The position numbers were made by a program, and so were the translations under genes. The notes under the pieces were generated by a model that saw only the letters and a program-made list of their open reading frames with translations, was not told the DNA's origin and did not search any database. DNA of 64,000 bases from Methyloligellaceae bacterium (lineage in GTDB: Bacteria > Pseudomonadota > Alphaproteobacteria > Rhizobiales > CBDCYM01). This document shows positions 1 through 64,000 of this stretch, piece after piece. The DNA is taken from NCBI GenBank assembly GCA_965224165.1, contig CBDCYM010000011.1, positions 3,622,464 to 3,686,463 of the forward strand. The letters are read 5' to 3'. Positions within the stretch are counted from its first letter, which is position 1; each line of letters opens with the position of its first letter.

Positions 1-840
1 CCCTCTGCCCATGAGATGGCCACCGGACAAGGTGTTCTTATCGCACTTATCGACACAGGCGTAGATGTTTCGCATCCCGCTCTCCAAAATGCCATTGCCG
101 CAAAATTCAATGCGGTTGGTGACAAGGAATATAAAGCACATAAACATGGAACTGCCGTTGCCGGTGTTATTGCTGGTCAAGGCCAAGTTCAAGGCGTGGC
201 ACCCAACGCTAAGCTACTGGCCATTCGTGCCTTCTACGTAACAAAAAATGACCCAAAACCCAAAACAACTTCCACGATCTTGGTCCGCTCCGCGCAATGG
301 GCGGCGGATCGGGGTGCACGACTGGTTAATTTGAGCTTTGCAGGGGCTCGTGACCCCCTGCTGGAGGAAACCCTGCAAAATATCCACGAAAAAGGCACGA
401 TACTAGTCGCATCTGCTGGCAATGGCGGAGCAAAAGCACCTCCGGCTTACCCTGCTGCCTACAGCAATGTCCTCGCCATCACCGCAATTGACAAAGCTGA
501 CAAGCTTTATAAAAACGCCAACCAGGGAAGGTATTTGACAGCTTCAGCGCCAGGTGTAGATATATTAGCTCCTATTCCCAACAAACATTATGCATTTGCA
601 ACCGGGACATCTTTTGCTTCGGCCCATGTTAGCGGAATAATCGCCCTGATGCTGGAACGTGATCCGCAAATTAGTTCGTCCATTGCTACCGAGGCTTTGA
701 TCTCAACAGCTCACGATCTTGGTCCGCGCGGTTTTGACACGCTCTTCGGCGCTGGACGTACTGATGCCCTTGCAGCATTGAAAACTATTTTTGGTAAAAC
801 AGAAAAACAAAGCCAGGTTAACTTACAGGATTCAAAATAA
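1..840 (+). CDS. Subtilisin-like serine peptidase (S8 family), 5'-truncated by window edge
   Basis: The reading frame is open back to base 1. Catalytic-triad contexts are visible: IALIDTGVD (Asp), HGTAVAGVIAG (His), GTSFASAHVSG (Ser). Confidence 0.85.
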   Translation, partial: PSAHEMATGQGVLIALIDTGVDVSHPALQNAIAAKFNAVGDKEYKAHKHGTAVAGVIAGQGQVQGVAPNAKLLAIRAFYVTKNDPKPKTTSTILVRSAQWAADRGARLVNLSFAGARDPLLEETLQNIHEKGTILVASAGNGGAKAPPAYPAAYSNVLAITAIDKADKLYKNANQGRYLTASAPGVDILAPIPNKHYAFATGTSFASAHVSGIIALMLERDPQISSSIATEALISTAHDLGPRGFDTLFGAGRTDALAALKTIFGKTEKQSQVNLQDSK

Positions 841-1006
841 CCTCAGACCGTAATGAGCGCAGGGTTCAACTTAAAAGAGAAACCCTAGAACGAGATGAGG
901 TTAGATTGAATCATTTGACCGCGGGTAAGTTCCGGTTTTGCGAAAAAAAGATATTCGGCAACAAAAAGATAGACCATTTGAGCGATTCTATCGAAACGGG
1001 GATGCT

Positions 1007-2239
1007 CTAAGACTTCAGCTTTGTAATTATGACCGAGCTTTGTTCAAGAGTTTTGTGAACCGGACACTTGTCTGCAATCTCCATGAGACGCGTCCGAGTC
1101 TCATCACCAAAATCACCAGCTATTTCTAAATCTCGTTCAAAGCGGTCAATTCGTTCCTCCCGCCCCTCGCCGCAATCTTCACAATCCTTCGCGTGGATCT
1201 TTTGGTGACGAACATCAACCTTGACTCGCTCAAGGTGCAGTCCCTTGCGATCTGCATACAGTCTGAGAGTCATCGATGTACAAGCACCCAGCGCAATACC
1301 AAGAAAATCATAAGGAGAGGGGCCTGAGTCAAGTCCTCCATATTCCTGCGGCTCATCAGCCACCAACCGATGATTTTCAGAAACCACGTCTTGTTGAAAT
1401 TTTCCTGCTCCGGTCTCAACGACACTCACAACACCTTTTACCCCCGGCATAGGTAATAGGTGCTGCTCTTCTCCACCATCTATATAGCGTGATGCCCAAG
1501 CTGATAGTACAGCAGCCACATAAGCTGCGTCTTCTCGACGGCTTAAAAGATGATCTGCACTATCTAAGGAAATAAAACTTTTGGGATGTTTTGCAGCCTG
1601 AAAGATCGCTGCAGCATTTTCAATACCAACTATTGCATCCAATGGCGCATGAAAAACCAATAATGCTTTCCCAAGTTGAGAGACCCGTTGTTGAATGGCT
1701 TGAGTTTTCAAATCATCTAAGAACTGCTTTTTGATTGTAAATGACCGTCCCGCAAGCTCAACTTTGGCAATTCCTTTGTTCTCTATTTCATCCAGATCGC
1801 CACTAAAATTATGGACGACATGCTCAGCATCGCCCGGTGCTCCAATCGTAATAACCGCCTTAGCTTCAGGAACATCAGGAGCCGCTGATAATACTGCTGC
1901 ACCGCCCAGGCTATGACCAATGAGTATTTGGGGTGCCTCGTAATTTTCACGTAAATAGGCAACGGCCTCTAATAAATCACCCACATTTGAAGAAAAGTTT
2001 GTACTGGCAAATTCCCCTTCACTTGCACCAAGGCCGGTAAAGTCAAAACGTAGGACAGCAAATCCTCGATTAGCAAGCTCCGCCGAAATACGAGAAGCTG
2101 CGAAAATATCCTTAGAACATGTAAAACAATGAGCAAAAAGCGCATAAGCTCGAGGCTTGCCTGCGGGAAGATCGAGCCGGGCGGCAAGCTGAGCAGATTG
2201 ACTACCAGTAAAAGTAAGCCTTTGAGAATTTCGAGGCAT
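1007..2239 (-). CDS. Alpha/beta-hydrolase fused to OsmC-family domain
   Basis: The N-terminal half has the GHSLGG nucleophile elbow of alpha/beta hydrolases. The C-terminal ~140 aa resemble OsmC/Ohr (LGACTSMTLRLYA, KCPVHKTL). Confidence 0.75.
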   Translation of the reverse strand: MPRNSQRLTFTGSQSAQLAARLDLPAGKPRAYALFAHCFTCSKDIFAASRISAELANRGFAVLRFDFTGLGASEGEFASTNFSSNVGDLLEAVAYLRENYEAPQILIGHSLGGAAVLSAAPDVPEAKAVITIGAPGDAEHVVHNFSGDLDEIENKGIAKVELAGRSFTIKKQFLDDLKTQAIQQRVSQLGKALLVFHAPLDAIVGIENAAAIFQAAKHPKSFISLDSADHLLSRREDAAYVAAVLSAWASRYIDGGEEQHLLPMPGVKGVVSVVETGAGKFQQDVVSENHRLVADEPQEYGGLDSGPSPYDFLGIALGACTSMTLRLYADRKGLHLERVKVDVRHQKIHAKDCEDCGEGREERIDRFERDLEIAGDFGDETRTRLMEIADKCPVHKTLEQSSVIITKLKS

Positions 2240-2712
2240 TTCTGACTCCTAAAAAATGCAATCTTTTAGTAGATGCCGATTGATGAACAAAAATTGACAT
2301 AAATAATATTGATAGAAACAAGGGCGAATATGATGCCCAACATTTTCAAACATATTTATGACGCGCGTGAGCCTTAGATAGTTACCGTAGCTTAGGTCAG
2401 CTGAGAGTATCACTTAATTTTGAAAGGCTTAGCTGTAACCTTTTTGTGCATTTCTTGCCCAACTGTTTTGATGATATCCTTAGAGTTACAAGACCTTGTC
2501 TGTATTGCGCAAAATTTGGCCCAGCAAGTTAGCATGGAGAATATAATTTCCGCGCAGGGTCGGAGTTTGTCGGCAAAGTTGGGCCTGTGGTTGTTCAGCA
2601 GCCATTCATCTTGCCATATATAAAATTTTTAGGCCCACCGTTTCATGCGAAGCGGATGTGCATGATCCCAGATTTTTTATCTGCGGATCGCGGTTTAACA
2701 AGGGAGTAAGTT

Positions 2713-3231
2713 ATGAGAGTGCTCTTGTGCACGTTCATTACCGCCATAGCTTCGGTGGTAATGCTAGCTGGGGCTGGCCCCGCATCCGCTGCCGCTGTTG
2801 GCAGCCAAGCGTCGGCGTTAGCCTCTCCAATTCAGACGCAAGCTCTAATTGCTGATGAAAAATCAAGTCAAGTAATCAAAGTTCGACGCCGGGGACGTGG
2901 GTACCGTCGAGGACGCGGGTTCCATCGAGGACGCGGGTTCCATCGAGGACGCGGGTTCCATCGAGGACGTGGGTACCGTGGCCGGCATTTCCGTGGCCGC
3001 AAATTTGGCCGTCGTTTCCGTCGCGGCCGTCGTTTTCGCAGACGTTTCCGTCGTCACCGCCACCGTCATTTTGGCCTCTATTTCTACCCGTATTACTACT
3101 ATCCATATTACTCCTACTCCTATGGATATGGTTACTGCCGCAAATGGCGCAGGCGCTGCGGCTATCGTCATGGATACAGAACCAGGCGCTATTACCGTTG
3201 CCTACGGTACCATGGTTGTCGCTATTACTAG
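2713..3231 (+). CDS. Secreted hyper-basic low-complexity protein (Arg/Gly block, Tyr block, 4-Cys tail)
   Basis: AGGGAG Shine-Dalgarno lies 6 nt upstream of the ATG. Signal-peptide-like N-terminus MRVLLCTFITAIASVVMLAGAGPASA. The frame is supported by a conserved C-terminal Cys module shared with the ORF at 58421-58663. Three overlapping alternative-frame ORFs come from the GC-rich repeat and are not preferred. Confidence 0.65.
   Translation: MRVLLCTFITAIASVVMLAGAGPASAAAVGSQASALASPIQTQALIADEKSSQVIKVRRRGRGYRRGRGFHRGRGFHRGRGFHRGRGYRGRHFRGRKFGRRFRRGRRFRRRFRRHRHRHFGLYFYPYYYYPYYSYSYGYGYCRKWRRRCGYRHGYRTRRYYRCLRYHGCRYY
2890..2979 (+). repeat. Five tandem 18-bp units (consensus cgaggacgcgggttccat) encoding RGRGFH/RGRGYR
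   Basis: Three perfect copies at 2908-2961 are flanked by two diverged copies. The units are in frame within the 2713-3231 CDS. Confidence 0.9.
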
Positions 3232-3271
3232 CATCTGACAAGCTATTAACTTATAGCGAACATACTTATCG

Positions 3272-3307
3272 AGCGGATCCCCATTTGGAGGATTCGCTTA
3301 TTTTTTG
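3272..3307 (+). terminator. Probable rho-independent terminator
   Basis: Stem agcggatcc / ggattcgct (one G-U pair) with a ~9-nt loop, followed by TTATTTTTTG. It lies 40 nt after the stop at 3231. Confidence 0.55.
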
Positions 3308-3526
3308 CCTGTAGAGCGTTATGAGGCTAAATTGCCCGTTCTTCAATTTGCTTTGAAATGCCACCCATTCGTATCCCCCGACTTTGATTTTCCAATCAAA
3401 CTAAGCGTGGGTTGGCAGTGATATTTTTAAGACGAAAAGTTGGAGAGCCATGAGGTTAGAGCAAGATCAGCAAAAAAACATTCTTACGGCTTGTAAGGCG
3501 AACAATGAATTCAATGTTTACTTCAT

Positions 3527-4972
3527 TCAATTCAACTTGATTGATATCCCCAATTGACCACCAATCCGATCAAAATCCTCACCCAATTCCCCTTCAACGG
3601 CAACATAAGACTGGATACTTTTATCAACTGAAAAATCTATTCCAAGACGTCCAAACGCACTTGCTTCATTGTTATCAGATATCTCAAATGGAATATCCTC
3701 AATGGAAAACTCGTTCTCATCCAAAAATGTATAGTTGATTCCTGCCTGAATAAATGGTCGTAACTTCCAATTCTGATGAGAATATTGACCGAAGAGTTTG
3801 GCAGATATGGAGCCGGTCAAAAAATGAGATTCAGAATCGCCATATCTGGTATCAGCAGAATCCAAATAAGAGTCACCGGACCCATATGCATAAGACAACT
3901 GTGACCGCAGATCAATTTTGCTGCGATGTGAGGCATCAAAAATATGCCCTACTCCTAAAGCAATAACCGTACCTGCCACATCATAAGACCCCTGAGATTC
4001 AAGTATGAGATTGTTAGAATCTACGTTACCGAATGATCCGCTAGCCATTCCAAACGTATAAGTTCTATCGAACGTCAATACTCCAAAAGCACCTAGTGCA
4101 AACGATGATAAGGTAGCTTCACCCGCCTGATCAAAACCGTTGGCCTTAAGAACGGGATCTGAGTCTACATCGATCTCAGCATAGGTATAATTTGCAAAAC
4201 CCCCAATGACTGCATTGTGTTGATCCGGACGGCCACTTAACCTATTTGACATTGTATAACGGAACCCAGTCGTTACACTTAAAGCCTTGATATCTTGCTC
4301 TTGAGTTTTCCCGACAACCGTTCTCGCTCCCCCTCCTTGTAAATTAAACCCTTCTGAACTGTCTGCACTGCCGAAATAATACGTCGGATTCGTGAATGAG
4401 AAAGTCGCCGCTGATGGAGCTTGAGATTTAATGGTTTTTCCGCTTATTGAAGCCTGGCCAGCAGTAACAATGATAAATGGTGAAGTCCCACCAACACCAG
4501 ATGATCTACCATCAGAGCTATCCGCCCCCTCATCTTCTCCGCCATCCGCGCTTCCACCGGCAAGCCCAGCATCAATCAATTGCAATATGTGGGAAGTTGC
4601 AGCAACATTTGCTGCCTGAGACGCTGCTTGGTTGATTGTTGCGGCTTGGTTTTGAAGCGAAGTCTCTGACTGGTCACCATCTCCGTTACCGGTACCATTA
4701 CCGCTACCATCATTATCATCGTCATCGCGACTGCCTTTTCCGGAATTCCCAGGACAACCATCACCATCGCGATCAGCAATAGGATTATTATTGGCATTAC
4801 CGCTATTACCCGGACAAATGCCATCATTGACCTGGTTTTGCCGCGCAACTTGAGCCTGGGCCGGTTCGACACAGGCAAAACTATGGATAACAACCAGAAT
4901 TACAAATATGGAGAGTATCAAACGCCAAAACTGACAGAAACCCGCACTCATCTCTTTGTACCTTACACCCAA
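3527..4972 (-). CDS. Outer-membrane beta-barrel protein, autotransporter-like, with acidic Gly/Asn/Asp-rich passenger
   Basis: Hydrophobic signal-like N-terminus (LILSIFVILVVIHSFACVEPAQA). Low-complexity passenger with a duplicated CPGNSG motif. The C-terminal ~280 aa show an alternating beta-strand pattern (NWKLRPFIQAGINYTF). The protein ends in KLN rather than an aromatic residue. The start may be 4951. Confidence 0.55.
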   Translation of the reverse strand: MGVRYKEMSAGFCQFWRLILSIFVILVVIHSFACVEPAQAQVARQNQVNDGICPGNSGNANNNPIADRDGDGCPGNSGKGSRDDDDNDGSGNGTGNGDGDQSETSLQNQAATINQAASQAANVAATSHILQLIDAGLAGGSADGGEDEGADSSDGRSSGVGGTSPFIIVTAGQASISGKTIKSQAPSAATFSFTNPTYYFGSADSSEGFNLQGGGARTVVGKTQEQDIKALSVTTGFRYTMSNRLSGRPDQHNAVIGGFANYTYAEIDVDSDPVLKANGFDQAGEATLSSFALGAFGVLTFDRTYTFGMASGSFGNVDSNNLILESQGSYDVAGTVIALGVGHIFDASHRSKIDLRSQLSYAYGSGDSYLDSADTRYGDSESHFLTGSISAKLFGQYSHQNWKLRPFIQAGINYTFLDENEFSIEDIPFEISDNNEASAFGRLGIDFSVDKSIQSYVAVEGELGEDFDRIGGQLGISIKLN

Positions 4973-5292
4973 CTTAATTGTCTTTTATGAGTGGTACCCT
5001 TCTCCGGAGCTTGCCCTCATTATTAGAAATACCAACCTCATCGACATATGAACAAGCTACATCGGGACAACAGCAACCCGTTTTTGCATATGCTGTTCCA
5101 TTTCGGCAACAAATATTGTCACAATTATCCTTTATATTTTAATTGGTTCTATGGATATTCTAATTTTTTGGTTGAAGAATATTGATTGTATCGTGTAAAG
5201 GGGTAATGTGAAATGAGCTTCCCATTGTTAGGTATTTGATTTTGCCTAACAATTTAAGCGGGGTAGTTCATATTTTGTCATAGTGCGTTGAA

Positions 5293-7254
5293 ATGGCTGA
5301 GGCTCAGCATTTAAGTCTGCTCAAAACAGGGGTTAGATCGTGGAACGCGTGGCGGGAAGCACATCCGAAGATTAATCCCAACCTTGATAAGGCTGCATTA
5401 TCTTTGGGCGAAAAACAATGGGGTCCAATGAATGGCGGCCCCATTAACTTGAGCTGCGCCTATCTTCGAAACTCCCAACTATCCAACGCGACTTTGATAA
5501 ATGCCAATCTGAAAAATACAGAATTGGATGGGGCGGATCTTACCGGTGCACGGCTATCTGGGGCAAACATGCAAGGCGCTAATCTTAAGGGGGCCTGTTT
5601 GAAACGCGTAAATATGGAAAATGTCAAACTAGGTGGTGCCAATCTTCGTGGCGCCGACCTCAGGGAGGCACTCAATATAACCTACCGACAGATTTCGGTT
5701 GCCATGGGTGATGAGACAACTCGTCTTCCCCCAAAAATCAAAACGCCTATGTCGTGGTTAAAAACGGATGTCGCCCAAAACCCACGCCAAGATGAAACTG
5801 AGATTTTACCTATTCAAGAACCTTTGGTTGCTCTTAATCCCTATGCTGTACTTGGCATCAGTGAGGATGCCACCCAGGATGAAATTCGCGAAGCTTACCG
5901 GGCCCTGGTTAAGAAGTTTCACCCGGACCTTCAGTCCTCAACTGACGAAGCTGACGCAACGATTAGGAGAATCAATGCCGCCTATCAAATCATAGGAGAT
6001 CCTGGCCACCGAGCTGAATTTGATAAAAGCCTTTCTCGTACGAGCAAAGGTTATAGTGTCTCATCCTGGCAGTATAACCTATACATGCTGATGGCATTTG
6101 GCTTTTTAGTTGGTTGCGTAACCGCTTTCATGTTCTTTAAAAACAGCGAAGTGAGCAAACCTACAATTGCACAAATCGAAGCGGATGCTAAACAACATGC
6201 CGATGATGCAGCCTGGCGTAAGGCGGCTAAAACAAATACTAAGCTAGCCCTGCAAAGCTATCTCGATCTTTTTCCAGAAGGACGTCATATCAAAAAAGCC
6301 GAGCAACATCTCACAGCACTAAAAGAGATGGCAATAAAAAAAGAAATTGAGGCAAAACGGCGTGCCGATGACATAGCTTGGGCCAAGGCAGACAAAGCAG
6401 ATACCAAGTTAGCTTTGGAAAACTATCTCGGTCACTATCCGGAGGGGCGTCATACCAAAAAGGCCGAACAACGCCTAACGGCACTAAAAGAGATGAAAAT
6501 AAAAAAAGAAATTGAGGCAAAACGGCGTGCCGACGACATAGCTTGGGCCAAGGCAGACAAAGCAGATACCAAGTTAGCTTTGGAAAACTATCTCGATCAC
6601 TATCCGGAGGGTCGTCATATCAAAAAGGCCGAACAACGCCTAACGGCATTGATAGAAGTCGAAGCAACGCAGCGCGCCGACGACACGGCATGGGACAAGG
6701 CGAATAAGGCAGGTACCAAGCTAGCTTTACAAAGCTATCTCAATCGCTATCCGGAGGGACGTCATATCAAAAAAGCCGGGCAACGCCTTGCGGCACTAAA
6801 AGAGATGGAAATAAAAAAGAAAATTGAGGCAAAACGGCGGGCCGACAACGTAGCTTGGGCCAAAGCAGACAAAGCAAATACCAAGCCAGCTTTACAAAAC
6901 TATCTCGATCACTATCCGAACGGTCGTCATACCGAAAAGGCTAGAGAGCGCATAGCAACATTGAAGGATACTGGGGTCACACAGCGCACAGACGACGCAA
7001 CTTGGCAATGGGCGCACCGGACAGGCACAGAACACGCTTATCGAACTTATTTGAAATTGTTACCGAAAGGCCGTCGGGCTGCACAGGCGCGCGAAGCTTT
7101 GCAGCGGATCACCACCTCCCCTACAAACCAAACATCCTCACCATCCAAACATGAAATTCGGTCGACATCAGCCCAACGTGAGAAGCAACAACCCCAGCAA
7201 TCAAACGACCGGCCGTTATCACCTGATGAAGTTTTTGTGGGTCCGTTGAATTAA
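5293..7254 (+). CDS. Pentapeptide-repeat / J-domain / single-TM / six-repeat C-terminal domain protein
   Basis: Pentapeptide repeats (ANLKNTELDGADLTGARLSGANMQGANLKGA), a J domain with HPD (YRALVKKFHPDL), a TM helix (YMLMAFGFLVGCVTAFMFF), then six repeats of the type AWxKAxKxxTKLALxNYLxxYPEGRHxKKAEQRL. Confidence 0.85.
   Translation: MAEAQHLSLLKTGVRSWNAWREAHPKINPNLDKAALSLGEKQWGPMNGGPINLSCAYLRNSQLSNATLINANLKNTELDGADLTGARLSGANMQGANLKGACLKRVNMENVKLGGANLRGADLREALNITYRQISVAMGDETTRLPPKIKTPMSWLKTDVAQNPRQDETEILPIQEPLVALNPYAVLGISEDATQDEIREAYRALVKKFHPDLQSSTDEADATIRRINAAYQIIGDPGHRAEFDKSLSRTSKGYSVSSWQYNLYMLMAFGFLVGCVTAFMFFKNSEVSKPTIAQIEADAKQHADDAAWRKAAKTNTKLALQSYLDLFPEGRHIKKAEQHLTALKEMAIKKEIEAKRRADDIAWAKADKADTKLALENYLGHYPEGRHTKKAEQRLTALKEMKIKKEIEAKRRADDIAWAKADKADTKLALENYLDHYPEGRHIKKAEQRLTALIEVEATQRADDTAWDKANKAGTKLALQSYLNRYPEGRHIKKAGQRLAALKEMEIKKKIEAKRRADNVAWAKADKANTKPALQNYLDHYPNGRHTEKARERIATLKDTGVTQRTDDATWQWAHRTGTEHAYRTYLKLLPKGRRAAQAREALQRITTSPTNQTSSPSKHEIRSTSAQREKQQPQQSNDRPLSPDEVFVGPLN
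6190..7090 (+). repeat. In-frame tandem coding repeats (~150-171 bp period, six copies; two nearly identical at about 6313-6650)
   Basis: Near-identical DNA blocks are directly visible, e.g. aaaagaaattgaggcaaaacggcgtgccga...ccaagttagctttggaaaactatctcg occurs twice. Confidence 0.9.
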
Positions 7255-7287
7255 CCATCGCAACATCAAACGGGAAGTCCAGCTGTT

Positions 7288-7707
7288 TCAACTCTTATGC
7301 TTGCTTCCTTCGAGACTCTGACACACGTCTTCAAGAGAGAATGGCTTCGGCATAATGCTATCAAATGATTTGCACTTTGCTGGCTGCGCTTTAAGCCCGT
7401 TCACATCTGACGTCATCGCGATGAAGCGCGGCACTCTTCTGTCATAACCTTCTGCGTGGTATGTGGCGACAACTTCGGTACCGTCCATTTCAGGCATATG
7501 GAAATCTATGAGTACAATATCGTAATATTTTTTCTTCAGCGCATTCAGTGCTGCCTTGCCATCTCCGACAAGGTCTACATGATAACCGCGCTGTGTCAAA
7601 AGAAGCCTAAGTAGGTCTCTTGTGACGGGGTTATCTTCAGCAACAAGAACTCGATTTTGCGAAGGGGTCTCCGAAACCTGGACATCACTTGATCCCGCAC
7701 TGGCCAA
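7288..7707 (-). CDS. Single-domain response regulator (receiver)
   Basis: VLVAEDNPVTRDLL...DIVLIDFHMPEMDG...MTS...KPF is a receiver-domain signature. The start codon is apparently TTG. Confidence 0.75.
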   Translation of the reverse strand: MASAGSSDVQVSETPSQNRVLVAEDNPVTRDLLRLLLTQRGYHVDLVGDGKAALNALKKKYYDIVLIDFHMPEMDGTEVVATYHAEGYDRRVPRFIAMTSDVNGLKAQPAKCKSFDSIMPKPFSLEDVCQSLEGSKHKS

Positions 7708-7947
7708 AACATCCCCCTGAATTTTTGCTGCCTAAGTCGTTATATAAAAAAAACAAATAGTTAATTCGCCCACAAAACAATCTCCATATTAGCTTTGCTT
7801 TGTAAATTTGCGACTAACGGCTTGGGCCTAAATAATAGGATGCCATGACAAAACTGTGCTTTAAGAAAAAATATCCGAATAACCAAATTTTATTATCCAT
7901 GCCCAATCATACGATAAATAACATTTTAACGGTCGCAAGAGGATTGG

Positions 7948-8343
7948 ATGACAAAAACCCTGCAACGGATCACCTACGTGGAAGACGATGCCGATATCCG
8001 AGCACTGGCGCAACTCACACTTGAGGAGATCGGCGGGTTCGCTTTACAGCTTTGTGCTTCGGGTTCTGAGGCGGTTGCGAATGTTCAGGGCTTCAATCCA
8101 GATGTTATTCTGCTTGATCACATTATGCCGGGAATGAATGGAATTGAAACCCTTAAGGCGCTGCGCAAAATACCTAAGCTACGCCAAACCCCGGTGATCT
8201 TCATGACGGCAAACGCAGGCAAGGAGGAGAATAGCCGTTACAAAACTCTCGGTGCGGTAGGTGTCATTGCAAAACCTTTTGATCCCATGACGCTTGCCGA
8301 AACTATCAAGGGTCTGTGGCAAACCGCCGAGGGGGTAAATTAA
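7948..8343 (+). CDS. Single-domain response regulator (CheY-like receiver)
   Basis: ITYVEDDADIR...DVILLDHIMPGMNG...VIFMTA...AKPF. Confidence 0.85.
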   Translation: MTKTLQRITYVEDDADIRALAQLTLEEIGGFALQLCASGSEAVANVQGFNPDVILLDHIMPGMNGIETLKALRKIPKLRQTPVIFMTANAGKEENSRYKTLGAVGVIAKPFDPMTLAETIKGLWQTAEGVN

Positions 8344-8717
8344 TGCAAGATCAATTGCGTGCTTTGATCGATAAACATTGCGACTGGTTGGAAAGGCAGA
8401 TCGCTTTAATAGCCGACAGTCTAGAGGCGCTTACTGAGGGCAAAAACAATCGTCGAGAAATTATTAATGAGGCTAGAGAACAAACGCATCAGATTACAGG
8501 CACAAGTGGGACAATGGGATTCAAACAGGTAAGCTTAGCCGCCCAGGCATTAGAAAATTGCTTAGAAGCTACCGGACAAAATTCCGATGGACTAGATCCG
8601 CAACAATTCATGCAGATCAATACGCTGTTCCATACATTGAGTGCCCTGGCCGCTGAGGTTTCGCCGGAAAAGTCAACACTCTATAACGTTGATCTCTCTC
8701 AGATTACCAAGCAATAG
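8343..8717 (+). CDS. Hpt (histidine phosphotransfer) domain protein
   Basis: The ATG overlaps the upstream stop (TAATG), implying translational coupling. HQITGTSGTMGF matches the HxxxGxxxxxG phospho-His motif of Hpt domains. Confidence 0.7.
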   Translation: MQDQLRALIDKHCDWLERQIALIADSLEALTEGKNNRREIINEAREQTHQITGTSGTMGFKQVSLAAQALENCLEATGQNSDGLDPQQFMQINTLFHTLSALAAEVSPEKSTLYNVDLSQITKQ

Positions 8718-8750
8718 AAAAAGTTGTGCACCCGAAAAAATCCGGTCTAT

Positions 8751-9854
8751 TTATGCTGCGGCAGATTGCGGATTTTTTTCTTCTTTTTTTGGATTAGCTG
8801 TTTCGTCGAGATCAAACCAAAATGTTGTTCCCTCGCCGGGTTTCGACTTGAGCTGGATAGTGCCGCCATGAGCTTCCATAATTGCTTTAGCAATACTCAA
8901 CCCAAGCCCTGTCCCTTCTTTGGTACGAGCACCCGATGTTTCGGCCTGTTGAAACTTTTCGAATATTTTTTCCTGCATCTCAGTGGGAATACCAGGTCCC
9001 TTATCGGAAACGGAAACACGAATATGTTGTTTTACGCGTCGAACGCTTACAACGACCTCTTCACCAGGGGGTGAGAATTTTGCGGCATTGGATATGAGGT
9101 TTGTCAGAACTTGATCTATTCGCCCAGCATCGATCTTTACGAAAGCTTCGCCGACGTCCTGTTTGAAATCAAATTTAACGCCATATTTGTCGCCATAGGT
9201 CTTATTTGCAATTAGTGTTTCCCGAGTGAGAGCAACTATGTCTTTTGTGGCAAAGGTAAACTTCAGTTTGCCCGACTCAATTTTATTCACATCCAGGAAA
9301 TCAGTAACCAATGCTGAGAGGCGATCCGCATTCCTGAAAGCCACGCTAATTGCTGCTTTAACGCGTGCAGGAAGTTCGCCTAACTTACCTTGAGTAAGCA
9401 GTTGAAGTAGTCCTATCAATGATGTGAGTGGTGTCCTCAGTTCATGGACCAAACCTGAAACAAATTCCATCGACGAGCGTCTTGCCTGTTGCATCCATTC
9501 AGCAGGCGAGCCCTGGTATATACCTTTCCAACCCATGGTCTGAATACGATCGAACAGGGATTGCGATTTCTTTTCTTGCTTAAGTCTTTCGAGCTCTCTT
9601 CTCTCCGCTTCATCAATAAAGCGGACCCCCGCCATTTTCTTATTACGCCATTCAATTTTCCCAAGAAGAGGGTTTTTGAAGCCCTCAGGCATAACGTGAA
9701 TGATTTCTGGGAGGTCACCGATTTCGGTTGAGACGAGCCTGCAGCCACTACGACTCACGTCACGAATAACACACTTTACGTCAAAGTTAGCCTTATAGCC
9801 GCATGCTGACGCGGGAATAAGCGTGCTCTTTCTCTTTTCTTTCCGCCTATCCAT
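8751..9854 (-). CDS. PilZ-domain-containing histidine kinase (HisKA + HATPase_c), cytoplasmic
   Basis: The N-terminus has both PilZ motifs: RKEKR (RxxxR) and DVSRSG (D/NxSxxG). H-box HELRTPLTSLIG. G-boxes DKGPGIP and GTGLGLSIAK. No TM segment is apparent. Confidence 0.8.
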   Translation of the reverse strand: MDRRKEKRKSTLIPASACGYKANFDVKCVIRDVSRSGCRLVSTEIGDLPEIIHVMPEGFKNPLLGKIEWRNKKMAGVRFIDEAERRELERLKQEKKSQSLFDRIQTMGWKGIYQGSPAEWMQQARRSSMEFVSGLVHELRTPLTSLIGLLQLLTQGKLGELPARVKAAISVAFRNADRLSALVTDFLDVNKIESGKLKFTFATKDIVALTRETLIANKTYGDKYGVKFDFKQDVGEAFVKIDAGRIDQVLTNLISNAAKFSPPGEEVVVSVRRVKQHIRVSVSDKGPGIPTEMQEKIFEKFQQAETSGARTKEGTGLGLSIAKAIMEAHGGTIQLKSKPGEGTTFWFDLDETANPKKEEKNPQSAAA

Positions 9855-9988
9855 AGCTGTTTCGCCGAATGCTGGAATTCAGGATTAACAAGTATATGGG
9901 ATAGGTTTGAACATTGTTTTAACGCTGTGAAGTTGTCCGTTAAGGTTTTGTTATTTTGACAACATCCGTCAGGCCTAAACTTGCCTCT

Positions 9989-10747
9989 TCACTCCGAGCC
10001 CGGCCTTTGCGGCATCAAATCTCCCTGAAAGACAACCGGCCCCATCGTAAGTCCTGATTGCGCTCCACTCAGCGGTTCGACACTAACCGCAAGTTTTAAA
10101 CCCTTTTTGAGATCATCCGTGGAAATCATACCGGATATGTCGAATGACTTATGAGATCCTGGTTTGATGATCCCAAGTGTTGACGGTACGCTGCCATCGC
10201 TCTTAATAAGCCATAATTCATGACATTTTTCCGGAGGAGCGGAGACCCCCAACTGACGGATCATCATTTTTTGTTTAGTCGGCGCCACAGTAACAATGAA
10301 ACCATAGCGTCCGCTATCATTGCCAAGCATTGCGACATATTGGTTATCCTGAAAAGAAGCATGCCAAGGAAGGTCCACACCGCTTATAACCGCAAGGACG
10401 AGCATAAGGGCAGCGAAACCCGTAGCCAAAGTTGCAAAACGCCAGGTAGCCAACTTTTGACGAAGTTGAACAATTTGAGAGTGATCAGATGTACGGACCG
10501 TTACGTGGGATGCCCTTTCACCGTCAACAGAGTCCAATGTGCTTTCAATCTTGCTCCACAACGTTTCAGGCGGAAGATAAGAAGGTATAGCCTCGGTGAG
10601 AGGAAATAACCAACGATTCCAATCTGCCACGGACTGCGCAAAACGATGGTCTTTAGCCATAAGCTCTTCGGCCTCTTTGCGTTCGGCATGATCCAAGGTT
10701 CCGAGTACAAACTCGCCAGCAAGCCTTTCTGGTCTATCATTCACCAT
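9989..10747 (-). CDS. Anti-sigma factor (RskA-like, single TM)
   Basis: Overlaps the 3' end of the ECF sigma gene by 11 nt. N-terminal anti-sigma helix region, one TM (FATLATGFAALMLVLAVI) and a periplasmic C-terminal domain. Confidence 0.7.
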   Translation of the reverse strand: MVNDRPERLAGEFVLGTLDHAERKEAEELMAKDHRFAQSVADWNRWLFPLTEAIPSYLPPETLWSKIESTLDSVDGERASHVTVRTSDHSQIVQLRQKLATWRFATLATGFAALMLVLAVISGVDLPWHASFQDNQYVAMLGNDSGRYGFIVTVAPTKQKMMIRQLGVSAPPEKCHELWLIKSDGSVPSTLGIIKPGSHKSFDISGMISTDDLKKGLKLAVSVEPLSGAQSGLTMGPVVFQGDLMPQRPGSE

Positions 10748-11285
10748 AGGACATGCATTCCCTTATACGTGCCAAAGCGCGGCGAATCCTACTCTTCACC
10801 GTCCCAGTTGGAATCGAAAACTGATGTGCAATTTCTTCATGCGTGAACCCATGATAATAAGCGAGCAAGAGGCATTTGCGATGATCTGGATCAAGCTCTT
10901 CCATGCAACTCAACAAAGCGTGAAGAGCTTCACTTTGTACTGCCATATCAAAAGGGTCGGGTGTTTCATCGGCAAAAGCCATCGCATCTTCTTTTGTCGA
11001 AAGTACTCTTTCCACACGTTTCCTTAAGACATCAATGGAACGATTGCGGACAATAGTCCCCATCCAGGTCATTGGCTCGCCGGATTTGGCCAAATATTCC
11101 GGTGCACGAAGCCAAATTTTTAAATAAACGTCTTGCAATACCTCTTCTGCTAAATCACTTCTCTTTAATATACGAAAAGCTATGGCAAAAAGTTTCGCAC
11201 TTGTTGCGTCATAGAGCGCTTTAAAAGCAGCCCTATCCTTCTTTGCTACTGCGGCCAAGAGAATTTCGAGTCGGTGCTCGACCAT
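10737..11285 (-). CDS. ECF-type RNA polymerase sigma-70 family factor
   Basis: Region 2 (AEEVLQDVYLKIW) and region 4 HTH (YYHGFTHEEIAHQFSIPTGTVKSRIRRA). Confidence 0.9.
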   Translation of the reverse strand: MVEHRLEILLAAVAKKDRAAFKALYDATSAKLFAIAFRILKRSDLAEEVLQDVYLKIWLRAPEYLAKSGEPMTWMGTIVRNRSIDVLRKRVERVLSTKEDAMAFADETPDPFDMAVQSEALHALLSCMEELDPDHRKCLLLAYYHGFTHEEIAHQFSIPTGTVKSRIRRALARIRECMSYGE

Positions 11286-11613
11286 GAGAATCCAAGTAAA
11301 ATCAAAGAGATGTTATAAGACTTCACAATCACCTGAATTAGCATTGTGACAAAGTTGTACTGAGCACGCATAAATGAAAGCATTATGTCATAACTTAGAA
11401 AAGGTTTTACGCTAAAATGAAGAGAATATTTGTGCCAATGCACCAAAATGCATCAAACTGTTAATTATGGTTAGGAACTTGCAATGACGTCCCATAGCGA
11501 AATTGGCATAAGAGATTTGGTTGGCAAAGACTTTTAATATTAGCTCCAGAGTAAAGGTTATTGCAATTTCCGGCAGGTTGATAAATTTGTGTGGTGTAGT
11601 AAAGGGGTAAATT

Positions 11614-13806
11614 GTGTCGACCCATACTGAACGTGTTGTAAGTCCCCAGAAAACACTTGTCGATAACCCTTCCAGGTTTTTCAATCGTGAACTTTCGTGG
11701 CTGGAGTTCAATAAACGCGTTCTCAATGAAGCCAATAATCTGAACCACCCTACCCTGGAACGGTTGCGCTTTCTTTCTATTTCAGCATCTAATTTAGATG
11801 AATTTTACATGGTTCGTGTAGCGGGACTGCGCGGACAAGTATTGGCAGGGGTTGAACTCTTAAGCCAGGACGGGCTCAACCCCTCACAACAACTAGAAGA
11901 AATTAACGAATTTGTTGCTGTTTTATCCAGAAAACAGCAAGAGCAATGGGTCACCCTAAAAGAAGAAATGGCCCGTGATGGTATCCACATTGTCAATCCT
12001 AACAAATTGCGCGCCCACGAGCGTGAATGGCTTGAAGATCATTTTTTAAAGCATATTTTTCCGGTCCTAACGCCAATCGCCGTTGATCCAGCGCATCCTT
12101 TCCCGTTCATACCTAACCTTGGCTTTACCCTCGGCCTAGAGCTTTGCCGGGAAGAAGATGGTCAGACCATGAACGCGCTGATGCCACTTCCCTCGCAAAT
12201 TGATCGCTTTATCCGCTTACCAGATCGATTGAGCAAGACAACTAAAAATAAAAAAGACAAGGCGGATTCTCGATTCATCCGTGTTGAATCCATCGTCAGC
12301 CTTTTCATATCGAGGCTCTTTCCTGGCTATAAGGTTCAGGGACAGGGGGCTTTCCGCCTGCTGCGCGACAGTGACATAGAGGTTCAGGAGGAGGCGGAGG
12401 ATCTCGTCCGTTTGTTTGAATCAGCCCTTAAACGCAGGCGCCGCGGCTCTGTCATTCGCTTGGAAATAGAAGCTTCTATGCCAGTGCGTCTACAACGTTT
12501 TGTAATTCAGGAACTTGAAGTTGCTGATAATGAAGTCTTTGTTCAAAAAGGTCTGCTCGGCCTTACCGACATATCTCAGCTTATCGGAGACCAGGCAAGT
12601 CTCACATTCCGCCCTTACATTGCCCGTTTTCCAGAGCGCATCCGCGACCATGATGGAGATTGCTTTGCTGCAATAGGCGAAAAAGATATAGTCGTGCACC
12701 ATCCATATGAATCGTTTGACGTGGTCCTGCAATTTCTAAAACAGGCTGCCGCCGATCCGGATGTCATGGCAATCAAATGGACCCTTTACAGAACAAGTAC
12801 AGACTCTCCTATTATTCGCGCCCTTAAAGAGGCAGCAGAAGCAGGTAAATCCGTAACAGCCGTTATAGAGCTAAAAGCGCGATTTGATGAAGCGGCCAAT
12901 ATAAGATGGGCACGGGACTTAGAGAGCGCAGGCGTTCACGTTGTTTATGGATTTTTAGAGCTCAAAACTCACGCCAAGCTTAGTCAAATCGTTCGCCGGG
13001 AGGGGGGGAAACTCACAACCTATTGCCATATTGGAACGGGTAATTATCACCCAATAACAGCCAGATTTTACACTGACTTATCATTTTTCACTGCAGATCC
13101 AACAATTGGACGCGATGTGACTCGTATTTTTAATTTTGTGACCGGATATGCAGAACCTGCAGAACTTGAGGCGATGGTTGTGTCGCCATATGGGCTTAGG
13201 GATCGCATTATCGAACATATTCGCGAAGAAATGTATCACGTCAAAGCGGGCCGACCTGCTGCAATTTGGATGAAAATGAATTCACTTGTTGATCCTGAAG
13301 TTATTGACACACTTTATGAGGCGAGTCAGGCAGGTGTTCCGATTGATCTGATTGTCCGGGGAATTTGTTGTCTAAGGCCTGGAATTCCTGGACTTTCGGA
13401 GAATATCCGTGTCAAAAGCATTATCGGTAGGTTCCTTGAACATTCACGGATATATTGTTTTGGTGCAGGTTATGGGCTTCCCTCAGCAGAAGCAGCCGTT
13501 TATATCGCATCTGCTGATATAATGCCCAGGAACCTTGACCGTAGGGTCGAAGCTATGATGCCCATTCAGAACCCAACAGTGCACGAACAGATTCTTGACC
13601 AGATTATGGTGGCAAATTTAAAGGATAATCAACAAAGCTGGCGGGTTTTAACTGATGGAACCTCAGAACGGATTGTTCCTGGAGAAAAAGAAGACTTTTT
13701 TAATGCACATGAATACTTTATGACAAATCCGAGTTTATCGGGACGAGGCGAGTCTTTGAAGGAAAATTTTCCGCCACGTTTTACCGCAAGAGGTTTAGAA
13801 AGCTAG
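11614..13806 (+). CDS. ppk: Polyphosphate kinase 1
   Basis: 730 aa with a GTG start. [17 protein letters not shown]-terminus, and conserved PPK1 blocks throughout (HAKL...GTGNYH). Confidence 0.95.
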
Positions 13807-13817
13807 AGCTAGAGGCA

Positions 13818-15377
13818 TTGTTCAAATTTCAGAAAGCCGCTAAGCACAGGCTACAGGGGGTGGAGCCAGTGGCGGTTGTTGATATTGGCTCCAACTCCAT
13901 CCGTCTTCTTGTTTATGAAGGCCTTGTGCGTAGCGCAGTCCCCCTCTTTAATGAAAAAGTGCTTTGCGGGCTTGGACGCTCTATTGCATCAACGGGTCAG
14001 CTCGGCAAACAAAGTATGGAACGAGCACTTAAGGCTCTTAGACGTTTTCACGGACTATCCACACAACTTGGTGCCGGCAGGCTTCATGTTATTGCCACTG
14101 CGGCAGCTCGCGAAGCCCAGAATGGAAAACAATTCATTGCTGAGGCTCAAGAAATTTGTGAAACAGATATTCGCATTCTCACCGGCAAGGAAGAAGCTGA
14201 AATGGCTGCCGCAGGTGTAATTGCTGGGTCTTATAAAACAGATGGCTTAGCAGGAGATCTTGGCGGCGGCAGTTTGGAACTTATTGATATTAAACACCAA
14301 AAGCATATAGGCGGTGCCACACTCCCCCTTGGCAGCCTCCGTTTGATCGACGTTTCAGGGGGAAACTTAAAACGTGCATCAGAATTTATTGATGATGAGC
14401 TTGCCAAAATCAAATGGTTGGAAACAGGCCGAAACAGACCGTTTTATGCCATCGGTGGAACATGGCGGGCATTTGCTAAGCTTCATATGGCACAGACGCA
14501 TTATCCGTTACGTGTTGTACATGGCTATAGAATTAATACTGATGAGGCGCTTAAATTTGCACATTTGGTCGACCACCTTTCATCCTCATCTCTTGAAGGC
14601 ATTGATACAATTTCACGGGCACGGCGAGAGACTGTGCCTTATGGTGCACTGGTTCTCGAGCGGCTTTTCAAACGAATACATCCTTCGGAGTTGATTGTTT
14701 CTTCTTTTGGTGTTCGGGAAGGGTTACTTTATTCTCTTCTTCCAAAGGCCGAAATGAAAAGAGATCCACTTCTTGCGGTTTGCGAAGACTTAGCGGGTAT
14801 GCGCTCCCGTTCTTTAGAAAATTCTTATGAACTTTGCGCCTGGACTGACGCTTTATTTAAAAAATCCGGCCCTAAAGAAACACAGGAAGAAAAACGACTG
14901 CGTCATGCCGCATGTCTTTTGGCTGATATTGGCTGGCGCGGAGATGAAGAATATCGAGCTAAACATAGCCTAGACCTCATTGCTCACGGTGTTTTTTCAG
15001 GGATCGACCATCCTGGCCGAGCTTTTTTGGCTATGGCGATCTATTTTCGCCACGAGGGTCTTGTTAAAGATCTGGAAAAGGACGAATTAAGTGCGAAAAT
15101 TGTGCGTCTTATTGATAAGCATATGCTAAAGCGGGCACGTATTATTGGAGCAGCAATTCGCGTTGCTCATATGATTTCTGCAGGTATGCCAGGAATTATT
15201 GAACATACCCCTATAAGGTATAAGGGCAAAAAGCTGGTTCTTCACCTGGCACCGCCGTATAATATTCTGCAAGGTGAACGATTAACACGCCGGCTCAAGG
15301 CACTTGCTGGTCAGTTGGAATGTGAGCATGAAATTTGTACACATAAGAAATCAGCTGGCGAGTTGATTGGGGTTTAA
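13818..15377 (+). CDS. ppx: Exopolyphosphatase (Ppx/GppA family)
   Basis: VAVVDIGSNSIRLLVYE ASKHA-fold N-terminus, immediately downstream of ppk. The listed start is TTG, so the exact start is uncertain. Confidence 0.9.
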   Translation: MFKFQKAAKHRLQGVEPVAVVDIGSNSIRLLVYEGLVRSAVPLFNEKVLCGLGRSIASTGQLGKQSMERALKALRRFHGLSTQLGAGRLHVIATAAAREAQNGKQFIAEAQEICETDIRILTGKEEAEMAAAGVIAGSYKTDGLAGDLGGGSLELIDIKHQKHIGGATLPLGSLRLIDVSGGNLKRASEFIDDELAKIKWLETGRNRPFYAIGGTWRAFAKLHMAQTHYPLRVVHGYRINTDEALKFAHLVDHLSSSSLEGIDTISRARRETVPYGALVLERLFKRIHPSELIVSSFGVREGLLYSLLPKAEMKRDPLLAVCEDLAGMRSRSLENSYELCAWTDALFKKSGPKETQEEKRLRHAACLLADIGWRGDEEYRAKHSLDLIAHGVFSGIDHPGRAFLAMAIYFRHEGLVKDLEKDELSAKIVRLIDKHMLKRARIIGAAIRVAHMISAGMPGIIEHTPIRYKGKKLVLHLAPPYNILQGERLTRRLKALAGQLECEHEICTHKKSAGELIGV

Positions 15378-15645
15378 AATGCCAGGAATGGTGCGTGTTC
15401 ATCTCAGGGGCATCAAAAAGCGTTGTTAATTATCGCAATTTATGCGGTTTAAAACACTAAAATTGGCTAATTTAGCTCTTATAGAAAACTGCAGGCTGAT
15501 ATTAGCTAATATTTTAGGGCGTGGTGGCTATTCTGTCCTCATGACGACTTAGAAAGTATTTCTAGGTCGGATTTATTGGTTTTGTTTTGGCCCAGGAGTC
15601 AAACTAATTCCATGATGACTTATTTTGTTTAAGTGAACAAAAGCA

Positions 15646-16548
15646 ATGGCGGAAGATCCTTATTCAACACTTGGCATCTCGCGTAGTGCATCGGATGAAG
15701 AGATTCGTAGCGCCTACCGCAAACTTGCAAAGGAGCTTCATCCAGATCTCAACCCGGGCGATTCTCGCGCTGAGGAACAATTTAAGAAAATATCTGCCGC
15801 CTTTCGTATTCTTGGCGATCCTGAAACACGGGCGCGTTTTGACCGTGGAGAAATAGATGCAGCGGGTCAAGAACGCCCAGAACATCATTTCTATAAAGAA
15901 TATGCAGGAACAAATGGTCGTTTCCGGGGTAGTGAATTTGACGATTTATCCAATTTCAGCGATCTTTTTGGAGACCTTTTTGGACGCGGTGGTGGGAGAG
16001 ATAGCGATTTTGGCCTGCGTGGCCGCGACTTACGCTATCGTCTTGATGTCGAGTTTTTGGAAGCGGCTGTCGGTGCGAAAAAACGTATTATTCTTCCAGA
16101 AGGCGGCACACTAGACCTTAATGTCCCGACAGGAGTGGCCGATGGTCAGGTTCTTAGGCTCAAAGGTAAGGGCGAAAAAAGCCTGAACGGTAGCGCGTCA
16201 GGCGACGCACTTATTGAAATTACAGTTCTTTCCCATGCCTATTTTGATCGTGATGATGATGATATTCTTATCGATCTCCCCGTTACAATAGGCGAAGCTA
16301 TTCTCGGTAGTAAGGTTGAGGTACCGACAATAACGGGTCGGGTATCCGTTACAATCCCAGCAGGGTCCAGCAGCGGACAAATTCTCAGACTAAAAGGCAA
16401 GGGAATTAAGAACTCCCAGACAGGCCATGTGGGAGATCAACGTGTACGGCTGAAAATCGTTATGCCCGAGGAGATTGATGAAGATCTCAAGGACTTTGTG
16501 GAGAAATGGCAAGCCGATAACGCCTACAATCCACGCCGCCACTTTTGA
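15646..16548 (+). CDS. DnaJ-family co-chaperone lacking zinc finger (CbpA-like)
   Basis: J domain DPYSTLGISRSASDEEIRSAYRKLAKELHPDLNPGD, a G/F-rich linker, and a DnaJ C-terminal substrate-binding domain. Confidence 0.85.
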   Translation: MAEDPYSTLGISRSASDEEIRSAYRKLAKELHPDLNPGDSRAEEQFKKISAAFRILGDPETRARFDRGEIDAAGQERPEHHFYKEYAGTNGRFRGSEFDDLSNFSDLFGDLFGRGGGRDSDFGLRGRDLRYRLDVEFLEAAVGAKKRIILPEGGTLDLNVPTGVADGQVLRLKGKGEKSLNGSASGDALIEITVLSHAYFDRDDDDILIDLPVTIGEAILGSKVEVPTITGRVSVTIPAGSSSGQILRLKGKGIKNSQTGHVGDQRVRLKIVMPEEIDEDLKDFVEKWQADNAYNPRRHF

Positions 16549-16563
16549 TCTTTTACTCTCTTT

Positions 16564-17751
16564 TCAGGCCACTGCCTGTGACTCTGATTTAGCTGGCGGA
16601 TCAGAAGATCTAATAATGACAATCTTTCCCTCCTGAACCGCTAACGAAACTGTTCCATGTTTGAGCGCCAATGCATCTTCGCCGAAAAGTTCGCGCCGCC
16701 AACCTTTCAACGCTGGCACATCAGCATGATCATTGACGGCGATTTTTTCCAGATCGTCAGAGGTTGCAATCAATTTAGAAGCAACACCATGCCGGGCAGA
16801 CGCACTCTTTAACAAGACGCGCAATAGATCAATCACTGGCCCAGCCTCAACAGGCAAGGGCTTACCTTTTTCCAAAGGAGGAATTGTATCCTGATCGCGT
16901 GCCAGCCCTTGCTTAACCGCAGTGAGGACATCTCGTCCACGATTTGATCGAGCAAAGCCTTCATGGACCGTACGAAGCGCTGACAACTCTTTTACCGATT
17001 GGGGCATCTGATTTGCGATGTCATAAATCGCATCATCCTTCATTATACGATTGCGAGGAACATCTTGTGATTGAGCCACCCTTTCACGCCAAGCTGCAAG
17101 ATCCATCATGACGGCTAAGGAGCGGCGTGTTTTGACGCGCATCTTAAGACGTCTCCAAGCATCTTTGGGATTCAGCTCATAACTTTGAGGATTTGTAAGC
17201 TGCTCCATTTCCTCATCAACCCATGAAGCACGGCCTGACGTCGTAATTTGTTCCTTAAGATAATGATAAATATCTCGAAGATGCGTCACATCGCCAAGCG
17301 CATAGGTAATCTGTTTGTCACTTAACGGACGGCGACTCCAATCCGTAAACCGGGATGACTTATCAACATCTTGCCGCGTGACTTTTTTGACGAGAGCACC
17401 ATAACTTACAGACTCTCCGAATCCGCAAACCATTGCTGCTACCTGAGTATCAAAAATGGGGTGGGGTATTATTCCCGCCATATGGTAGATGATTTCAAGA
17501 TCCTGGCGCCCAGCATGAAATACCTTATGGACGTTTTCATTGGTCATGAGATCAAAGAAAGGCTGCAGGTCGATGCCATCCGCCAATGGATCGATAATCA
17601 CCTCCTCGGACTCATCTGCCATCTGTATGAGGCAAAGTTTCGCCCAGAAAGTACTCTCTCGCATGAACTCCGTATCAACGGTAAGAAATTCAGAGGTTGC
17701 CAAACGCGCACAAGCTGCGGTCAGGTCCTCGGTTTTTGTAATCAACTGCAT
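16564..17751 (-). CDS. rnd: Ribonuclease D
   Basis: DEDD 3'-5' exonuclease motifs (LTVDTEF, HAGRQDLE, YALGDVTHL) plus an HRDC-type C-terminus. Confidence 0.9.
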   Translation of the reverse strand: MQLITKTEDLTAACARLATSEFLTVDTEFMRESTFWAKLCLIQMADESEEVIIDPLADGIDLQPFFDLMTNENVHKVFHAGRQDLEIIYHMAGIIPHPIFDTQVAAMVCGFGESVSYGALVKKVTRQDVDKSSRFTDWSRRPLSDKQITYALGDVTHLRDIYHYLKEQITTSGRASWVDEEMEQLTNPQSYELNPKDAWRRLKMRVKTRRSLAVMMDLAAWRERVAQSQDVPRNRIMKDDAIYDIANQMPQSVKELSALRTVHEGFARSNRGRDVLTAVKQGLARDQDTIPPLEKGKPLPVEAGPVIDLLRVLLKSASARHGVASKLIATSDDLEKIAVNDHADVPALKGWRRELFGEDALALKHGTVSLAVQEGKIVIIRSSDPPAKSESQAVA

Positions 17752-18254
17752 GGGTTTCGGATATAGCGCAGGAATTCACGAATGTCGCGGATAATACGGG
17801 GTTTTTCCAATATCAGATTTTCTTCAGCCTGCGTGCAAGCTTTCAGTGCTATATGATATTACCAAATATTGAAACACCACATTATCTTGATACTTCAACA
17901 CCTTGGGAAACAACCACCTATATATCTTACTTGCCACATAGCCCCTCTTGCCATCATTCGAGAAGAGGTAGACATCTGCAGCACTCACATCAATTCGCCA
18001 AAATCGCAATCATTAGAGCAAAGAAAAATAAAGAGTGATTCGCCGCATATCAGCCTCCTTGATCATAAATATCGATATTGGGTTCATCTGTAACAGAATA
18101 CACTAAGTTCTATCAACTCATTGAAAAACCAAACCTCATTTGGGTAAATCCCTATGAAGAGATTTTATATGCACACTTCATTATATCATATCCGTTACAC
18201 ACTCCGAATGGCTTAAAATAATACTGAATTTATGTCCTAGAGCGAGATGAGGTT

Positions 18255-18300
18255 AGATCACGGACTCATAAATGTGCTTTTCCGCGTGAACGAAACAAGG
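18255..18300. repeat. Solo end of the MITE-like family (agatcacggactcataaatgtg), preceded by a CTAGAGCGAGATGAGGTTAGAT motif
   Basis: 20/22 match to the terminal inverted repeat of the elements at 22249-22513 and 41515-41916. The 22-mer at 18237-18258 is 21/22 identical to 885-906. Confidence 0.6.
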
Positions 18301-18349
18301 TATTTAGCCAAGCTGCACCTTGTTGTAATGGGATAAAGGACCTTGAGAT

Positions 18350-20233
18350 ATGGCTCAAGCGAAAGCGGTTTCAAAAAATAAGGCAGATCAGCCTAAAAAT
18401 AGTGCCAAAACGCATCAGGGTTCTCTTTCGCAAGAAGATGCAAACAATGCGCTCCACGCCTACCGTACACACAATTGCGGTGAACTACGTATAAATAATG
18501 TAGGTGAACACGCACGCGTTTCCGGCTGGGTGCACCGTGTTCGAGATCATGGCGGCTTACTATTCATTGATTTGCGCGATCATTATGGCCTGACACAATG
18601 TGTCATCGAGCCAGAAAACTCGGAATTTGGAATTGCCGAGCAGGTGCGCAGCGAATGGGTGCTCAAAATTGACGGCAAAGTCGTTGCCCGCTCTGATGAT
18701 ACGGTGAATGCAAACCTTCCGACGGGGGACGTTGAAGTGCGTATCGAATCTATCGAGATTCTTTCTGAGGCGCAGGAGTTACCCCTACCGATCTTTGGTG
18801 AGCCTGACTATCCCGAGGAAACGCGTCTCAAATATCGTTTTCTTGATCTGAGGCGCGATGCACTGCATGGCAATATTATGAAGCGCTCCGCCATCATTTC
18901 CTCGATCCGCCGGCGCATGACCGAGGCTGGTTTCTTCGAGTTTCAAACGCCGATTCTCACGGCCTCATCGCCGGAAGGGGCCCGCGATTTTCTGGTCCCT
19001 TCACGACTTCACCCAGGTAAATTCTACGCTTTACCGCAAGCTCCCCAGCAATTCAAACAGCTGATCATGATTGCGGGCTTTGACCGCTATTTTCAAATCG
19101 CGCCTTGTTTCCGTGATGAAGACGCCAGAGCCGACCGCTCACCCGGAGAATTCTACCAGCTTGATATTGAAATGAGCTTTGTCACGCAGGAAGATGTCTT
19201 TAACGCCGTTGAACCGGTTCTTCGTGAACTTTTTGAGGAATTCGCTGGCGGTAAACTTGTTACACAAAATTTCCCACGTATACCCTTTAGTGAAGCCTTA
19301 CAGAAATACGGTACGGACAAACCTGACCTACGTAACCCGATTGAAATGGAAGATGTAACTGAGCATTTTCGCGGATCCGGATTTAAAATTTTTGCAAACC
19401 AAATTGAAAAAGATGACAAGGTCCGCGTTTGGGCACTTCCGGCAAAGACAGGTGGTTCACGAGCTTTTTGCGACCGCATGAATTCCTGGGCACAAGGTGA
19501 GGGTCAGCCAGGTTTAGGTTATATCTTTTTCCGTGACGATGAGGGCGCCGGGCCTATTGCCAAGAATATAGGCGCGGAGCGCACCAAAGCTCTTGCTGAA
19601 CAACTCGACCTTGGTAATGGAGATGCCATCTTTTTCGTTTGTGGCATTCCAAAAAACTTTTCAGATTTTGCAGGGCGCGCCCGAACAAAAGTTGGTGAAG
19701 AGCTGGATCTTATTGATCAAGACCGGTTTGATTTTTGCTGGATTGTTGATTTCCCGATGTTCGAATGGGATGAGGAGGAAAAAAAGGTTGATTTTTCCCA
19801 TAACCCTTTCTCTATGCCGCAAGGTGGTCTTGAGGCGCTTGAGAATAAGGACCCCCTTCAGATCCTAGCTTATCAATATGATATCGTTTGCAACGGCGTT
19901 GAATTGTCCTCTGGTGCCATTCGTAATCACAAACCAGAAATTATGAAAAAGGCTTTTGCCATAGCTGGATACGACGAAAGTGTTTTGGAAGAAAAATTTG
20001 GCGGCATGCTCCGCGCGCTGCAATATGGCGCACCACCTCATGGCGGCATCGCTCCTGGCATCGATCGCATTGTCATGTTGCTTTGCGGAGAGCCAAACAT
20101 ACGCGAGGTAACGATGTTCCCCATGAACCAACAGGCGGAAGACCTGCTTATGGGAGCACCAAGTGAAGTCTCTGCAAAACAAATCCGTGAACTTCACATC
20201 CGCATGAATCCGCCGAAAAGCATAGAAAGTTGA
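18350..20233 (+). CDS. aspS: Aspartate--tRNA ligase
   Basis: Class II aaRS motifs ([27 protein letters not shown]). It carries a ~35-aa Lys/Ala-rich N-terminal extension before the usual [10 protein letters not shown] start region. Confidence 0.95.
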
Positions 20234-20291
20234 TATAATCTCTTGCTGTGCCTAATATGTTATTTGCCTAACATGGACGGATAAAACCCAC

Positions 20292-21119
20292 ATGCCTGAT
20301 TTTCGCAGAGCTTTAATAGCTTGTGCTGCCTCGCTTCTTCTATGGAACGGTTGCGCTGAGGCAACAGAACGGTCCATCACAGTTGCCTCAACCACATCGA
20401 CAGAAAATTCCGGGCTCTTTAAATACCTTCTCCCACTTTTCCAGAAAAAAACAGGAATCAATGTGCGCGTTGTCGCGGTTGGAACAGGACAAGCGATAAA
20501 GCTTGCTGAAAACGGTGATGCTGATGTCTTGTTTGTCCACCACCGGGCGTCAGAAGAAAAATTTGTGACTCAAGGTTATGGGGTCAAGCGTTTCGATGTG
20601 ATGTATAATGATTTCGTAATTGTTGGCCCCAAGCAGGACCCAGCAAAAATTAAAGGGAAGAAGGACGCCGCCACCGTTCTTAACAAAATTGCAAAAAGCA
20701 AAACGCAATTTGTCTCCCGCGGTGATAATTCAGGAACCCATAAGAAAGAACTGGAACTCTGGCGCGCAAGCAAAACCGATCCGAAAAGCGGTTCGGGTCA
20801 ATGGTATCTTGAAGCTGGCGCAGGAATGGGAGCTGTTCTAAATATGGCAGCCGCGCGGAACGCCTACACGCTCACTGACCGCGGCACGTGGCTTAGCTTC
20901 AACAATAAGCGTGATCTAAAGATCCTTATCGAAGGCGATAAACGGCTCTTCAATCCATACGGCATTATTTTAGTTAATCCCAAGCGCTTCAAACATATTA
21001 AAGCCAATCACGGCCAAGCTTTTATTGATTGGCTCATCTCGCCCGAAGGCCAAGCGGCAATTGCAGCCTATCAAGTAGATGGGGAACAGCTCTTCTATGC
21101 AAATGCTCACACTCATTAA
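20292..21119 (+). CDS. Periplasmic oxyanion-binding protein, TupA/tungstate-type PBP (orphan)
   Basis: Signal peptide, a TTSTENSGL motif and overall PBP-like layout. No permease or ATPase gene is adjacent. Confidence 0.6.
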   Translation: MPDFRRALIACAASLLLWNGCAEATERSITVASTTSTENSGLFKYLLPLFQKKTGINVRVVAVGTGQAIKLAENGDADVLFVHHRASEEKFVTQGYGVKRFDVMYNDFVIVGPKQDPAKIKGKKDAATVLNKIAKSKTQFVSRGDNSGTHKKELELWRASKTDPKSGSGQWYLEAGAGMGAVLNMAAARNAYTLTDRGTWLSFNNKRDLKILIEGDKRLFNPYGIILVNPKRFKHIKANHGQAFIDWLISPEGQAAIAAYQVDGEQLFYANAHTH

Positions 21120-21191
21120 TTGTTGCGTCTGGACTAATTTTTCACACTAGAGCGACAAGCTGATCAGTTTCAAACTCGCTAAGCCATGACT

Positions 21192-21548
21192 CTACCAGTG
21201 CCAACGCCCTTGCAAAAGATTATCCAGAGTGCCAGGAGAGCAGACATCATTCTCTCCGATGCAATCCCAGAAATCCAAATAGTATTTCCTGAGGGTATAC
21301 CGGCAGTTAAATTCACAATCCGTCCATCCCCAATTGGGAACGAGAACTTGATAACCAAGACGTGTTCGCCGGACAGGTGCAGTAACGGTACGATTATCTA
21401 GTTGGCTTTCCGCCGTCACATATCCCCCGCGATAATTCTCTCGCTTGTTATATCCTGTGGCTGAAGCTTCCACCACGGCAAACATCGTAAGGGCAGAGAC
21501 GATCAGCCCCACTACAAAACTCTTTTGTTCTAATACCCGTGTCATCAC
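21192..21548 (-). CDS. Small secreted protein, paralog A (unknown family)
   Basis: Signal-like N-terminus. Shares YVTA-x-S...TAPVRRTRLG-x-QV...C-E-x-x-CRYTLR...DFW with the neighbouring ORF 21697-22032. Confidence 0.65.
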   Translation of the reverse strand: MMTRVLEQKSFVVGLIVSALTMFAVVEASATGYNKRENYRGGYVTAESQLDNRTVTAPVRRTRLGYQVLVPNWGWTDCEFNCRYTLRKYYLDFWDCIGENDVCSPGTLDNLLQGRWHW

Positions 21549-21696
21549 TAGCCCCTGTCTGAAATTATTGACCTTTATGTGAATTCATGATTCTCATCAA
21601 ACTATGGCATGAACAAAGCAAAATAACAAAAAAGGCGCCAAGAAATAGCGCCTTGCAAAAGTCAAAACGTCGTACGAAATCTAAAAAAGCAAGCCT

Positions 21697-22032
21697 CTAA
21701 CGACGGCCGCCATCCCCAGCTTCTTCACTAAGTGTATTCCAGAAATCAATCGTCTGCCGGCGAAGCGTATATCGACAAGTCACTTCGCAATAAACCCAAG
21801 GACCACCAGGTAGCTTGACCTGATCACCCAGTCGTGTTCTGCGAACGGGAGCTGTAATTCTTTCGTTTACATCGTAATTGCTGACCGCAGTTACATAACG
21901 ATATTTATGGGATTTTCTTTTGTGCGCCGATATATCGCCAATGTTCGAAACAAGAAAAGCGGCACTAAGAGCTACAGCCGTTAAAACTTTGAGTGTGTTT
22001 CTTCCAGTCATCATTCTCATCCTCTTTCCCAC
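21697..22032 (-). CDS. Small secreted protein, paralog B (unknown family)
   Basis: Signal peptide (LKVLTAVALSAAFLVSNIGDISA). Conserved core shared with 21192-21548. Confidence 0.65.
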   Translation of the reverse strand: MGKRMRMMTGRNTLKVLTAVALSAAFLVSNIGDISAHKRKSHKYRYVTAVSNYDVNERITAPVRRTRLGDQVKLPGGPWVYCEVTCRYTLRRQTIDFWNTLSEEAGDGGRR

Positions 22033-22248
22033 GGAATTACTGAAAGTTGCCCCCTAAGAGTCTATTCCATAATGTTAGATAGTTTTGGCGCTCATCTTAG
22101 GCATAGAGCATAATTTTTGGCCAATCGCATTCCTGTGAACTTTTTGTTACGGGACGGGTATTGGCTATTTGCCAGATCGCAGTCTTATTTTATCGGTATC
22201 AAAGATAGTCTGCATATGGTGTCGCATTATCGGAACACAATAAGACTA

Positions 22249-22513
22249 GGTCACGAACTCATAAATGTGCTGAAAATGGCGCTAGAAACGGCAAAAAGAT
22301 GCGAGGAGAAGCGTGCAGACAAGGGTTGTTTCCCTTTTCAAGCGTTTCGACGCTGCAGATTGAAGCCGTTTCAGCGTCCGGAGAATATGGCCAATCTGTC
22401 CGACTACAGCGTCGCAAAGGTTTGAAAATGCACCACATTTCCTGCACCTTTGCTTCTCGTATTCGAATAGATTGGCTCATACCATTTTTAACCACATTTA
22501 TGAGTTCGTGACC
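22249..22513. mobile_element. MITE-like non-autonomous element, complete short form (265 bp)
   Basis: ~21-bp terminal inverted repeats ggtcacgaactcataaatgtg / cacatttatgagttcgtgacc, with TA on both flanks. About 98% identical over ~137 bp to the inverted copy at 41515-41650. No ORF of transposase size. Confidence 0.7.
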
Positions 22514-22522
22514 TAAAGCGTT

Positions 22523-23251
22523 ATGATGAGCCCAAATAACAAAATTTTTCAGTATTGTGAGCGCGGTCTAAATCCTCATTTCTGGGCAGAACCTTTAAAT
22601 GCGACTACCAATGTTTTTTTCATCCTTGCTGCATTGGTGGCATTGATCCACCTCCTCAACCGCCCTCGTGAAATGCGCCACGGGATTCATTACCTATTGA
22701 TTTTCTTAGTTTTTGCGATTGGGATTGGCAGTTTTCTTTTCCACACTCATGCCAATCGATGGAGTTCGCTTGCGGATGTCATTCCAATAGGACTCTTCAT
22801 GCTTGTTTATTTAGGAACAGCCCTTAACCGTTTCTTACATGTGTCCGCCGGATGGACGGCCCTGCTTATTATCTTATTTGCTTGCTCATTTGTGCTTGCC
22901 ATTCAACTCAGATGCATAGACAGCCTTATTCCTGTTGGCATTGATGCAAGAATTGGAAAACCTTGTTTCAATGGCAGTATTGGTTATGTGCCAGCCTTGT
23001 TAGTGATGCTCGTTATTGGTGGGTTACTTCTGCATATCAAGCATATTTCCGGACCTTATATTATGACCGCCGGCTTTTTATTTTTTGTATCTCTCACATT
23101 TCGTTCACTGGATTGGATGCTCTGCAATCAGGTAGCAACACTGGATCATAAAATAGGGACACATTTTGCCTGGCACACATTAAATGCACTCATACTTTTT
23201 TTGCTGCTGAAAGCTGTAATTGGCTCATCCCATTTTAAACCACATTTATGA
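22523..23251 (+). CDS. Polytopic membrane protein, ceramidase-like (7-TM hydrolase superfamily)
   Basis: The N-terminal YCERGLNPHFWAEPLNATTNVFFI resembles the alkaline ceramidase family. About 7 hydrophobic helices with His-rich loops. Both the start and the stop lie in or next to MITE-end sequence. Confidence 0.5.
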   Translation: MMSPNNKIFQYCERGLNPHFWAEPLNATTNVFFILAALVALIHLLNRPREMRHGIHYLLIFLVFAIGIGSFLFHTHANRWSSLADVIPIGLFMLVYLGTALNRFLHVSAGWTALLIILFACSFVLAIQLRCIDSLIPVGIDARIGKPCFNGSIGYVPALLVMLVIGGLLLHIKHISGPYIMTAGFLFFVSLTFRSLDWMLCNQVATLDHKIGTHFAWHTLNALILFLLLKAVIGSSHFKPHL

Positions 23252-23261
23252 GTCCGTGACC
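23222..23261. repeat. Solo right end of the MITE-like family
   Basis: ggctcatcccattttaaaccacatttatgagtccgtgacc matches the right end of 22249-22513 and is followed by TA. It contains the stop codon of the 22523-23251 CDS. Confidence 0.7.
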
Positions 23262-23455
23262 TAACGCGGTAAAATTCCAATAAATCTCGTAGAAATTAGA
23301 GAGAAAACACATCAATATCCAATAATTATTACAAGAAATTAATTTTTATTTATAATAAATTAATGTATTAAAAAAATTAATACACCAATTTACACTTATT
23401 AAACCCTAAACATTAAGTTACTTTTATAAGATCTATCATATTTTAGCCTAAAATA

Positions 23456-24352
23456 ATGTCTGTTAGGCGTATATGCATGTCCGGGCTATCTTACAAACGC
23501 AAACACCATAAAACGTTAAGTTCCGAGTATTCTGAACTTCTCAGTAGCGCTATGTTGCGTCAACGGGCGGCAATTGCGGAGCGGGCACGCCGTGTTGAAG
23601 CGGAGCAGGCAAACAAGATCAAGTCCATGTTCATAGCCAATATGAGCCACGAGCTGCGAACGCCGCTAAATGCCATTATTGGTTTTTCCCGCTTCCTGAA
23701 AAAGATTGACGAGCATGACATCAAGTCGGAGCAAGTCATAGAATACTCTGGTTACATTGCTGATACAGCACAACATCTTCTCGAAATAATAAACGACGTT
23801 CTTGACATATCGAAAATTCAGTGCGGCAAGACAGAAATTGATGAGCAAAACATTCTCATCGGTGAGGTCCTTATGTCGAGCCTAACGCTGGTTAGAATAG
23901 CTGCAGAGGAGGCGGGAGTTCGTTTGCTTGAGGACATTCCAAGCAACCTTCCACTGATTATTGGCGACCCCGTAAAACTGCGGCAGATTTTTGCAAATCT
24001 TCTCAGCAACGCTGTGAAGTTCACGCCACCTTCAGGCACTGTACAGATCGTCGCACAGATTGTGTCTGAAGCATATATGAAAATCAGCATTATGGATTCT
24101 GGAGCGGGAATGACTGAAGAGGAGATTTCAATCGCAATAAAACCCTTCGGCCAAGTCGAAAGTGAACTCAATCGCAAATTTGAAGGAACTGGTCTTGGGC
24201 TTCCGATTGCGAAAGCCTATGTTGAGCTGCATGGTGGGCAATTAGAAATCAAAAGTGAAAAGAGTGTTGGCACTACAGTCTCGGTGTTTTTACCGCTTTG
24301 CCAGACCAAGGGGGCAGGCAGTACTAACCAATTGCCAAATATACAAAGTTAA
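23456..24352 (+). CDS. Soluble histidine kinase (HisKA + HATPase_c, no obvious sensor domain)
   Basis: H-box SHELRTPLNAIIGFS, N-box NLLSNAVKFT, G-boxes DSGAGM and GTGLGLPIAK. No TM segment. Confidence 0.85.
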   Translation: MSVRRICMSGLSYKRKHHKTLSSEYSELLSSAMLRQRAAIAERARRVEAEQANKIKSMFIANMSHELRTPLNAIIGFSRFLKKIDEHDIKSEQVIEYSGYIADTAQHLLEIINDVLDISKIQCGKTEIDEQNILIGEVLMSSLTLVRIAAEEAGVRLLEDIPSNLPLIIGDPVKLRQIFANLLSNAVKFTPPSGTVQIVAQIVSEAYMKISIMDSGAGMTEEEISIAIKPFGQVESELNRKFEGTGLGLPIAKAYVELHGGQLEIKSEKSVGTTVSVFLPLCQTKGAGSTNQLPNIQS

Positions 24353-24381
24353 GTGTTTTGATTTTGGGTGGGGATGTTTCT

Positions 24382-26133
24382 ATGAATTTAAATGGCAAGT
24401 ATCAATCTCAGTCGGGCAATAAGGGCGCGAAATCGATAGGCCGCATCGTTTCTGTTTCTGGCTCACAAGCAATCGTGCTTTTGGATCATGCAACAAGCGC
24501 AGATGGCATGAAACGAATGCAGCACGCAGAAATAGGAACCCTCTTAAAAGTTGAAACATCGGAAGGCGTCGTTCTCGGCTTAGTCTCAGCGCTGAGTGTG
24601 CCCGTTCCATCTCAATCTAAAGATGACCAGGAAATCTGGATAGCTGAATTGGAACTTGTCGGTGAATTACGAAAACAATTAGATAGTCCCTTGGGGTCGT
24701 TCCATCGCGGTGTTTCTATATATCCAACCCTTGGCGATCGCGTTTTTGTAGCAACGCATGAAGAACTTGAAATAGCTTATTCCTGGGACAGTGATAGCGC
24801 TATTAATATAGGTCAGATCTGTCAAGACTCCTCTATTCCCGCCATGGTCAAAGTTGACGAATTACTTGGGAAGCATTTCGGAATCCTCGGTACAACCGGA
24901 ACAGGCAAATCATGTGCCGTGGCAGTTGTGCTTCGGTCGATCCTTATGCAGAACCCCCAAGCACACATTATGCTGTTAGATCCACATAACGAATACGCCG
25001 CTTCCTTCCATGAAAAAGCGGAAATCATATCACCGAGCGATCTTACTCTGCCTTATTGGTTTCTTACATTTGAAGAAATTATTGAAGTTTTGGTTTCTGA
25101 TAACAGCGGAAGAGCATCTCAGATCGAAATTCTTAGTGACCTGATCCCTATCGCCAAAGCTCAATACGGATCCAAGAGTGTCAATCGATCAAGCAAACTG
25201 TCTTCAAAAAAATGGATGAATGAAAATCTTGGATTTTCTGCTGATACCCCTGTTCCCTATCGTCTTTCCGATCTCTTAAATCTCATCAATGACCGAATGG
25301 GAATGTTTGAATATCAGAAGGACTTATGGCCTCTCAAACAGCTCAAGCAGCGCATAGAAGCTATAACAAAAGACCCCCGTTACGCCTTCATGTTTGATAG
25401 CTTAACCGTCCAAGACCACATGGCAAATTTTCTCGGGCGCATGTTCAGAATTCCGGTAAACAACAAGCCAATTACCATATTGCAACTCACAGGCTTACCC
25501 TCCGAAGTCGTCAATGTTGTTGTATCGGTTCTTTGCAGGATGACCTTTGATTTTGGTCTCTGGAGCGATGGGATGATACCTCTCACACTCGTCTGTGAAG
25601 AAGCGCACCGCTATATTCCGAACGATCACACGCTTGGTTTTGAACCAACACGTCGTGCCATTGCTCGCATTGCAAAGGAGGGCAGAAAATATGGCGTATC
25701 GCTTTGTATTGTAAGTCAGCGTCCTTCAGAACTCGACCAAACAATTCTGTCTCAGTGTAACACTGTATTCGCGATGCGCATGTCTAATGAGCGTGATCAA
25801 AAAATTGTGCATGCAGCCGTTTCAGATGTTGGTGCAGGCATGCTTGAATTTTTGCCTTCGCTTGGCACAAGAGAAGCCGTAGCTTTTGGTGATGGTGTTC
25901 CTCTTCCCGTTCGTATCCGCTTTAATAAACTAACTGATGAAGCAATGCCAAAAGGCCGGACCGCTCAATTTACTGAGAAATGGCGCCAACAAATCGGCAA
26001 TGAAGCCTTCCTCAATGCTGTAGTCCAACGTTGGCGTGCAGCAGGTTCACCTGTTGCAGCGACGCAATCGTCTGCGCCAACACCTCCCCCGCCACGCCCA
26101 ACCCCCAATATGGTTGCCCCCGGGCAATCATGA
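24382..26133 (+). CDS. HerA-like (DUF87/FtsK-HerA superfamily) P-loop ATPase
   Basis: HAS-barrel-like N-terminus (IGRIVSVSGSQAIVLL...VLGLVSAL), Walker A GTTGTGKS, Walker B-like LVCEEAHRY. The start could be the TTG at 24358, which lies 5 nt after the HK stop. Confidence 0.75.
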   Translation: MNLNGKYQSQSGNKGAKSIGRIVSVSGSQAIVLLDHATSADGMKRMQHAEIGTLLKVETSEGVVLGLVSALSVPVPSQSKDDQEIWIAELELVGELRKQLDSPLGSFHRGVSIYPTLGDRVFVATHEELEIAYSWDSDSAINIGQICQDSSIPAMVKVDELLGKHFGILGTTGTGKSCAVAVVLRSILMQNPQAHIMLLDPHNEYAASFHEKAEIISPSDLTLPYWFLTFEEIIEVLVSDNSGRASQIEILSDLIPIAKAQYGSKSVNRSSKLSSKKWMNENLGFSADTPVPYRLSDLLNLINDRMGMFEYQKDLWPLKQLKQRIEAITKDPRYAFMFDSLTVQDHMANFLGRMFRIPVNNKPITILQLTGLPSEVVNVVVSVLCRMTFDFGLWSDGMIPLTLVCEEAHRYIPNDHTLGFEPTRRAIARIAKEGRKYGVSLCIVSQRPSELDQTILSQCNTVFAMRMSNERDQKIVHAAVSDVGAGMLEFLPSLGTREAVAFGDGVPLPVRIRFNKLTDEAMPKGRTAQFTEKWRQQIGNEAFLNAVVQRWRAAGSPVAATQSSAPTPPPPRPTPNMVAPGQS

Positions 26134-26252
26134 TACTCTTATAGAAGACGGCAATAACTTTAATTTATGGATCCCCATTAATTTTCTTCCGCATTATGCG
26201 GAAGAAAATTGCCGTCCTGGTTCAAATTAAAATAGAAAGAACCTCGTTGCGA

Positions 26253-26801
26253 ATGGAAGAACTTCAGAGGAATTATCAAGGTCAACTTATAACTCTTGCC
26301 TCTCGACCTGAGCTTTTACCTCAGATTGAAACAATTTTCTTCACATCATCAAATATCCAAAATTTTGCATCAGAAATTGATCGCCAATTATTTCGTGACA
26401 AATGGCTCGGGCAATATGTTGAGCATATGGCTGAACATATACTTGTTGTAACGTATCAAAACAAAGTACGGGGATATCTAACCGGCTGCCTGGACAGTAT
26501 GAAAGCTGCTCATCTCTTCCAAAACATAAACTATTACAACATGCTTACAAGTCATTATTCGGCTTACCCAGCCCACTTTCATATCAACGTGCACACTGAA
26601 GATCGCAACAAAGGTATTGGTACCAAGCTGGTTTCCGCATTTCTTGATATCTGTCGTGAAAGATCAACTTCAGGCGTACATGTCGTAACGAATAAAAATG
26701 CACGTAACGTAAATTTCTATCATCACAGTGGGTTCAAACCGGTTACCTTCTTGCAAAGCGACAAAAATGAACTCGTGATGCTAGGCCGTACATTTGAATA
26801 A
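26253..26801 (+). CDS. GNAT-family N-acetyltransferase
   Basis: Acetyl-CoA motif RNKGIGTKLV, then the NFYHHSGFKP C-terminal GNAT pattern. An alternative start exists at 26196. Confidence 0.65.
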   Translation: MEELQRNYQGQLITLASRPELLPQIETIFFTSSNIQNFASEIDRQLFRDKWLGQYVEHMAEHILVVTYQNKVRGYLTGCLDSMKAAHLFQNINYYNMLTSHYSAYPAHFHINVHTEDRNKGIGTKLVSAFLDICRERSTSGVHVVTNKNARNVNFYHHSGFKPVTFLQSDKNELVMLGRTFE

Positions 26802-26843
26802 ACCAAAAATTATCCCAGCGAGATAATATTTGGTCAAAAGCGG

Positions 26844-27758
26844 CTAACCCAACTTATCTCCGACCTTTAGAGCACAAGCGCTCGCCCATTCCGTAGCCGT
26901 TTGCTTAGCCAAACCCTTTGGCCGGACTCGCTTTAAAATTAAGTACCCTCCATCAGCAGCGACGGAGACACCATCCTCCGTAATTGCAAGAACTTCTCCC
27001 ACATCACCTTTATCTCCATCAACCTTACTGCAATCGTAGATTTGCACCTCTTCGTCCCCGCAAATTGTCCAGGCGCCAGGCTGAGGATTACATCCACGAA
27101 TAAGATTGTGGACTTCATGAACAGGTTTTGCCCAATCAATTTCAGCATGTTCCTTTTTGCACCAGCTTTCGTAAGTTGCCTGAGAATGGTCTTGTTCTAC
27201 ACGAGATGCGGTGCCTTTACGGACCAGATCAAGTGCTTCGATCATAGCGTCAACACCGAGGGGGAAGAGATGGTTGAAGTAGAGCGTCCCTAAAGTATCA
27301 TCAGGGCCAATTTCAACCTCTTTCTGTAACAATATAGGGCCTTCATCAAGTCCTTCGTCTGGCCAAAAAATCGTAAGCCCTGTTTTTGTCTCCCCTTGAA
27401 TAATGGGCCAATTAATTGAACTTGGACCACGATGTTTGGGAAGCAACGAAGGATGATATTGGATAGTACCGTGGTGTGGAATATCAAGCACTCTTTGCGG
27501 AACCAGAAGTGTAACATAGGCCATCAAACAGATATCTGGCCTGTAGCTTTGCATGACTTCTGCGGCGGCATCTGTCTTCCATGATTTTGGTTGATGGACT
27601 GGAAGGTTTTGCTCCTCTGCAAATACTTTCAACACATCTGGTTTGCTACCTGGGCGATCCGGAGCACAAAACACCGCAACCACATTCTCATCACGCTCAA
27701 GGAGTTTTTCCAGGACCGCCTTGCCAAAAGCCTGTTGGCCGTGAACTGCAATTCGCAT
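26844..27758 (-). CDS. Formyltransferase (Fmt/methionyl-tRNA formyltransferase family)
   Basis: HPSLLPKHRGPSSINWPI catalytic block, with N- and C-terminal Fmt-like domains. Confidence 0.8.
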   Translation of the reverse strand: MRIAVHGQQAFGKAVLEKLLERDENVVAVFCAPDRPGSKPDVLKVFAEEQNLPVHQPKSWKTDAAAEVMQSYRPDICLMAYVTLLVPQRVLDIPHHGTIQYHPSLLPKHRGPSSINWPIIQGETKTGLTIFWPDEGLDEGPILLQKEVEIGPDDTLGTLYFNHLFPLGVDAMIEALDLVRKGTASRVEQDHSQATYESWCKKEHAEIDWAKPVHEVHNLIRGCNPQPGAWTICGDEEVQIYDCSKVDGDKGDVGEVLAITEDGVSVAADGGYLILKRVRPKGLAKQTATEWASACALKVGDKLG

Positions 27759-27846
27759 TGAAATACCCCTTATAAATTTGTTTCAATCAACGGACATTTT
27801 ATCAGGGCATTTTAGTATAACCTATTACTGTTTGGAGATAACTCTT

Positions 27847-28614
27847 ATGAACAAACATATTAGTGTGGAAGAAAAAGGCTCAGTTCTCATTCTTCGTATC
27901 AATCGCCCTGAGAAGAAAAACGCTCTGACAGTCGCTATGTATGCTGAAATGGCCGGTGCAATTCAGCGATTGGATCAGGAGTCTAAGTTACGTATATTGG
28001 TTATTTTGGGACATGAAGCGGCTTTCTCCGCGGGAAATGATATTTCCGATTTTCTAAACAATCCGCCACAAGATGCATCAAGTCCTGTTATCCGGTTCTT
28101 AACATTGCTGTCCCAAACGTCAAAACCCGTTATAGCCGGAGTTCAAGGCCATGCCGTTGGCATTGGCACAACCATGCTTCTTCATTGCGACCTGGTTTAT
28201 GCTGCCGAAAATGCCATGTTTCAACTACCGTTTGTCAATCTTGGGCTTGTACCCGAGGCCGCTTCAAGCTTGCTGCTGCCGCGCCTAATTGGTCCTCAAC
28301 GTGCAGCGGAACTTTTTTATTTTGGCGAACCTTTCAGCGTAGAGGTCGCACACCAGATCGGCCTTGTTAACGAGATTACCCCGTCTGAAGAAGTTGTTGA
28401 AACAGCCCTTACGCGTGCGGCAAAGCTGAGTGCGTTGCCACCGGGTGCGGTTCGGGCAACTAAGCAGCTCTTGCGATTGGATCAAGATAACGTCGCAGCC
28501 CGCATGCAAGAAGAGATGCGTCTATTTGTCGACCGGCTTAAATCACCCGAGGCTCAAGAGGCGTTCATGGCGTTCATGGACAAAAGACCAGCAGATTTTT
28601 CACGTTTTGATTAA
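27847..28614 (+). CDS. Enoyl-CoA hydratase/isomerase (crotonase) family protein
   Basis: ILRINRPEKKNAL...FSAGNDISDF...GHAVGIGTTMLLHCDL. GGAG Shine-Dalgarno before the ATG at 27847. Confidence 0.85.
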   Translation: MNKHISVEEKGSVLILRINRPEKKNALTVAMYAEMAGAIQRLDQESKLRILVILGHEAAFSAGNDISDFLNNPPQDASSPVIRFLTLLSQTSKPVIAGVQGHAVGIGTTMLLHCDLVYAAENAMFQLPFVNLGLVPEAASSLLLPRLIGPQRAAELFYFGEPFSVEVAHQIGLVNEITPSEEVVETALTRAAKLSALPPGAVRATKQLLRLDQDNVAARMQEEMRLFVDRLKSPEAQEAFMAFMDKRPADFSRFD

Positions 28615-28655
28615 TATCTGAGAAACACTTAGAGATGAGGTTCGTAGCTAAAGCC

Positions 28656-29510
28656 TTAGATCATATCGTATTTGAAGGTCTCGCCTATTTTTTGAGCTGC
28701 CCGCTTCATGCTTGGCACAAATTTGAGGATCTGTGTTAAACTGGCTCGGACTTCTGGCGCTGAAACAGCAATACCGCCAACAACTTCGCCATTAGAGGTA
28801 ATCACGGGAACAGCCACACAGACCACCCCAGAAATAAATTCTTGGTCATCCGTCCCTATCATTCGATCCCGAATTTCCAGCAGCTCTTCCTCTAACAGTT
28901 TTTTATCTGTTACAGTTTTGGCTGTGTAGCGGTTAAGCGGCATAGTGTCGAGCAGCGGTCGCTTCACATCTTCCGGCTGCAAACTTAACAACAACTTACC
29001 ATTTGCCGTGCAATGGGCAGGAACACGACTACCTGCTTCGAAGCGAAGCCCTAAAGGCCATTTTGTTTCGACACGGTCGATATAGATGACCTCAATACCT
29101 GCAAGAATACCGAAATTACACGTCTCACCAAGTTGTTCTGAAAGGTTCCGTAAAATTGCATGACGAACATTGCGTGGAGCGGCCGCCGTAAGCGTATCTA
29201 AGGCAAACTTTACCAAGCGTGCGCCCTCGATATACCCTTTTTGCAAAGGGTCGCGTTCAATGAAACCAATATCGTTGAGAATACAGACAATGCGATGTGC
29301 GGTCGACTTGGTCATTCCTGTCGTTCGGGCAAGCTCAGTCGTTGATAGGGGCTTTGGGCTTGTTGTGATAGCTTCGAGGATAGAAAACGCTTTTCCCATT
29401 GCGCCAAGTTTCAGGAGCTGTTCAGCCCCCTCTCGGTGATCACCATCCGTTTTATTCTCCCCTTGAGCACCCGATATTGTCACTGAATTTTCTGCTTCAT
29501 TTTCTGACAT
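28656..29510 (-). CDS. IclR-family transcriptional regulator
   Basis: wHTH (LSTTELARTTGMTKSTAHRIVCIL) plus an IclR effector domain (GIAVSAP). Confidence 0.85.
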   Translation of the reverse strand: MSENEAENSVTISGAQGENKTDGDHREGAEQLLKLGAMGKAFSILEAITTSPKPLSTTELARTTGMTKSTAHRIVCILNDIGFIERDPLQKGYIEGARLVKFALDTLTAAAPRNVRHAILRNLSEQLGETCNFGILAGIEVIYIDRVETKWPLGLRFEAGSRVPAHCTANGKLLLSLQPEDVKRPLLDTMPLNRYTAKTVTDKKLLEEELLEIRDRMIGTDDQEFISGVVCVAVPVITSNGEVVGGIAVSAPEVRASLTQILKFVPSMKRAAQKIGETFKYDMI

Positions 29511-29523
29511 TTCTCAAAAGAAT

Positions 29524-29610
29524 TTGACGTCAATTGGCACTATGCAGTTGCCAACTTGTGAAATCAATCGCCTTGGAAAGAAAATACAGGATCATGGTTT
29601 GTTGACGTCA
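29524..29610. promoter_or_regulatory. Two copies of TTGACGTCA (palindromic core TGACGTCA) 78 bp apart
   Basis: Exact 9-mers at 29524-29532 and 29602-29610, in the region between the IclR gene start and the AT-rich T1SS leader. This is a candidate operator pair. Confidence 0.35.
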
Positions 29611-30006
29611 CATAATTAATAGACAGAAAATCGCAGACATACTTCAGAAGTGGTCACGACCATCAAAAAGAATCGAGAGAAAGGGTTATATATTAACATT
29701 ACAAAAAATCTAACATAGAAATATTATCAAATATTCCATGCAAATTGACTAAATAATTATCCAATCAAAATAAATTTTATTCTTGATAGAATCAAGTAAA
29801 ATTCACTATATTATACAAAAATTATAATAATATTATGATTTATATTTTATATAATACGGGAGATTTAAGAAAAATATACAAAAAAATAGAGAAATATTAA
29901 TTTTTTTGTTCCATTATAAGAAGTCAGATTTACCAAAAACTAGGTTTTCCCATTTAACAAGATCAGTAAGTATACGCAATTTTTCCGCGGAAAGGCCATC
30001 GCGGCA

Positions 30007-32523
30007 ATGGATGATGAGTTGGAAAGCAGTGCTAAACGTGATGAACGTCTCTCTATCCGAGAGCTTCGTAGCCGTTTGCTATCCAATTTTCCCACTTTGA
30101 AAGGAACCGGGCAAAGCCCGGAAGACACAAGCTCTAAACTTGATCATCAAGTTGAAGAATCTGAATTTTTTGAGCCCTGCGAGCCGGAGCAAGAAGACCA
30201 ATATCCAGAGACCGACGACAATGCTGAAGAAGCCCAACACGCTGAGCCTTATATCAAAAGAACAATAGGGGACCGTTTTTCCGCCCGGAAACTTGGTCAC
30301 CTTTTGTCGTCTATGCTTCCAAATTTATGGCGGTTTAAGCAGCGAACAGAAGATAAAAACCTGGAGCTTGATGATCAGGCTGAGCTAGATGCCGAACACA
30401 TACTCTGCGAATTAGATCAGCAGCTTGAAGAGATTGAGTCTGTCGATACAAATATTGAGACGACAGAAAATGATTCCAGCGCAAACGGCGAACCAAATTT
30501 AGAAAACGAAAATTTTGAAATCTATAATCAGACTGAAGAAGCTACGTCTCTAGAATCTGAAGGGTCTGACATAGAGGCTGCTGCACAAGATGATCATCAT
30601 AATCTGTCTGACCAGCAAACCCTTCCTGAACAAAGTAACCACCTCTCTGTTCGGGAGTTGCGCAATCATTTACAGTCTAATCTGTCGAAGTCAGGAGAAG
30701 AAGACCAAGAAACTAAAAACGAAAACCTTGAGTTTCATGAAGAGCCTGAGGAAGTTCAGTTTTCCGACGCAGATATCGAAACTGAAAAAGATGATCATGC
30801 AGGATGGTTTATCGGGCTATCGCATCCCTTAAAAAATGTGCGACACGTCCTCGCTGACTGTCTTGAACTTCCCCGTTCCGTCATCTTTTCTTCCTTTTTC
30901 ATTAATTTGCTTGGACTCAGTCTTCCCCTTGCAATTCTGCAAGTTTATGATCGTATTTTGCCTAACTCATCTCTAGAAACTTTATCGCTCTTGTTAATCG
31001 GGCTGATCGTAATCTTTTTGCTTGAAGGGGCGATGAAAATTGCCCGCGCCTATGTCATGGCCTGGGCGGCGGCGCAAAATAGTTACTATGCAGAGCTAGA
31101 AGCCGTTAGTAGAATCCTGAAATCGGATATAACAGAAATTGAGAAAAACCCTCCTAGTATTTGGATGGATCGTCTCGACGCGCTCGGCGAGCTAAATCGA
31201 TTCCACGGAGGTTCTGCAAAACTTATCCTTATCGACTTTCCGTTTGTCGCAATCTTCTTATCTGTAATTCTTTTCGTCGGTGGGACCTTGGTGCTCGTTC
31301 CGATCGCTGTCGTCGTTGGTCTCGGAATCATGATCATGAGGCGTGGAAAGAAATTACAAGACCTTCTGCAGGCGCGCGCCGAGCAAGATGGTAAGCGGTA
31401 TGATTTCATTACTGAATGTCTAGCCGGAATTCTAACCATAAAAAGCATGGCCATGGAGCCACAAATTCAACGCCGATATGAACGGCTTCAACAATTTTCT
31501 GCGGAGGTCAGTTATCGAACCATTCTGCATGGTGCCTCCATGCAATCAATTGGTAACTTCTTTGCAAATTTGACGATGATATTGGTGGTTTTTGTCGGTG
31601 CCTTTGCGGTTATGAACGGAACGTTAAGCATTGGGGCGCTCGCATGTTGCTCATTATTGTCCGGCCGGATGATTCAACCTGTTATTCGTGGAATTGGGGT
31701 TTGGACGGAAATGCATAATGTTGCTATCGCTAATGAGCGAGCAAGCGAACTTTTCGAGCTTCCGTCATCTGTTGATGATGTCATTGATGATCAAGCGATT
31801 GAACCGGTTGAATGTCACGGTGGGATTACTGTGCGGAATCTATGTTTCCGGCATGGAGAGAACCAATACTCTTCGATTGAGGATGTTACATTCAGCATAG
31901 CGCCCGGCGAAATCTTTGCTATTCGTGGTTCTGATGGCAGCGGTAAGTCCACACTTGCCAGAATCATTATGGGTGAGTTTATTCCCGAACGGGGCTCAGT
32001 TTATATTGACGGCCACAATGTTACGGCAATGCCATCTCATTCGCTCAGGAATTCAATATGTTATGTACCCGACAATGCCACTCCCTTTCGAGGCACAATT
32101 CTTGAGAACATCACGATGTTCCGGTCCGGTACAACGATTGAACAGGCGCGCCGAGCTGCTCAGCTCATCGGGATGGAAGAGGATATCAATCGTTTGCCGG
32201 AAGGTTATGATACCTTCATTGGTGACGGCATAACCGATATCCTTCCTGTAGGGCTCATCCAACGCATTGCTATTGCGCGGGCCGTTGCACAAAACTCGAA
32301 AATCCTCATTCTCGACGAAGCTAATGCGTCACTCGACCATGATAGTGATCGCCTATTTCGCGAAGGCTTACTTAGACTCAAAGGCCGAGTAACGATCTTT
32401 ATCGTTAGTAATCGTCCATCACTCTTGGAAATCGCAGATCATGTCTATTCTCTGGATAAAGAGCACAGTGATGACGACTTGTTAAATGAGGCACATGATG
32501 TGGGAGGCGAGACTAGTGCTTAA
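30007..32523 (+). CDS. Type I secretion ABC transporter subunit 1 (TMD+NBD) with ~290-aa acidic N-terminal extension and non-canonical NBD motifs
   Basis: T1SS-type TM1 (FFINLLGLSLPLAILQVYDRILP). Walker A GSDGSGKST and Walker B ILILDEA. Q-loop reads VPD rather than VPQ, signature reads LPVGL rather than LSGGQ, and the H-loop position reads SNR rather than HR. Confidence 0.85.
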   Translation: MDDELESSAKRDERLSIRELRSRLLSNFPTLKGTGQSPEDTSSKLDHQVEESEFFEPCEPEQEDQYPETDDNAEEAQHAEPYIKRTIGDRFSARKLGHLLSSMLPNLWRFKQRTEDKNLELDDQAELDAEHILCELDQQLEEIESVDTNIETTENDSSANGEPNLENENFEIYNQTEEATSLESEGSDIEAAAQDDHHNLSDQQTLPEQSNHLSVRELRNHLQSNLSKSGEEDQETKNENLEFHEEPEEVQFSDADIETEKDDHAGWFIGLSHPLKNVRHVLADCLELPRSVIFSSFFINLLGLSLPLAILQVYDRILPNSSLETLSLLLIGLIVIFLLEGAMKIARAYVMAWAAAQNSYYAELEAVSRILKSDITEIEKNPPSIWMDRLDALGELNRFHGGSAKLILIDFPFVAIFLSVILFVGGTLVLVPIAVVVGLGIMIMRRGKKLQDLLQARAEQDGKRYDFITECLAGILTIKSMAMEPQIQRRYERLQQFSAEVSYRTILHGASMQSIGNFFANLTMILVVFVGAFAVMNGTLSIGALACCSLLSGRMIQPVIRGIGVWTEMHNVAIANERASELFELPSSVDDVIDDQAIEPVECHGGITVRNLCFRHGENQYSSIEDVTFSIAPGEIFAIRGSDGSGKSTLARIIMGEFIPERGSVYIDGHNVTAMPSHSLRNSICYVPDNATPFRGTILENITMFRSGTTIEQARRAAQLIGMEEDINRLPEGYDTFIGDGITDILPVGLIQRIAIARAVAQNSKILILDEANASLDHDSDRLFREGLLRLKGRVTIFIVSNRPSLLEIADHVYSLDKEHSDDDLLNEAHDVGGETSA

Positions 32524-32548
32524 GTTTGGCGCTAGTCAGATATAGGAC

Positions 32549-34765
32549 ATGCAAAACCAAATCGAAAACCCGCAGACCTCAATCGACATGCCGAAAAATG
32601 GCGTTCACGCACTCTTAGACTTGTTGAAATCCACCTATATTTGCGTTGATGAGGAGCGAGTTGACGAAACGACACCGGCTGGGGCATGCCTGCGGCCACT
32701 GCTTGCCTCGCTTGAATGGGCAGGCGAAGCACGGCATTTGCAGGAATCTCTCCCCCATTTCGACGCATTAAACGACATTGATGGTCTTCGCGCCGTACTA
32801 GCTCGTCTAAACTTCGAGACCCACCAACAACGTGTGCATCTGGATGACCTTAACTCAGAAATGTTCCCTTGCCTTTTTATCCCAAAACGAGGGGAGTTAT
32901 GCGTTGTCTTATCCAGAGAGGCAAATGGTACTTATTTAATCTTTGATGGAGCGAGCCAGTCATTCCAAGAATTTATGCCCGCCAAAACCGGAGGCACAAT
33001 TTACCTGATCCGCCCTCATGATGTGAAAACGCAGCAGAAAAAAACAATGCGGTATGGCTGGCTCCAAACTCTCATAATAAAATTTCGGCGCACCTTCTTC
33101 ATTCTCTTTGGGCTTACGTTTGTCATTAACGTCCTTGCCCTTACCGTACCTATTTACGTCATGAACGTTTATGACAAGGCAATTGGCTCCAAATCTTTGA
33201 TGACACTTGGGTTTCTAACTGCTGCAATTGCGATCGTACTCGGGTTTGAAATGCTGCTTCGAACAATAAGATCGCAAGCAATTGCTTACCTTGGAACTCG
33301 CATTGAAACCCTGCTATCGGTCACGGCATTCCAACAGCTTTTGCATCTACCACTTGTCATGACTGAAAACGCACCAATTGGCGCACAGATTACCCGGCTA
33401 AAACAATTCGAATCCATTCGGGATGTTTTTTCTGGTCCACTCGCTTCGACAGTATTGGACCTACCATTTTCTCTTGTATTTCTGGGGGCTATTTTCGTTA
33501 TTGGCGGGGTTCTAGGATGGATACCTGTAGCCCTTATTGTGATCTATCTGATTATGGCAAGCATCACAATTCCGATCACGCGATATCATATAGATCGTGC
33601 AGGCGAGGCTAAGATTCAAAGCCGGAATTTTTTGATTGAACTTACAACAAAGTTCCGGGGTATTCGCAATAATACGGGGGCTGAGACCTGGATCAACCGT
33701 TTTAGTGGTGTTGCCTCTTCTCTTATCGCTTGTCAGTTTAAAGCCCAACAGACAAATTTCATTGTCCAGACTCTGGCCCAGGTGCTCGCCATGATAGCAG
33801 GTGCGGCAACGGTTGGGCTTGGGACACTAATGGTGCTCAATGGTGAGCTTTCAATGGGTGCACTTATTGCAATAATGGCCCTGATTTGGCGAATGCTTTC
33901 CCCCTTGCAGGCCGCATTATTAAGCCTGAATCGTTTAGGGCAAGTTATTGGAAGTTTTAGACAGATCAACCATTTCATGCGCCTGAAGGTTGAACGTATA
34001 CCGGGACAATTACCGACTTTTTACCGAGATTTTAAAGGCAAGATTTCAATGCATGGCATATCTTTGCGCTATTCATCGAAATCTGAACCTGCTCTGAGAG
34101 GTATAAATCTTCAGATCAACCCGGGTGAAGTCATCGCAATTACAGGGCCGAGCGGTGCAGGCAAATCAACTCTTCTTAAAGTGATGACACATCTCTATCA
34201 GCCTCAGGCCGGGGTCGTCATGATTGACGACCTGGATTTGCGTCAAATCGACGTCGCTGAACTAAGACATGCCATTGGCTATGCACCGCAAAAACCGGTC
34301 TTTTTCTACGGAACGATTGCACAAAATCTCAAGCTCGCTCACCCAACGGCAAGTGAGGAAGAAATTATTAATGCCCTTAAGAGCATTGGGGTATATGACG
34401 TCGTAAATAGCCTTGAAGATGGCATAGATTCCAGGATTCAAGGAGCCCGTGTAGAGCACTTCACAAGCGGATTTCTACAACAACTTATGCTGGCTAGAGC
34501 ATTTGTCAAAGATGCAAAAATTTACCTCTTGGATGAGCCCGGAACCAATTTGGACCATGCGGGAGACGAAGCATTGATACGAAAAATTAATTCTTTGCGC
34601 GGCCAGTCAACCGTTGTGATGGCCACACATCGCCCCAGCCATATGTGGCTTGCTGATCGTGTTTTCGTAGTCGTTCAAGGCACAATTGTAGGAGAAGGTC
34701 CGCCAGATGAAGTTGTTCCTGCTCTTATGAACAAAAGCCAAAAATGCGCTTTATCAAAGTCTTAA
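32549..34765 (+). CDS. Type I secretion ABC transporter subunit 2 with N-terminal C39-like domain
   Basis: ~170-aa N-terminal domain in the position of the HlyB/LssB C39-like domain. TMD (VINVLALTVPIYVMNVYDKAI). Walker A GPSGAGKST, Q-loop APQ, signature FTSGF (degenerate), Walker B IYLLDEP, H-loop ATHRPS. Confidence 0.85.
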   Translation: MQNQIENPQTSIDMPKNGVHALLDLLKSTYICVDEERVDETTPAGACLRPLLASLEWAGEARHLQESLPHFDALNDIDGLRAVLARLNFETHQQRVHLDDLNSEMFPCLFIPKRGELCVVLSREANGTYLIFDGASQSFQEFMPAKTGGTIYLIRPHDVKTQQKKTMRYGWLQTLIIKFRRTFFILFGLTFVINVLALTVPIYVMNVYDKAIGSKSLMTLGFLTAAIAIVLGFEMLLRTIRSQAIAYLGTRIETLLSVTAFQQLLHLPLVMTENAPIGAQITRLKQFESIRDVFSGPLASTVLDLPFSLVFLGAIFVIGGVLGWIPVALIVIYLIMASITIPITRYHIDRAGEAKIQSRNFLIELTTKFRGIRNNTGAETWINRFSGVASSLIACQFKAQQTNFIVQTLAQVLAMIAGAATVGLGTLMVLNGELSMGALIAIMALIWRMLSPLQAALLSLNRLGQVIGSFRQINHFMRLKVERIPGQLPTFYRDFKGKISMHGISLRYSSKSEPALRGINLQINPGEVIAITGPSGAGKSTLLKVMTHLYQPQAGVVMIDDLDLRQIDVAELRHAIGYAPQKPVFFYGTIAQNLKLAHPTASEEEIINALKSIGVYDVVNSLEDGIDSRIQGARVEHFTSGFLQQLMLARAFVKDAKIYLLDEPGTNLDHAGDEALIRKINSLRGQSTVVMATHRPSHMWLADRVFVVVQGTIVGEGPPDEVVPALMNKSQKCALSKS

Positions 34766-34808
34766 GCTAATTTTCCTATCATAAAAGCCGGTAGGGAAGT
34801 TGCACGTT

Positions 34809-36161
34809 ATGCGTACTGGGTGGAAATCATTAATCGATCGCCACGCTGGTGATGACACCATCACTGGTCAACGCCTTACTTTACCTGCAGCTCTAGAAGA
34901 TGGCCGGATTCCCGGTGCTCTGGGTCATTTATCCTATTTTGCCAGTGCTCTTATTTTGGCTGCACTTATCTGGGGATCAATCGCACAAATTCGTGAGCTT
35001 GCGATCACCCATGGTCAAGTAATTCCCTCCAGTTCGGTCAAGCTTGTGCATCATTTAGAAGGCGGAATAGTTGAAGATGTGCTTGCCAAAGAAGGACAGA
35101 TTGTCGAACAAAACGCACCGCTTTTGCATCTTCGCCCTACCGCAGCGAAAAGCGATTTGCGTCAGGCCCATGTGCGGGCCGCCCATTTGACATTGCAGAA
35201 AATTCGTTTTTCCGCGCATATCTCCGGTCAAACACCTGATTTCGGCGAACTTGGCAAGCGTTATCCCAAACTTGCGGAGGACGAGCTTGATGTTTTTTTA
35301 GCAACCCAGAAGCAGCTTGAGAAAGAAATACATATACTCCACACCCGGATAACACAGCGTGAAGTCGAATTAGAAGCGGCACTAAAAGAATTCGAAAGCC
35401 TTAGCAGGCAAGTTGATATTCAGAAGGAGAAACTTGAAATCCGTGAGAGATTACTCAAGGAAGGCTATACCTCACGGCGTGGTTATCTCGAAGCTAAGTC
35501 AGAATTTGAGAGCGCGAGGGCGCGCGCGATTTCTGCGGAGGGGCGATTAGAAGCAACACGGGAGCAGCTCACAGAAGCAAAAAGTCAGCTACCTAAGTTC
35601 AAAGCCGAAGCCCACAGCAAAACCTCTGAAGACAGAGCGAAAGTCGCAGCTGAACTTGCTGAACTCGAACAGTCCCTCTACAAACACCAAGACCGCGTAG
35701 ACCGTCTTCAAATTCGTGCCCCCGTTAGAGGCATCGTGCAAGAGCTTATTCCCCGAACAAAAAACGAAGTGGTAAAGCCAGGAGAACTTGTGGCTAAGGT
35801 TGTACCGCTTGATGAAGATGTCGTTGCAGAAGTGCAGGTCCAGCCAAAAGATATCGGCCATGTAAACGTTGGCGATGAAGCCGAGCTTAAGATCTCAACC
35901 TATGACCCCAATATTTATGGGGTTGTTAAAGGTACCGTCGAAAAGCTCTCTGCCACAACTTTTCAAAAAGAAAACGGTGAGCCCTATTACAAAGCAACGA
36001 TCAAGATTGATAAAAACCATGTTGGATCGGGTAAGACAAAAAAACTGATATTGCCTGGAATGGTTGTACAAGCGGATATTATTACTGGTGCAAAGTCCCT
36101 CGTAAGATACTTACTCAAACCAGTTTACCGGTCGCTGAATGCAGCCTTCACCGAAAGGTAA
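34809..36161 (+). CDS. HlyD-family type I secretion membrane fusion protein
   Basis: N-terminal TM, a long coiled-coil region, a lipoyl/beta-barrel C-terminus and the typical C-terminal LLKPV motif. The ATG at 34809 is preferred over the TTG at 34800. Confidence 0.85.
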   Translation: MRTGWKSLIDRHAGDDTITGQRLTLPAALEDGRIPGALGHLSYFASALILAALIWGSIAQIRELAITHGQVIPSSSVKLVHHLEGGIVEDVLAKEGQIVEQNAPLLHLRPTAAKSDLRQAHVRAAHLTLQKIRFSAHISGQTPDFGELGKRYPKLAEDELDVFLATQKQLEKEIHILHTRITQREVELEAALKEFESLSRQVDIQKEKLEIRERLLKEGYTSRRGYLEAKSEFESARARAISAEGRLEATREQLTEAKSQLPKFKAEAHSKTSEDRAKVAAELAELEQSLYKHQDRVDRLQIRAPVRGIVQELIPRTKNEVVKPGELVAKVVPLDEDVVAEVQVQPKDIGHVNVGDEAELKISTYDPNIYGVVKGTVEKLSATTFQKENGEPYYKATIKIDKNHVGSGKTKKLILPGMVVQADIITGAKSLVRYLLKPVYRSLNAAFTER

Positions 36162-36392
36162 AAAAAACCACTCATTTCATATGTGCCCGACATAGCTAAA
36201 CTTGATCCAATTACACTGCAGAGTATTAAGAAATCTTCTTACTCAAATGAAAATAAACATTTTTTTCCATTAATAAAATTCTTGGCAATCGCACAGCCTA
36301 AAGCAACCCTAGTTACCTACCGTTAAGTATCGAATGCTAGCTTAATACCTTCAAATGCAAATCAGCATCTTATCAAATATTTGGCAAAATTA

Positions 36393-37490
36393 ATGTCGCA
36401 CACGCAAAAAGAGCTCGAAGAGCTCCTTCAATTGGCACAAGAGCCTTCAAGCGATAAGCGTCGTGCGCTACTACGCCGGATCACGGACGTTTTTCTATAT
36501 GATGCCGAGTCCCATAGTGACAGCCAATCGGAATGTTTTGGCGACATTATGCATAAGTTGGCTTACGACCTGGAGCAACAGGTCCGTGAAGAGCTTTCGA
36601 GCCGGTTGGCCGAAGAAAAAAATGCACCTCATCACCTCATCCGTGCCCTTGCCAATGATGAAATTGAGGTTGCAAAACCGGTATTGGAAAAAAGTGTCGT
36701 TCTCACCGAGGACGATTTGATTGAGGTTTCTAAGAAGCGTGACCAAGAACATCTTCAGGCAATCACAGTCCGCCCCGATATCGGAGAGAACTTATCTCGT
36801 GAGCTTGTTAAACGTGGTGATGACACCACTGTAGAGAAATTGCTTCGCAACGAAAACGCCAAAATTGCAAGCGAGACGGTTGAGGAAATTGCAGAGCGGG
36901 CTAAGAAGTCTGAGATATTGCAGGAACCTCTTATTGGCCGCTCTGAGGTAACTCAGAATATTCTTGAGGATCTGTATTCGCATGTTACAGATGAGCTGAA
37001 ACAAAAGATTCTGGCAGCGTGCGAAGACATCGATGAAAGTTCAATTGAACCTGTCCTCGACACAGTCGCATCGCAATTAGCCCAAGCGAAGATTGAAACC
37101 ATCGAGCAGCTTATTGAAGGTTTGGCTCGCAAAGGAGCATTGACGGAAAACCAACTCATCAAGTTCCTGAAAGACCGCAAGGCGATGGAATTTCTCCTAA
37201 CGCTCTCTCATATAACCGGTCTAGATGTTCAAACGACACGTCGAATCATTGAGGATAAGAGTGGTAAATCTCTGATTATTTTGTGCAAGGCTCATCGCAT
37301 GAGCCCAATGACCTTTAAGGAAATAGCGATGTCTTCGTTGACCGGCATCGCTGAAGAACCAAGCAAAATGTTGCCGCTAATTACTATCTATAACCGTTTT
37401 GATACGCAAAACGCCCAACGTGTTATGCGCTTTTGGCGTACCCGAAAACACACTCTAGAACAAGAAAAAGAAAAAGCGGTTTCTGCCTGA
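36393..37490 (+). CDS. DUF2336-like helical-repeat protein (acidic, no signal peptide)
   Basis: Recognised only by general resemblance to alphaproteobacterial DUF2336 proteins (RRALLRRITDVF...). It lies between the MFP and TolC genes. Confidence 0.5.
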   Translation: MSHTQKELEELLQLAQEPSSDKRRALLRRITDVFLYDAESHSDSQSECFGDIMHKLAYDLEQQVREELSSRLAEEKNAPHHLIRALANDEIEVAKPVLEKSVVLTEDDLIEVSKKRDQEHLQAITVRPDIGENLSRELVKRGDDTTVEKLLRNENAKIASETVEEIAERAKKSEILQEPLIGRSEVTQNILEDLYSHVTDELKQKILAACEDIDESSIEPVLDTVASQLAQAKIETIEQLIEGLARKGALTENQLIKFLKDRKAMEFLLTLSHITGLDVQTTRRIIEDKSGKSLIILCKAHRMSPMTFKEIAMSSLTGIAEEPSKMLPLITIYNRFDTQNAQRVMRFWRTRKHTLEQEKEKAVSA

Positions 37491-37600
37491 GTTCCATTTA
37501 ACTCTAAAACCTCTCTCTTCTTCTGACCAATCAATCATCTCTAATATCCGATGTTTTTAATAGTCAGTGCATCTGGGCATCTCTAAATACTCCCTTCGGA

Positions 37601-37675
37601 CCATCCACCACTCCCTACCATCCGCCTAATTATCGCAGAATATGGTGGATGGTAGGGGATGGTGGATGGTTTTTA
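37601..37675 (+). terminator. Long hairpin followed by a T-run (probable terminator or structured element)
   Basis: ccatccaccactccctaccatccgcc pairs with ggtggatggtaggggatggtggatgg across a 17-nt loop, followed by TTTTT. Confidence 0.5.
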
Positions 37676-37850
37676 GAGGTCTCCATCTGGGCATATTTGA
37701 TCTATTTTGGGACATTCTCCCCTCTCATTTAATCATTTTTAAACCCAGAAAGCGGATGCTCAAGTGACAACCAGTAAACGCTAATACCAACTGGTTATTT
37801 TGTGGGGTGAGGTATGCTTGTCAGTAAGTGTGCCTGTATAGGAGTTGGGC

Positions 37851-39305
37851 ATGGGGTGGTTTGTAGAAGAGTGGCGTGGGTGGACTGTACCAATTTGGCA
37901 GTTTGCGTCAAAAATTAGTTTTCCGCTTTTAATTGTTACTCTATGTTTTTTGATGATATCAGTTATGCCCCGTCCCGGGCATACAGAAACCTTAAAGCAG
38001 GCGCTAAACCTTGCTTACCGGCACAACCCTACAATTCTTGCAGAACGCGCCCGCCAACGGGCCACAGATGAAGGTGTATCGCAAGCTATTTCCGGTTGGA
38101 GACCAACTGTTAGTGTAACGGGCCACGTTGGTCGCAATAAAGAGCGGGTCACTCCTCCTACTACGCATTCCGATCTTGATCAAACGAGTGTCGGCATTTC
38201 ATTATCACAACCCATCTTTCGTGGATTCCGCACGATCAATGAGACACGGCGTGCAGAAGCTCAAGTACAAGCCGGCCAGGGACAGCTTCGTGATACAGAG
38301 CAAAATACACTTCTCTCCGCGGTTAAAGCCTATATGGACGTGTTGCGAGACAGACAAATCTTAAGGTTACGCCGCAGCAACATCAATTTTCTCGCTAGGG
38401 AATTAGACATCAGTAAAAGCCGTTTTCGTGAAGGTGAAAGGACCCGGACAGATGTCGACCAGGCCAGGACAAGATTGCATCAAGGGCGCGCTGAATTAGC
38501 TGAGGCAAAAGCAAATTTGCATGCAAGTGAAGCTACTTATGCTTCCATAATTGGTCACTTACCCAGAAAACTTTCATCACCAAAGTCGATCTCAGCACTG
38601 TTGCCAAAACATTTACAGAGCGCAATTGTTATTGCCACTGCAGAAAATCCACTCATTCTAGCTGCTAATCACAGAAAAGACGCAGCAATGCGTGACGCTG
38701 ATGTTATTCGTGGTGAGTTGCTCCCCACTGTTTCCCTTGATGCCTCTTATCAACGTGACCACCATCCTAACCGCTTTTCCGATAGGGAAGATAATGGGAC
38801 AATTTCATTACGTTTTTCTATGCCTCTTTATAAATCCGGCGAAACATATTCACGCATTCGCCAAGCGAATGCGACCGTAGAACAGCGAACCCAAGAACTT
38901 GCCAATACGCGAAGCCAAGTCAAAGCCTCTGTCATATCTGCTTGGCAACGCAGACAAGCTGCTAAAAGTCGTATCCGTGCAGCAAAGCGTGCCGTCCGTT
39001 CGGCAAAAGCTGCGGTAAAGGGCATTCGAATAGAGGCAAACGCAGGCGAACGTTCGGTTTCTGACATATTGGATGCGCAGGGGGATGTGGTTAACGCTGA
39101 AGTCGAGTTGACCAATGCTAGGCGTGATTTCGTTGTAACCGGCTTCTCGCTCCTAGCAACACTTGGACAACTCACTGTCGATCATCTTAAACTTGATGTT
39201 GAGGCTCATGAGCCAAATCGCAATTTAAGGGCAGTTCGCTATCAGCCCATTGGCGAAACCCCTGGAGGATTTATCACCACTGTTACTCGGGCAAAAGGCA
39301 ATTGA
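37851..39305 (+). CDS. tolC: TolC-family outer membrane channel
   Basis: ETLKQALNLAYRHNPTILAERA start of the mature protein, two repeated halves of OEP type, and a long signal-like N-terminus. Confidence 0.85.
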   Translation: MGWFVEEWRGWTVPIWQFASKISFPLLIVTLCFLMISVMPRPGHTETLKQALNLAYRHNPTILAERARQRATDEGVSQAISGWRPTVSVTGHVGRNKERVTPPTTHSDLDQTSVGISLSQPIFRGFRTINETRRAEAQVQAGQGQLRDTEQNTLLSAVKAYMDVLRDRQILRLRRSNINFLARELDISKSRFREGERTRTDVDQARTRLHQGRAELAEAKANLHASEATYASIIGHLPRKLSSPKSISALLPKHLQSAIVIATAENPLILAANHRKDAAMRDADVIRGELLPTVSLDASYQRDHHPNRFSDREDNGTISLRFSMPLYKSGETYSRIRQANATVEQRTQELANTRSQVKASVISAWQRRQAAKSRIRAAKRAVRSAKAAVKGIRIEANAGERSVSDILDAQGDVVNAEVELTNARRDFVVTGFSLLATLGQLTVDHLKLDVEAHEPNRNLRAVRYQPIGETPGGFITTVTRAKGN

Positions 39306-39408
39306 CGACATCCGTAGCTAAGTTGTAGTAATCATTTCCATAAATCACAAATCTATCTCATTCATCATGTCTATTTAAGTTTCTCTAAGCTCGTAAATCT
39401 CTACCGCA

Positions 39409-39849
39409 ATGCCTACGCTCTATCAACACAAACAAAAAGCACCTTTTATGACTCTTTTCATCGTAGCAATTGCTACGATGATTGCCCTCGTCGGAGGGGT
39501 ATCTTTCTCACCGCTTATTGTTCTTGTGGCATTTCTCATTGCATTAGTCGGTATTATTTTCTCCTCCCTGACGGTTGTATTAAATGAGAAAGAATTAACC
39601 TGGTTCTTTGGACCAGGCTTATGGACTTACCGATTGCCGCTTGAAAATATTGTCAGTGTAGAAACTGTTAGGAATCGTTGGTGGTATGGTTGGGGCATTC
39701 GTTACACGCCGCATGGTTGGCTCTATAACGTGGCCGGACTTGAGGCCATCGAAATTTTGAGAAAGGATGGTAAGAAACGGCGGATTGGTACGGACCAGCC
39801 GTCACAATTGGCTGAAGCAATAAAAAAAGCCATTGCTGACGAGAAGTAA
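39409..39849 (+). CDS. Small membrane protein of unknown function (two TM + soluble C-terminal domain)
   Basis: Hydrophobic N-terminus (LFIVAIATMIALVGG..., LIVLVAFLIALVGIIFSSL). No recognisable catalytic motif. Confidence 0.5.
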   Translation: MPTLYQHKQKAPFMTLFIVAIATMIALVGGVSFSPLIVLVAFLIALVGIIFSSLTVVLNEKELTWFFGPGLWTYRLPLENIVSVETVRNRWWYGWGIRYTPHGWLYNVAGLEAIEILRKDGKKRRIGTDQPSQLAEAIKKAIADEK

Positions 39850-39871
39850 GACACCCTTACAGCCTAACGGC

Positions 39872-41452
39872 CTATTCGAGTTCTTTTGTTTTTGCAAATT
39901 CGATGCTCTCATTTTTTTTCATGTGATAATCAAGTTCCCAAGCGCCATTGGCTAAGAAAACCGGATTGCCATTACGGTCCCGGACCACATTATTGCTGTT
40001 AGCCCCAAGGAATGCTTCCAGTGCCGGCTTGTCTTTTGAGTGCAACCAGCGTGCGGTTGTGTAGGGTACACCTTCGAAATCTATATCGATCCTATATTCC
40101 TGCTTTGCGCGCGAAGCTAACACATCAAGCTGCAGCATACCAACGACACCGACAATCCAATTGGAACCAAGTGATGGCTTAAAAACTTGGACCAACCCTT
40201 CATCCGCTAAATCTTCAAGGGCTTGACGAAGTTGCTTTATGCGGGTTGTGTCTCCTAGACGTACCCGGCGAAGAATTTCGGGTGCAAAAACAGGAAGGCC
40301 GGTGAAACGTAAACTTTCGCCTTCGGTGAACGTATCGCCAACACGGATTGTACCGTGATTGGGAATGCCTATTACATCGCCAGGGCCGGCATCCTCGGCA
40401 ATCTCCCGATCTTGAGCTAAAAATAAGATAGGGCTGTGCACCATAATATCTTTGCCCGTGCGAACCTGTTTTAATTTCATACCCCTGCGAAAACATCCAG
40501 ATGAGACGCGCAAGAAGGCAACCCGGTCTCGATGATTACGATCCATATTGGCTTGAACTTTAAAGATAAACCCGGTGACAGCTTTTTCTCCCGGCTCGAC
40601 AAGCCGACACTCTGATGGGCTTGGACGCGGTGCCGGAGCATTTTCAGCAATTAAATTGATTAAAGCCTCGACGCAATAATCCTTCAAAGCGCTGCCAAAA
40701 ATCACTGGCGTGAGATGTCCTTGGGTGTAGGCTTCATGATCAAACGTCGGATAAGCAGCCTGAGCGAGCTCAATATTCTCACGCACCGTTTCTAGCAAGC
40801 GTTCTTCTGGAACCAAGTCATCCAATTTAGCATCACTAGATCCTTCGCAATGGATGACTTTATCGAATGCCCCGCCCCTGCCCTGACTGCTTGTCAGAAA
40901 ATCTCCTCCCGCCAACTCAAAACATCCGTAAAATTCGCTCCCCATTCCCACCGGCCAGATCAGGGGCGCAACATCAAGTGCAAGTTTTTCCTGTATTTCA
41001 TCTAGCAGCTCAAAAGGGTCGCGACCCTCCCGATCTACTTTGTTGATAAATGTGATAATGGGAATATTACGCAGCCTGCAAACTTCAAAAAGCTTCAGAG
41101 TTTGGCTTTCAATACCTTTAGCCGCGTCAATGACCATGATAGCCGAGTCAACCGCGGTTAATGTGCGATATGTATCCTCGCTGAAATCTTCGTGGCCAGG
41201 CGTATCAAGAAGATTAAACACGAGTCCCAGATGTTCAAAAGTCATAACCGAGCTTGTGACCGAGATCCCCCGATCTTGCTCAATTTTCATCCAGTCAGAG
41301 CGGGCACGGCGCCTTTCACCCTGGGCCTTCACATGACCCGCAAGATGAATAGCCCCGCCGACAAGAAGAAGCTTTTCGGTTAGTGTCGTCTTACCGGCAT
41401 CCGGATGTGAAATGATTGCGAATGTCCGACGTCGTTGAAAATCTGAAGTCAT
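39872..41452 (-). CDS. prfC: Peptide chain release factor 3
   Basis: RRTFAIISHPDAGKTTLTEKLL G1 motif, DTPGHEDF, NKVDR, and a length of 526 aa. Confidence 0.95.
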   Translation of the reverse strand: MTSDFQRRRTFAIISHPDAGKTTLTEKLLLVGGAIHLAGHVKAQGERRRARSDWMKIEQDRGISVTSSVMTFEHLGLVFNLLDTPGHEDFSEDTYRTLTAVDSAIMVIDAAKGIESQTLKLFEVCRLRNIPIITFINKVDREGRDPFELLDEIQEKLALDVAPLIWPVGMGSEFYGCFELAGGDFLTSSQGRGGAFDKVIHCEGSSDAKLDDLVPEERLLETVRENIELAQAAYPTFDHEAYTQGHLTPVIFGSALKDYCVEALINLIAENAPAPRPSPSECRLVEPGEKAVTGFIFKVQANMDRNHRDRVAFLRVSSGCFRRGMKLKQVRTGKDIMVHSPILFLAQDREIAEDAGPGDVIGIPNHGTIRVGDTFTEGESLRFTGLPVFAPEILRRVRLGDTTRIKQLRQALEDLADEGLVQVFKPSLGSNWIVGVVGMLQLDVLASRAKQEYRIDIDFEGVPYTTARWLHSKDKPALEAFLGANSNNVVRDRNGNPVFLANGAWELDYHMKKNESIEFAKTKELE

Positions 41453-41514
41453 GTTGGCTCAATTTGGTTTCAAAATAAGGCAGCTAATATACTCGCTCGT
41501 GTCTAAGGCATCTA

Positions 41515-41916
41515 GGTCACGAACTCATAAATGTGGTTAAAAATGGTATGAGCCAATCTGTTCGAATACGAGAAGTAAAGGTGCAGGAAATGTGGTGCAT
41601 TTTCAAACCTTTGCGACGCTGTAGTCGGACAGATTGGCCATATCCTCCGGACGCTGAAACGGCTTCAATCTGCGTTTTTTTGTCTACCGCTTCGCTGCTT
41701 GAGACATTGTTGTCGAAGCGCTTGAAAAGGGAAACAACCCTTGTCTGCACGCTTCTCCTAGATCAACCCACGTTCAAGTGAATTTACTTGAACGTGGTAA
41801 AGTTGATCGATATCAAAAAATGAGAGCATCCAAGCGATTCCATCTAAACGCAGGATGCTCTTGCATCTTTTTGCCGTTTCTAGCGTCATTTTCAGCACAT
41901 TTATGAGTCCGTGACC
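41515..41916. mobile_element. MITE-like element, long form (402 bp), inverted relative to 22249-22513, carrying nested hairpin-module insertions
   Basis: Same TIRs (ggtcacgaactcataaatgtg ... cacatttatgagtccgtgacc). Extra ~105 bp at about 41759-41863 includes a perfect 12-bp stem (41768-41779 / 41786-41797). An extra ~35 bp lies near 41665-41715. Confidence 0.7.
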
Positions 41917-41982
41917 TGGAGCGTTATGATTTTTCTGCATTCAAGTGCATCCACTTGAACGCAGATTGATCTAGTTGTCAGC

Positions 41983-43836
41983 TCACATATTCTCGAGTTC
42001 TTCGCGTAACATCTCAAGTCGCAACCACTCCTCTTCACAGGCTGCCAAATCCGTTTCAGCTTGTTTGAGGGCATCTGCTGTTTTTTGAAAAGCTTGTGCA
42101 TCACGGTTATATAAATCTGGATCTTCAAGTTTTTCCTGCAAAGTGGCCACTTCAATAACTAAAGCATCCATCTTTGCGGGCAATGTTTCTAGTGCATGCT
42201 TATCTTTATAGGACAGTTTGCGCGCGTGAGGCAGGGACGATAGTTGATGAGAGTCCGTTTTACCAGCAGATTGAGCACCTTTCTTTTTCGCAAATTTATG
42301 ACCGGCATGCTTACTCTTTCCTATGCCCTCATCATTACTTGTCCGCTGGAATAACATATCGGAATAGCCACCTGCATAGCTTATCCAGGACCCATCATCA
42401 TTGCTCGCAATAATAGATGTTACCACTCGGTCAAGAAAATCGCGGTCGTGACTGACGAGAATCACCGTGCCCTTATAATCCGCAAGCAGTTCTTGTAACA
42501 AGTCAAGCGTTTCCAAATCCAGGTCATTTGTGGGCTCATCAAATACAAGCATATTTGAAGGTTTTGTGAAGGCGCGTGCCAGCATAAGCCGTCCACGCTC
42601 TCCCCCCGAGAGAGCTTCAATAGGCGTGCCTGCCTGTTCCGGTTGAAACAGAAAGTCTTTCATATAGCTGACAACATGGCATTGCTTATCACCAAGCTGA
42701 ACCATATCTCCACTTCCATCGGTCAGGGCATCTTTGAGCATGGTCGTTGGTGCCAAACTTTCGCGCTTTTGATCAAGTGTAACCAGCTCAAGCTTGGTAC
42801 CCAACTTGATGTCCCCGCTATCGGGCGCTAATTCGCCTGTCATCATTCTGATCAATGTTGTTTTACCGGCACCGTTTGGCCCCACAATTCCTATCCGGTC
42901 TTGACGATGAACTTTTAAGGAAAAATTTCGCACAACGGTCACCCCGCCCCATGCCTTTGAAACTCCCCGCGCCTCGATCACTAATTTGCCGGATACACGT
43001 CCCTCTGTCGCACGCATGGTTACCGTTTCATGTGCACGCCGGCTATTCTCAGCAAGCTTTTGGCGCTTCTCGCGCAGCTTCTGCAAATTTGCCAGGCGCT
43101 TTTGATTGCGCTTACGTCTTGCGGTAATGCCGTGAACAACCCAGTGCTTTTCCCTGACAATTTTACGATCCAACCTATGACGATCACGTTCCTCCTCTTC
43201 AAAGATTTTATCTCGCCAGGCTTCGAACTGATCAAATCCCTTATTCAAGACTCGTGTTTTCCCCCGATCGATCCAAACTGTCTTCCGGGATAAAACTTCA
43301 AGAAATCTCCTATCATGACTGATAAGTATGACAGCGGATTTGAGTCTCGATAATTCCTGCTCCAGCCATTCAATAGCTGGTAGGTCCAGGTGATTTGTTG
43401 GCTCATCAAGCAATAAAATATCGGGTTCGGGTGCTAAAACGCGGACAAGAGCAGCACGGCGCATCTCGCCACCCGAGAGCGCTCCCGGTTTTTCCAAACC
43501 TGTTAAACCTAACTGTTCCAGGAAATAACTTGCACGATAGGGATCATCCCCCGGTGCTAAGCCCGCATTCACATAGGCGTTCACGCTTTCGAAAGCGGAA
43601 AGATCCGGCTCTTGTTCAAGATATTGTATTGTTATGCCGGGACGGATAAAACGCTCACCCTGATCAGCCTCTGCCAGGCCTGCCGCGATTTTTAGAAGCG
43701 TTGACTTGCCAGAACCATTGCGGCCAACCAGGCAAATTCGATCTCGCTCCAGGAGCATTAGATCAGCCCCTTCGAGCAGAGGCGTGCCACCAAAGGTCAA
43801 ATGAATATCTTGAAGTGTAAGAAGTGGGGAAGCCAT
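41983..43836 (-). CDS. ABC-F family ATPase (Uup-like, two NBDs + C-terminal coiled coil)
   Basis: Walker A GRNGSGKST and GPNGAGKTT, signatures LSGGEMRR and LSGGERGR, no TMD. Confidence 0.9.
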   Translation of the reverse strand: MASPLLTLQDIHLTFGGTPLLEGADLMLLERDRICLVGRNGSGKSTLLKIAAGLAEADQGERFIRPGITIQYLEQEPDLSAFESVNAYVNAGLAPGDDPYRASYFLEQLGLTGLEKPGALSGGEMRRAALVRVLAPEPDILLLDEPTNHLDLPAIEWLEQELSRLKSAVILISHDRRFLEVLSRKTVWIDRGKTRVLNKGFDQFEAWRDKIFEEEERDRHRLDRKIVREKHWVVHGITARRKRNQKRLANLQKLREKRQKLAENSRRAHETVTMRATEGRVSGKLVIEARGVSKAWGGVTVVRNFSLKVHRQDRIGIVGPNGAGKTTLIRMMTGELAPDSGDIKLGTKLELVTLDQKRESLAPTTMLKDALTDGSGDMVQLGDKQCHVVSYMKDFLFQPEQAGTPIEALSGGERGRLMLARAFTKPSNMLVFDEPTNDLDLETLDLLQELLADYKGTVILVSHDRDFLDRVVTSIIASNDDGSWISYAGGYSDMLFQRTSNDEGIGKSKHAGHKFAKKKGAQSAGKTDSHQLSSLPHARKLSYKDKHALETLPAKMDALVIEVATLQEKLEDPDLYNRDAQAFQKTADALKQAETDLAACEEEWLRLEMLREELENM

Positions 43837-43913
43837 GCCGGGGTCTTAGCGCGGCATGTTAAAGCGTGCAAGTCTTGTCAATACAGAGGAACGCTAAAGT
43901 TCTAGATCAAGGA

Positions 43914-44267
43914 TCAGACAACTTCATTGACAGAAGGCTGAGCCTCGGTATCAGTTTCCGCCGCAAGTACATATGCGCGAACATTAAGTTGTACTTCGCT
44001 TGGAATCTGAACGACAACCGAGCCGCTATCTTCGCTAATCAATTTAAAGACAACGCTTTGAGTTTCAGGATCAATCTCAACACTTCTGAAGGTCGAGTGA
44101 GAATCCGAATTTGCCTCTTCCTCCACAAAGGAAACATCCTCATTAGATTGAGGTGCTTCAGGCTTAGATTGAAGCACTTCAGCCTTCCCCTGCGGTGCTG
44201 GTCGAGCTTGTCTAACCTGTTCGACATGCACAGGGGGTGCATTGCTCTGTGTTACCAAACCATCCAT
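43914..44267 (-). CDS. FlaG-like small protein
   Basis: The C-terminal block SVEIDPETQSVVFKLISEDSGSVVVQIPSE resembles the FlaG family core (LxFxxDxxTxxxVVKVxDxxTGEVIRQIPxE). Confidence 0.45.
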   Translation of the reverse strand: MDGLVTQSNAPPVHVEQVRQARPAPQGKAEVLQSKPEAPQSNEDVSFVEEEANSDSHSTFRSVEIDPETQSVVFKLISEDSGSVVVQIPSEVQLNVRAYVLAAETDTEAQPSVNEVV

Positions 44268-44608
44268 GACGACTCACTATCACACTATTTAGTGTCATTA
44301 TTAGTATCGTTTTCTCCCACCTACTACCCTAACGCAACATGATTTTAGCATGCCTCTGTTAACGGACAGTTAATTCGAATCAATGTCTCGATTTATGTTA
44401 AGAAACGGCCCCTTTAGGTCATTTTTCTTCGGATTCTCTGTTAAATCCAGCAATTAATAATCTCCACCTTAGATTGGCAGTACTTTAAATTGAACCTTTC
44501 GCGGTCTTGACGCGTCATAGAAATATTGACGAAGCTTTTGTTCAGTGGGCCCCATCCAATTACAGATGACCCTGTGGCACCACTGGTTAAGGTCGAGAGA
44601 GACAAGCC

Positions 44609-47224
44609 ATGAAATGTAAATATTTTGGGTTATTTCTAGGGAGTTTAGCCACCTTCACACTATTTGCACCCTGCGCACTGCACGCACAAGACTCCAGCGG
44701 CTATTATCGTATTCCCTATAACAATGGCACAAAGGTAAAGGTGACAAGAGATCACGCCAGCCATGCACCAGTCGAAAACCGCATCGACATGGTGGGGAAG
44801 GACGGAGGCGGTGAGTATGCGATCGTTGCCGCAGCGGACGGTGTAATCCGCATGATAGAAGATAGCTTCGATAAACGTCAGAACAGCAGTGAAGTCTCTC
44901 AGTGCAATAACAATTATGTCTGGATTGAACACGACAATGGGGAATGGACCAAATATTCCCACATGAAAAAAGGCTCCACCACCGGCCCCGGATCATTTGG
45001 CGCAAATTTAAAAGTAGGCGACCGCGTCAAGGCCGGCGATTTTCTCGGCTGGGAAAGCAATGTTGGTTGCGCCTCTGGAGATCATCTGCATTTTGAGGTC
45101 GCAAAAATCGCTTCAACAGCAGAAATCAATAGTGTTGGTGGTTTTGTCGACAGCAGCAGTAAAAACCGCATTCCACGTGTTTGTGCTGTGCCTGGATGGA
45201 AATACAGAGATGGCAGAACTTATACCGCCGTTGGCTTCGGCCTCCCTATTTATCGAGACAAGGATTACAAGGGGGCGGCAAGAGCCTTCATTGGTACAGT
45301 CAAAAACTACCCAGACCTGCACGGCCTTGGTTTTGGCGACAATGTTTCTTCGATACTCACCCCATGCCCCGATAAGCTCTACGCCATTTTTTATGAGCAC
45401 AAAAATTATGGCGGACGCGCTCTCTATTTTGATGGCTTTGGTTCTTTCGATGACACAGGTCGTTTTGGCTTTAACGACAATATTTCATCGATGAAGCTTT
45501 TCACCAAACCGCGGACAGGCATTAGCGTCTTTGAGCACGACAAATATCGCGGCAAATCAACCTTCCTGTCAGGTTCAATTGCAGACCTAAACGCGCTTGG
45601 CCTAAACGATCGTATCTCTTCAATCAAAACCCACGGCCAAGTCAAAGTGCAGGTCTATGAGCACAAAAACTTCCAAGGCAAAAGCCGAACCGTAACCAAA
45701 TGGACGCAAAACACCAAGTCCATCGATATGAACGACAATATCTCGTCCATTAAATTTATACCCCCACCTTTTAGAGTCACCAAAGCATCGTTGAAATTCA
45801 AAGTACACAAAAGCAATGTTTGTAAGAAAAAGATAACCATAGAGACCGAGTTCGAAACCAATCAAGCAGGCACGGTCGTCTATAGGCGCGAGCGCCAGGG
45901 CGGATCACCCAGTGGTTGGGTGTCGCTTAAATCAAAGAAAGTCGGCTCAAAATTCATCGCGAAAAAGACGGAAACGCAGTGGGTCACAGATCTTGATCAA
46001 ATGCGCCGTGTAAAGGTCAAAGATAGCCCAATCGTATCTGCGTGGGAGCATTATAAAGTGAAATGCCCACCATTTAAGATTACGGATGTAAGCTATAGTT
46101 TTCGCGCTGAGCCGGGATACAAATGCCCGCGTGAGATCACAGTCCTCGAAACTTACAAAGCCAATGGCCCGGGCCAGTTTTTGCGCCGGAGAGAACGCCA
46201 GGGCGGACCGCCCAGCGAGTGGATTAAAACAGATGTCAAATTACAAAGAACGACATATAGCGCAACATTTCAAACGAAACAGAACGTAGGTGAGATATCT
46301 CAAACCCGCCGCGTTGTTGCACGATCGGTGACGGGTAAGAACCGGCCGGCAAAATATTTTAAGAAATCATCCAAATGGGTGAAAATGCAGGTCAAGTGCC
46401 TGGACATAAAGCAGTCCGCCATCATTTTTGACGGTAAAGACACCGGGACATGCAAATTCAAGACAAAAGTGAAACTGCGCGTCAATGCTGATATGCAGGC
46501 AGACCTGCCGTATCAGTTTGATTGTGCTGACGGACAATCAAAAAAAGGTACGTTCTCTATCAAAAAAACCGGAAAGAACACTTTTATCGGTGTTGACACT
46601 GTAAAGCTGAACGTCACGAAAACCGGCAAACAAGCTTGCGCCTTAAAAGCTGATTTGGGCAAAGGGCTGAAAACTCTGACCTTCCAGGGTAAAGATTTTA
46701 CTTGTAAGGAAGTCCTTGATGCCGCGATCTACATTGATGGTCCTGCCAAGGGTAAATGTCCAACAGATCTACCGGTGAGAGTGAGAGTAAATGCACGCGA
46801 CCGTCACGCCGTTGGCTTTAATCTGAAATGCACAACGGGTGAAAATTGGAACGGTAAATTGAAGGTCAAAAAAACCGGGCCTAATACGTTCATTGGGGTG
46901 ATGACCAAAAAAATCAAGGTCAAGAAAAGCGGTAAAATTGCCTGTGCGCTGAGAAGCACGCTGACGGGCAAATCCAAGGTCATCGCTTTGCGTGGCAAAG
47001 ACTATCAGTGCGCGTCTAGGGTGATTCCGACACCTCCAGGAAAAATTACAACAGGTGATCAACCTATAAAGAAAGTACGCTGTATCGGCGGAAAGCCAAA
47101 AGGTAAGAGTTGCCGATGCCCCAAGGGCGCAAAATTGCGCAAGCTAAAGGTCAATACCTATCGGTGCTTCTGCCCGAGTGGTACGAAACTCTTGCGCGGC
47201 ATCTGTGCAAAGCCAGCCGCATAG
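44609..47224 (+). CDS. Secreted mosaic protein: M23 peptidase + 4 beta/gamma-crystallin Greek-key motifs + 4 Cys-bracketed modules + Cys/Lys tail
   Basis: Signal peptide (FTLFAPCALHA-QD). M23 motifs HAPVENRID and SGDHLHFEV. Greek-key motifs YRDKDYKG, YEHKNYGG, FEHDKYRG, YEHKNFQG, each followed by ND-x-ISS. Repeated ~100-aa modules from about 45764 to 47000. Confidence 0.85.
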   Translation: MKCKYFGLFLGSLATFTLFAPCALHAQDSSGYYRIPYNNGTKVKVTRDHASHAPVENRIDMVGKDGGGEYAIVAAADGVIRMIEDSFDKRQNSSEVSQCNNNYVWIEHDNGEWTKYSHMKKGSTTGPGSFGANLKVGDRVKAGDFLGWESNVGCASGDHLHFEVAKIASTAEINSVGGFVDSSSKNRIPRVCAVPGWKYRDGRTYTAVGFGLPIYRDKDYKGAARAFIGTVKNYPDLHGLGFGDNVSSILTPCPDKLYAIFYEHKNYGGRALYFDGFGSFDDTGRFGFNDNISSMKLFTKPRTGISVFEHDKYRGKSTFLSGSIADLNALGLNDRISSIKTHGQVKVQVYEHKNFQGKSRTVTKWTQNTKSIDMNDNISSIKFIPPPFRVTKASLKFKVHKSNVCKKKITIETEFETNQAGTVVYRRERQGGSPSGWVSLKSKKVGSKFIAKKTETQWVTDLDQMRRVKVKDSPIVSAWEHYKVKCPPFKITDVSYSFRAEPGYKCPREITVLETYKANGPGQFLRRRERQGGPPSEWIKTDVKLQRTTYSATFQTKQNVGEISQTRRVVARSVTGKNRPAKYFKKSSKWVKMQVKCLDIKQSAIIFDGKDTGTCKFKTKVKLRVNADMQADLPYQFDCADGQSKKGTFSIKKTGKNTFIGVDTVKLNVTKTGKQACALKADLGKGLKTLTFQGKDFTCKEVLDAAIYIDGPAKGKCPTDLPVRVRVNARDRHAVGFNLKCTTGENWNGKLKVKKTGPNTFIGVMTKKIKVKKSGKIACALRSTLTGKSKVIALRGKDYQCASRVIPTPPGKITTGDQPIKKVRCIGGKPKGKSCRCPKGAKLRKLKVNTYRCFCPSGTKLLRGICAKPAA

Positions 47225-47550
47225 TTACAGGCAAAAAACATCGTCATACGCCAGTTGCTAATGGACCGGTCGATTTTCTTATGACACGCTTTCCACTTCA
47301 GCGACCCTGCAGATTTAAATCCTCGTGTCACAAAGGGATTAATTCACACGGCCGCTTGATAGCGATGGGCACGCATATACTTATTCCTCACCCTCAATGC
47401 AGGTGCTTGCCCAAGCATCACATATATGAACCTTTCCGCACATCATGACGACAAATAAATACTACAGCGCGGTTAGGAGACACGGATCGAAAATGGTTTC
47501 GCATAATACTCCTCCCGCCACTGGTAATACCAGAAACCCGGGAGGGAAAA

Positions 47551-49602
47551 GTGATACAATCACTTATAAAAACCTTTTTCGCTGAACGTTTTGCACCATT
47601 CGTTCTGATCATTGCCGTCACATCTATCAGCGCTTTCGAAGCTGAGGCGCGTACGCCAAAGCTCAATCATAAAACTTATGTCGGCACATCCGGGGTGACT
47701 GCGCCGGATGATTCATTCCCAACAATCAGAGTTCTTTATGATAAAAATGCTTTTGACCAGAATGGAACTGAGCGCTGGATAGCTCTGCAAGCGGGAGCAC
47801 CAGTGATTATGTCTACCCAATACCAGATAGGTATTTGGGATGGTTACATAACGGATCTTCGCATTGGGCATGTTGTTGACGGTAGGACAGGCGCGCTTTC
47901 CGATTTATTTGTCGACAGCCGTGCAGCTTTTACCTACCCATCTGGCGAAATGCCTCCTGGATACACAAATCTTCTTGCTGGCGCCTTTAATGATATTGGG
48001 CCGAATACCGTCTTTAAAGAGCTCAGAGTAAATGATCTGCCCGCATCGGAAAGGGATGATATTGTAGCTGCTTGTAATGCGCGAGCAAATGCCGGGAATG
48101 GTTACAGGGTTCTCCATAATTACTCAGTTTTCATGCGCGTTTATACCCGGGCCCGAAGGAGAAAGGGCGGTAGTGGCTACTGCGTATGCCCCAGGGGGCG
48201 GAGCTGGTGTAAATGCAATCATTATGGCGGATGGGGGAAAAGTAGAACCTTTACAATCTCAGGGGCAATTCCAATCAACATTCAGTGCAACCGTCCTGGT
48301 TCAAACCAACCTGCTGGACCTGCTGGGCTTCAACGTCAGCCTGAGATCACCAACGCTTCCTTAAGCATAAAAACATCCGGCAAGAGTTGCCCTAAACAGC
48401 CGGCAGCAGAAGTTAGGATTTTTGGCGAGGGAAAACGTAAGGTTCGCTACCGCATTTTACGTAAAATGAGCAAATATAATTCACGCTGGTTTGAGGGACG
48501 GCTTAAAAAAACTAAAATCCTTGGTGGTGAAGGATACGCGTTGGTCGCCAATCATAAACTGAAGCGCAAGCTCGGGCCTGGCGAGAAAAAATTCCGCTTG
48601 GAAATACAGGGTTGGAAAAAAACCAAGTGGCAAACCGTCAAAATCACCTGTCCACCCTTAAAAGCGAAAAAGGTCGTGCTTTCGGTCACCGGCAGTGGCA
48701 AAGGTGTTATTTGTCCACGTCACACAAGCACGGAAATTGAAGCACCCACCAACGGACCAGGTGAAATAACTTTCCAATTACGTGAGGTCGGCGGTGTCAA
48801 AGGTGCAAAATATAAAAGGAAAGCAAAAAGGGAAGGTGATAAATATGTCGCCCGCTACAAGGCAAAAAATAAGGCCTATATAGACGTCAACAAAGTCTAC
48901 GAGGCCGTTGCCAATAATGATAAGGTCTCCAATAAAGCCAAGCTGAAAATTTTCTGCATTAAATCAGAGTCAGGCAAACTAACGCTGCGACAAAAGCCGG
49001 GACCAAAATGCCAAGCAGAAGCTCTGGTGGCCATACACACCAATGTCGGCGGCAAGGTTCCTTATGAACTAGAATGTGGCGTCAACAGGTCCTGGCAACG
49101 TACGGCTCGCGCACCAGGTGCCAATAAGATTGGCGTTGATAAGATCAGTTTCGGCGTCAAGAATAATGAGCGAGTGACATGTATCTTGCGCACGCGTCTT
49201 GGCGGCCAGCTCAAATCGCTTGGTGGCGCATCTAAGACATTTAGATGCTCGACATTATCGTCATCAGAGAAACCAAATAAACCCGCGCGCGAAACATCTC
49301 AATCTTCCCAACCACGCTGCCTAGGCGGTGATGTGCGAAAGAACACATGCCTTTGCTCGCCAAATAAAAAGAGGGTGAAAATTGGCAAGAACGCTTTCCG
49401 CTGCAAGCCCAAAAAACCATCCATCATATGTCAGGGTGGGCACGCCAAACCTGGAGGATGTGTTTGCCCGAGAAGGACGAAAAAAGTTCAGCTAGGTCCG
49501 AACCGTTTTCAGTGTGAACCTAAGCGCCAAGGCCTCAAGAAAAAAAGATGCCGTGGTAATAAAATTCCTGTCCGAGGCAAATGTATCCGCCCGGCTGGCT
49601 AA
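47551..49602 (+). CDS. Secreted mosaic protein: unknown N-terminal domain + 3 Cys-bracketed modules + Cys/Lys tail (paralogous C-terminal architecture to 44609-47224)
   Basis: GGAGGG Shine-Dalgarno before a GTG start. Signal peptide (VLIIAVTSISAFEA-EA). Modules are bounded by ...ITCPPLK... and ...KIFC / ...TFRC. Tail has CLGG...CLCSP...FRC and CQGG...CVCPRR...FQC repeats. Confidence 0.8.
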   Translation: MIQSLIKTFFAERFAPFVLIIAVTSISAFEAEARTPKLNHKTYVGTSGVTAPDDSFPTIRVLYDKNAFDQNGTERWIALQAGAPVIMSTQYQIGIWDGYITDLRIGHVVDGRTGALSDLFVDSRAAFTYPSGEMPPGYTNLLAGAFNDIGPNTVFKELRVNDLPASERDDIVAACNARANAGNGYRVLHNYSVFMRVYTRARRRKGGSGYCVCPRGRSWCKCNHYGGWGKSRTFTISGAIPINIQCNRPGSNQPAGPAGLQRQPEITNASLSIKTSGKSCPKQPAAEVRIFGEGKRKVRYRILRKMSKYNSRWFEGRLKKTKILGGEGYALVANHKLKRKLGPGEKKFRLEIQGWKKTKWQTVKITCPPLKAKKVVLSVTGSGKGVICPRHTSTEIEAPTNGPGEITFQLREVGGVKGAKYKRKAKREGDKYVARYKAKNKAYIDVNKVYEAVANNDKVSNKAKLKIFCIKSESGKLTLRQKPGPKCQAEALVAIHTNVGGKVPYELECGVNRSWQRTARAPGANKIGVDKISFGVKNNERVTCILRTRLGGQLKSLGGASKTFRCSTLSSSEKPNKPARETSQSSQPRCLGGDVRKNTCLCSPNKKRVKIGKNAFRCKPKKPSIICQGGHAKPGGCVCPRRTKKVQLGPNRFQCEPKRQGLKKKRCRGNKIPVRGKCIRPAG

Positions 49603-49644
49603 ATTGTGAATTTAGGCAAAAATGCAGGTCCCGGCAAAAGCAAT

Positions 49645-49945
49645 GGTGCAGGAAATGTGGGGTATTTTCAAGCCTTTGCGACGCTGTAGTCGAGCAAATT
49701 GACCATATCCTCTGAAGACTAAAACGGCTTCAATCTGCAGCACGAAACACTTGAAAAGGGAGGCAACCCTTGTCTGCACGCTTCTCCTAGATCAACCCAC
49801 GTTCAAGTAAATTCACTTGAACGTGGTAAAGTTGATCGATATCAAAAAATGAGAGCATCCATGCGATTCCATCTAAACGCAGGATGCTCTAGCATCTTTT
49901 TGCTGTTTCTAGCGCCATTTTCAGCACATTCATGAGTCCGTGACC
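49645..49945. repeat. 5'-truncated copy of the long-form MITE-like element (same orientation as 41515-41916)
   Basis: Begins inside the element (ggtgcaggaaatgtgg...), retains the nested hairpin module and the right TIR cacattcatgagtccgtgacc, and is followed by TA. Confidence 0.7.
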
Positions 49946-49946
49946 T

Positions 49947-50108
49947 AGTGAGGTGAATTTGAAGTTCCTATCATATTTGCGGCATACCCTTTTAGGAATT
50001 TCAAATTCGTAAACCTCACTAGATTCAAAAATTGGCTAGTATCCTTTCGAATCTAAAGTTCGAAAAGTGCCTGACTGAAAATGATACGAACTTTAGATTC
50101 GTGACCTA
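49947..50108. repeat. Two further palindromic hairpin modules (intergenic mosaic)
   Basis: H1: agtgaggtgaatttgaagttccta (49947-49970) pairs with taggaatttcaaattcgtaaacctcact (49993-50020). H2: tcgaatctaaagttcg (50048-50063) pairs with cgaactttagattcg (50087-50101), followed by tgaccTAG. Confidence 0.7.
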
Positions 50109-50197
50109 GAGTGAAGATTTGCAACTTTACCCGGTTCTTTTCTTCCAATATAAGCGATCGCTACACAGACACTCATTTTCTCATTCCGGCTTTAGCG

Positions 50198-51124
50198 ATG
50201 GACCCAGTCATCTCAGTAAAAAACTTGTCGAAGACTTATGCTTCAGGTTTTGAGGCGCTCAAAAAAATCAATTTAGACATCTGTCGAGGAGAAATTTTTG
50301 CTCTTTTAGGACCGAACGGCGCGGGAAAAACAACGCTTATCAGCATCATCTGTGGGATCGTAAATGCGACATCGGGAAGTGTGACAGTTGATGGTTATGA
50401 CATCATCACGAGCTATCGTGAAACCCGCTCCCGGATCGGACTGGTGCCTCAAGAGCTGACCACCGATGCCTTTGAGAGCGTTTGGAACACGGTAACCTTC
50501 ACGCGCGGACTATTTGGCAAATCTGCCGATCCGGCGCTCATTGAAAAGATACTCAAAGATCTCTCACTCTGGGATAAGAAAGATAACCAGATCATGGCGT
50601 TGTCGGGTGGCATGAAGCGTCGGCTGCTAATTGCTAAGGCTCTCTCACACGAACCGCAAATTCTCTTTCTAGACGAACCAACAGCAGGCGTCGATGTTAC
50701 GTTACGGCAAGACATGTGGAACCTTGTTAGCACGTTGCGCACTTCCGGAGTAACTATCATCCTGACAACGCATTACATCGAGGAAGCGGAGGAGATGGCT
50801 GACCGGGTTGGCGTTATCAATGAAGGTAAACTAGTGCTTGTTGAAGATAAAATTAGTCTGATGCAGAAACTCGGTAAAAAGCGATTGACGTTACAACTCG
50901 TTGAAAAAATAAGTAGACTACCAGAGCAATTCTCCAGTTTCGATTTGGAATTAGCTGAGGATGGCAACGAACTTATCTACACTTATGACACGCAAAAGGA
51001 ACGCACGGGTATTACGGCGTTGCTAAATAAGCTTCGCGAAGCGGGGATAACATTCCGCGATCTGCATACGACACAGAGTTCGCTTGAGGAAATTTTTGTT
51101 GATCTCGTCAAGAGGCTGAAATGA
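50198..51124 (+). CDS. ABC transporter ATP-binding protein (ABC-2 exporter type)
   Basis: Walker [10 protein letters not shown], signature LSGGMKRR, Walker B ILFLDEPT. The ATG at 50198 is preferred over the upstream in-frame start inside repeat DNA. Confidence 0.9.
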
Positions 51125-51882
51125 ACATCCCTGCGATATGGGCGATATATAAATTCGAAATGGCGCGGACTTCACGCACACTTATGCAGAGCATCGTCTC
51201 GCCAGTCCTCGCCACTTGCCTTTATTTTGTTGTTTTCGGAGCGGCAATTGGCTCACGCATCACAGCTATTGACGGGGTGAGCTACGGCGCCTTCATCGTA
51301 CCAGGCCTTGTCATGATGTCTCTGCTAACCCAAAGCGTCGCCAATGCATCCTTTGGCATCTACTTCCCACGCTTCACAGGCACTATCTACGAAATTCTCT
51401 CAGCACCAGTGTCGTTCTTCGAGATAGTGCTCGGCTACGTCGGTGCTGCAACGACAAAGTCCATCATCCTTGGTTTGATAATCCTCGCCACCGCATCATT
51501 GATAGTCCCCTTAGAAATTGCACACCCGTTTTGGATGCTCGCATTTCTTATATTGACAGCAGTGACATTTTCACTGCTCGGTTTCATCATCGGCATCTGG
51601 GCCGATGGCTTTGAGCAACTTCAGATTGTACCATTATTGGTAATCACGCCATTAGCATTCCTTGGTGGCAGTTTTTATTCTATCGACATGCTGCCGCCTG
51701 CCTGGCAAATGGTTAGCCTGTTCAACCCAGTCGTCTATCTGATCAGTGGGTTTCGCTGGAGTTTTTCCGAGATCTCCGATGTGAGCATTATCCTCAGCTT
51801 TGGCATCACAATACTCTTCCTGCTACTTTGTCTTGGTATTGTGTGGTGGATTTTCAAAACTGGATATCGCCTAAAAAATTGA
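51121..51882 (+). CDS. ABC-2 type transporter permease
   Basis: ATGA overlap with the upstream ATPase gene. Six hydrophobic helices and 253 aa. Confidence 0.85.
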
Positions 51883-52017
51883 GGACGGAAAATTAGCGAA
51901 GGGGCCCTTGCGTCTGAGGACAATATCACTCAGGTCTTTTTACAACAGCGGCCGTACTTACCAGACGCAACAGATAGGCCAAGCTCCTTGATAATTTCTG
52001 TGAGTAATACCGCCAAG

Positions 52018-52440
52018 CTAACGTCCAAACACATCTTTCGCACGTGTGAGGGCCTTTTTACAGATAGGTGAAATCACGTCATGTTTATCCATGAGGCAGG
52101 CAACAATACGCCCTCCCCCAGGCAGAACACCAGAGCAATAACGAGCCGCATCTGCATTGCATGCGAAAAAGGAGTTACGCAAAGATGTCGTCTTGTCGAC
52201 GTGACTACGACAGTCAGGTGAAAGATGGGTGCGTTTATCAGTGAGGCATTGAATGATACGGCCACCACCCGGAATAACGTTAGGACAGAGTTGAGCGATG
52301 TCATCACCGCAAGCTCTGAGGCCTTGAATCAGCAAAAAGCCCCGACCACCCCAGGCATTACCAACTTCAACGCTTACCGGTATGTGCAGTATGCTTGACG
52401 CGATGATTAAGAGTAGGAACCGACGTAATTTACGTGCCAT
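52018..52440 (-). CDS. Secreted protein with two cysteine-rich repeats (C-x3-D-x4-C-x3-PGGGRI-x2-C-x9-12-C)
   Basis: Start chosen at MARKLRRFLLLIIASS (signal peptide), shared with the upstream paralog. Repeats are CGDDIAQLCPNVIPGGGRIIQCLTDKRTHLSPDC and CNADAARYCSGVLPGGGRIVACLMDKHDVISPIC. Confidence 0.7.
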   Translation of the reverse strand: MARKLRRFLLLIIASSILHIPVSVEVGNAWGGRGFLLIQGLRACGDDIAQLCPNVIPGGGRIIQCLTDKRTHLSPDCRSHVDKTTSLRNSFFACNADAARYCSGVLPGGGRIVACLMDKHDVISPICKKALTRAKDVFGR

Positions 52441-52558
52441 GTCTATGTTCTCCTCTCCTCTAATCAAGTCAAACGTTAACACCAAGGCTGGTTGATAGAC
52501 AAACGACAAAATCAGATGACCAAGCCTACCGGCAAGAAACGGTGTGGGTTGCGACGCT

Positions 52559-53899
52559 TCATCTCTTAGGTCTATCGATACGTGCATATCCTTCAGGCAA
52601 GCTGTGTACCGACAAAAACGCCCAGATTTCATCCATGCCGATTTCTTTGGTCACATGCCCGAATGTGCGCGCCGGTAAATACTGAGCACCACTGGGCCAC
52701 ACATGTCCGCCACCTTCGACACGATAAAGAACAAGCGGCGCAATGCAGTTTTGCCCGTCATATCTGATCACAGTTGTTCCGTCTTTGAATCGGTCCGGCA
52801 AGACGGTCTTTTTGGGGGCCTTTGCACAGCCATTTTTTTGGGCCCAATACGCATTGCTTCTGTTAACGCCTAAGAAAGACGCTCCTTTGTCTTCTTCGAA
52901 TCTCCCACAAGTCGGGAGCCCACCTTTATAGGGCCAGACACAATCCCGCGTGCCGTGGATCTGCAAGATTGGAACCGGCCCTGGCGCATCACAACCTGGA
53001 TATGCGATCACCTGAAAGGTGCCTCCGACAGAAGCGATCGCAGCGATCCTGTCCGGTAACTTGCAGGCCAGAAGATGGCTCATGGCACCGCCAGTTGAGA
53101 TGCCTGTCGCGTAGACACGCGCCATGTCAACCGGTGCGCGGCCTTTAAGATCATCCAGCAAGGCATTGAAATAGGCTATGTCATCGACATCATCCTCGCA
53201 GGCTGGGCGCGATGTGCAGATCCACTTGCCTGCAGGGTCGCCACCGCCTGCGTTCCATGACCGCCGTATCCGGCGGGCAGACTCTTGAGGAGCTGCGGTG
53301 CCACGCGGCAAGACAACAATATAGCCGTTGCGGGCTGCGTGATTCACAATGCACTCTGGGCGGCGTTCATTGCCGAGGGGGCATGTCACCTTGCGCGCGG
53401 ACTTCACGTCTCCTCCACCACCGTGCAACACTAGAAGCACCGGTGCCGGTGCTTTCACATTATCGGGGACAAAAAGATCGTAGGGCCGTTCTTTGTATCC
53501 CGATAACCCTATCTCTTCCGTATACGTACCGCCATTCGGCGATAGCACCGCGTTCCGGTCCGGGCCAGTCTTTCTCTGAATTGTTCTATGAGGAGTTTTT
53601 CTTAAAGTTTTTTTGTGTGTCTTTTGATGAGTCTTTCCAGTCACGAAGGCGTCGACCAAGTCACGACAATTGGGTGAGAGTTGGTCACGTTTATTAGAGA
53701 TACATTGAATAATTCGGCCGCCACCCGGAATAACATGAGAACAGAGTCGGGCGATGTCACCACCGCAAGTTCTAAGACCGATTTGGGCTGGCGTGAAGCG
53801 TTGATCGCCCCAGACATCACCAGCTGTAATGCTTTCCAGCATGAAAGGGATGCTTGACGCGATGATTAGAAGTAGGAACTGACGTAATTTACGTGCCAT
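52559..53899 (-). CDS. Secreted esterase of the PHB-depolymerase/LpqC-like alpha/beta-hydrolase family with N-terminal cysteine-rich repeat
   Basis: Signal peptide MARKLRQFLLLIIASS. One Cys-rich repeat (CGGDIARLCSHVIPGGGRIIQCISNKRDQLSPNC). LLVLHGGGGD and the nucleophile elbow GISTGG. Confidence 0.7.
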   Translation of the reverse strand: MARKLRQFLLLIIASSIPFMLESITAGDVWGDQRFTPAQIGLRTCGGDIARLCSHVIPGGGRIIQCISNKRDQLSPNCRDLVDAFVTGKTHQKTHKKTLRKTPHRTIQRKTGPDRNAVLSPNGGTYTEEIGLSGYKERPYDLFVPDNVKAPAPVLLVLHGGGGDVKSARKVTCPLGNERRPECIVNHAARNGYIVVLPRGTAAPQESARRIRRSWNAGGGDPAGKWICTSRPACEDDVDDIAYFNALLDDLKGRAPVDMARVYATGISTGGAMSHLLACKLPDRIAAIASVGGTFQVIAYPGCDAPGPVPILQIHGTRDCVWPYKGGLPTCGRFEEDKGASFLGVNRSNAYWAQKNGCAKAPKKTVLPDRFKDGTTVIRYDGQNCIAPLVLYRVEGGGHVWPSGAQYLPARTFGHVTKEIGMDEIWAFLSVHSLPEGYARIDRPKR

Positions 53900-54082
53900 G
53901 TCTATTATTCTTTTCATTTTCTAGCTGAAGAGCAACAGAATCTAAGAGCGGTGAACGGCGAGGCGGCAACTGGCTACCCCGCCGTTCATTTTCAAGAGAG
54001 TGCCTTAAGAGCCTTCAATTTCAATTGAATCAAAACTTGACCCCTAAGGCTTTGCTTTCGAGTGCTTTTTGCCCGAAACATC

Positions 54083-54394
54083 CTAGTAGCGCTGGAATTT
54101 GCGTTTGGTTGTCACCTTGTTGCCAAGTGGACCTGTCCAGGTTGCCGTGCCTTCGCAAGTGTCGCCCGAGCAGTGTGTTGAACCTTCTCGAGTTATCGAG
54201 TTGCCCCTTGGGCCAGTCCAACGTTGATTTGATGCGCAGCTACCATTTGCACACGAGCCACTACCAGAAACTCCCCATTGGCCGCCGTAAGGGCCCGTTG
54301 TCTGTCTCTCGCGTTTCCAGCTTCCAGCATCAGCGGCGGTGGCCCCAGCAACTGTCAGTGCAAGGACGCAAGCTAATTGAACAAAACGCTGCAT
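54083..54394 (-). CDS. Small secreted Gly/Cys-rich protein with internal duplication
   Basis: Start chosen at MQRFVQLACVLALTVAGATAADA (signal peptide). Two copies of C-x3-C-x5-6-WTGPxGN. Confidence 0.55.
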   Translation of the reverse strand: MQRFVQLACVLALTVAGATAADAGSWKRERQTTGPYGGQWGVSGSGSCANGSCASNQRWTGPRGNSITREGSTHCSGDTCEGTATWTGPLGNKVTTKRKFQRY

Positions 54395-54512
54395 GTCTAA
54401 ATCTCCTGTACTGCTTTCTTTATTATCAACATCATTAGCATCGCCATTAGTTGACGACGCAAAAGAGATTGCCGCACGGAGTTTGCATAAATGTTGCAGA
54501 TTGCCGGGGTAA

Positions 54513-54530
54513 TTGTAACAATTTGTAACC
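54513..54530. promoter_or_regulatory. 10-bp-phased direct repeat TTGTAACAatTTGTAACC (candidate OmpR-family binding site)
   Basis: Lies 52 bp upstream of the OmpR-family RR gene and 119 bp upstream of the divergent small secreted gene. The same arrangement recurs at 58799-58816. Confidence 0.45.
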
Positions 54531-54581
54531 GGGATACCCATTCCCTTTACGGTCCACATGGGTTTGAGTAAAAATTGATAT

Positions 54582-55295
54582 ATGAGTAAACAACCACGCG
54601 TTATCGTCGTTGAAGACGATCCTGAGATCAGGACACTTTTACAAGACTATTTGCTGCGGCAGGGATTTCGGATTGATGTCGTTGATGGTGGTGCAGCGCT
54701 CGACCGCCTGCTTTCGCAATATGGTGATCCTGATCTGATCGTACTTGACCTAATGCTACCTGGCGAGGATGGCTTTGCGATCTGTCAACGCCTGCGCGCC
54801 ACATCGCGCGTGCCGATTATTATGTTAACAGCTCGCGGTGATGACATCGATCGCATAGTCGGTCTTGAAATGGGCGCAGACGATTACTTGCCCAAACCCT
54901 TTAATCCGCGTGAGCTTGTCGCCCGCATACGTGCTATTTTGCGTCGCATGGAACCACCCTCTGAGACCAATCAGCGTCGCGTTGCCGTCGGTCAATTAGT
55001 GGTCGATCTTGATGCGCGCAGTGTGGTGGACCAAGACGGTGCCTCGCTCAACCTCACAAGTGCTGAATTTGATTTGCTGGAGTGCTTCGTTACGCGACCA
55101 AACCGGGTTCTCTCACGCGATCAGTTAATGGACTGGACCAGAGGTAGGCGATCAGAGGCCATGGACCGTACGATCGATGTTCAAGTCAGTCGACTACGAA
55201 AAAAAATTGAGACCGGATCCGAGCCTATGATTAAAACGTTGCGGAGCGCAGGCTATTTACTCGCCGTGGCGGTCCATCCAGTTAAGGACGTTTGA
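54582..55295 (+). CDS. OmpR-family response regulator (receiver + winged helix)
   Basis: VIVVEDDPEIRTLL...DLIVLDLMLPGEDG...MLTARG, and a C-terminal wHTH (VDLDARSV...LTSAEFDLLECF...VQVSRLRKKIE). Confidence 0.9.
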   Translation: MSKQPRVIVVEDDPEIRTLLQDYLLRQGFRIDVVDGGAALDRLLSQYGDPDLIVLDLMLPGEDGFAICQRLRATSRVPIIMLTARGDDIDRIVGLEMGADDYLPKPFNPRELVARIRAILRRMEPPSETNQRRVAVGQLVVDLDARSVVDQDGASLNLTSAEFDLLECFVTRPNRVLSRDQLMDWTRGRRSEAMDRTIDVQVSRLRKKIETGSEPMIKTLRSAGYLLAVAVHPVKDV

Positions 55296-55296
55296 C

Positions 55297-56640
55297 ATGC
55301 TCGGATTCTTGGGCCGCCTGATTCTGATTGTCCTTCTCTTTCTTCTAGCCTTGATTGTGATCAGCTTTGTCCTATCGTTCATAGCGACAGATAAGAAGAC
55401 ACCAAGTGCAACACCCTTCCCGATTCCCAATCAAATAGCCGCAATCATTGAGCTCATTGATATCACTGCACCGGAAAAGTACGAGCAAGTGCTTCGGGCG
55501 ATTCGCTCACCGGAATTAAGCGTGCATATAACAGACAAACGGCCTGAAGGTTTTTCAGATCTGGACCGGATGCCTGCCCTTGAATGGTTAATCGGACAAT
55601 ACCTAGAAACGCTCCAAGACCGTATGGTGCTTGCTATTCGGGAAGTACCACCGGATCTTGGAGTGTTAGGCAAGCTCTTCGATCGCATTGATGTGAAAAG
55701 CCAAACTCCGGTGAATATTGCAATAGAGCTAAAGCAAGGGGGATTTGCTATCTTGAAGATACACAAGGCCTCACGAAACCGCCTGTTTGGTCTACCGGTA
55801 GGCTTTTGGATCGGGGTATTCGGTTTTCTTTTCTCGGCGCTCGCACTTTGGGCCATAGCCCGCGAAGCAAAACCTTTACGCCAGCTCGCAGCTTCAATCG
55901 AAGGTTTTGGGTTAGACGGTGCGCCACGTCTCGTCGCACGCCGAGGTGCACCAGAAATCAAAAGATTGATCGAAGCAATAAATGCCATGCAAGAACGTAT
56001 TGCAGCACTCCTTAAGGGGCGAACAATTTTATTGGGTGCCGTCTCTCATGATCTAAAAACCTTCATTACGCGTTTAAGATTGCGAACTGAAGAAATACCA
56101 GACGCAAGCCAACGCGATAAGGCTGCAACTGATTTAGACGATATGACCCGGATAATTGATGATGCGATCGCAGTTGCTCGAGGCATCAACAACACAAACC
56201 TTCACGATGAGGTAGACCTTGCCCAGATTTTGCGTGATGACATCGCTAATCGTGACGATACGCGCATTCGCCTCGTCATAGGCCCCGGTTCACACATTGT
56301 TGTAGGTGATCGGCTCGACCTTCGCCGCCTTTTTGGTAATCTACTCGACAATGCTTTGCGCTACGGCAATAACAGTGTAGTCGAAATGTTAAGTAACCAA
56401 GGCCAACAGCACGTCACAATTGACGATGATGGTCCAGGGATTCCCGAAGGTGACCGGATTGCTGTCTTCGAGCCGTTTTTCCGTTTGGAGCAATCGCGCA
56501 ATCGTGCGACCGGAGGAAGTGGTCTCGGGCTTGCAATCGTAAAACAGATTGTCGAGGCGTATGGGGGTTGCGTTCAAATCGCAACCAGTCCGATAGGTGG
56601 CACGCGGGTTGAAGTCATACTACCAGCTAAGCAGGCTTAG
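55297..56640 (+). CDS. EnvZ-like sensor histidine kinase (2 TM, HAMP, HisKA, HATPase_c)
   Basis: H-box VSHDLKTFITRL, N-box GNLLDNALRYG, G-boxes DDGPGIP and GGSGLGLAIVK. The start is 1 nt after the RR stop. Confidence 0.9.
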   Translation: MLGFLGRLILIVLLFLLALIVISFVLSFIATDKKTPSATPFPIPNQIAAIIELIDITAPEKYEQVLRAIRSPELSVHITDKRPEGFSDLDRMPALEWLIGQYLETLQDRMVLAIREVPPDLGVLGKLFDRIDVKSQTPVNIAIELKQGGFAILKIHKASRNRLFGLPVGFWIGVFGFLFSALALWAIAREAKPLRQLAASIEGFGLDGAPRLVARRGAPEIKRLIEAINAMQERIAALLKGRTILLGAVSHDLKTFITRLRLRTEEIPDASQRDKAATDLDDMTRIIDDAIAVARGINNTNLHDEVDLAQILRDDIANRDDTRIRLVIGPGSHIVVGDRLDLRRLFGNLLDNALRYGNNSVVEMLSNQGQQHVTIDDDGPGIPEGDRIAVFEPFFRLEQSRNRATGGSGLGLAIVKQIVEAYGGCVQIATSPIGGTRVEVILPAKQA

Positions 56641-56691
56641 ACTTGTTCGTTTGTTCTCGATAGATCAAAAACTCATTTCAGGTAAACGATC

Positions 56692-57384
56692 TCAAATAAA
56701 GAGTAGCGGAATCATGATATGAGCCGCGCAATGGACAGTCACAACAAAAATTGGACTTATGTAAAATACTGCCAATCCCATGACAACGCCCGGTATCATG
56801 AAGCGGGTAATAAAATGTTGTGATATGAATGGCCCTGCGCCACTGCCAACCTCGTGCAATAGGGCAAAGCTCAGGGCCACAATAATAATTGTGATAAACA
56901 CAGACCAATGAAGTCCCAACCACTTGCGTAAGACGAAAAACAGGAATGGCGTCAGGGTCAGGCGAAATATCAGCTCTTCAACAAGGCCGGCAGCCATACC
57001 AAGTAGATACCCCGGCTTGGCGCTTTCTTCGGCTGGGATGAATGTCGGCATATGCGGTCCGGTTATGAGCCGCATGATGATAAGAACTAAGGCAACAACC
57101 AAAATTCCGGAAAGTATATGTTTTAAAGATGAAAAAAATGCTTGCGGTTGTAAAGGCTTAAGTGATCTCCACTTGAAGAAAAGCAAACTGAAAAAAATCA
57201 GGATTCCCCATATTGTTATGGCTTTGGGAAAAATCTTCAGAATAGGGTCGGCATATAACCAGTGCGCTTCAGTTGGTGTCGTGGTTAGAACCAATATCAG
57301 AGTGTAAAGCGCAAATGGAATCGTGACATAAACGCTTATGCATGTATCCTCAAGAAATCTGTTTACGTCCTCATACTTATTCAT
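56692..57384 (-). CDS. CPBP-family intramembrane glutamic endopeptidase (CAAX protease-like)
   Basis: EELIFR motif (GLVEELIFRLT) and FALLH motif, polytopic. Confidence 0.8.
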   Translation of the reverse strand: MNKYEDVNRFLEDTCISVYVTIPFALYTLILVLTTTPTEAHWLYADPILKIFPKAITIWGILIFFSLLFFKWRSLKPLQPQAFFSSLKHILSGILVVALVLIIMRLITGPHMPTFIPAEESAKPGYLLGMAAGLVEELIFRLTLTPFLFFVLRKWLGLHWSVFITIIIVALSFALLHEVGSGAGPFISQHFITRFMIPGVVMGLAVFYISPIFVVTVHCAAHIMIPLLFI

Positions 57385-57405
57385 GCTTAAGCTTTCAGTA
57401 TGATC

Positions 57406-57990
57406 CTAAGGTATCCGTTTGTTTCTTTCTTTTTTGATTTCAGAGAGGGTAATTGAGAGACCATAGATGGCAGGAATGAGAGGCAGGGCCGCCGTATACA
57501 TTCCCGATACATAGTGGAATGTGCCGTCTTTGATAAAAGGAAATACAAAGTGAGAAAGCTCGGCAATGATCATCGCTACATAGAAAAAACTCAAAAAGTA
57601 AAAGCCAATATGAGTTTTTTTGAGTAAGAGAATTGCGCCGGTCAACCATATGATGGGAGCACCGAACGCTGCTACAGACAAGAAGTCCCGCTCTAAGACA
57701 TGAAAGCCGCTGACATCAAATATGGCGACTTCAAAATCTGTTAGATACTCCTCATAGACGTGAACAACAAACAAGATGACTGTCCACAAATACGGAATGA
57801 TGACCTTCGTAGGGTCAATCGGTGTTCGATAGGTTGTGAAAATCCACAACAGGAATCCTCCTACCGATGCTACAGAAAACACGATTGCAGCCAAAGGGCC
57901 AAGACGCAACATTGCCACTCCAACCAATACAATGATGAAAGATAAAGCAATCAGGATAGAGAGGTATTTTCTATTTGCTGGTAATGTCAT
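57406..57990 (-). CDS. HXXEE-domain membrane protein
   Basis: HVYEEY motif in a polytopic 194-aa protein. Confidence 0.7.
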   Translation of the reverse strand: MTLPANRKYLSILIALSFIIVLVGVAMLRLGPLAAIVFSVASVGGFLLWIFTTYRTPIDPTKVIIPYLWTVILFVVHVYEEYLTDFEVAIFDVSGFHVLERDFLSVAAFGAPIIWLTGAILLLKKTHIGFYFLSFFYVAMIIAELSHFVFPFIKDGTFHYVSGMYTAALPLIPAIYGLSITLSEIKKERNKRIP

Positions 57991-58420
57991 ATTTCTGACT
58001 TCGTGATTTGGATTCCCTTAAGAATAAGCGGTTTCCTAGAGCGTCCCGTGTTTAGATTCCATCCACATTATACGACATAAAGAGCGAAGACTTGCCATTG
58101 GCAACGAGGTTAATCTTTCGTCGATTGCGAGCGAGCGAGGCAATCCAGAGATTCGAATTTTGTGCGCTTTTTCCGGATTGCAGCGTCGGCCTTTTAAGCC
58201 TCCTTGCAATTGACCAGAAATGTTGTTTCTGTTTCGCTCGCAAGCTCGATGTCATGTGATATGAATGGAAGCGCTTAGATGATCCGTCTTTTTGTTGTGC
58301 ATATCTTTTTTCGCAAAACAGGTGTCTACTTTTGAGAGATATGCTTTGGCATTCGAAAATGGCGACTTTCATTTTGAAAGCCGCCTGAATTTCGCAGAGT
58401 GAGGACAAACTTATAGGCCC

Positions 58421-58663
58421 TTAACAACCATGCAAGCGGAGACAACGGCGCCATCTCCAAGTTCCCCATCCCCAACGAACGGCACAGATGCGTCTCCAAC
58501 GAACGCAATAGCCATGATGTACTTTTTGTACCAATGTTTGATTCTTGGTAGACGTATCAAGCAGTTTAAGGTGAGGCAGGTTTGTCTTAGCGGACGCATT
58601 TTGATGTGCGAACACAAACAATACAAAACACATACTCGCAAGAAGAATGGCAAATTTGCGCAT
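58421..58663 (-). CDS. Small secreted Trp/Arg-rich 4-Cys peptide precursor (80 aa)
   Basis: GGAGAG Shine-Dalgarno upstream of the ATG at 58663. Signal peptide MRKFAILLASMCFVLFVFAHQNASA. The C-terminal GYCVRWRRICAVRWGWGTWRWRRCLRLHGC aligns without gaps to the tail of the 2713-3231 protein. Confidence 0.6.
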   Translation of the reverse strand: MRKFAILLASMCFVLFVFAHQNASAKTNLPHLKLLDTSTKNQTLVQKVHHGYCVRWRRICAVRWGWGTWRWRRCLRLHGC

Positions 58664-58777
58664 AAAACTCTCCAATAAATTATTAGGTCCACCGTAATCA
58701 CAAGACCGTGTGGGAGTAAAATTTGGTGACCATCTGCAGGCCACAAAACAGAGATTGTCGCCTGTAGTTTGCGCAAT

Positions 58778-58816
58778 TGTTACAAAATGTCTGGGAATTT
58801 GTAACAACTTGTAACA
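58778..58816. promoter_or_regulatory. TTGTAACA motif cluster: direct repeat TTGTAACAacTTGTAACA (58799-58816) plus an inverted copy (58778-58785)
   Basis: Located 115-153 bp upstream of the 58663 start. Same 10-bp phasing and same orientation relative to the downstream minus-strand gene as the site at 54513-54530. Confidence 0.45.
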
Positions 58817-59030
58817 GCCGTTCGGCGCTCACACCCAATGGCCGCCTTTTGACCTGATCGAAAGACCTGCAAAGTCTTCGGTGCATGAAGCGAATAGGTT
58901 TTCGGGACGTCTTGGTGCTTTTCCTGGATGGCAATCGCGTGGCTATAGTCAGTTCTGCAGCAAGTGCTGCTTCCCACCCAAAAAACGCACGGGCAGCTCT
59001 GACTGAACGGTTCGGAAACAAAGCAAATGA

Positions 59031-59580
59031 TAGCCTAACCTGAGTTATGGATAAGAGATGGGATCTGTTCTTTTTAATTTACAACCAATTCAAGAAAATA
59101 TGGTGAGAGGTTAACGCACTCACAAGCGGCAAACGCCGTCATTCCCGCGAAGGCGCATTAGTGTCCGGGGAATTTTTAGGTGAAGGTGAAAAGTGGTTGA
59201 TATAAAAAGACATAACGCTATCTCGGAGTATCGGGACTTGGTTCTGACGGTGCCACTTGCGCTCCTTCCCCCTTCGAGGGGGGAAGGCCAAACGCCACCG
59301 CCTTAGCTCACCAGAGCTAAGGCGCATGGCGTTTGGGATGGGGGTGATGGAGGCAAGTGCAAGAGCATGAATTATCTTATGAATCCCCCCCCACCGGCGC
59401 TTCGCGCCGACCTCCCCCTCCAGGGGGGAGGTTATTGGAGTATGCCGTTAAGGCTCCGCATACAACAAGTGGAGATGCATTTCCAAATTTTCCCGGACAG
59501 CAGTGCGCCTTCGCGGGAATGACTCCGAGTGTGTAGGGCCTCAAGAGGATGTAGCTTATCCATAACTCAGATTAGCCTCA
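59031..59580. repeat. ~550-bp composite palindromic element (nested inverted repeats and GC-rich hairpins)
   Basis: Outer arms ctgagttatggataag (59031-59055 region) / cttatccataactcag (59555-59578 region). Inner arms gtcattcccgcgaaggcgca (59138-59157) / tgcgccttcgcgggaatgac (59504-59523). Internal hairpins include ccttccccc-ttcga-gggggaagg, ccaaacgcc...ggcgtttgg and cctccccctccaggggggagg. Confidence 0.75.
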
Positions 59581-59737
59581 TATCGCTTGTACGGCCGTCT
59601 CAGGATTGCAGGGTTGCGCCAAGAGGTTCGGCCTCGAAAGAGAAATCTGCAAGTCCGCCAGCATATTCGGTGAAATTTTCATTGTGGGGATTTCTTAGAT
59701 CAACTCAATTTGACCCGACCTTGCTCCAGGGCCTGGC

Positions 59738-60643
59738 CTAATGGGAAACACACCACTTCGAGCCTTCCCTGCTCAGCAGATCAAAAACGGCTTTTACAGG
59801 TGGTGAAGGCTCGCTGTCACGGGCCATTGCTACGCCAAGCGTCCGTTGTAATGAAGGCTTTACGATCGGAACAGATACTAGTCGGCCACGGCGGATCTCC
59901 GCGGCAACTTCGCTGGAGGCGAAGATGGCTTGCGCCACTCCCGATTTAATAATTTCTTTGATAATGCTCCAAACCTGAGATTCATAAGTAAAATTTGGAG
60001 TTAAATTATGCTCCGCGAAGGCGGCCTCTATGACTTTACGAAGCCCATGCGGGTAAGGCGGAACAACTAGCGCCATTGCGGATACTTCTTTCAGGGTATA
60101 GCAGCTATTTTTTATTAGGGAACTATTTTGCGCTGAAACAATGAGTTCCAGATTTTCAGAGAGAATGGGTTTAAATCTGACGCGATCATCGACTTGGCTG
60201 GAATAGATGATACCAAGATCAGTATGACCGATAAGGAGCCATTCATGAATGTCACCGGTCCATCCTTCGGATAACTTCAAAGTCACGTGAGGTAACTCAC
60301 GTCCGCAGTTTTTTATTAGGGGCGCTGCAAAAATTTGCGATACGGATGGTGGAACGGCCAGACTGACATGACCGGCAGGACCCTGCCCCACATTGATGAC
60401 CTCCTGACGGGTTTCATCAATTGAACGCAATAGTAATATTGCCCGCGTCAGGAGAACTCTGCCGGCAGCTGTAGGTTCCGTACCTCGGACATGGCGATCG
60501 AGCAACCTGACACCAAGCTCAGATTCCAATATTCGCATATGGCGGCTGAGGGCCGATTGAGCCACGTTCAGGTGAGCAGCAGCACGGCTGAAACTCTTTA
60601 GCTTAGCCACATGGACAAAATAGTTAAGCTGCCTAAGGTCCAC
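59738..60643 (-). CDS. LysR-family transcriptional regulator
   Basis: N-terminal HTH LRQLNYFVHVAKLKSFSRAAAHLNVAQSALSRHMRILE. GTG start. Confidence 0.9.
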   Translation of the reverse strand: MDLRQLNYFVHVAKLKSFSRAAAHLNVAQSALSRHMRILESELGVRLLDRHVRGTEPTAAGRVLLTRAILLLRSIDETRQEVINVGQGPAGHVSLAVPPSVSQIFAAPLIKNCGRELPHVTLKLSEGWTGDIHEWLLIGHTDLGIIYSSQVDDRVRFKPILSENLELIVSAQNSSLIKNSCYTLKEVSAMALVVPPYPHGLRKVIEAAFAEHNLTPNFTYESQVWSIIKEIIKSGVAQAIFASSEVAAEIRRGRLVSVPIVKPSLQRTLGVAMARDSEPSPPVKAVFDLLSREGSKWCVSH

Positions 60644-60832
60644 GTGATCAACTCCTAGAATTACTCACCGCAGCATGTGCCAAAAAACAAAGCACAACAC
60701 GGATCCGATAATAACAATACCATCTCATTTTGAGATAGGAAACCTATCGAAACGGTATTTGTTATCGCCAGTAGTCACTTTTATAGTTTTGGCTAACAGG
60801 TTGTATGAGAGTGCCGTTTTTCGGAGGAGACG

Positions 60833-61531
60833 ATGCCCAATCGAATTATCGATCTTTCGGTAAAAATCACAAATAACATGCCCGCTCACAAATTCTTTAC
60901 ACGCCCCGTATTGATCCCGCACTTTACCCATGACGACTTTCGAAAAATGAATCTTGGAGTGCCTGGAGACCAATTGACAGGTGCAACAACTTTTATGGGC
61001 ATGATCGATCATGTTGGCACACATGTGGATTCTTTCTTTCACACGGGTGAGCAAGGAAAGACTATTGACGAAATGCCGCTTGAAATGTTCATGGGAAAAG
61101 CGGTCTGCCTTGACCTAACTCACATACCCGATCTGGGCGATATAGACGTTGCTGATCTGGAAGAGGCCGAACAAAAGGCCAACGTAAAAATCGATGGCCA
61201 TATTGTTCTCATCAATACTGGACTGCATAAGCGCCATTACCCGTCTGATAAGGTCATGTGGTCAAATTGCGGTATTACCGCCGAGGCGACCCATTGGCTG
61301 GCTGATCGTGGTTCGAAATTGCATGGTGTTGAGGGGCCTTCGACAGACAAACCAAGCAATAACGAATTCCCAAATCATCGGACCTGTCGCGATCGCGGAA
61401 TTTCACATTACGAATGGTTGGTAAATTTGGAAGAGCTTGTTGGGCGTGGTGAATTCCACTTCCAAGGATTTCCTTTGCATCTTGACCGCGGAACAGGATC
61501 ACCAGTCCGAGCTCTGGCATTCATCGACTAA
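60833..61531 (+). CDS. Cyclase-family protein (kynurenine formamidase-like metal hydrolase)
   Basis: The HVGTHVDSFFH motif (HxGTHxDxPxH-type) is characteristic of the putative cyclase/arylformamidase family. Confidence 0.75.
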   Translation: MPNRIIDLSVKITNNMPAHKFFTRPVLIPHFTHDDFRKMNLGVPGDQLTGATTFMGMIDHVGTHVDSFFHTGEQGKTIDEMPLEMFMGKAVCLDLTHIPDLGDIDVADLEEAEQKANVKIDGHIVLINTGLHKRHYPSDKVMWSNCGITAEATHWLADRGSKLHGVEGPSTDKPSNNEFPNHRTCRDRGISHYEWLVNLEELVGRGEFHFQGFPLHLDRGTGSPVRALAFID

Positions 61532-61552
61532 CAATAGCGTGGAGGTCTTATT

Positions 61553-62680
61553 GTGCATCCGTCGCTAACCAGTGCAAACTATGACAGACGGGCTAATGTC
61601 GACCCGCGGATCCCTCTATGGCTCTTTATTGGACCGACCAATAAAAGTAAGTCAGAGTTGATCAAGCATGTAACAAATGGCATCTCCACCTTCGGTAAAA
61701 CTTGCGCACTTGTCTTTACTAGGCGATCCTGTTGGGCTGAGGCCTGGCGTGGCGGCACGCTCATCTCCGACAACTTAGCACGGTCTGCGTCGGGCACGAT
61801 CTGCTGCTATGGCGGCGATATTGTCAATGCCTTCTATCAATTACATTTACGAAAGCTCGGACTTTTATCCCCTAAACTGGATTATGACACCGTTTTAATT
61901 GGACTTGATGATGAACTTAACACGGGCAGCTTTGTTACCCTGGTTCAGAACGATGAGCGGCTTGAAGTAACCTATTGCATCGCCAGAGTCATATGTACCA
62001 TTAATCCGTCACACTGCACCTTGGCAATGGATGAGACACTTTCTCGTTGCATCGGGGAAGCAGATACTCTGATCCTAACCAATAGAGAAGGTTGCAAAGA
62101 CAGTGATATCAGGGCGGCTCAGAGTATTCTAGCAACGGTCAATCCGCTTGCTGCGACCTTTCACGCTGACACCCCCTCCTTTTACAAGCGACCAGCTTGG
62201 AAGATCCCTTTGGGCGGGTTTAGTGAGACCGCCGGTCAAACTCTTGCATATGAAACAGGGATGGTGCGTGTCAAAGGGTCCAGCGAAAGGACAATCTGCT
62301 TTGTTGGGAATTTGTACAATGAGGCAGGAACAAATACGCCTGAGGATGCACACATAACACGTGCTATGCGAGTCAACATTCCTGGTGAGTTGGATATCAA
62401 GAATTTTTTTCAAGTGGTTGATCAACTAACCCGTACACTTGGAACGGCCCTGCTCAGACTATCCGTCCTTTTGAATATCAGCCATACGGATTATCCGATT
62501 TCATTTGAAATCATCGGCGGGAGCCTAATGCAACCAGCCTATGGTTCAAATCACCGACTTGACCACTCTGATATCTGCATCATCGCCAAAGGGCTCGATA
62601 CACAACAGACGCTTCGCGCATTTGAGCAATGTACCAGGATGGCGGCTGTAACGGATGCCTGCCTTGAAGCCGCAATATGA
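61553..62680 (+). CDS. Hypothetical protein with distant CobW/G3E-GTPase-like layout but degenerate P-loop
   Basis: LWLFIGPTNKSKSELIKHV sits where G3E proteins have GFLGAGKTTLL. GTICCYGGDIVNAF resembles the GCICC block. ADTLILTN resembles the ADxIxxNK block. GTG start. This is a weak call. Confidence 0.35.
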   Translation: MHPSLTSANYDRRANVDPRIPLWLFIGPTNKSKSELIKHVTNGISTFGKTCALVFTRRSCWAEAWRGGTLISDNLARSASGTICCYGGDIVNAFYQLHLRKLGLLSPKLDYDTVLIGLDDELNTGSFVTLVQNDERLEVTYCIARVICTINPSHCTLAMDETLSRCIGEADTLILTNREGCKDSDIRAAQSILATVNPLAATFHADTPSFYKRPAWKIPLGGFSETAGQTLAYETGMVRVKGSSERTICFVGNLYNEAGTNTPEDAHITRAMRVNIPGELDIKNFFQVVDQLTRTLGTALLRLSVLLNISHTDYPISFEIIGGSLMQPAYGSNHRLDHSDICIIAKGLDTQQTLRAFEQCTRMAAVTDACLEAAI

Positions 62681-62750
62681 GAGAGCGTCACAAACTTACA
62701 AATTGGCTTCAAGCAAATGGGACGAAACGACTGGAGAGAGGAGAGTAGAA

Positions 62751-63809
62751 ATGAAAATGAATACAATGCCTCGATTGCTTTTTAGCATCGCACTTGCTGT
62801 TGCAATGGGCATCACTGTGGTAACCACGACATATGCAGCGGACAAAGTGCGTTGGAAGATGGGAAGTTTCTTCCCGAGCAAACTCATTCAACTTGGATCG
62901 CTTGGTAAAAGTTTTGTCGGAAAAGTTGATCGGATGTCAGGCGGCTCAATCAAGATCCAATTCACAGAGCCCGGCGCGTTAATTCCTCCAAAGGAATGTT
63001 TCGATGCCGTTAGCGCCGGATCGGTTGATGCCTGCTGGTCGACACCTGGCTATTGGTATGGCCGTGATCCGGCCTTTGCTTTATTTGCCGCAGTTCCATT
63101 TGGTCCGAGTGCGGGTGAATATATGGGCTGGTACTACTATGGCGGTGGCAAGAAACTGTTCGAGGAACTTTATGCCGCACATGGAATCCACACTATTATG
63201 TGCGGTGTTATTGCGCCTGAAGGATCGGGTTGGTTCCGCAAGGAAATGAAAACACTCGATGATCTTAAGGGGCTTAAGATGCGTTTCTTTGGCCTTGGAG
63301 CAAAGGTCATGGAGAAGATTGGCGTGTCCACACAGCTCATTGCGGGCCCTGACATTTATCCTGCTCTTGAGCGTGGTACCATTGACGCAACGGAATTTTC
63401 CATGCCCGCAATTGATCTCGACTGGGGTTTCTATCAAGTCGCCAAACATGCTTACTTCCCCGGCTGGCACCAGCAGGCAACTTTTTTTGACGTTATGGTG
63501 AACAAGAAAAAATGGGATGCACTGACAGACCAGCAAAAGGCGATTATTGAAACAGCATGCGGTGATAATATGCGTGAAGGACTCGCCGAAGGTGAAGCAA
63601 TCCAGGGTAAGGCTTTAAAGACACTCAAAGAAAAGGGCGTACAAATCCATAAATGGTCGCCTGAAATCTTGAGCGCACTTAAGAAAGCATGGCTTGAAGT
63701 CGTCGAAGAGGATAAGGCCAAGAGCCCTAATTTTAAAAAGGCATGGGAGTCTTATTCGAAATTCCGCGAAGAATACAAAGTGTGGGCTGATCTCGGTTAT
63801 TTGAAGTAG
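62751..63809 (+). CDS. TRAP transporter substrate-binding protein (DctP family)
   Basis: GGAGAGAGGAGAG Shine-Dalgarno region before the ATG at 62751. Signal peptide ending YAADK. VRWKMGSFFP motif typical of DctP-type SBPs. Confidence 0.85.
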   Translation: MKMNTMPRLLFSIALAVAMGITVVTTTYAADKVRWKMGSFFPSKLIQLGSLGKSFVGKVDRMSGGSIKIQFTEPGALIPPKECFDAVSAGSVDACWSTPGYWYGRDPAFALFAAVPFGPSAGEYMGWYYYGGGKKLFEELYAAHGIHTIMCGVIAPEGSGWFRKEMKTLDDLKGLKMRFFGLGAKVMEKIGVSTQLIAGPDIYPALERGTIDATEFSMPAIDLDWGFYQVAKHAYFPGWHQQATFFDVMVNKKKWDALTDQQKAIIETACGDNMREGLAEGEAIQGKALKTLKEKGVQIHKWSPEILSALKKAWLEVVEEDKAKSPNFKKAWESYSKFREEYKVWADLGYLK

Positions 63810-63835
63810 ACTTAGCACTAATTAATGACGGCAAA

Positions 63836-63876
63836 ATTGCCTACCGGGCGCATCACTTAATTGCGCCCGGTAGCAA
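63836..63876 (+). terminator. Hairpin downstream of the TRAP SBP gene (attenuating terminator or inter-cistronic stem)
   Basis: ctaccgggcgca (63840-63851) pairs perfectly with tgcgcccggtag (63861-63872). A T-rich tract follows only after ~10 nt. Confidence 0.45.
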
Positions 63877-63915
63877 TTACTACCTTTTGTTTTCAAAAGA
63901 TTAGGCTTGTGCAAA

Positions 63916-64000
63916 ATGCTAATTCTATTTCGACTGAGTAATTTCCTTTCTCGTGTCGTGAGTGCTGTTGGTTCTGTTGCGGCATGGTTATGTTTGCCGC
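63916..64000 (+). CDS. TRAP transporter small permease (DctQ-like), 3'-truncated by window edge
   Basis: ATG at 63916 gives MLILFRLSNFLSRVVSAVGSVAAWLCLP, the typical N-terminus of DctQ-type subunits, located right after the DctP gene. Confidence 0.5.
   Translation, partial: MLILFRLSNFLSRVVSAVGSVAAWLCLP

Follow-up and report, generated by a model that had tools for sequence, protein, structure and literature searches.

The locus analysed here probably encodes a protein-export machine whose motor consists of two unlike ABC subunits, of which one is likely to be catalytically dead. A complete type I secretion system driven by an ABC1-ABC2 heterodimer is the best explanation of the locus as a whole, and we hold it with good confidence. 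Five genes on the forward strand, in the order ABC1, ABC2, HlyD-type adaptor, DUF2336 protein and TolC-like protein, were identified from the list of open reading frames, all full-length and free of frameshifts. They lie exactly where the original prediction had placed them, and profile scans matched their families (Table 1).

The triad ABC1-ABC2-HlyD represents a widespread alphaproteobacterial family. At least 564 matches were confirmed in species-representative genomes, and among the matches listed all were Alphaproteobacteria or unclassified. No description of the family was found in the literature searched. Dozens of orthologous loci show this gene pair with these motif deviations, so the features of the locus are not a matter of chance.

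Table 1. Features of the locus. Positions refer to the window, the whole 64-kb stretch of DNA analysed.
Feature	Position	Strand	Basis or remark
IclR-family regulator gene	28656-29510	-	divergent from ABC1
Divergent intergenic region, IclR gene/ABC1	29511-30006	.	very A+T-rich
ABC1, whole ORF	30007-32523	+	ABC_membrane and ABC_tran (Pfam)
ABC1 N-terminal extension, residues 1-288	30007-30870	+	acidic, low-complexity
ABC1 core, six-helix transmembrane domain and degenerate nucleotide-binding domain	30871-32523	+	Pfam, motifs
ABC1 Walker A			GSDGSGKST, intact
ABC1 Q-loop			VPD, Gln to Asp
ABC1 signature			LPVGLIQR, aligned to LSGGQRQR
ABC1 Walker B			ILILDEA, intact
ABC1 H-loop			SNRPS, His to Asn
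ABC2, whole ORF	32549-34765	+	ABC_membrane and ABC_tran (Pfam)
ABC2 C39-like domain (CLD), about residues 1-175	32549-33070	+	AF2 model, Foldseek
ABC2 core, transmembrane domain and nucleotide-binding domain	33071-34765	+	family scans, motifs
ABC2 Walker A			GPSGAGKST, canonical
ABC2 Q-loop			APQ, canonical
ABC2 signature			FTSGFLQQ, non-canonical
ABC2 Walker B			YLLDEP, canonical
ABC2 H-loop			THRPS, canonical
HlyD-family type I secretion periplasmic adaptor (membrane fusion protein)	34800-36161	+	TIGR01843, Pfam HlyD_3
DUF2336-family cytoplasmic protein	36381-37490	+	Pfam DUF2336, 1e-57
Long imperfect hairpin, DUF2336-TolC spacer	37600-37670	.	32-nt arms, 84% complementary, 7-nt loop
TolC-family outer-membrane channel	37845-39305	+	TIGR01844; Pfam OEP, two repeats

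The two ABC subunits

Both ABCs were classified with HMMs, as had been proposed, and matched type I secretion ABC models best, in every case below the cut-off. TIGR03375 (cut-off 693) was the best NCBIfam match of ABC1 with 373 bits and the best curated match of ABC2 with 496 bits, and TIGR01846 (cut-off 725.55) gave 299 and 346 bits, respectively. No NCBIfam model for a type I secretion ABC gave either protein a score above its curated cut-off, which counts against the explanation preferred here. The same scores would suit a tripartite ABC pump with a small molecule, lipid, glycan or peptide (bacteriocin) as its efflux substrate, in place of protein secretion, as would the generic ABC similarity to MsbA-type, CydDC-type and bacteriocin exporters and the absence of an adjacent substrate gene. 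We regard such a pump as the least probable of the readings considered. The top matches of both ABCs are three type I secretion ABC models, whereas the NHLP bacteriocin models reach about 210-240 bits against cut-offs of 709-853; the adaptor (TIGR01843, 331 bits, cut-off 208.65) and the TolC-like protein (TIGR01844, 328 bits, cut-off 225) exceed their type I secretion cut-offs. Like HlyB, ABC2 carries a C39-like domain; in ABC2 this domain lacks the canonical catalytic Cys required for leader peptide processing. Among the conserved neighbours in relatives, giant RTX/cadherin proteins predominate.

ABC1 and ABC2 are 23% identical. Their motifs were read from the translations and compared with those of HlyB, RtxB and RtxE by alignment, which showed all the deviations first noted in ABC1 and the degenerate FTSGF signature of ABC2 to be real and not misreadings. 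The core of ABC1 contains six hydrophobic segments, and its N-terminal extension holds 75 Asp+Glu versus 24 Lys+Arg by composition count. A short motif is duplicated in the extension (LSIRELRSRLLSNF at residues 15-28 and LSVRELRNHLQSNL near residues 213-226), and imperfect 39-nt repeats occur within its coding stretch. The extensions of ABC1 homologues vary in length and many begin with a similar motif, e.g. ESVEALQDKLRDAY; alignment of the homologues to ABC1 starts only at about residue 290. A C39-like domain is absent from ABC1 and from its homologues.

The N-terminal C39-like domain predicted for ABC2 was borne out by a fold match to solved C39-like domains. With an AF2 model of mean pLDDT 83, Foldseek returned 3B79 at the top, followed by 3ZUA (HlyB CLD) and 7SGR, with a probability of 1.00 each. 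The domain has a papain-like fold in which Cys and His are missing at the canonical catalytic positions. The position of the catalytic Cys probably corresponds to Pro43, with which helix 43-54 opens; four residues on, in the same helix, is Cys47, which is nearly invariant. The expected catalytic His, about 78 residues past residue 43, would fall within ELCVVL.

Pairing of the subunits and decay of the ATPase motifs

The ABC1 and ABC2 genes are kept together in 64 of 64 related loci in which both are complete. The order ABC1-ABC2-HlyD was present in all related loci extending far enough, the adaptor following the pair in 58, and stop and start codons frequently share 4 nt. Single-chain fusions in that order (ABC1-CLD-ABC2) occur in other bacteria, e.g. 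Azospirillum and Gallionella, as proteins of about 1300-1440 residues with an ABC1-like N-half and a C-half made of the CLD and an ABC2-like part. One such fusion is annotated on pAB510c of Azospirillum sp. B510, beside an HlyD gene and a divergent gene for a 5519-residue Ig-like protein.

The phylogenetic placement that had been suggested was carried out. One clade joins ABC1 with the fusion N-halves, the other ABC2 with the fusion C-halves, each at 100% bootstrap. The two are sister clades with mirrored internal branching, and together they are split from HlyB, RtxB, RtxE and a single-ABC Azospirillum system, again at 100% bootstrap.

Two separate homodimers, sharing or competing for the adaptor and TolC and serving different substrates or with one of them a regulator, would accord with the fact that most characterised type I secretion ABCs are homodimeric, including the top solved relative HlyB (7SGR, 8DCK), and with the intact Walker A and Walker B of ABC1. 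This arrangement is nevertheless very unlikely. Neither site of an ABC1 homodimer would have the Q-loop Gln, the H-loop His or a canonical signature, and in close relatives the Walker A Lys would be missing as well; moreover, the genes are never apart in the 64 complete loci, single-chain fusions occur in several lineages, and the phylogenies are mirrored.

The degenerate signatures to which attention had been drawn are real, but they are not particular to this genome, both subunits being non-canonical (LPxGxxQR type) across the family. LPxGxxQR is nearly invariant in ABC1, and the ABC2 signature is variable. ATPase residues of ABC1 decay sporadically within the family, and its losses at the Q-loop and H-loop are the sole lineage-specific motif deviations. 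The Walker A Lys is retained in 119 of 120 ABC2 proteins versus 96 of 109 ABC1 proteins (in ABC2 of all 65 pairs), the Q-loop Gln in 82% versus 58% and the H-loop His in 82% versus 61%. Of the 65 pairs, counted per genome, 12 were intact on both sides and 21 on neither; in 31 only the ABC2 side was intact, and in 1 only the ABC1 side. The loss of catalytic residues is strongly one-sided, with ABC1 alone degraded in 31/65 and ABC2 alone in 1/65. One live and one dead site is not universal in the family, because ABC2 too deviates at the Q-loop, catalytic Glu or H-loop in 21/65 genomes. The signature at the presumed active site is also non-canonical, Pro replacing the phosphate-contacting Ser. 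Both points count against the preferred explanation. The original proposal, an obligate heterodimer that is asymmetric and has one or more non-catalytic ATP sites, is nevertheless supported by the pairing, the overlaps, the fusions, the mirrored phylogenies and the one-sided decay.

Cargo and neighbouring genes

No cargo gene had been seen near the locus, and none was found anywhere in the 64-kb window, a further point against the preferred explanation. The window contains no GGxGxD-bearing ORF (the sole six-frame match, at 26087 on the minus strand, is out of frame), and tblastn with the cargo proteins of related loci gave no match in it. For the window the cargo thus stays without a candidate, as first stated; for the family it does not, since the proposed synteny survey identified a usual neighbour. 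A giant cadherin/Ig/RTX gene lies divergently upstream of the ABC pair in 31 of 65 related loci, its domains including Cadherin, Big_9, Cadherin_4/5 and a C-terminal HemolysinCabind. IclR and enoyl-CoA hydratase genes occupy the upstream site in which relatives carry the giant gene. The syntenic relative L002 has HerA-like, GNAT, formyltransferase and enoyl-CoA hydratase genes upstream in common with this locus.

An orphaned, decaying locus, with the machinery intact, the cargo gene lost and the Q- and H-loop losses of ABC1 due to relaxed selection, is unlikely in our estimate. It would agree with the empty window and with L002, which likewise has no adjacent cargo gene. Among the proteins returned by a search with the cargo N-terminus of the close relative L016, all of them <725 residues, none was from this genome's 4.23-Mb contig. 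ABC1 of this genome and its closest relatives is the most degraded of the family. However, five full-length ORFs without frameshifts and all catalytic residues of ABC2 are intact, and unlinked cargo is normal for the family, since about half of its loci have no adjacent cargo gene. In the relative L001, ABC1 is even more degraded, with the Walker A Lys lost, and the cargo gene is still retained upstream.

The operon promoter presumably lies between the IclR gene and ABC1; because promoter-like hexamers there were not commoner than in shuffled sequence, its location is one that we infer. The adaptor has one N-terminal transmembrane helix, with a hydrophobic segment at residues 39-57. Gaps of 220 nt and 355 nt flank the DUF2336 gene, whose product scored 141 bits with the NCBIfam SpbR model (cut-off 400). 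Just 2 of 80 related loci (L001 and L018) show linkage between a DUF2336 gene and the ABC pair; the gene is probably a passenger outside the secretion machine. The hairpin in the spacer that follows may be a terminator or a REP-like element separating transcription units. Linkage of a TolC gene with the ABC pair was seen in 7 related loci, mainly of the closest Hyphomicrobiales relatives.

Proposed mechanism and comparison with known systems

We infer that ABC1 and ABC2 physically heterodimerise, and likewise which of the two sites hydrolyses ATP, what the CLD does and what cargo this genome has. The mechanism may be depicted as follows: The inner-membrane motor would be a heterodimer of two ancient paralogous half-transporters, working with the adaptor and the TolC-like channel encoded downstream. 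ABC2, with its CLD, transmembrane domain and presumably competent ATPase domain, would contribute the single catalytically active ATP site, completed by the LPxGxxQR signature of ABC1, and its CLD would be the docking point for unfolded substrate. ABC1, with a putatively disordered acidic N-terminus, a transmembrane domain and a degenerate ATPase, would provide the second half of the translocation pathway. Its Walker-side site, here without the Q-loop Gln and H-loop His, would face the variable ABC2 signature and most likely bind ATP without hydrolysis, as a structural or regulatory clasp like that of TM287/288, TmrAB and TAP1/2. By analogy with orthologous loci, the substrate would be a surface adhesin, a very large acidic protein of cadherin/Ig repeats with RTX repeats at its C-terminus, whose gene, if still existing, would lie outside the window.

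HlyB (7SGR, 8DCK) is the closest solved structure and TIGR03375 (LssB/LapB-type) the closest curated model. ABC2 shares the HlyB layout of CLD, transmembrane domain and ATPase domain, its adaptor and TolC partners belong to the families found in the HlyB/HlyD/TolC haemolysin system and the LssB/LapB-type systems for RTX adhesins, and the substrates of relatives are similarly large repeat proteins with a C-terminal RTX region. These systems have a single ABC gene, whose product forms a homodimer with a canonical ATP site and a CLD in each half; the present locus has two genes, two non-canonical signatures, a single CLD for each pair and a decaying ABC1 site.

NHLP-type bacteriocin export (TIGR03796, TIGR03797, TIGR03794) also combines two ABCs, one with an N-terminal peptidase-type domain, and an HlyD-type protein. 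The NHLP ABC models gave 212-238 bits and the adaptor model 33 bits (cut-off 156), the domain here lacks Cys at the canonical catalytic position, and no NHLP or double-glycine precursor gene was found near the locus.

With TM287/288, TmrAB and TAP1/TAP2 (reviewed in PMC7756269) the locus shares adjacent genes for two unlike half-transporters and a substituted Walker-side site facing the non-canonical signature of the other subunit. The exporters of that group act alone in the inner membrane on small substrates or peptides, without adaptor, TolC or CLD; their active site has a canonical LSGGQ in place of the LPxGxxQR at the presumed active site here, and they have typically lost the catalytic Glu that ABC1 retains.

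The parallel to MARTX RtxB/RtxE drawn in the original prediction holds for the use of two ABCs. Vibrio MARTX secretion (RtxB, RtxD, RtxE and TolC) likewise has two different ABC genes, one adaptor and TolC; an RtxB/RtxE heterodimer has been proposed (PMC4316617), and the operon is divergent from a very large RTX-repeat substrate gene (PMC3034196; also the pR99 annotation), an arrangement seen in about half of the loci of this family. The likeness is one of analogy and not orthology, because ABC1 and ABC2 lie apart from RtxB and RtxE, in which Walker A, Q-loop, LSGGQ, Walker B and H-loop are all canonical. RtxB shares 43% identity with RtxE, and either of them 25-27% with ABC1 or ABC2; the MARTX gene order is B-D-E as opposed to ABC1-ABC2-adaptor, and, unlike in MARTX, just one subunit here carries a CLD. 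Judged by the ABC1 and ABC2 clade, which excludes RtxB, RtxE and HlyB at 100% bootstrap, the duplications behind the two systems are independent.

Gene content and family assignment of the locus

ORF calls and Pfam/NCBIfam scans bore out the originally predicted order of five co-directional ORFs: two unlike ABC genes (ABC1 and ABC2) followed by genes for an HlyD-type adaptor, a DUF2336 protein and a TolC-like protein. The earlier observation proved real and its interpretation largely right; its likeness to the Vibrio MARTX system holds as an analogy only. In the NCBIfam scan the models for a type I secretion adaptor (TIGR01843) and an outer-membrane channel (TIGR01844) were both passed.

Positions and properties of the features of the secretion locus and of nearby elements in the window
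Feature	Position	Orientation or location	Properties
A+T-rich stretch	29660-29960	5′ of ABC1	extremely A+T-rich; overlapping palindrome at 29807-29856
ABC1	30007-32523	co-directional with the other four ORFs	838 residues; ABC_membrane and ABC_tran (Pfam)
ABC1 N-terminal extension	30007-30870		residues 1-288
ABC2	32549-34765	co-directional with the other four ORFs	738 residues; ABC_membrane and ABC_tran (Pfam)
HlyD-type adaptor	34800-36161	co-directional with the other four ORFs	TIGR01843, 331.1 bits (cut-off 208.65)
DUF2336 protein	36381-37490	co-directional with the other four ORFs	Pfam DUF2336, 195.7 bits (cut-off 34.6)
Hairpin	37600-37670	DUF2336-TolC spacer	imperfect; 32-nt arms 84% complementary; 7-nt loop; GGTGGATGGT-like units
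TolC-like protein	37845-39305	co-directional with the other four ORFs	TIGR01844, 327.9 bits (cut-off 225.15)
M23 protein	44609-47224		871 residues; M23 peptidase domain, beta/gamma-crystallin repeats
Adjoining protein	47551-49602		683 residues; no Pfam match

The HMM classification proposed for the two ABCs gave type I secretion subfamilies as the best models, with every score under its curated cut-off. For ABC1 and ABC2 alike the top three in the NCBIfam scan were TIGR03375 (LssB, ranked first), TIGR01846 and TIGR01842. The LssB/LapB-type model TIGR03375 (cut-off 693.1 bits) scored 373.1 bits for ABC1 and 495.7 for ABC2, and the HlyB-type model TIGR01846 (cut-off 725.55 bits) 299.1 and 346.4 bits, respectively. 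The models of NHLP bacteriocin export, TIGR03796 and TIGR03797, were far from reached by the two proteins (207-238 bits against cut-offs of 709-853), as was the NHLP adaptor model TIGR03794 by the adaptor (32.9 bits, cut-off 156.2).

The genes on both flanks were unrelated to the secretion genes in the Pfam/NCBIfam scans. Upstream are genes for an IclR-family regulator (minus strand), an enoyl-CoA hydratase, a formyltransferase, a GNAT acetyltransferase and a HerA-like ATPase, and downstream those for a 146-residue membrane protein, prfC and a Uup-type ABC-F protein. An Rfam scan of the window (1-64000) found no family at gathering score and detected no rRNA or riboswitch, and promoter and terminator scans gave sites no more numerous than in shuffled sequence. 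The window has a G+C content of approximately 46%, and the A+T-rich stretch 5′ of ABC1 may be a regulatory region, or a rearrangement scar at the position where relatives carry a giant gene.

Related loci were surveyed by calling ORFs in 80 fetched loci carrying ABC1 homologues. Only 2 of the 80 had a DUF2336 gene linked with the ABC pair, and for this reason DUF2336 was rejected as a component of the secretion system; we treat it as a passenger gene. TolC was linked in 7 of the 80. The DUF2336 protein is not an equivalog of SpbR (NF052659, 141 bits against a cut-off of 400), the cytoplasmic cell-cycle protein of Caulobacter (CC2323). Between the window and the related locus L001 (L001:6672-7790) DUF2336 was the best conserved of the five proteins, with 67% identity compared to 54-61% for the secretion components, and a conservation of this kind would fit a housekeeping role unrelated to secretion. 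The gene is separated from its neighbours by 220 nt on one side and 355 nt on the other, and the 355-nt spacer holds an imperfect hairpin, possibly a terminator or REP-like element. The TolC-like gene plausibly encodes the channel of the ABC1/ABC2 system, and its product may also serve other pumps.

Motifs and domains of ABC1 and ABC2

Translation and alignment with HlyB of E. coli and RtxB and RtxE of V. vulnificus showed all of the predicted motif readings to be correct. The motifs are listed below together with the conservation of the key residues among homologues. Each of the two ABC proteins has six hydrophobic segments and the adaptor has one, at its N-terminus.

Nucleotide-binding motifs of ABC1 and ABC2 and the number of homologues in which the key residue is kept
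Motif	ABC1	ABC2	Key residue	Kept in ABC1 (n = 109)	Kept in ABC2 (n = 120)
Walker A	GSDGSGKST	GPSGAGKST	Lys	96	119
Q-loop	VPD (Gln to Asp)	APQ	Gln	63	98
Signature	LPVGLIQR (aligned to LSGGQRQR)	FTSGFLQQ			
Walker B	ILILDEA	YLLDEP			
H-loop	SNRPS (His to Asn)	THRPS	His	66	98

Pfam Peptidase_C39 gave no match on ABC2 at E 1e-3 or better. The C39-like domain (CLD) predicted at the ABC2 N-terminus was recovered at the level of structure: an AF2 model of the N-terminal 180 residues (45-sequence alignment, pLDDT 83) has a papain-like fold, and its best solved-structure Foldseek matches were 3B79 (E 3e-6), 3ZUA, which is the CLD of HlyB, and 7SGR, with probability 1.00. From the model and the alignment, the position of the catalytic Cys at the start of helix 43-54 would be occupied by Pro43, and the expected His position would fall within the sequence ELCVVL. 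A nearly invariant Cys47 is found four residues, or one helical turn, downstream of Pro43.

ABC1 has no CLD. Its first approximately 288 residues form an acidic, disordered low-complexity extension with 75 Asp+Glu against 24 Lys+Arg, and the sequence of this extension is not common to the homologues. Within it a short amphipathic motif occurs twice, as LSIRELRSRLLSNF at residues 15-28 and as LSVRELRNHLQSNL near residues 213-226. A similar motif, for example ESVEALQDKLRDAY or DTVKNLRSRLMESY, opens many ABC1 homologues whose extensions are otherwise unrelated. The duplicated motif may be a docking helix that replaces the absent CLD.

Distribution, pairing and asymmetric decay in the family

ABC1 homologues number in the hundreds. 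A scan of one genome per species confirmed at least 564 matches, and among the matches listed all were from Alphaproteobacteria or unclassified metagenome-assembled genomes (MAGs). The alphaproteobacterial groups listed were Hyphomicrobiales, Rhodospirillales, Roseibium/Stappiaceae, Magnetospirillum, Terasakiella, Thalassospira, Emcibacter, Kordiimonas and Sphingomonadales. In every locus of sufficient extent among the 80 fetched, ABC2 came immediately after ABC1, and in many cases the two overlapped by 4 nt; an HlyD-type adaptor was found in 58 of the 80, usually directly 3′ of ABC2. The window locus is no one-off oddity, and is a member of a large and poorly annotated ABC1/ABC2/adaptor family. 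The two ABCs remain under the family cut-offs, and database entries give them generic or misleading names ("peptidase domain-containing ABC transporter", "LtxB"). With a dedicated model, annotation would improve in hundreds of genomes, and the giant adhesins associated with these systems in Alphaproteobacteria from sea and soil would be flagged.

Single-chain fusions also exist: in several database proteins, 1300-1440 residues long, the N-terminal half best matches ABC1 and the C-terminal half matches ABC2 from the CLD onwards. One annotated fusion is the 1363-residue "ATP-binding cassette domain-containing protein" on plasmid pAB510c of Azospirillum sp. B510, with an HlyD adaptor gene after it and a divergent gene for a 5519-residue Ig-like protein opposite. 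The two distinct half-transporter genes are always together or fused, as in heterodimeric ABC exporters, and the conserved pairing argues from gene order that both ABCs would be required.

In one MAG locus (L079:11638-19567) ABC2 is in three fragments over approximately 8 kb, probably a gene disrupted by insertion. In eight loci from Rhodospirillales MAGs (L036, L040, L041, L057, L066, L071, L076 and L080) ABC2 is approximately 950-1080 residues long and starts approximately 200 nt downstream of ABC1, pointing to an additional N-terminal region ahead of the CLD. These eight are without an adjacent giant cargo gene and have two to three co-directional upstream ORFs of approximately 270-420 residues, the printed representatives of which have signal-peptide-like N-termini.

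The phylogenetic placement that had been proposed was made by neighbour-joining (546 columns, Kimura distances, 100 bootstraps). ABC1 together with the fusion N-halves formed one clade, ABC2 together with the fusion C-halves formed another, and the two clades together were separated from HlyB, RtxB, RtxE and a single-ABC Azospirillum system, all three with 100% bootstrap support; in this tree the pair is sister to HlyB and RtxB/RtxE. The internal branching of the two clades is mirrored, as would be expected of co-inherited partners. Two derived characters unite them: one residue is inserted ahead of the signature, and the H-loop is followed by H-R-P-S, not H-R-L-S.

The signature of ABC1 is a nearly invariant LPxGxxQR (L in 98, P in 96, G in 103, Q in 107 and R in 82 of 109 homologues), and that of ABC2 (n = 120) is variable, with P, S or T in position 2 and G, A or S in position 4. 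Pairs were also scored genome by genome (n = 65), an intact side being one with all of Lys, Gln, Asp-Glu and His in place. ABC2 alone was intact in 31 pairs, both sides in 12, neither in 21 and ABC1 alone in a single pair, and the Walker A Lys of ABC2 was kept in all 65. The catalytic substitutions thus lie mostly on the ABC1 Walker side and in the ABC2 signature, as in degenerate-site heterodimeric exporters. Such a distribution is what one would expect from selection for hydrolysis at one site and freedom to decay at the other. The former site would consist of the ABC2 Walker side and the ABC1 signature, and the latter of the ABC1 Walker side and the ABC2 signature.

ABC1 of the window, with its Gln to Asp and His to Asn changes, is together with its closest relatives at the degraded end of the family range, and in some of these relatives the Walker A Lys is lost as well. 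The presumed active site also deviates, since its signature Ser is replaced by Pro, giving LPVGL here and LPxGxxQR family-wide and not LSGGQ. Heterodimeric degenerate-site exporters have a canonical consensus site, whereas the corresponding site in the window, which the ABC1 signature would complete on the ABC2 side, is not fully canonical. In 12 loci (L023, L026, L029, L031, L039, L045 and L052 from Roseibium/Stappiaceae, and L044, L049, L050, L060 and L072) ABC2 deviates and ABC1 is also degraded. The ABC2 changes there are Gln to Glu/Asp in the Q-loop, Asp-Glu to Asp-Asp/Asp-Asn in Walker B and His to Tyr/Gln in the H-loop, and the giant cargo genes are kept though neither ATP site looks canonical.

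Cargo, proposed mechanism and relation to known systems

The original prediction saw no substrate near the locus. This holds for the window, and for the family the proposed synteny survey gave a usual neighbour. Clustering of neighbouring ORFs in the 80 loci revealed one dominant conserved neighbour, a very large gene divergent from ABC1, which was present upstream of ABC1 in 31 of the 65 loci having at least 1.5 kb of upstream sequence. The complete proteins are 1051-2347 residues long and those ending at a locus edge exceed 3200. Their repeats are of the Cadherin, Cadherin_4/5 and Big_9 types, lectin-type domains occur in some, and HemolysinCabind (RTX) repeats lie towards the C-terminus. 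This is, judged from domain content, the profile of a type I-secreted adhesin, and makes them candidate substrates. The N-terminal parts of these giant proteins (for example L018:3575-9742:-, L061:4757-9565:- and L009:1-2239:-) share a short conserved motif of the approximate form [AP]-N-[LI]-H-[LYF]-G-[ST], for example NPNLHYGSR and ANIHLGSRN, located approximately 50-100 residues in, behind an acidic disordered stretch. A role in recognition or retention that is specific to the ABC1/ABC2 secretion family is conceivable.

In the window the position of the cargo gene is taken by the IclR and enoyl-CoA hydratase genes. A search confirmed that the 64-kb window has no ORF with in-frame GGxGxD, and tblastn with all cargo proteins of the related loci found nothing in it; no substrate bearing RTX repeats or a C-terminal secretion signal was found there. 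The related locus L002, in which the upstream genes of the window are in synteny, is likewise without an adjacent cargo gene. L001 has the cargo gene upstream and HlyD-DUF2336-TolC downstream as in the window, with 54-67% identity over the five proteins. Since the cargo gene is adjacent in only 31 of 65 related loci and absent beside L002, unlinked cargo is common in the family. By analogy with the related loci, the cargo in the source genome, if kept, would presumably be of the same kind. The N-terminal 420 residues of the cargo of a close relative (L016), searched against a set of 5.8 billion proteins, returned nothing from the 4.23-Mb contig of the source genome; all matches were of less than 725 residues and to cadherin repeats only.

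Three other proteins of the window were considered as cargo and rejected. The M23/beta-gamma-crystallin protein and its neighbour at 44.6-49.6 kb are not candidates because both have Sec-type signal peptides and are lysine-rich/basic. Both end in similar Cys-rich C-x-C-P-x-G-x-K repeats. The 146-residue ORF after TolC encodes a two-helix membrane protein.

The proposed mechanism may be depicted as follows: The inner-membrane component would be an ABC1-ABC2 heterodimer, the unfolded substrate would be bound by the single CLD of ABC2, and the adaptor, with its one N-terminal transmembrane helix, would link the heterodimer to TolC. We infer that ATP would be hydrolysed at the site of ABC2 Walker and ABC1 signature, and that nucleotide would be held stably at the site of ABC1 Walker and ABC2 signature. 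The scheme builds on what is shown for gene content, motifs, fold, co-occurrence, fusions, phylogeny and asymmetric conservation; the heterodimer, the use of the two sites and the nature of the cargo in the source genome are its inferred parts. Tentatively, and with somewhat less than even confidence, we propose an undescribed class of type I secretion machine, widespread in Alphaproteobacteria as an obligate heterodimer and fused elsewhere into a single "full-length" chain, with one CLD and one hydrolytic site, both signatures remodelled to LPxGxxQR, and a second site that decays to the point where even the Walker A lysine is lost. If true, a transporter would need no more than one CLD and one live ATPase site to export megadalton adhesins, and the "degenerate site" principle known from heterodimeric ABC exporters would extend to tripartite protein secretion.

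Within a limited literature search no description of the ABC1/ABC2 family was found, and the RtxB/RtxE type was the only two-ABC type I system. Degenerate ATP sites and tripartite systems have each been reviewed, and the reviews consulted name no heterodimeric type I secretion ABC that has such a site. No solved structure was nearer to ABC1/ABC2 than HlyB.

The usual account of type I secretion is that of a symmetric HlyB homodimer. To our knowledge RtxB/RtxE of the MARTX system is the only textbook exception, with two canonical ATPases. The original comparison with MARTX stands for the presence of two ABC genes and one adaptor; orthology to RtxB/RtxE is refuted by identity, tree and gene order. 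With the proteins of V. vulnificus plasmid pR99 as the reference for RtxB, RtxD and RtxE, RtxB and RtxE are 43% identical to each other, ABC1 and ABC2 only 23%, and either of the latter is 25-27% identical to RtxB/RtxE. RtxB and RtxE have canonical motifs throughout (LSGGQ, Q-loop Gln, H-loop His), unlike ABC1 and ABC2, and the MARTX gene order is B-D-E, whereas that of the window is ABC1-ABC2-adaptor. An rtxHCA operon with a MARTX toxin is absent from the 64-kb window. The low identity and the differing motifs and gene order indicate that the duplication behind the two-ABC family was independent of that in MARTX, older and much more asymmetric, and the resemblance of the two systems is one of functional analogy. 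In ABC1 a natural and widespread family has lost the substrate-docking CLD and is progressively losing catalytic residues, and with one subunit in this state the family offers ready material for asking what number of CLDs and of hydrolytic sites is required by a type I system.
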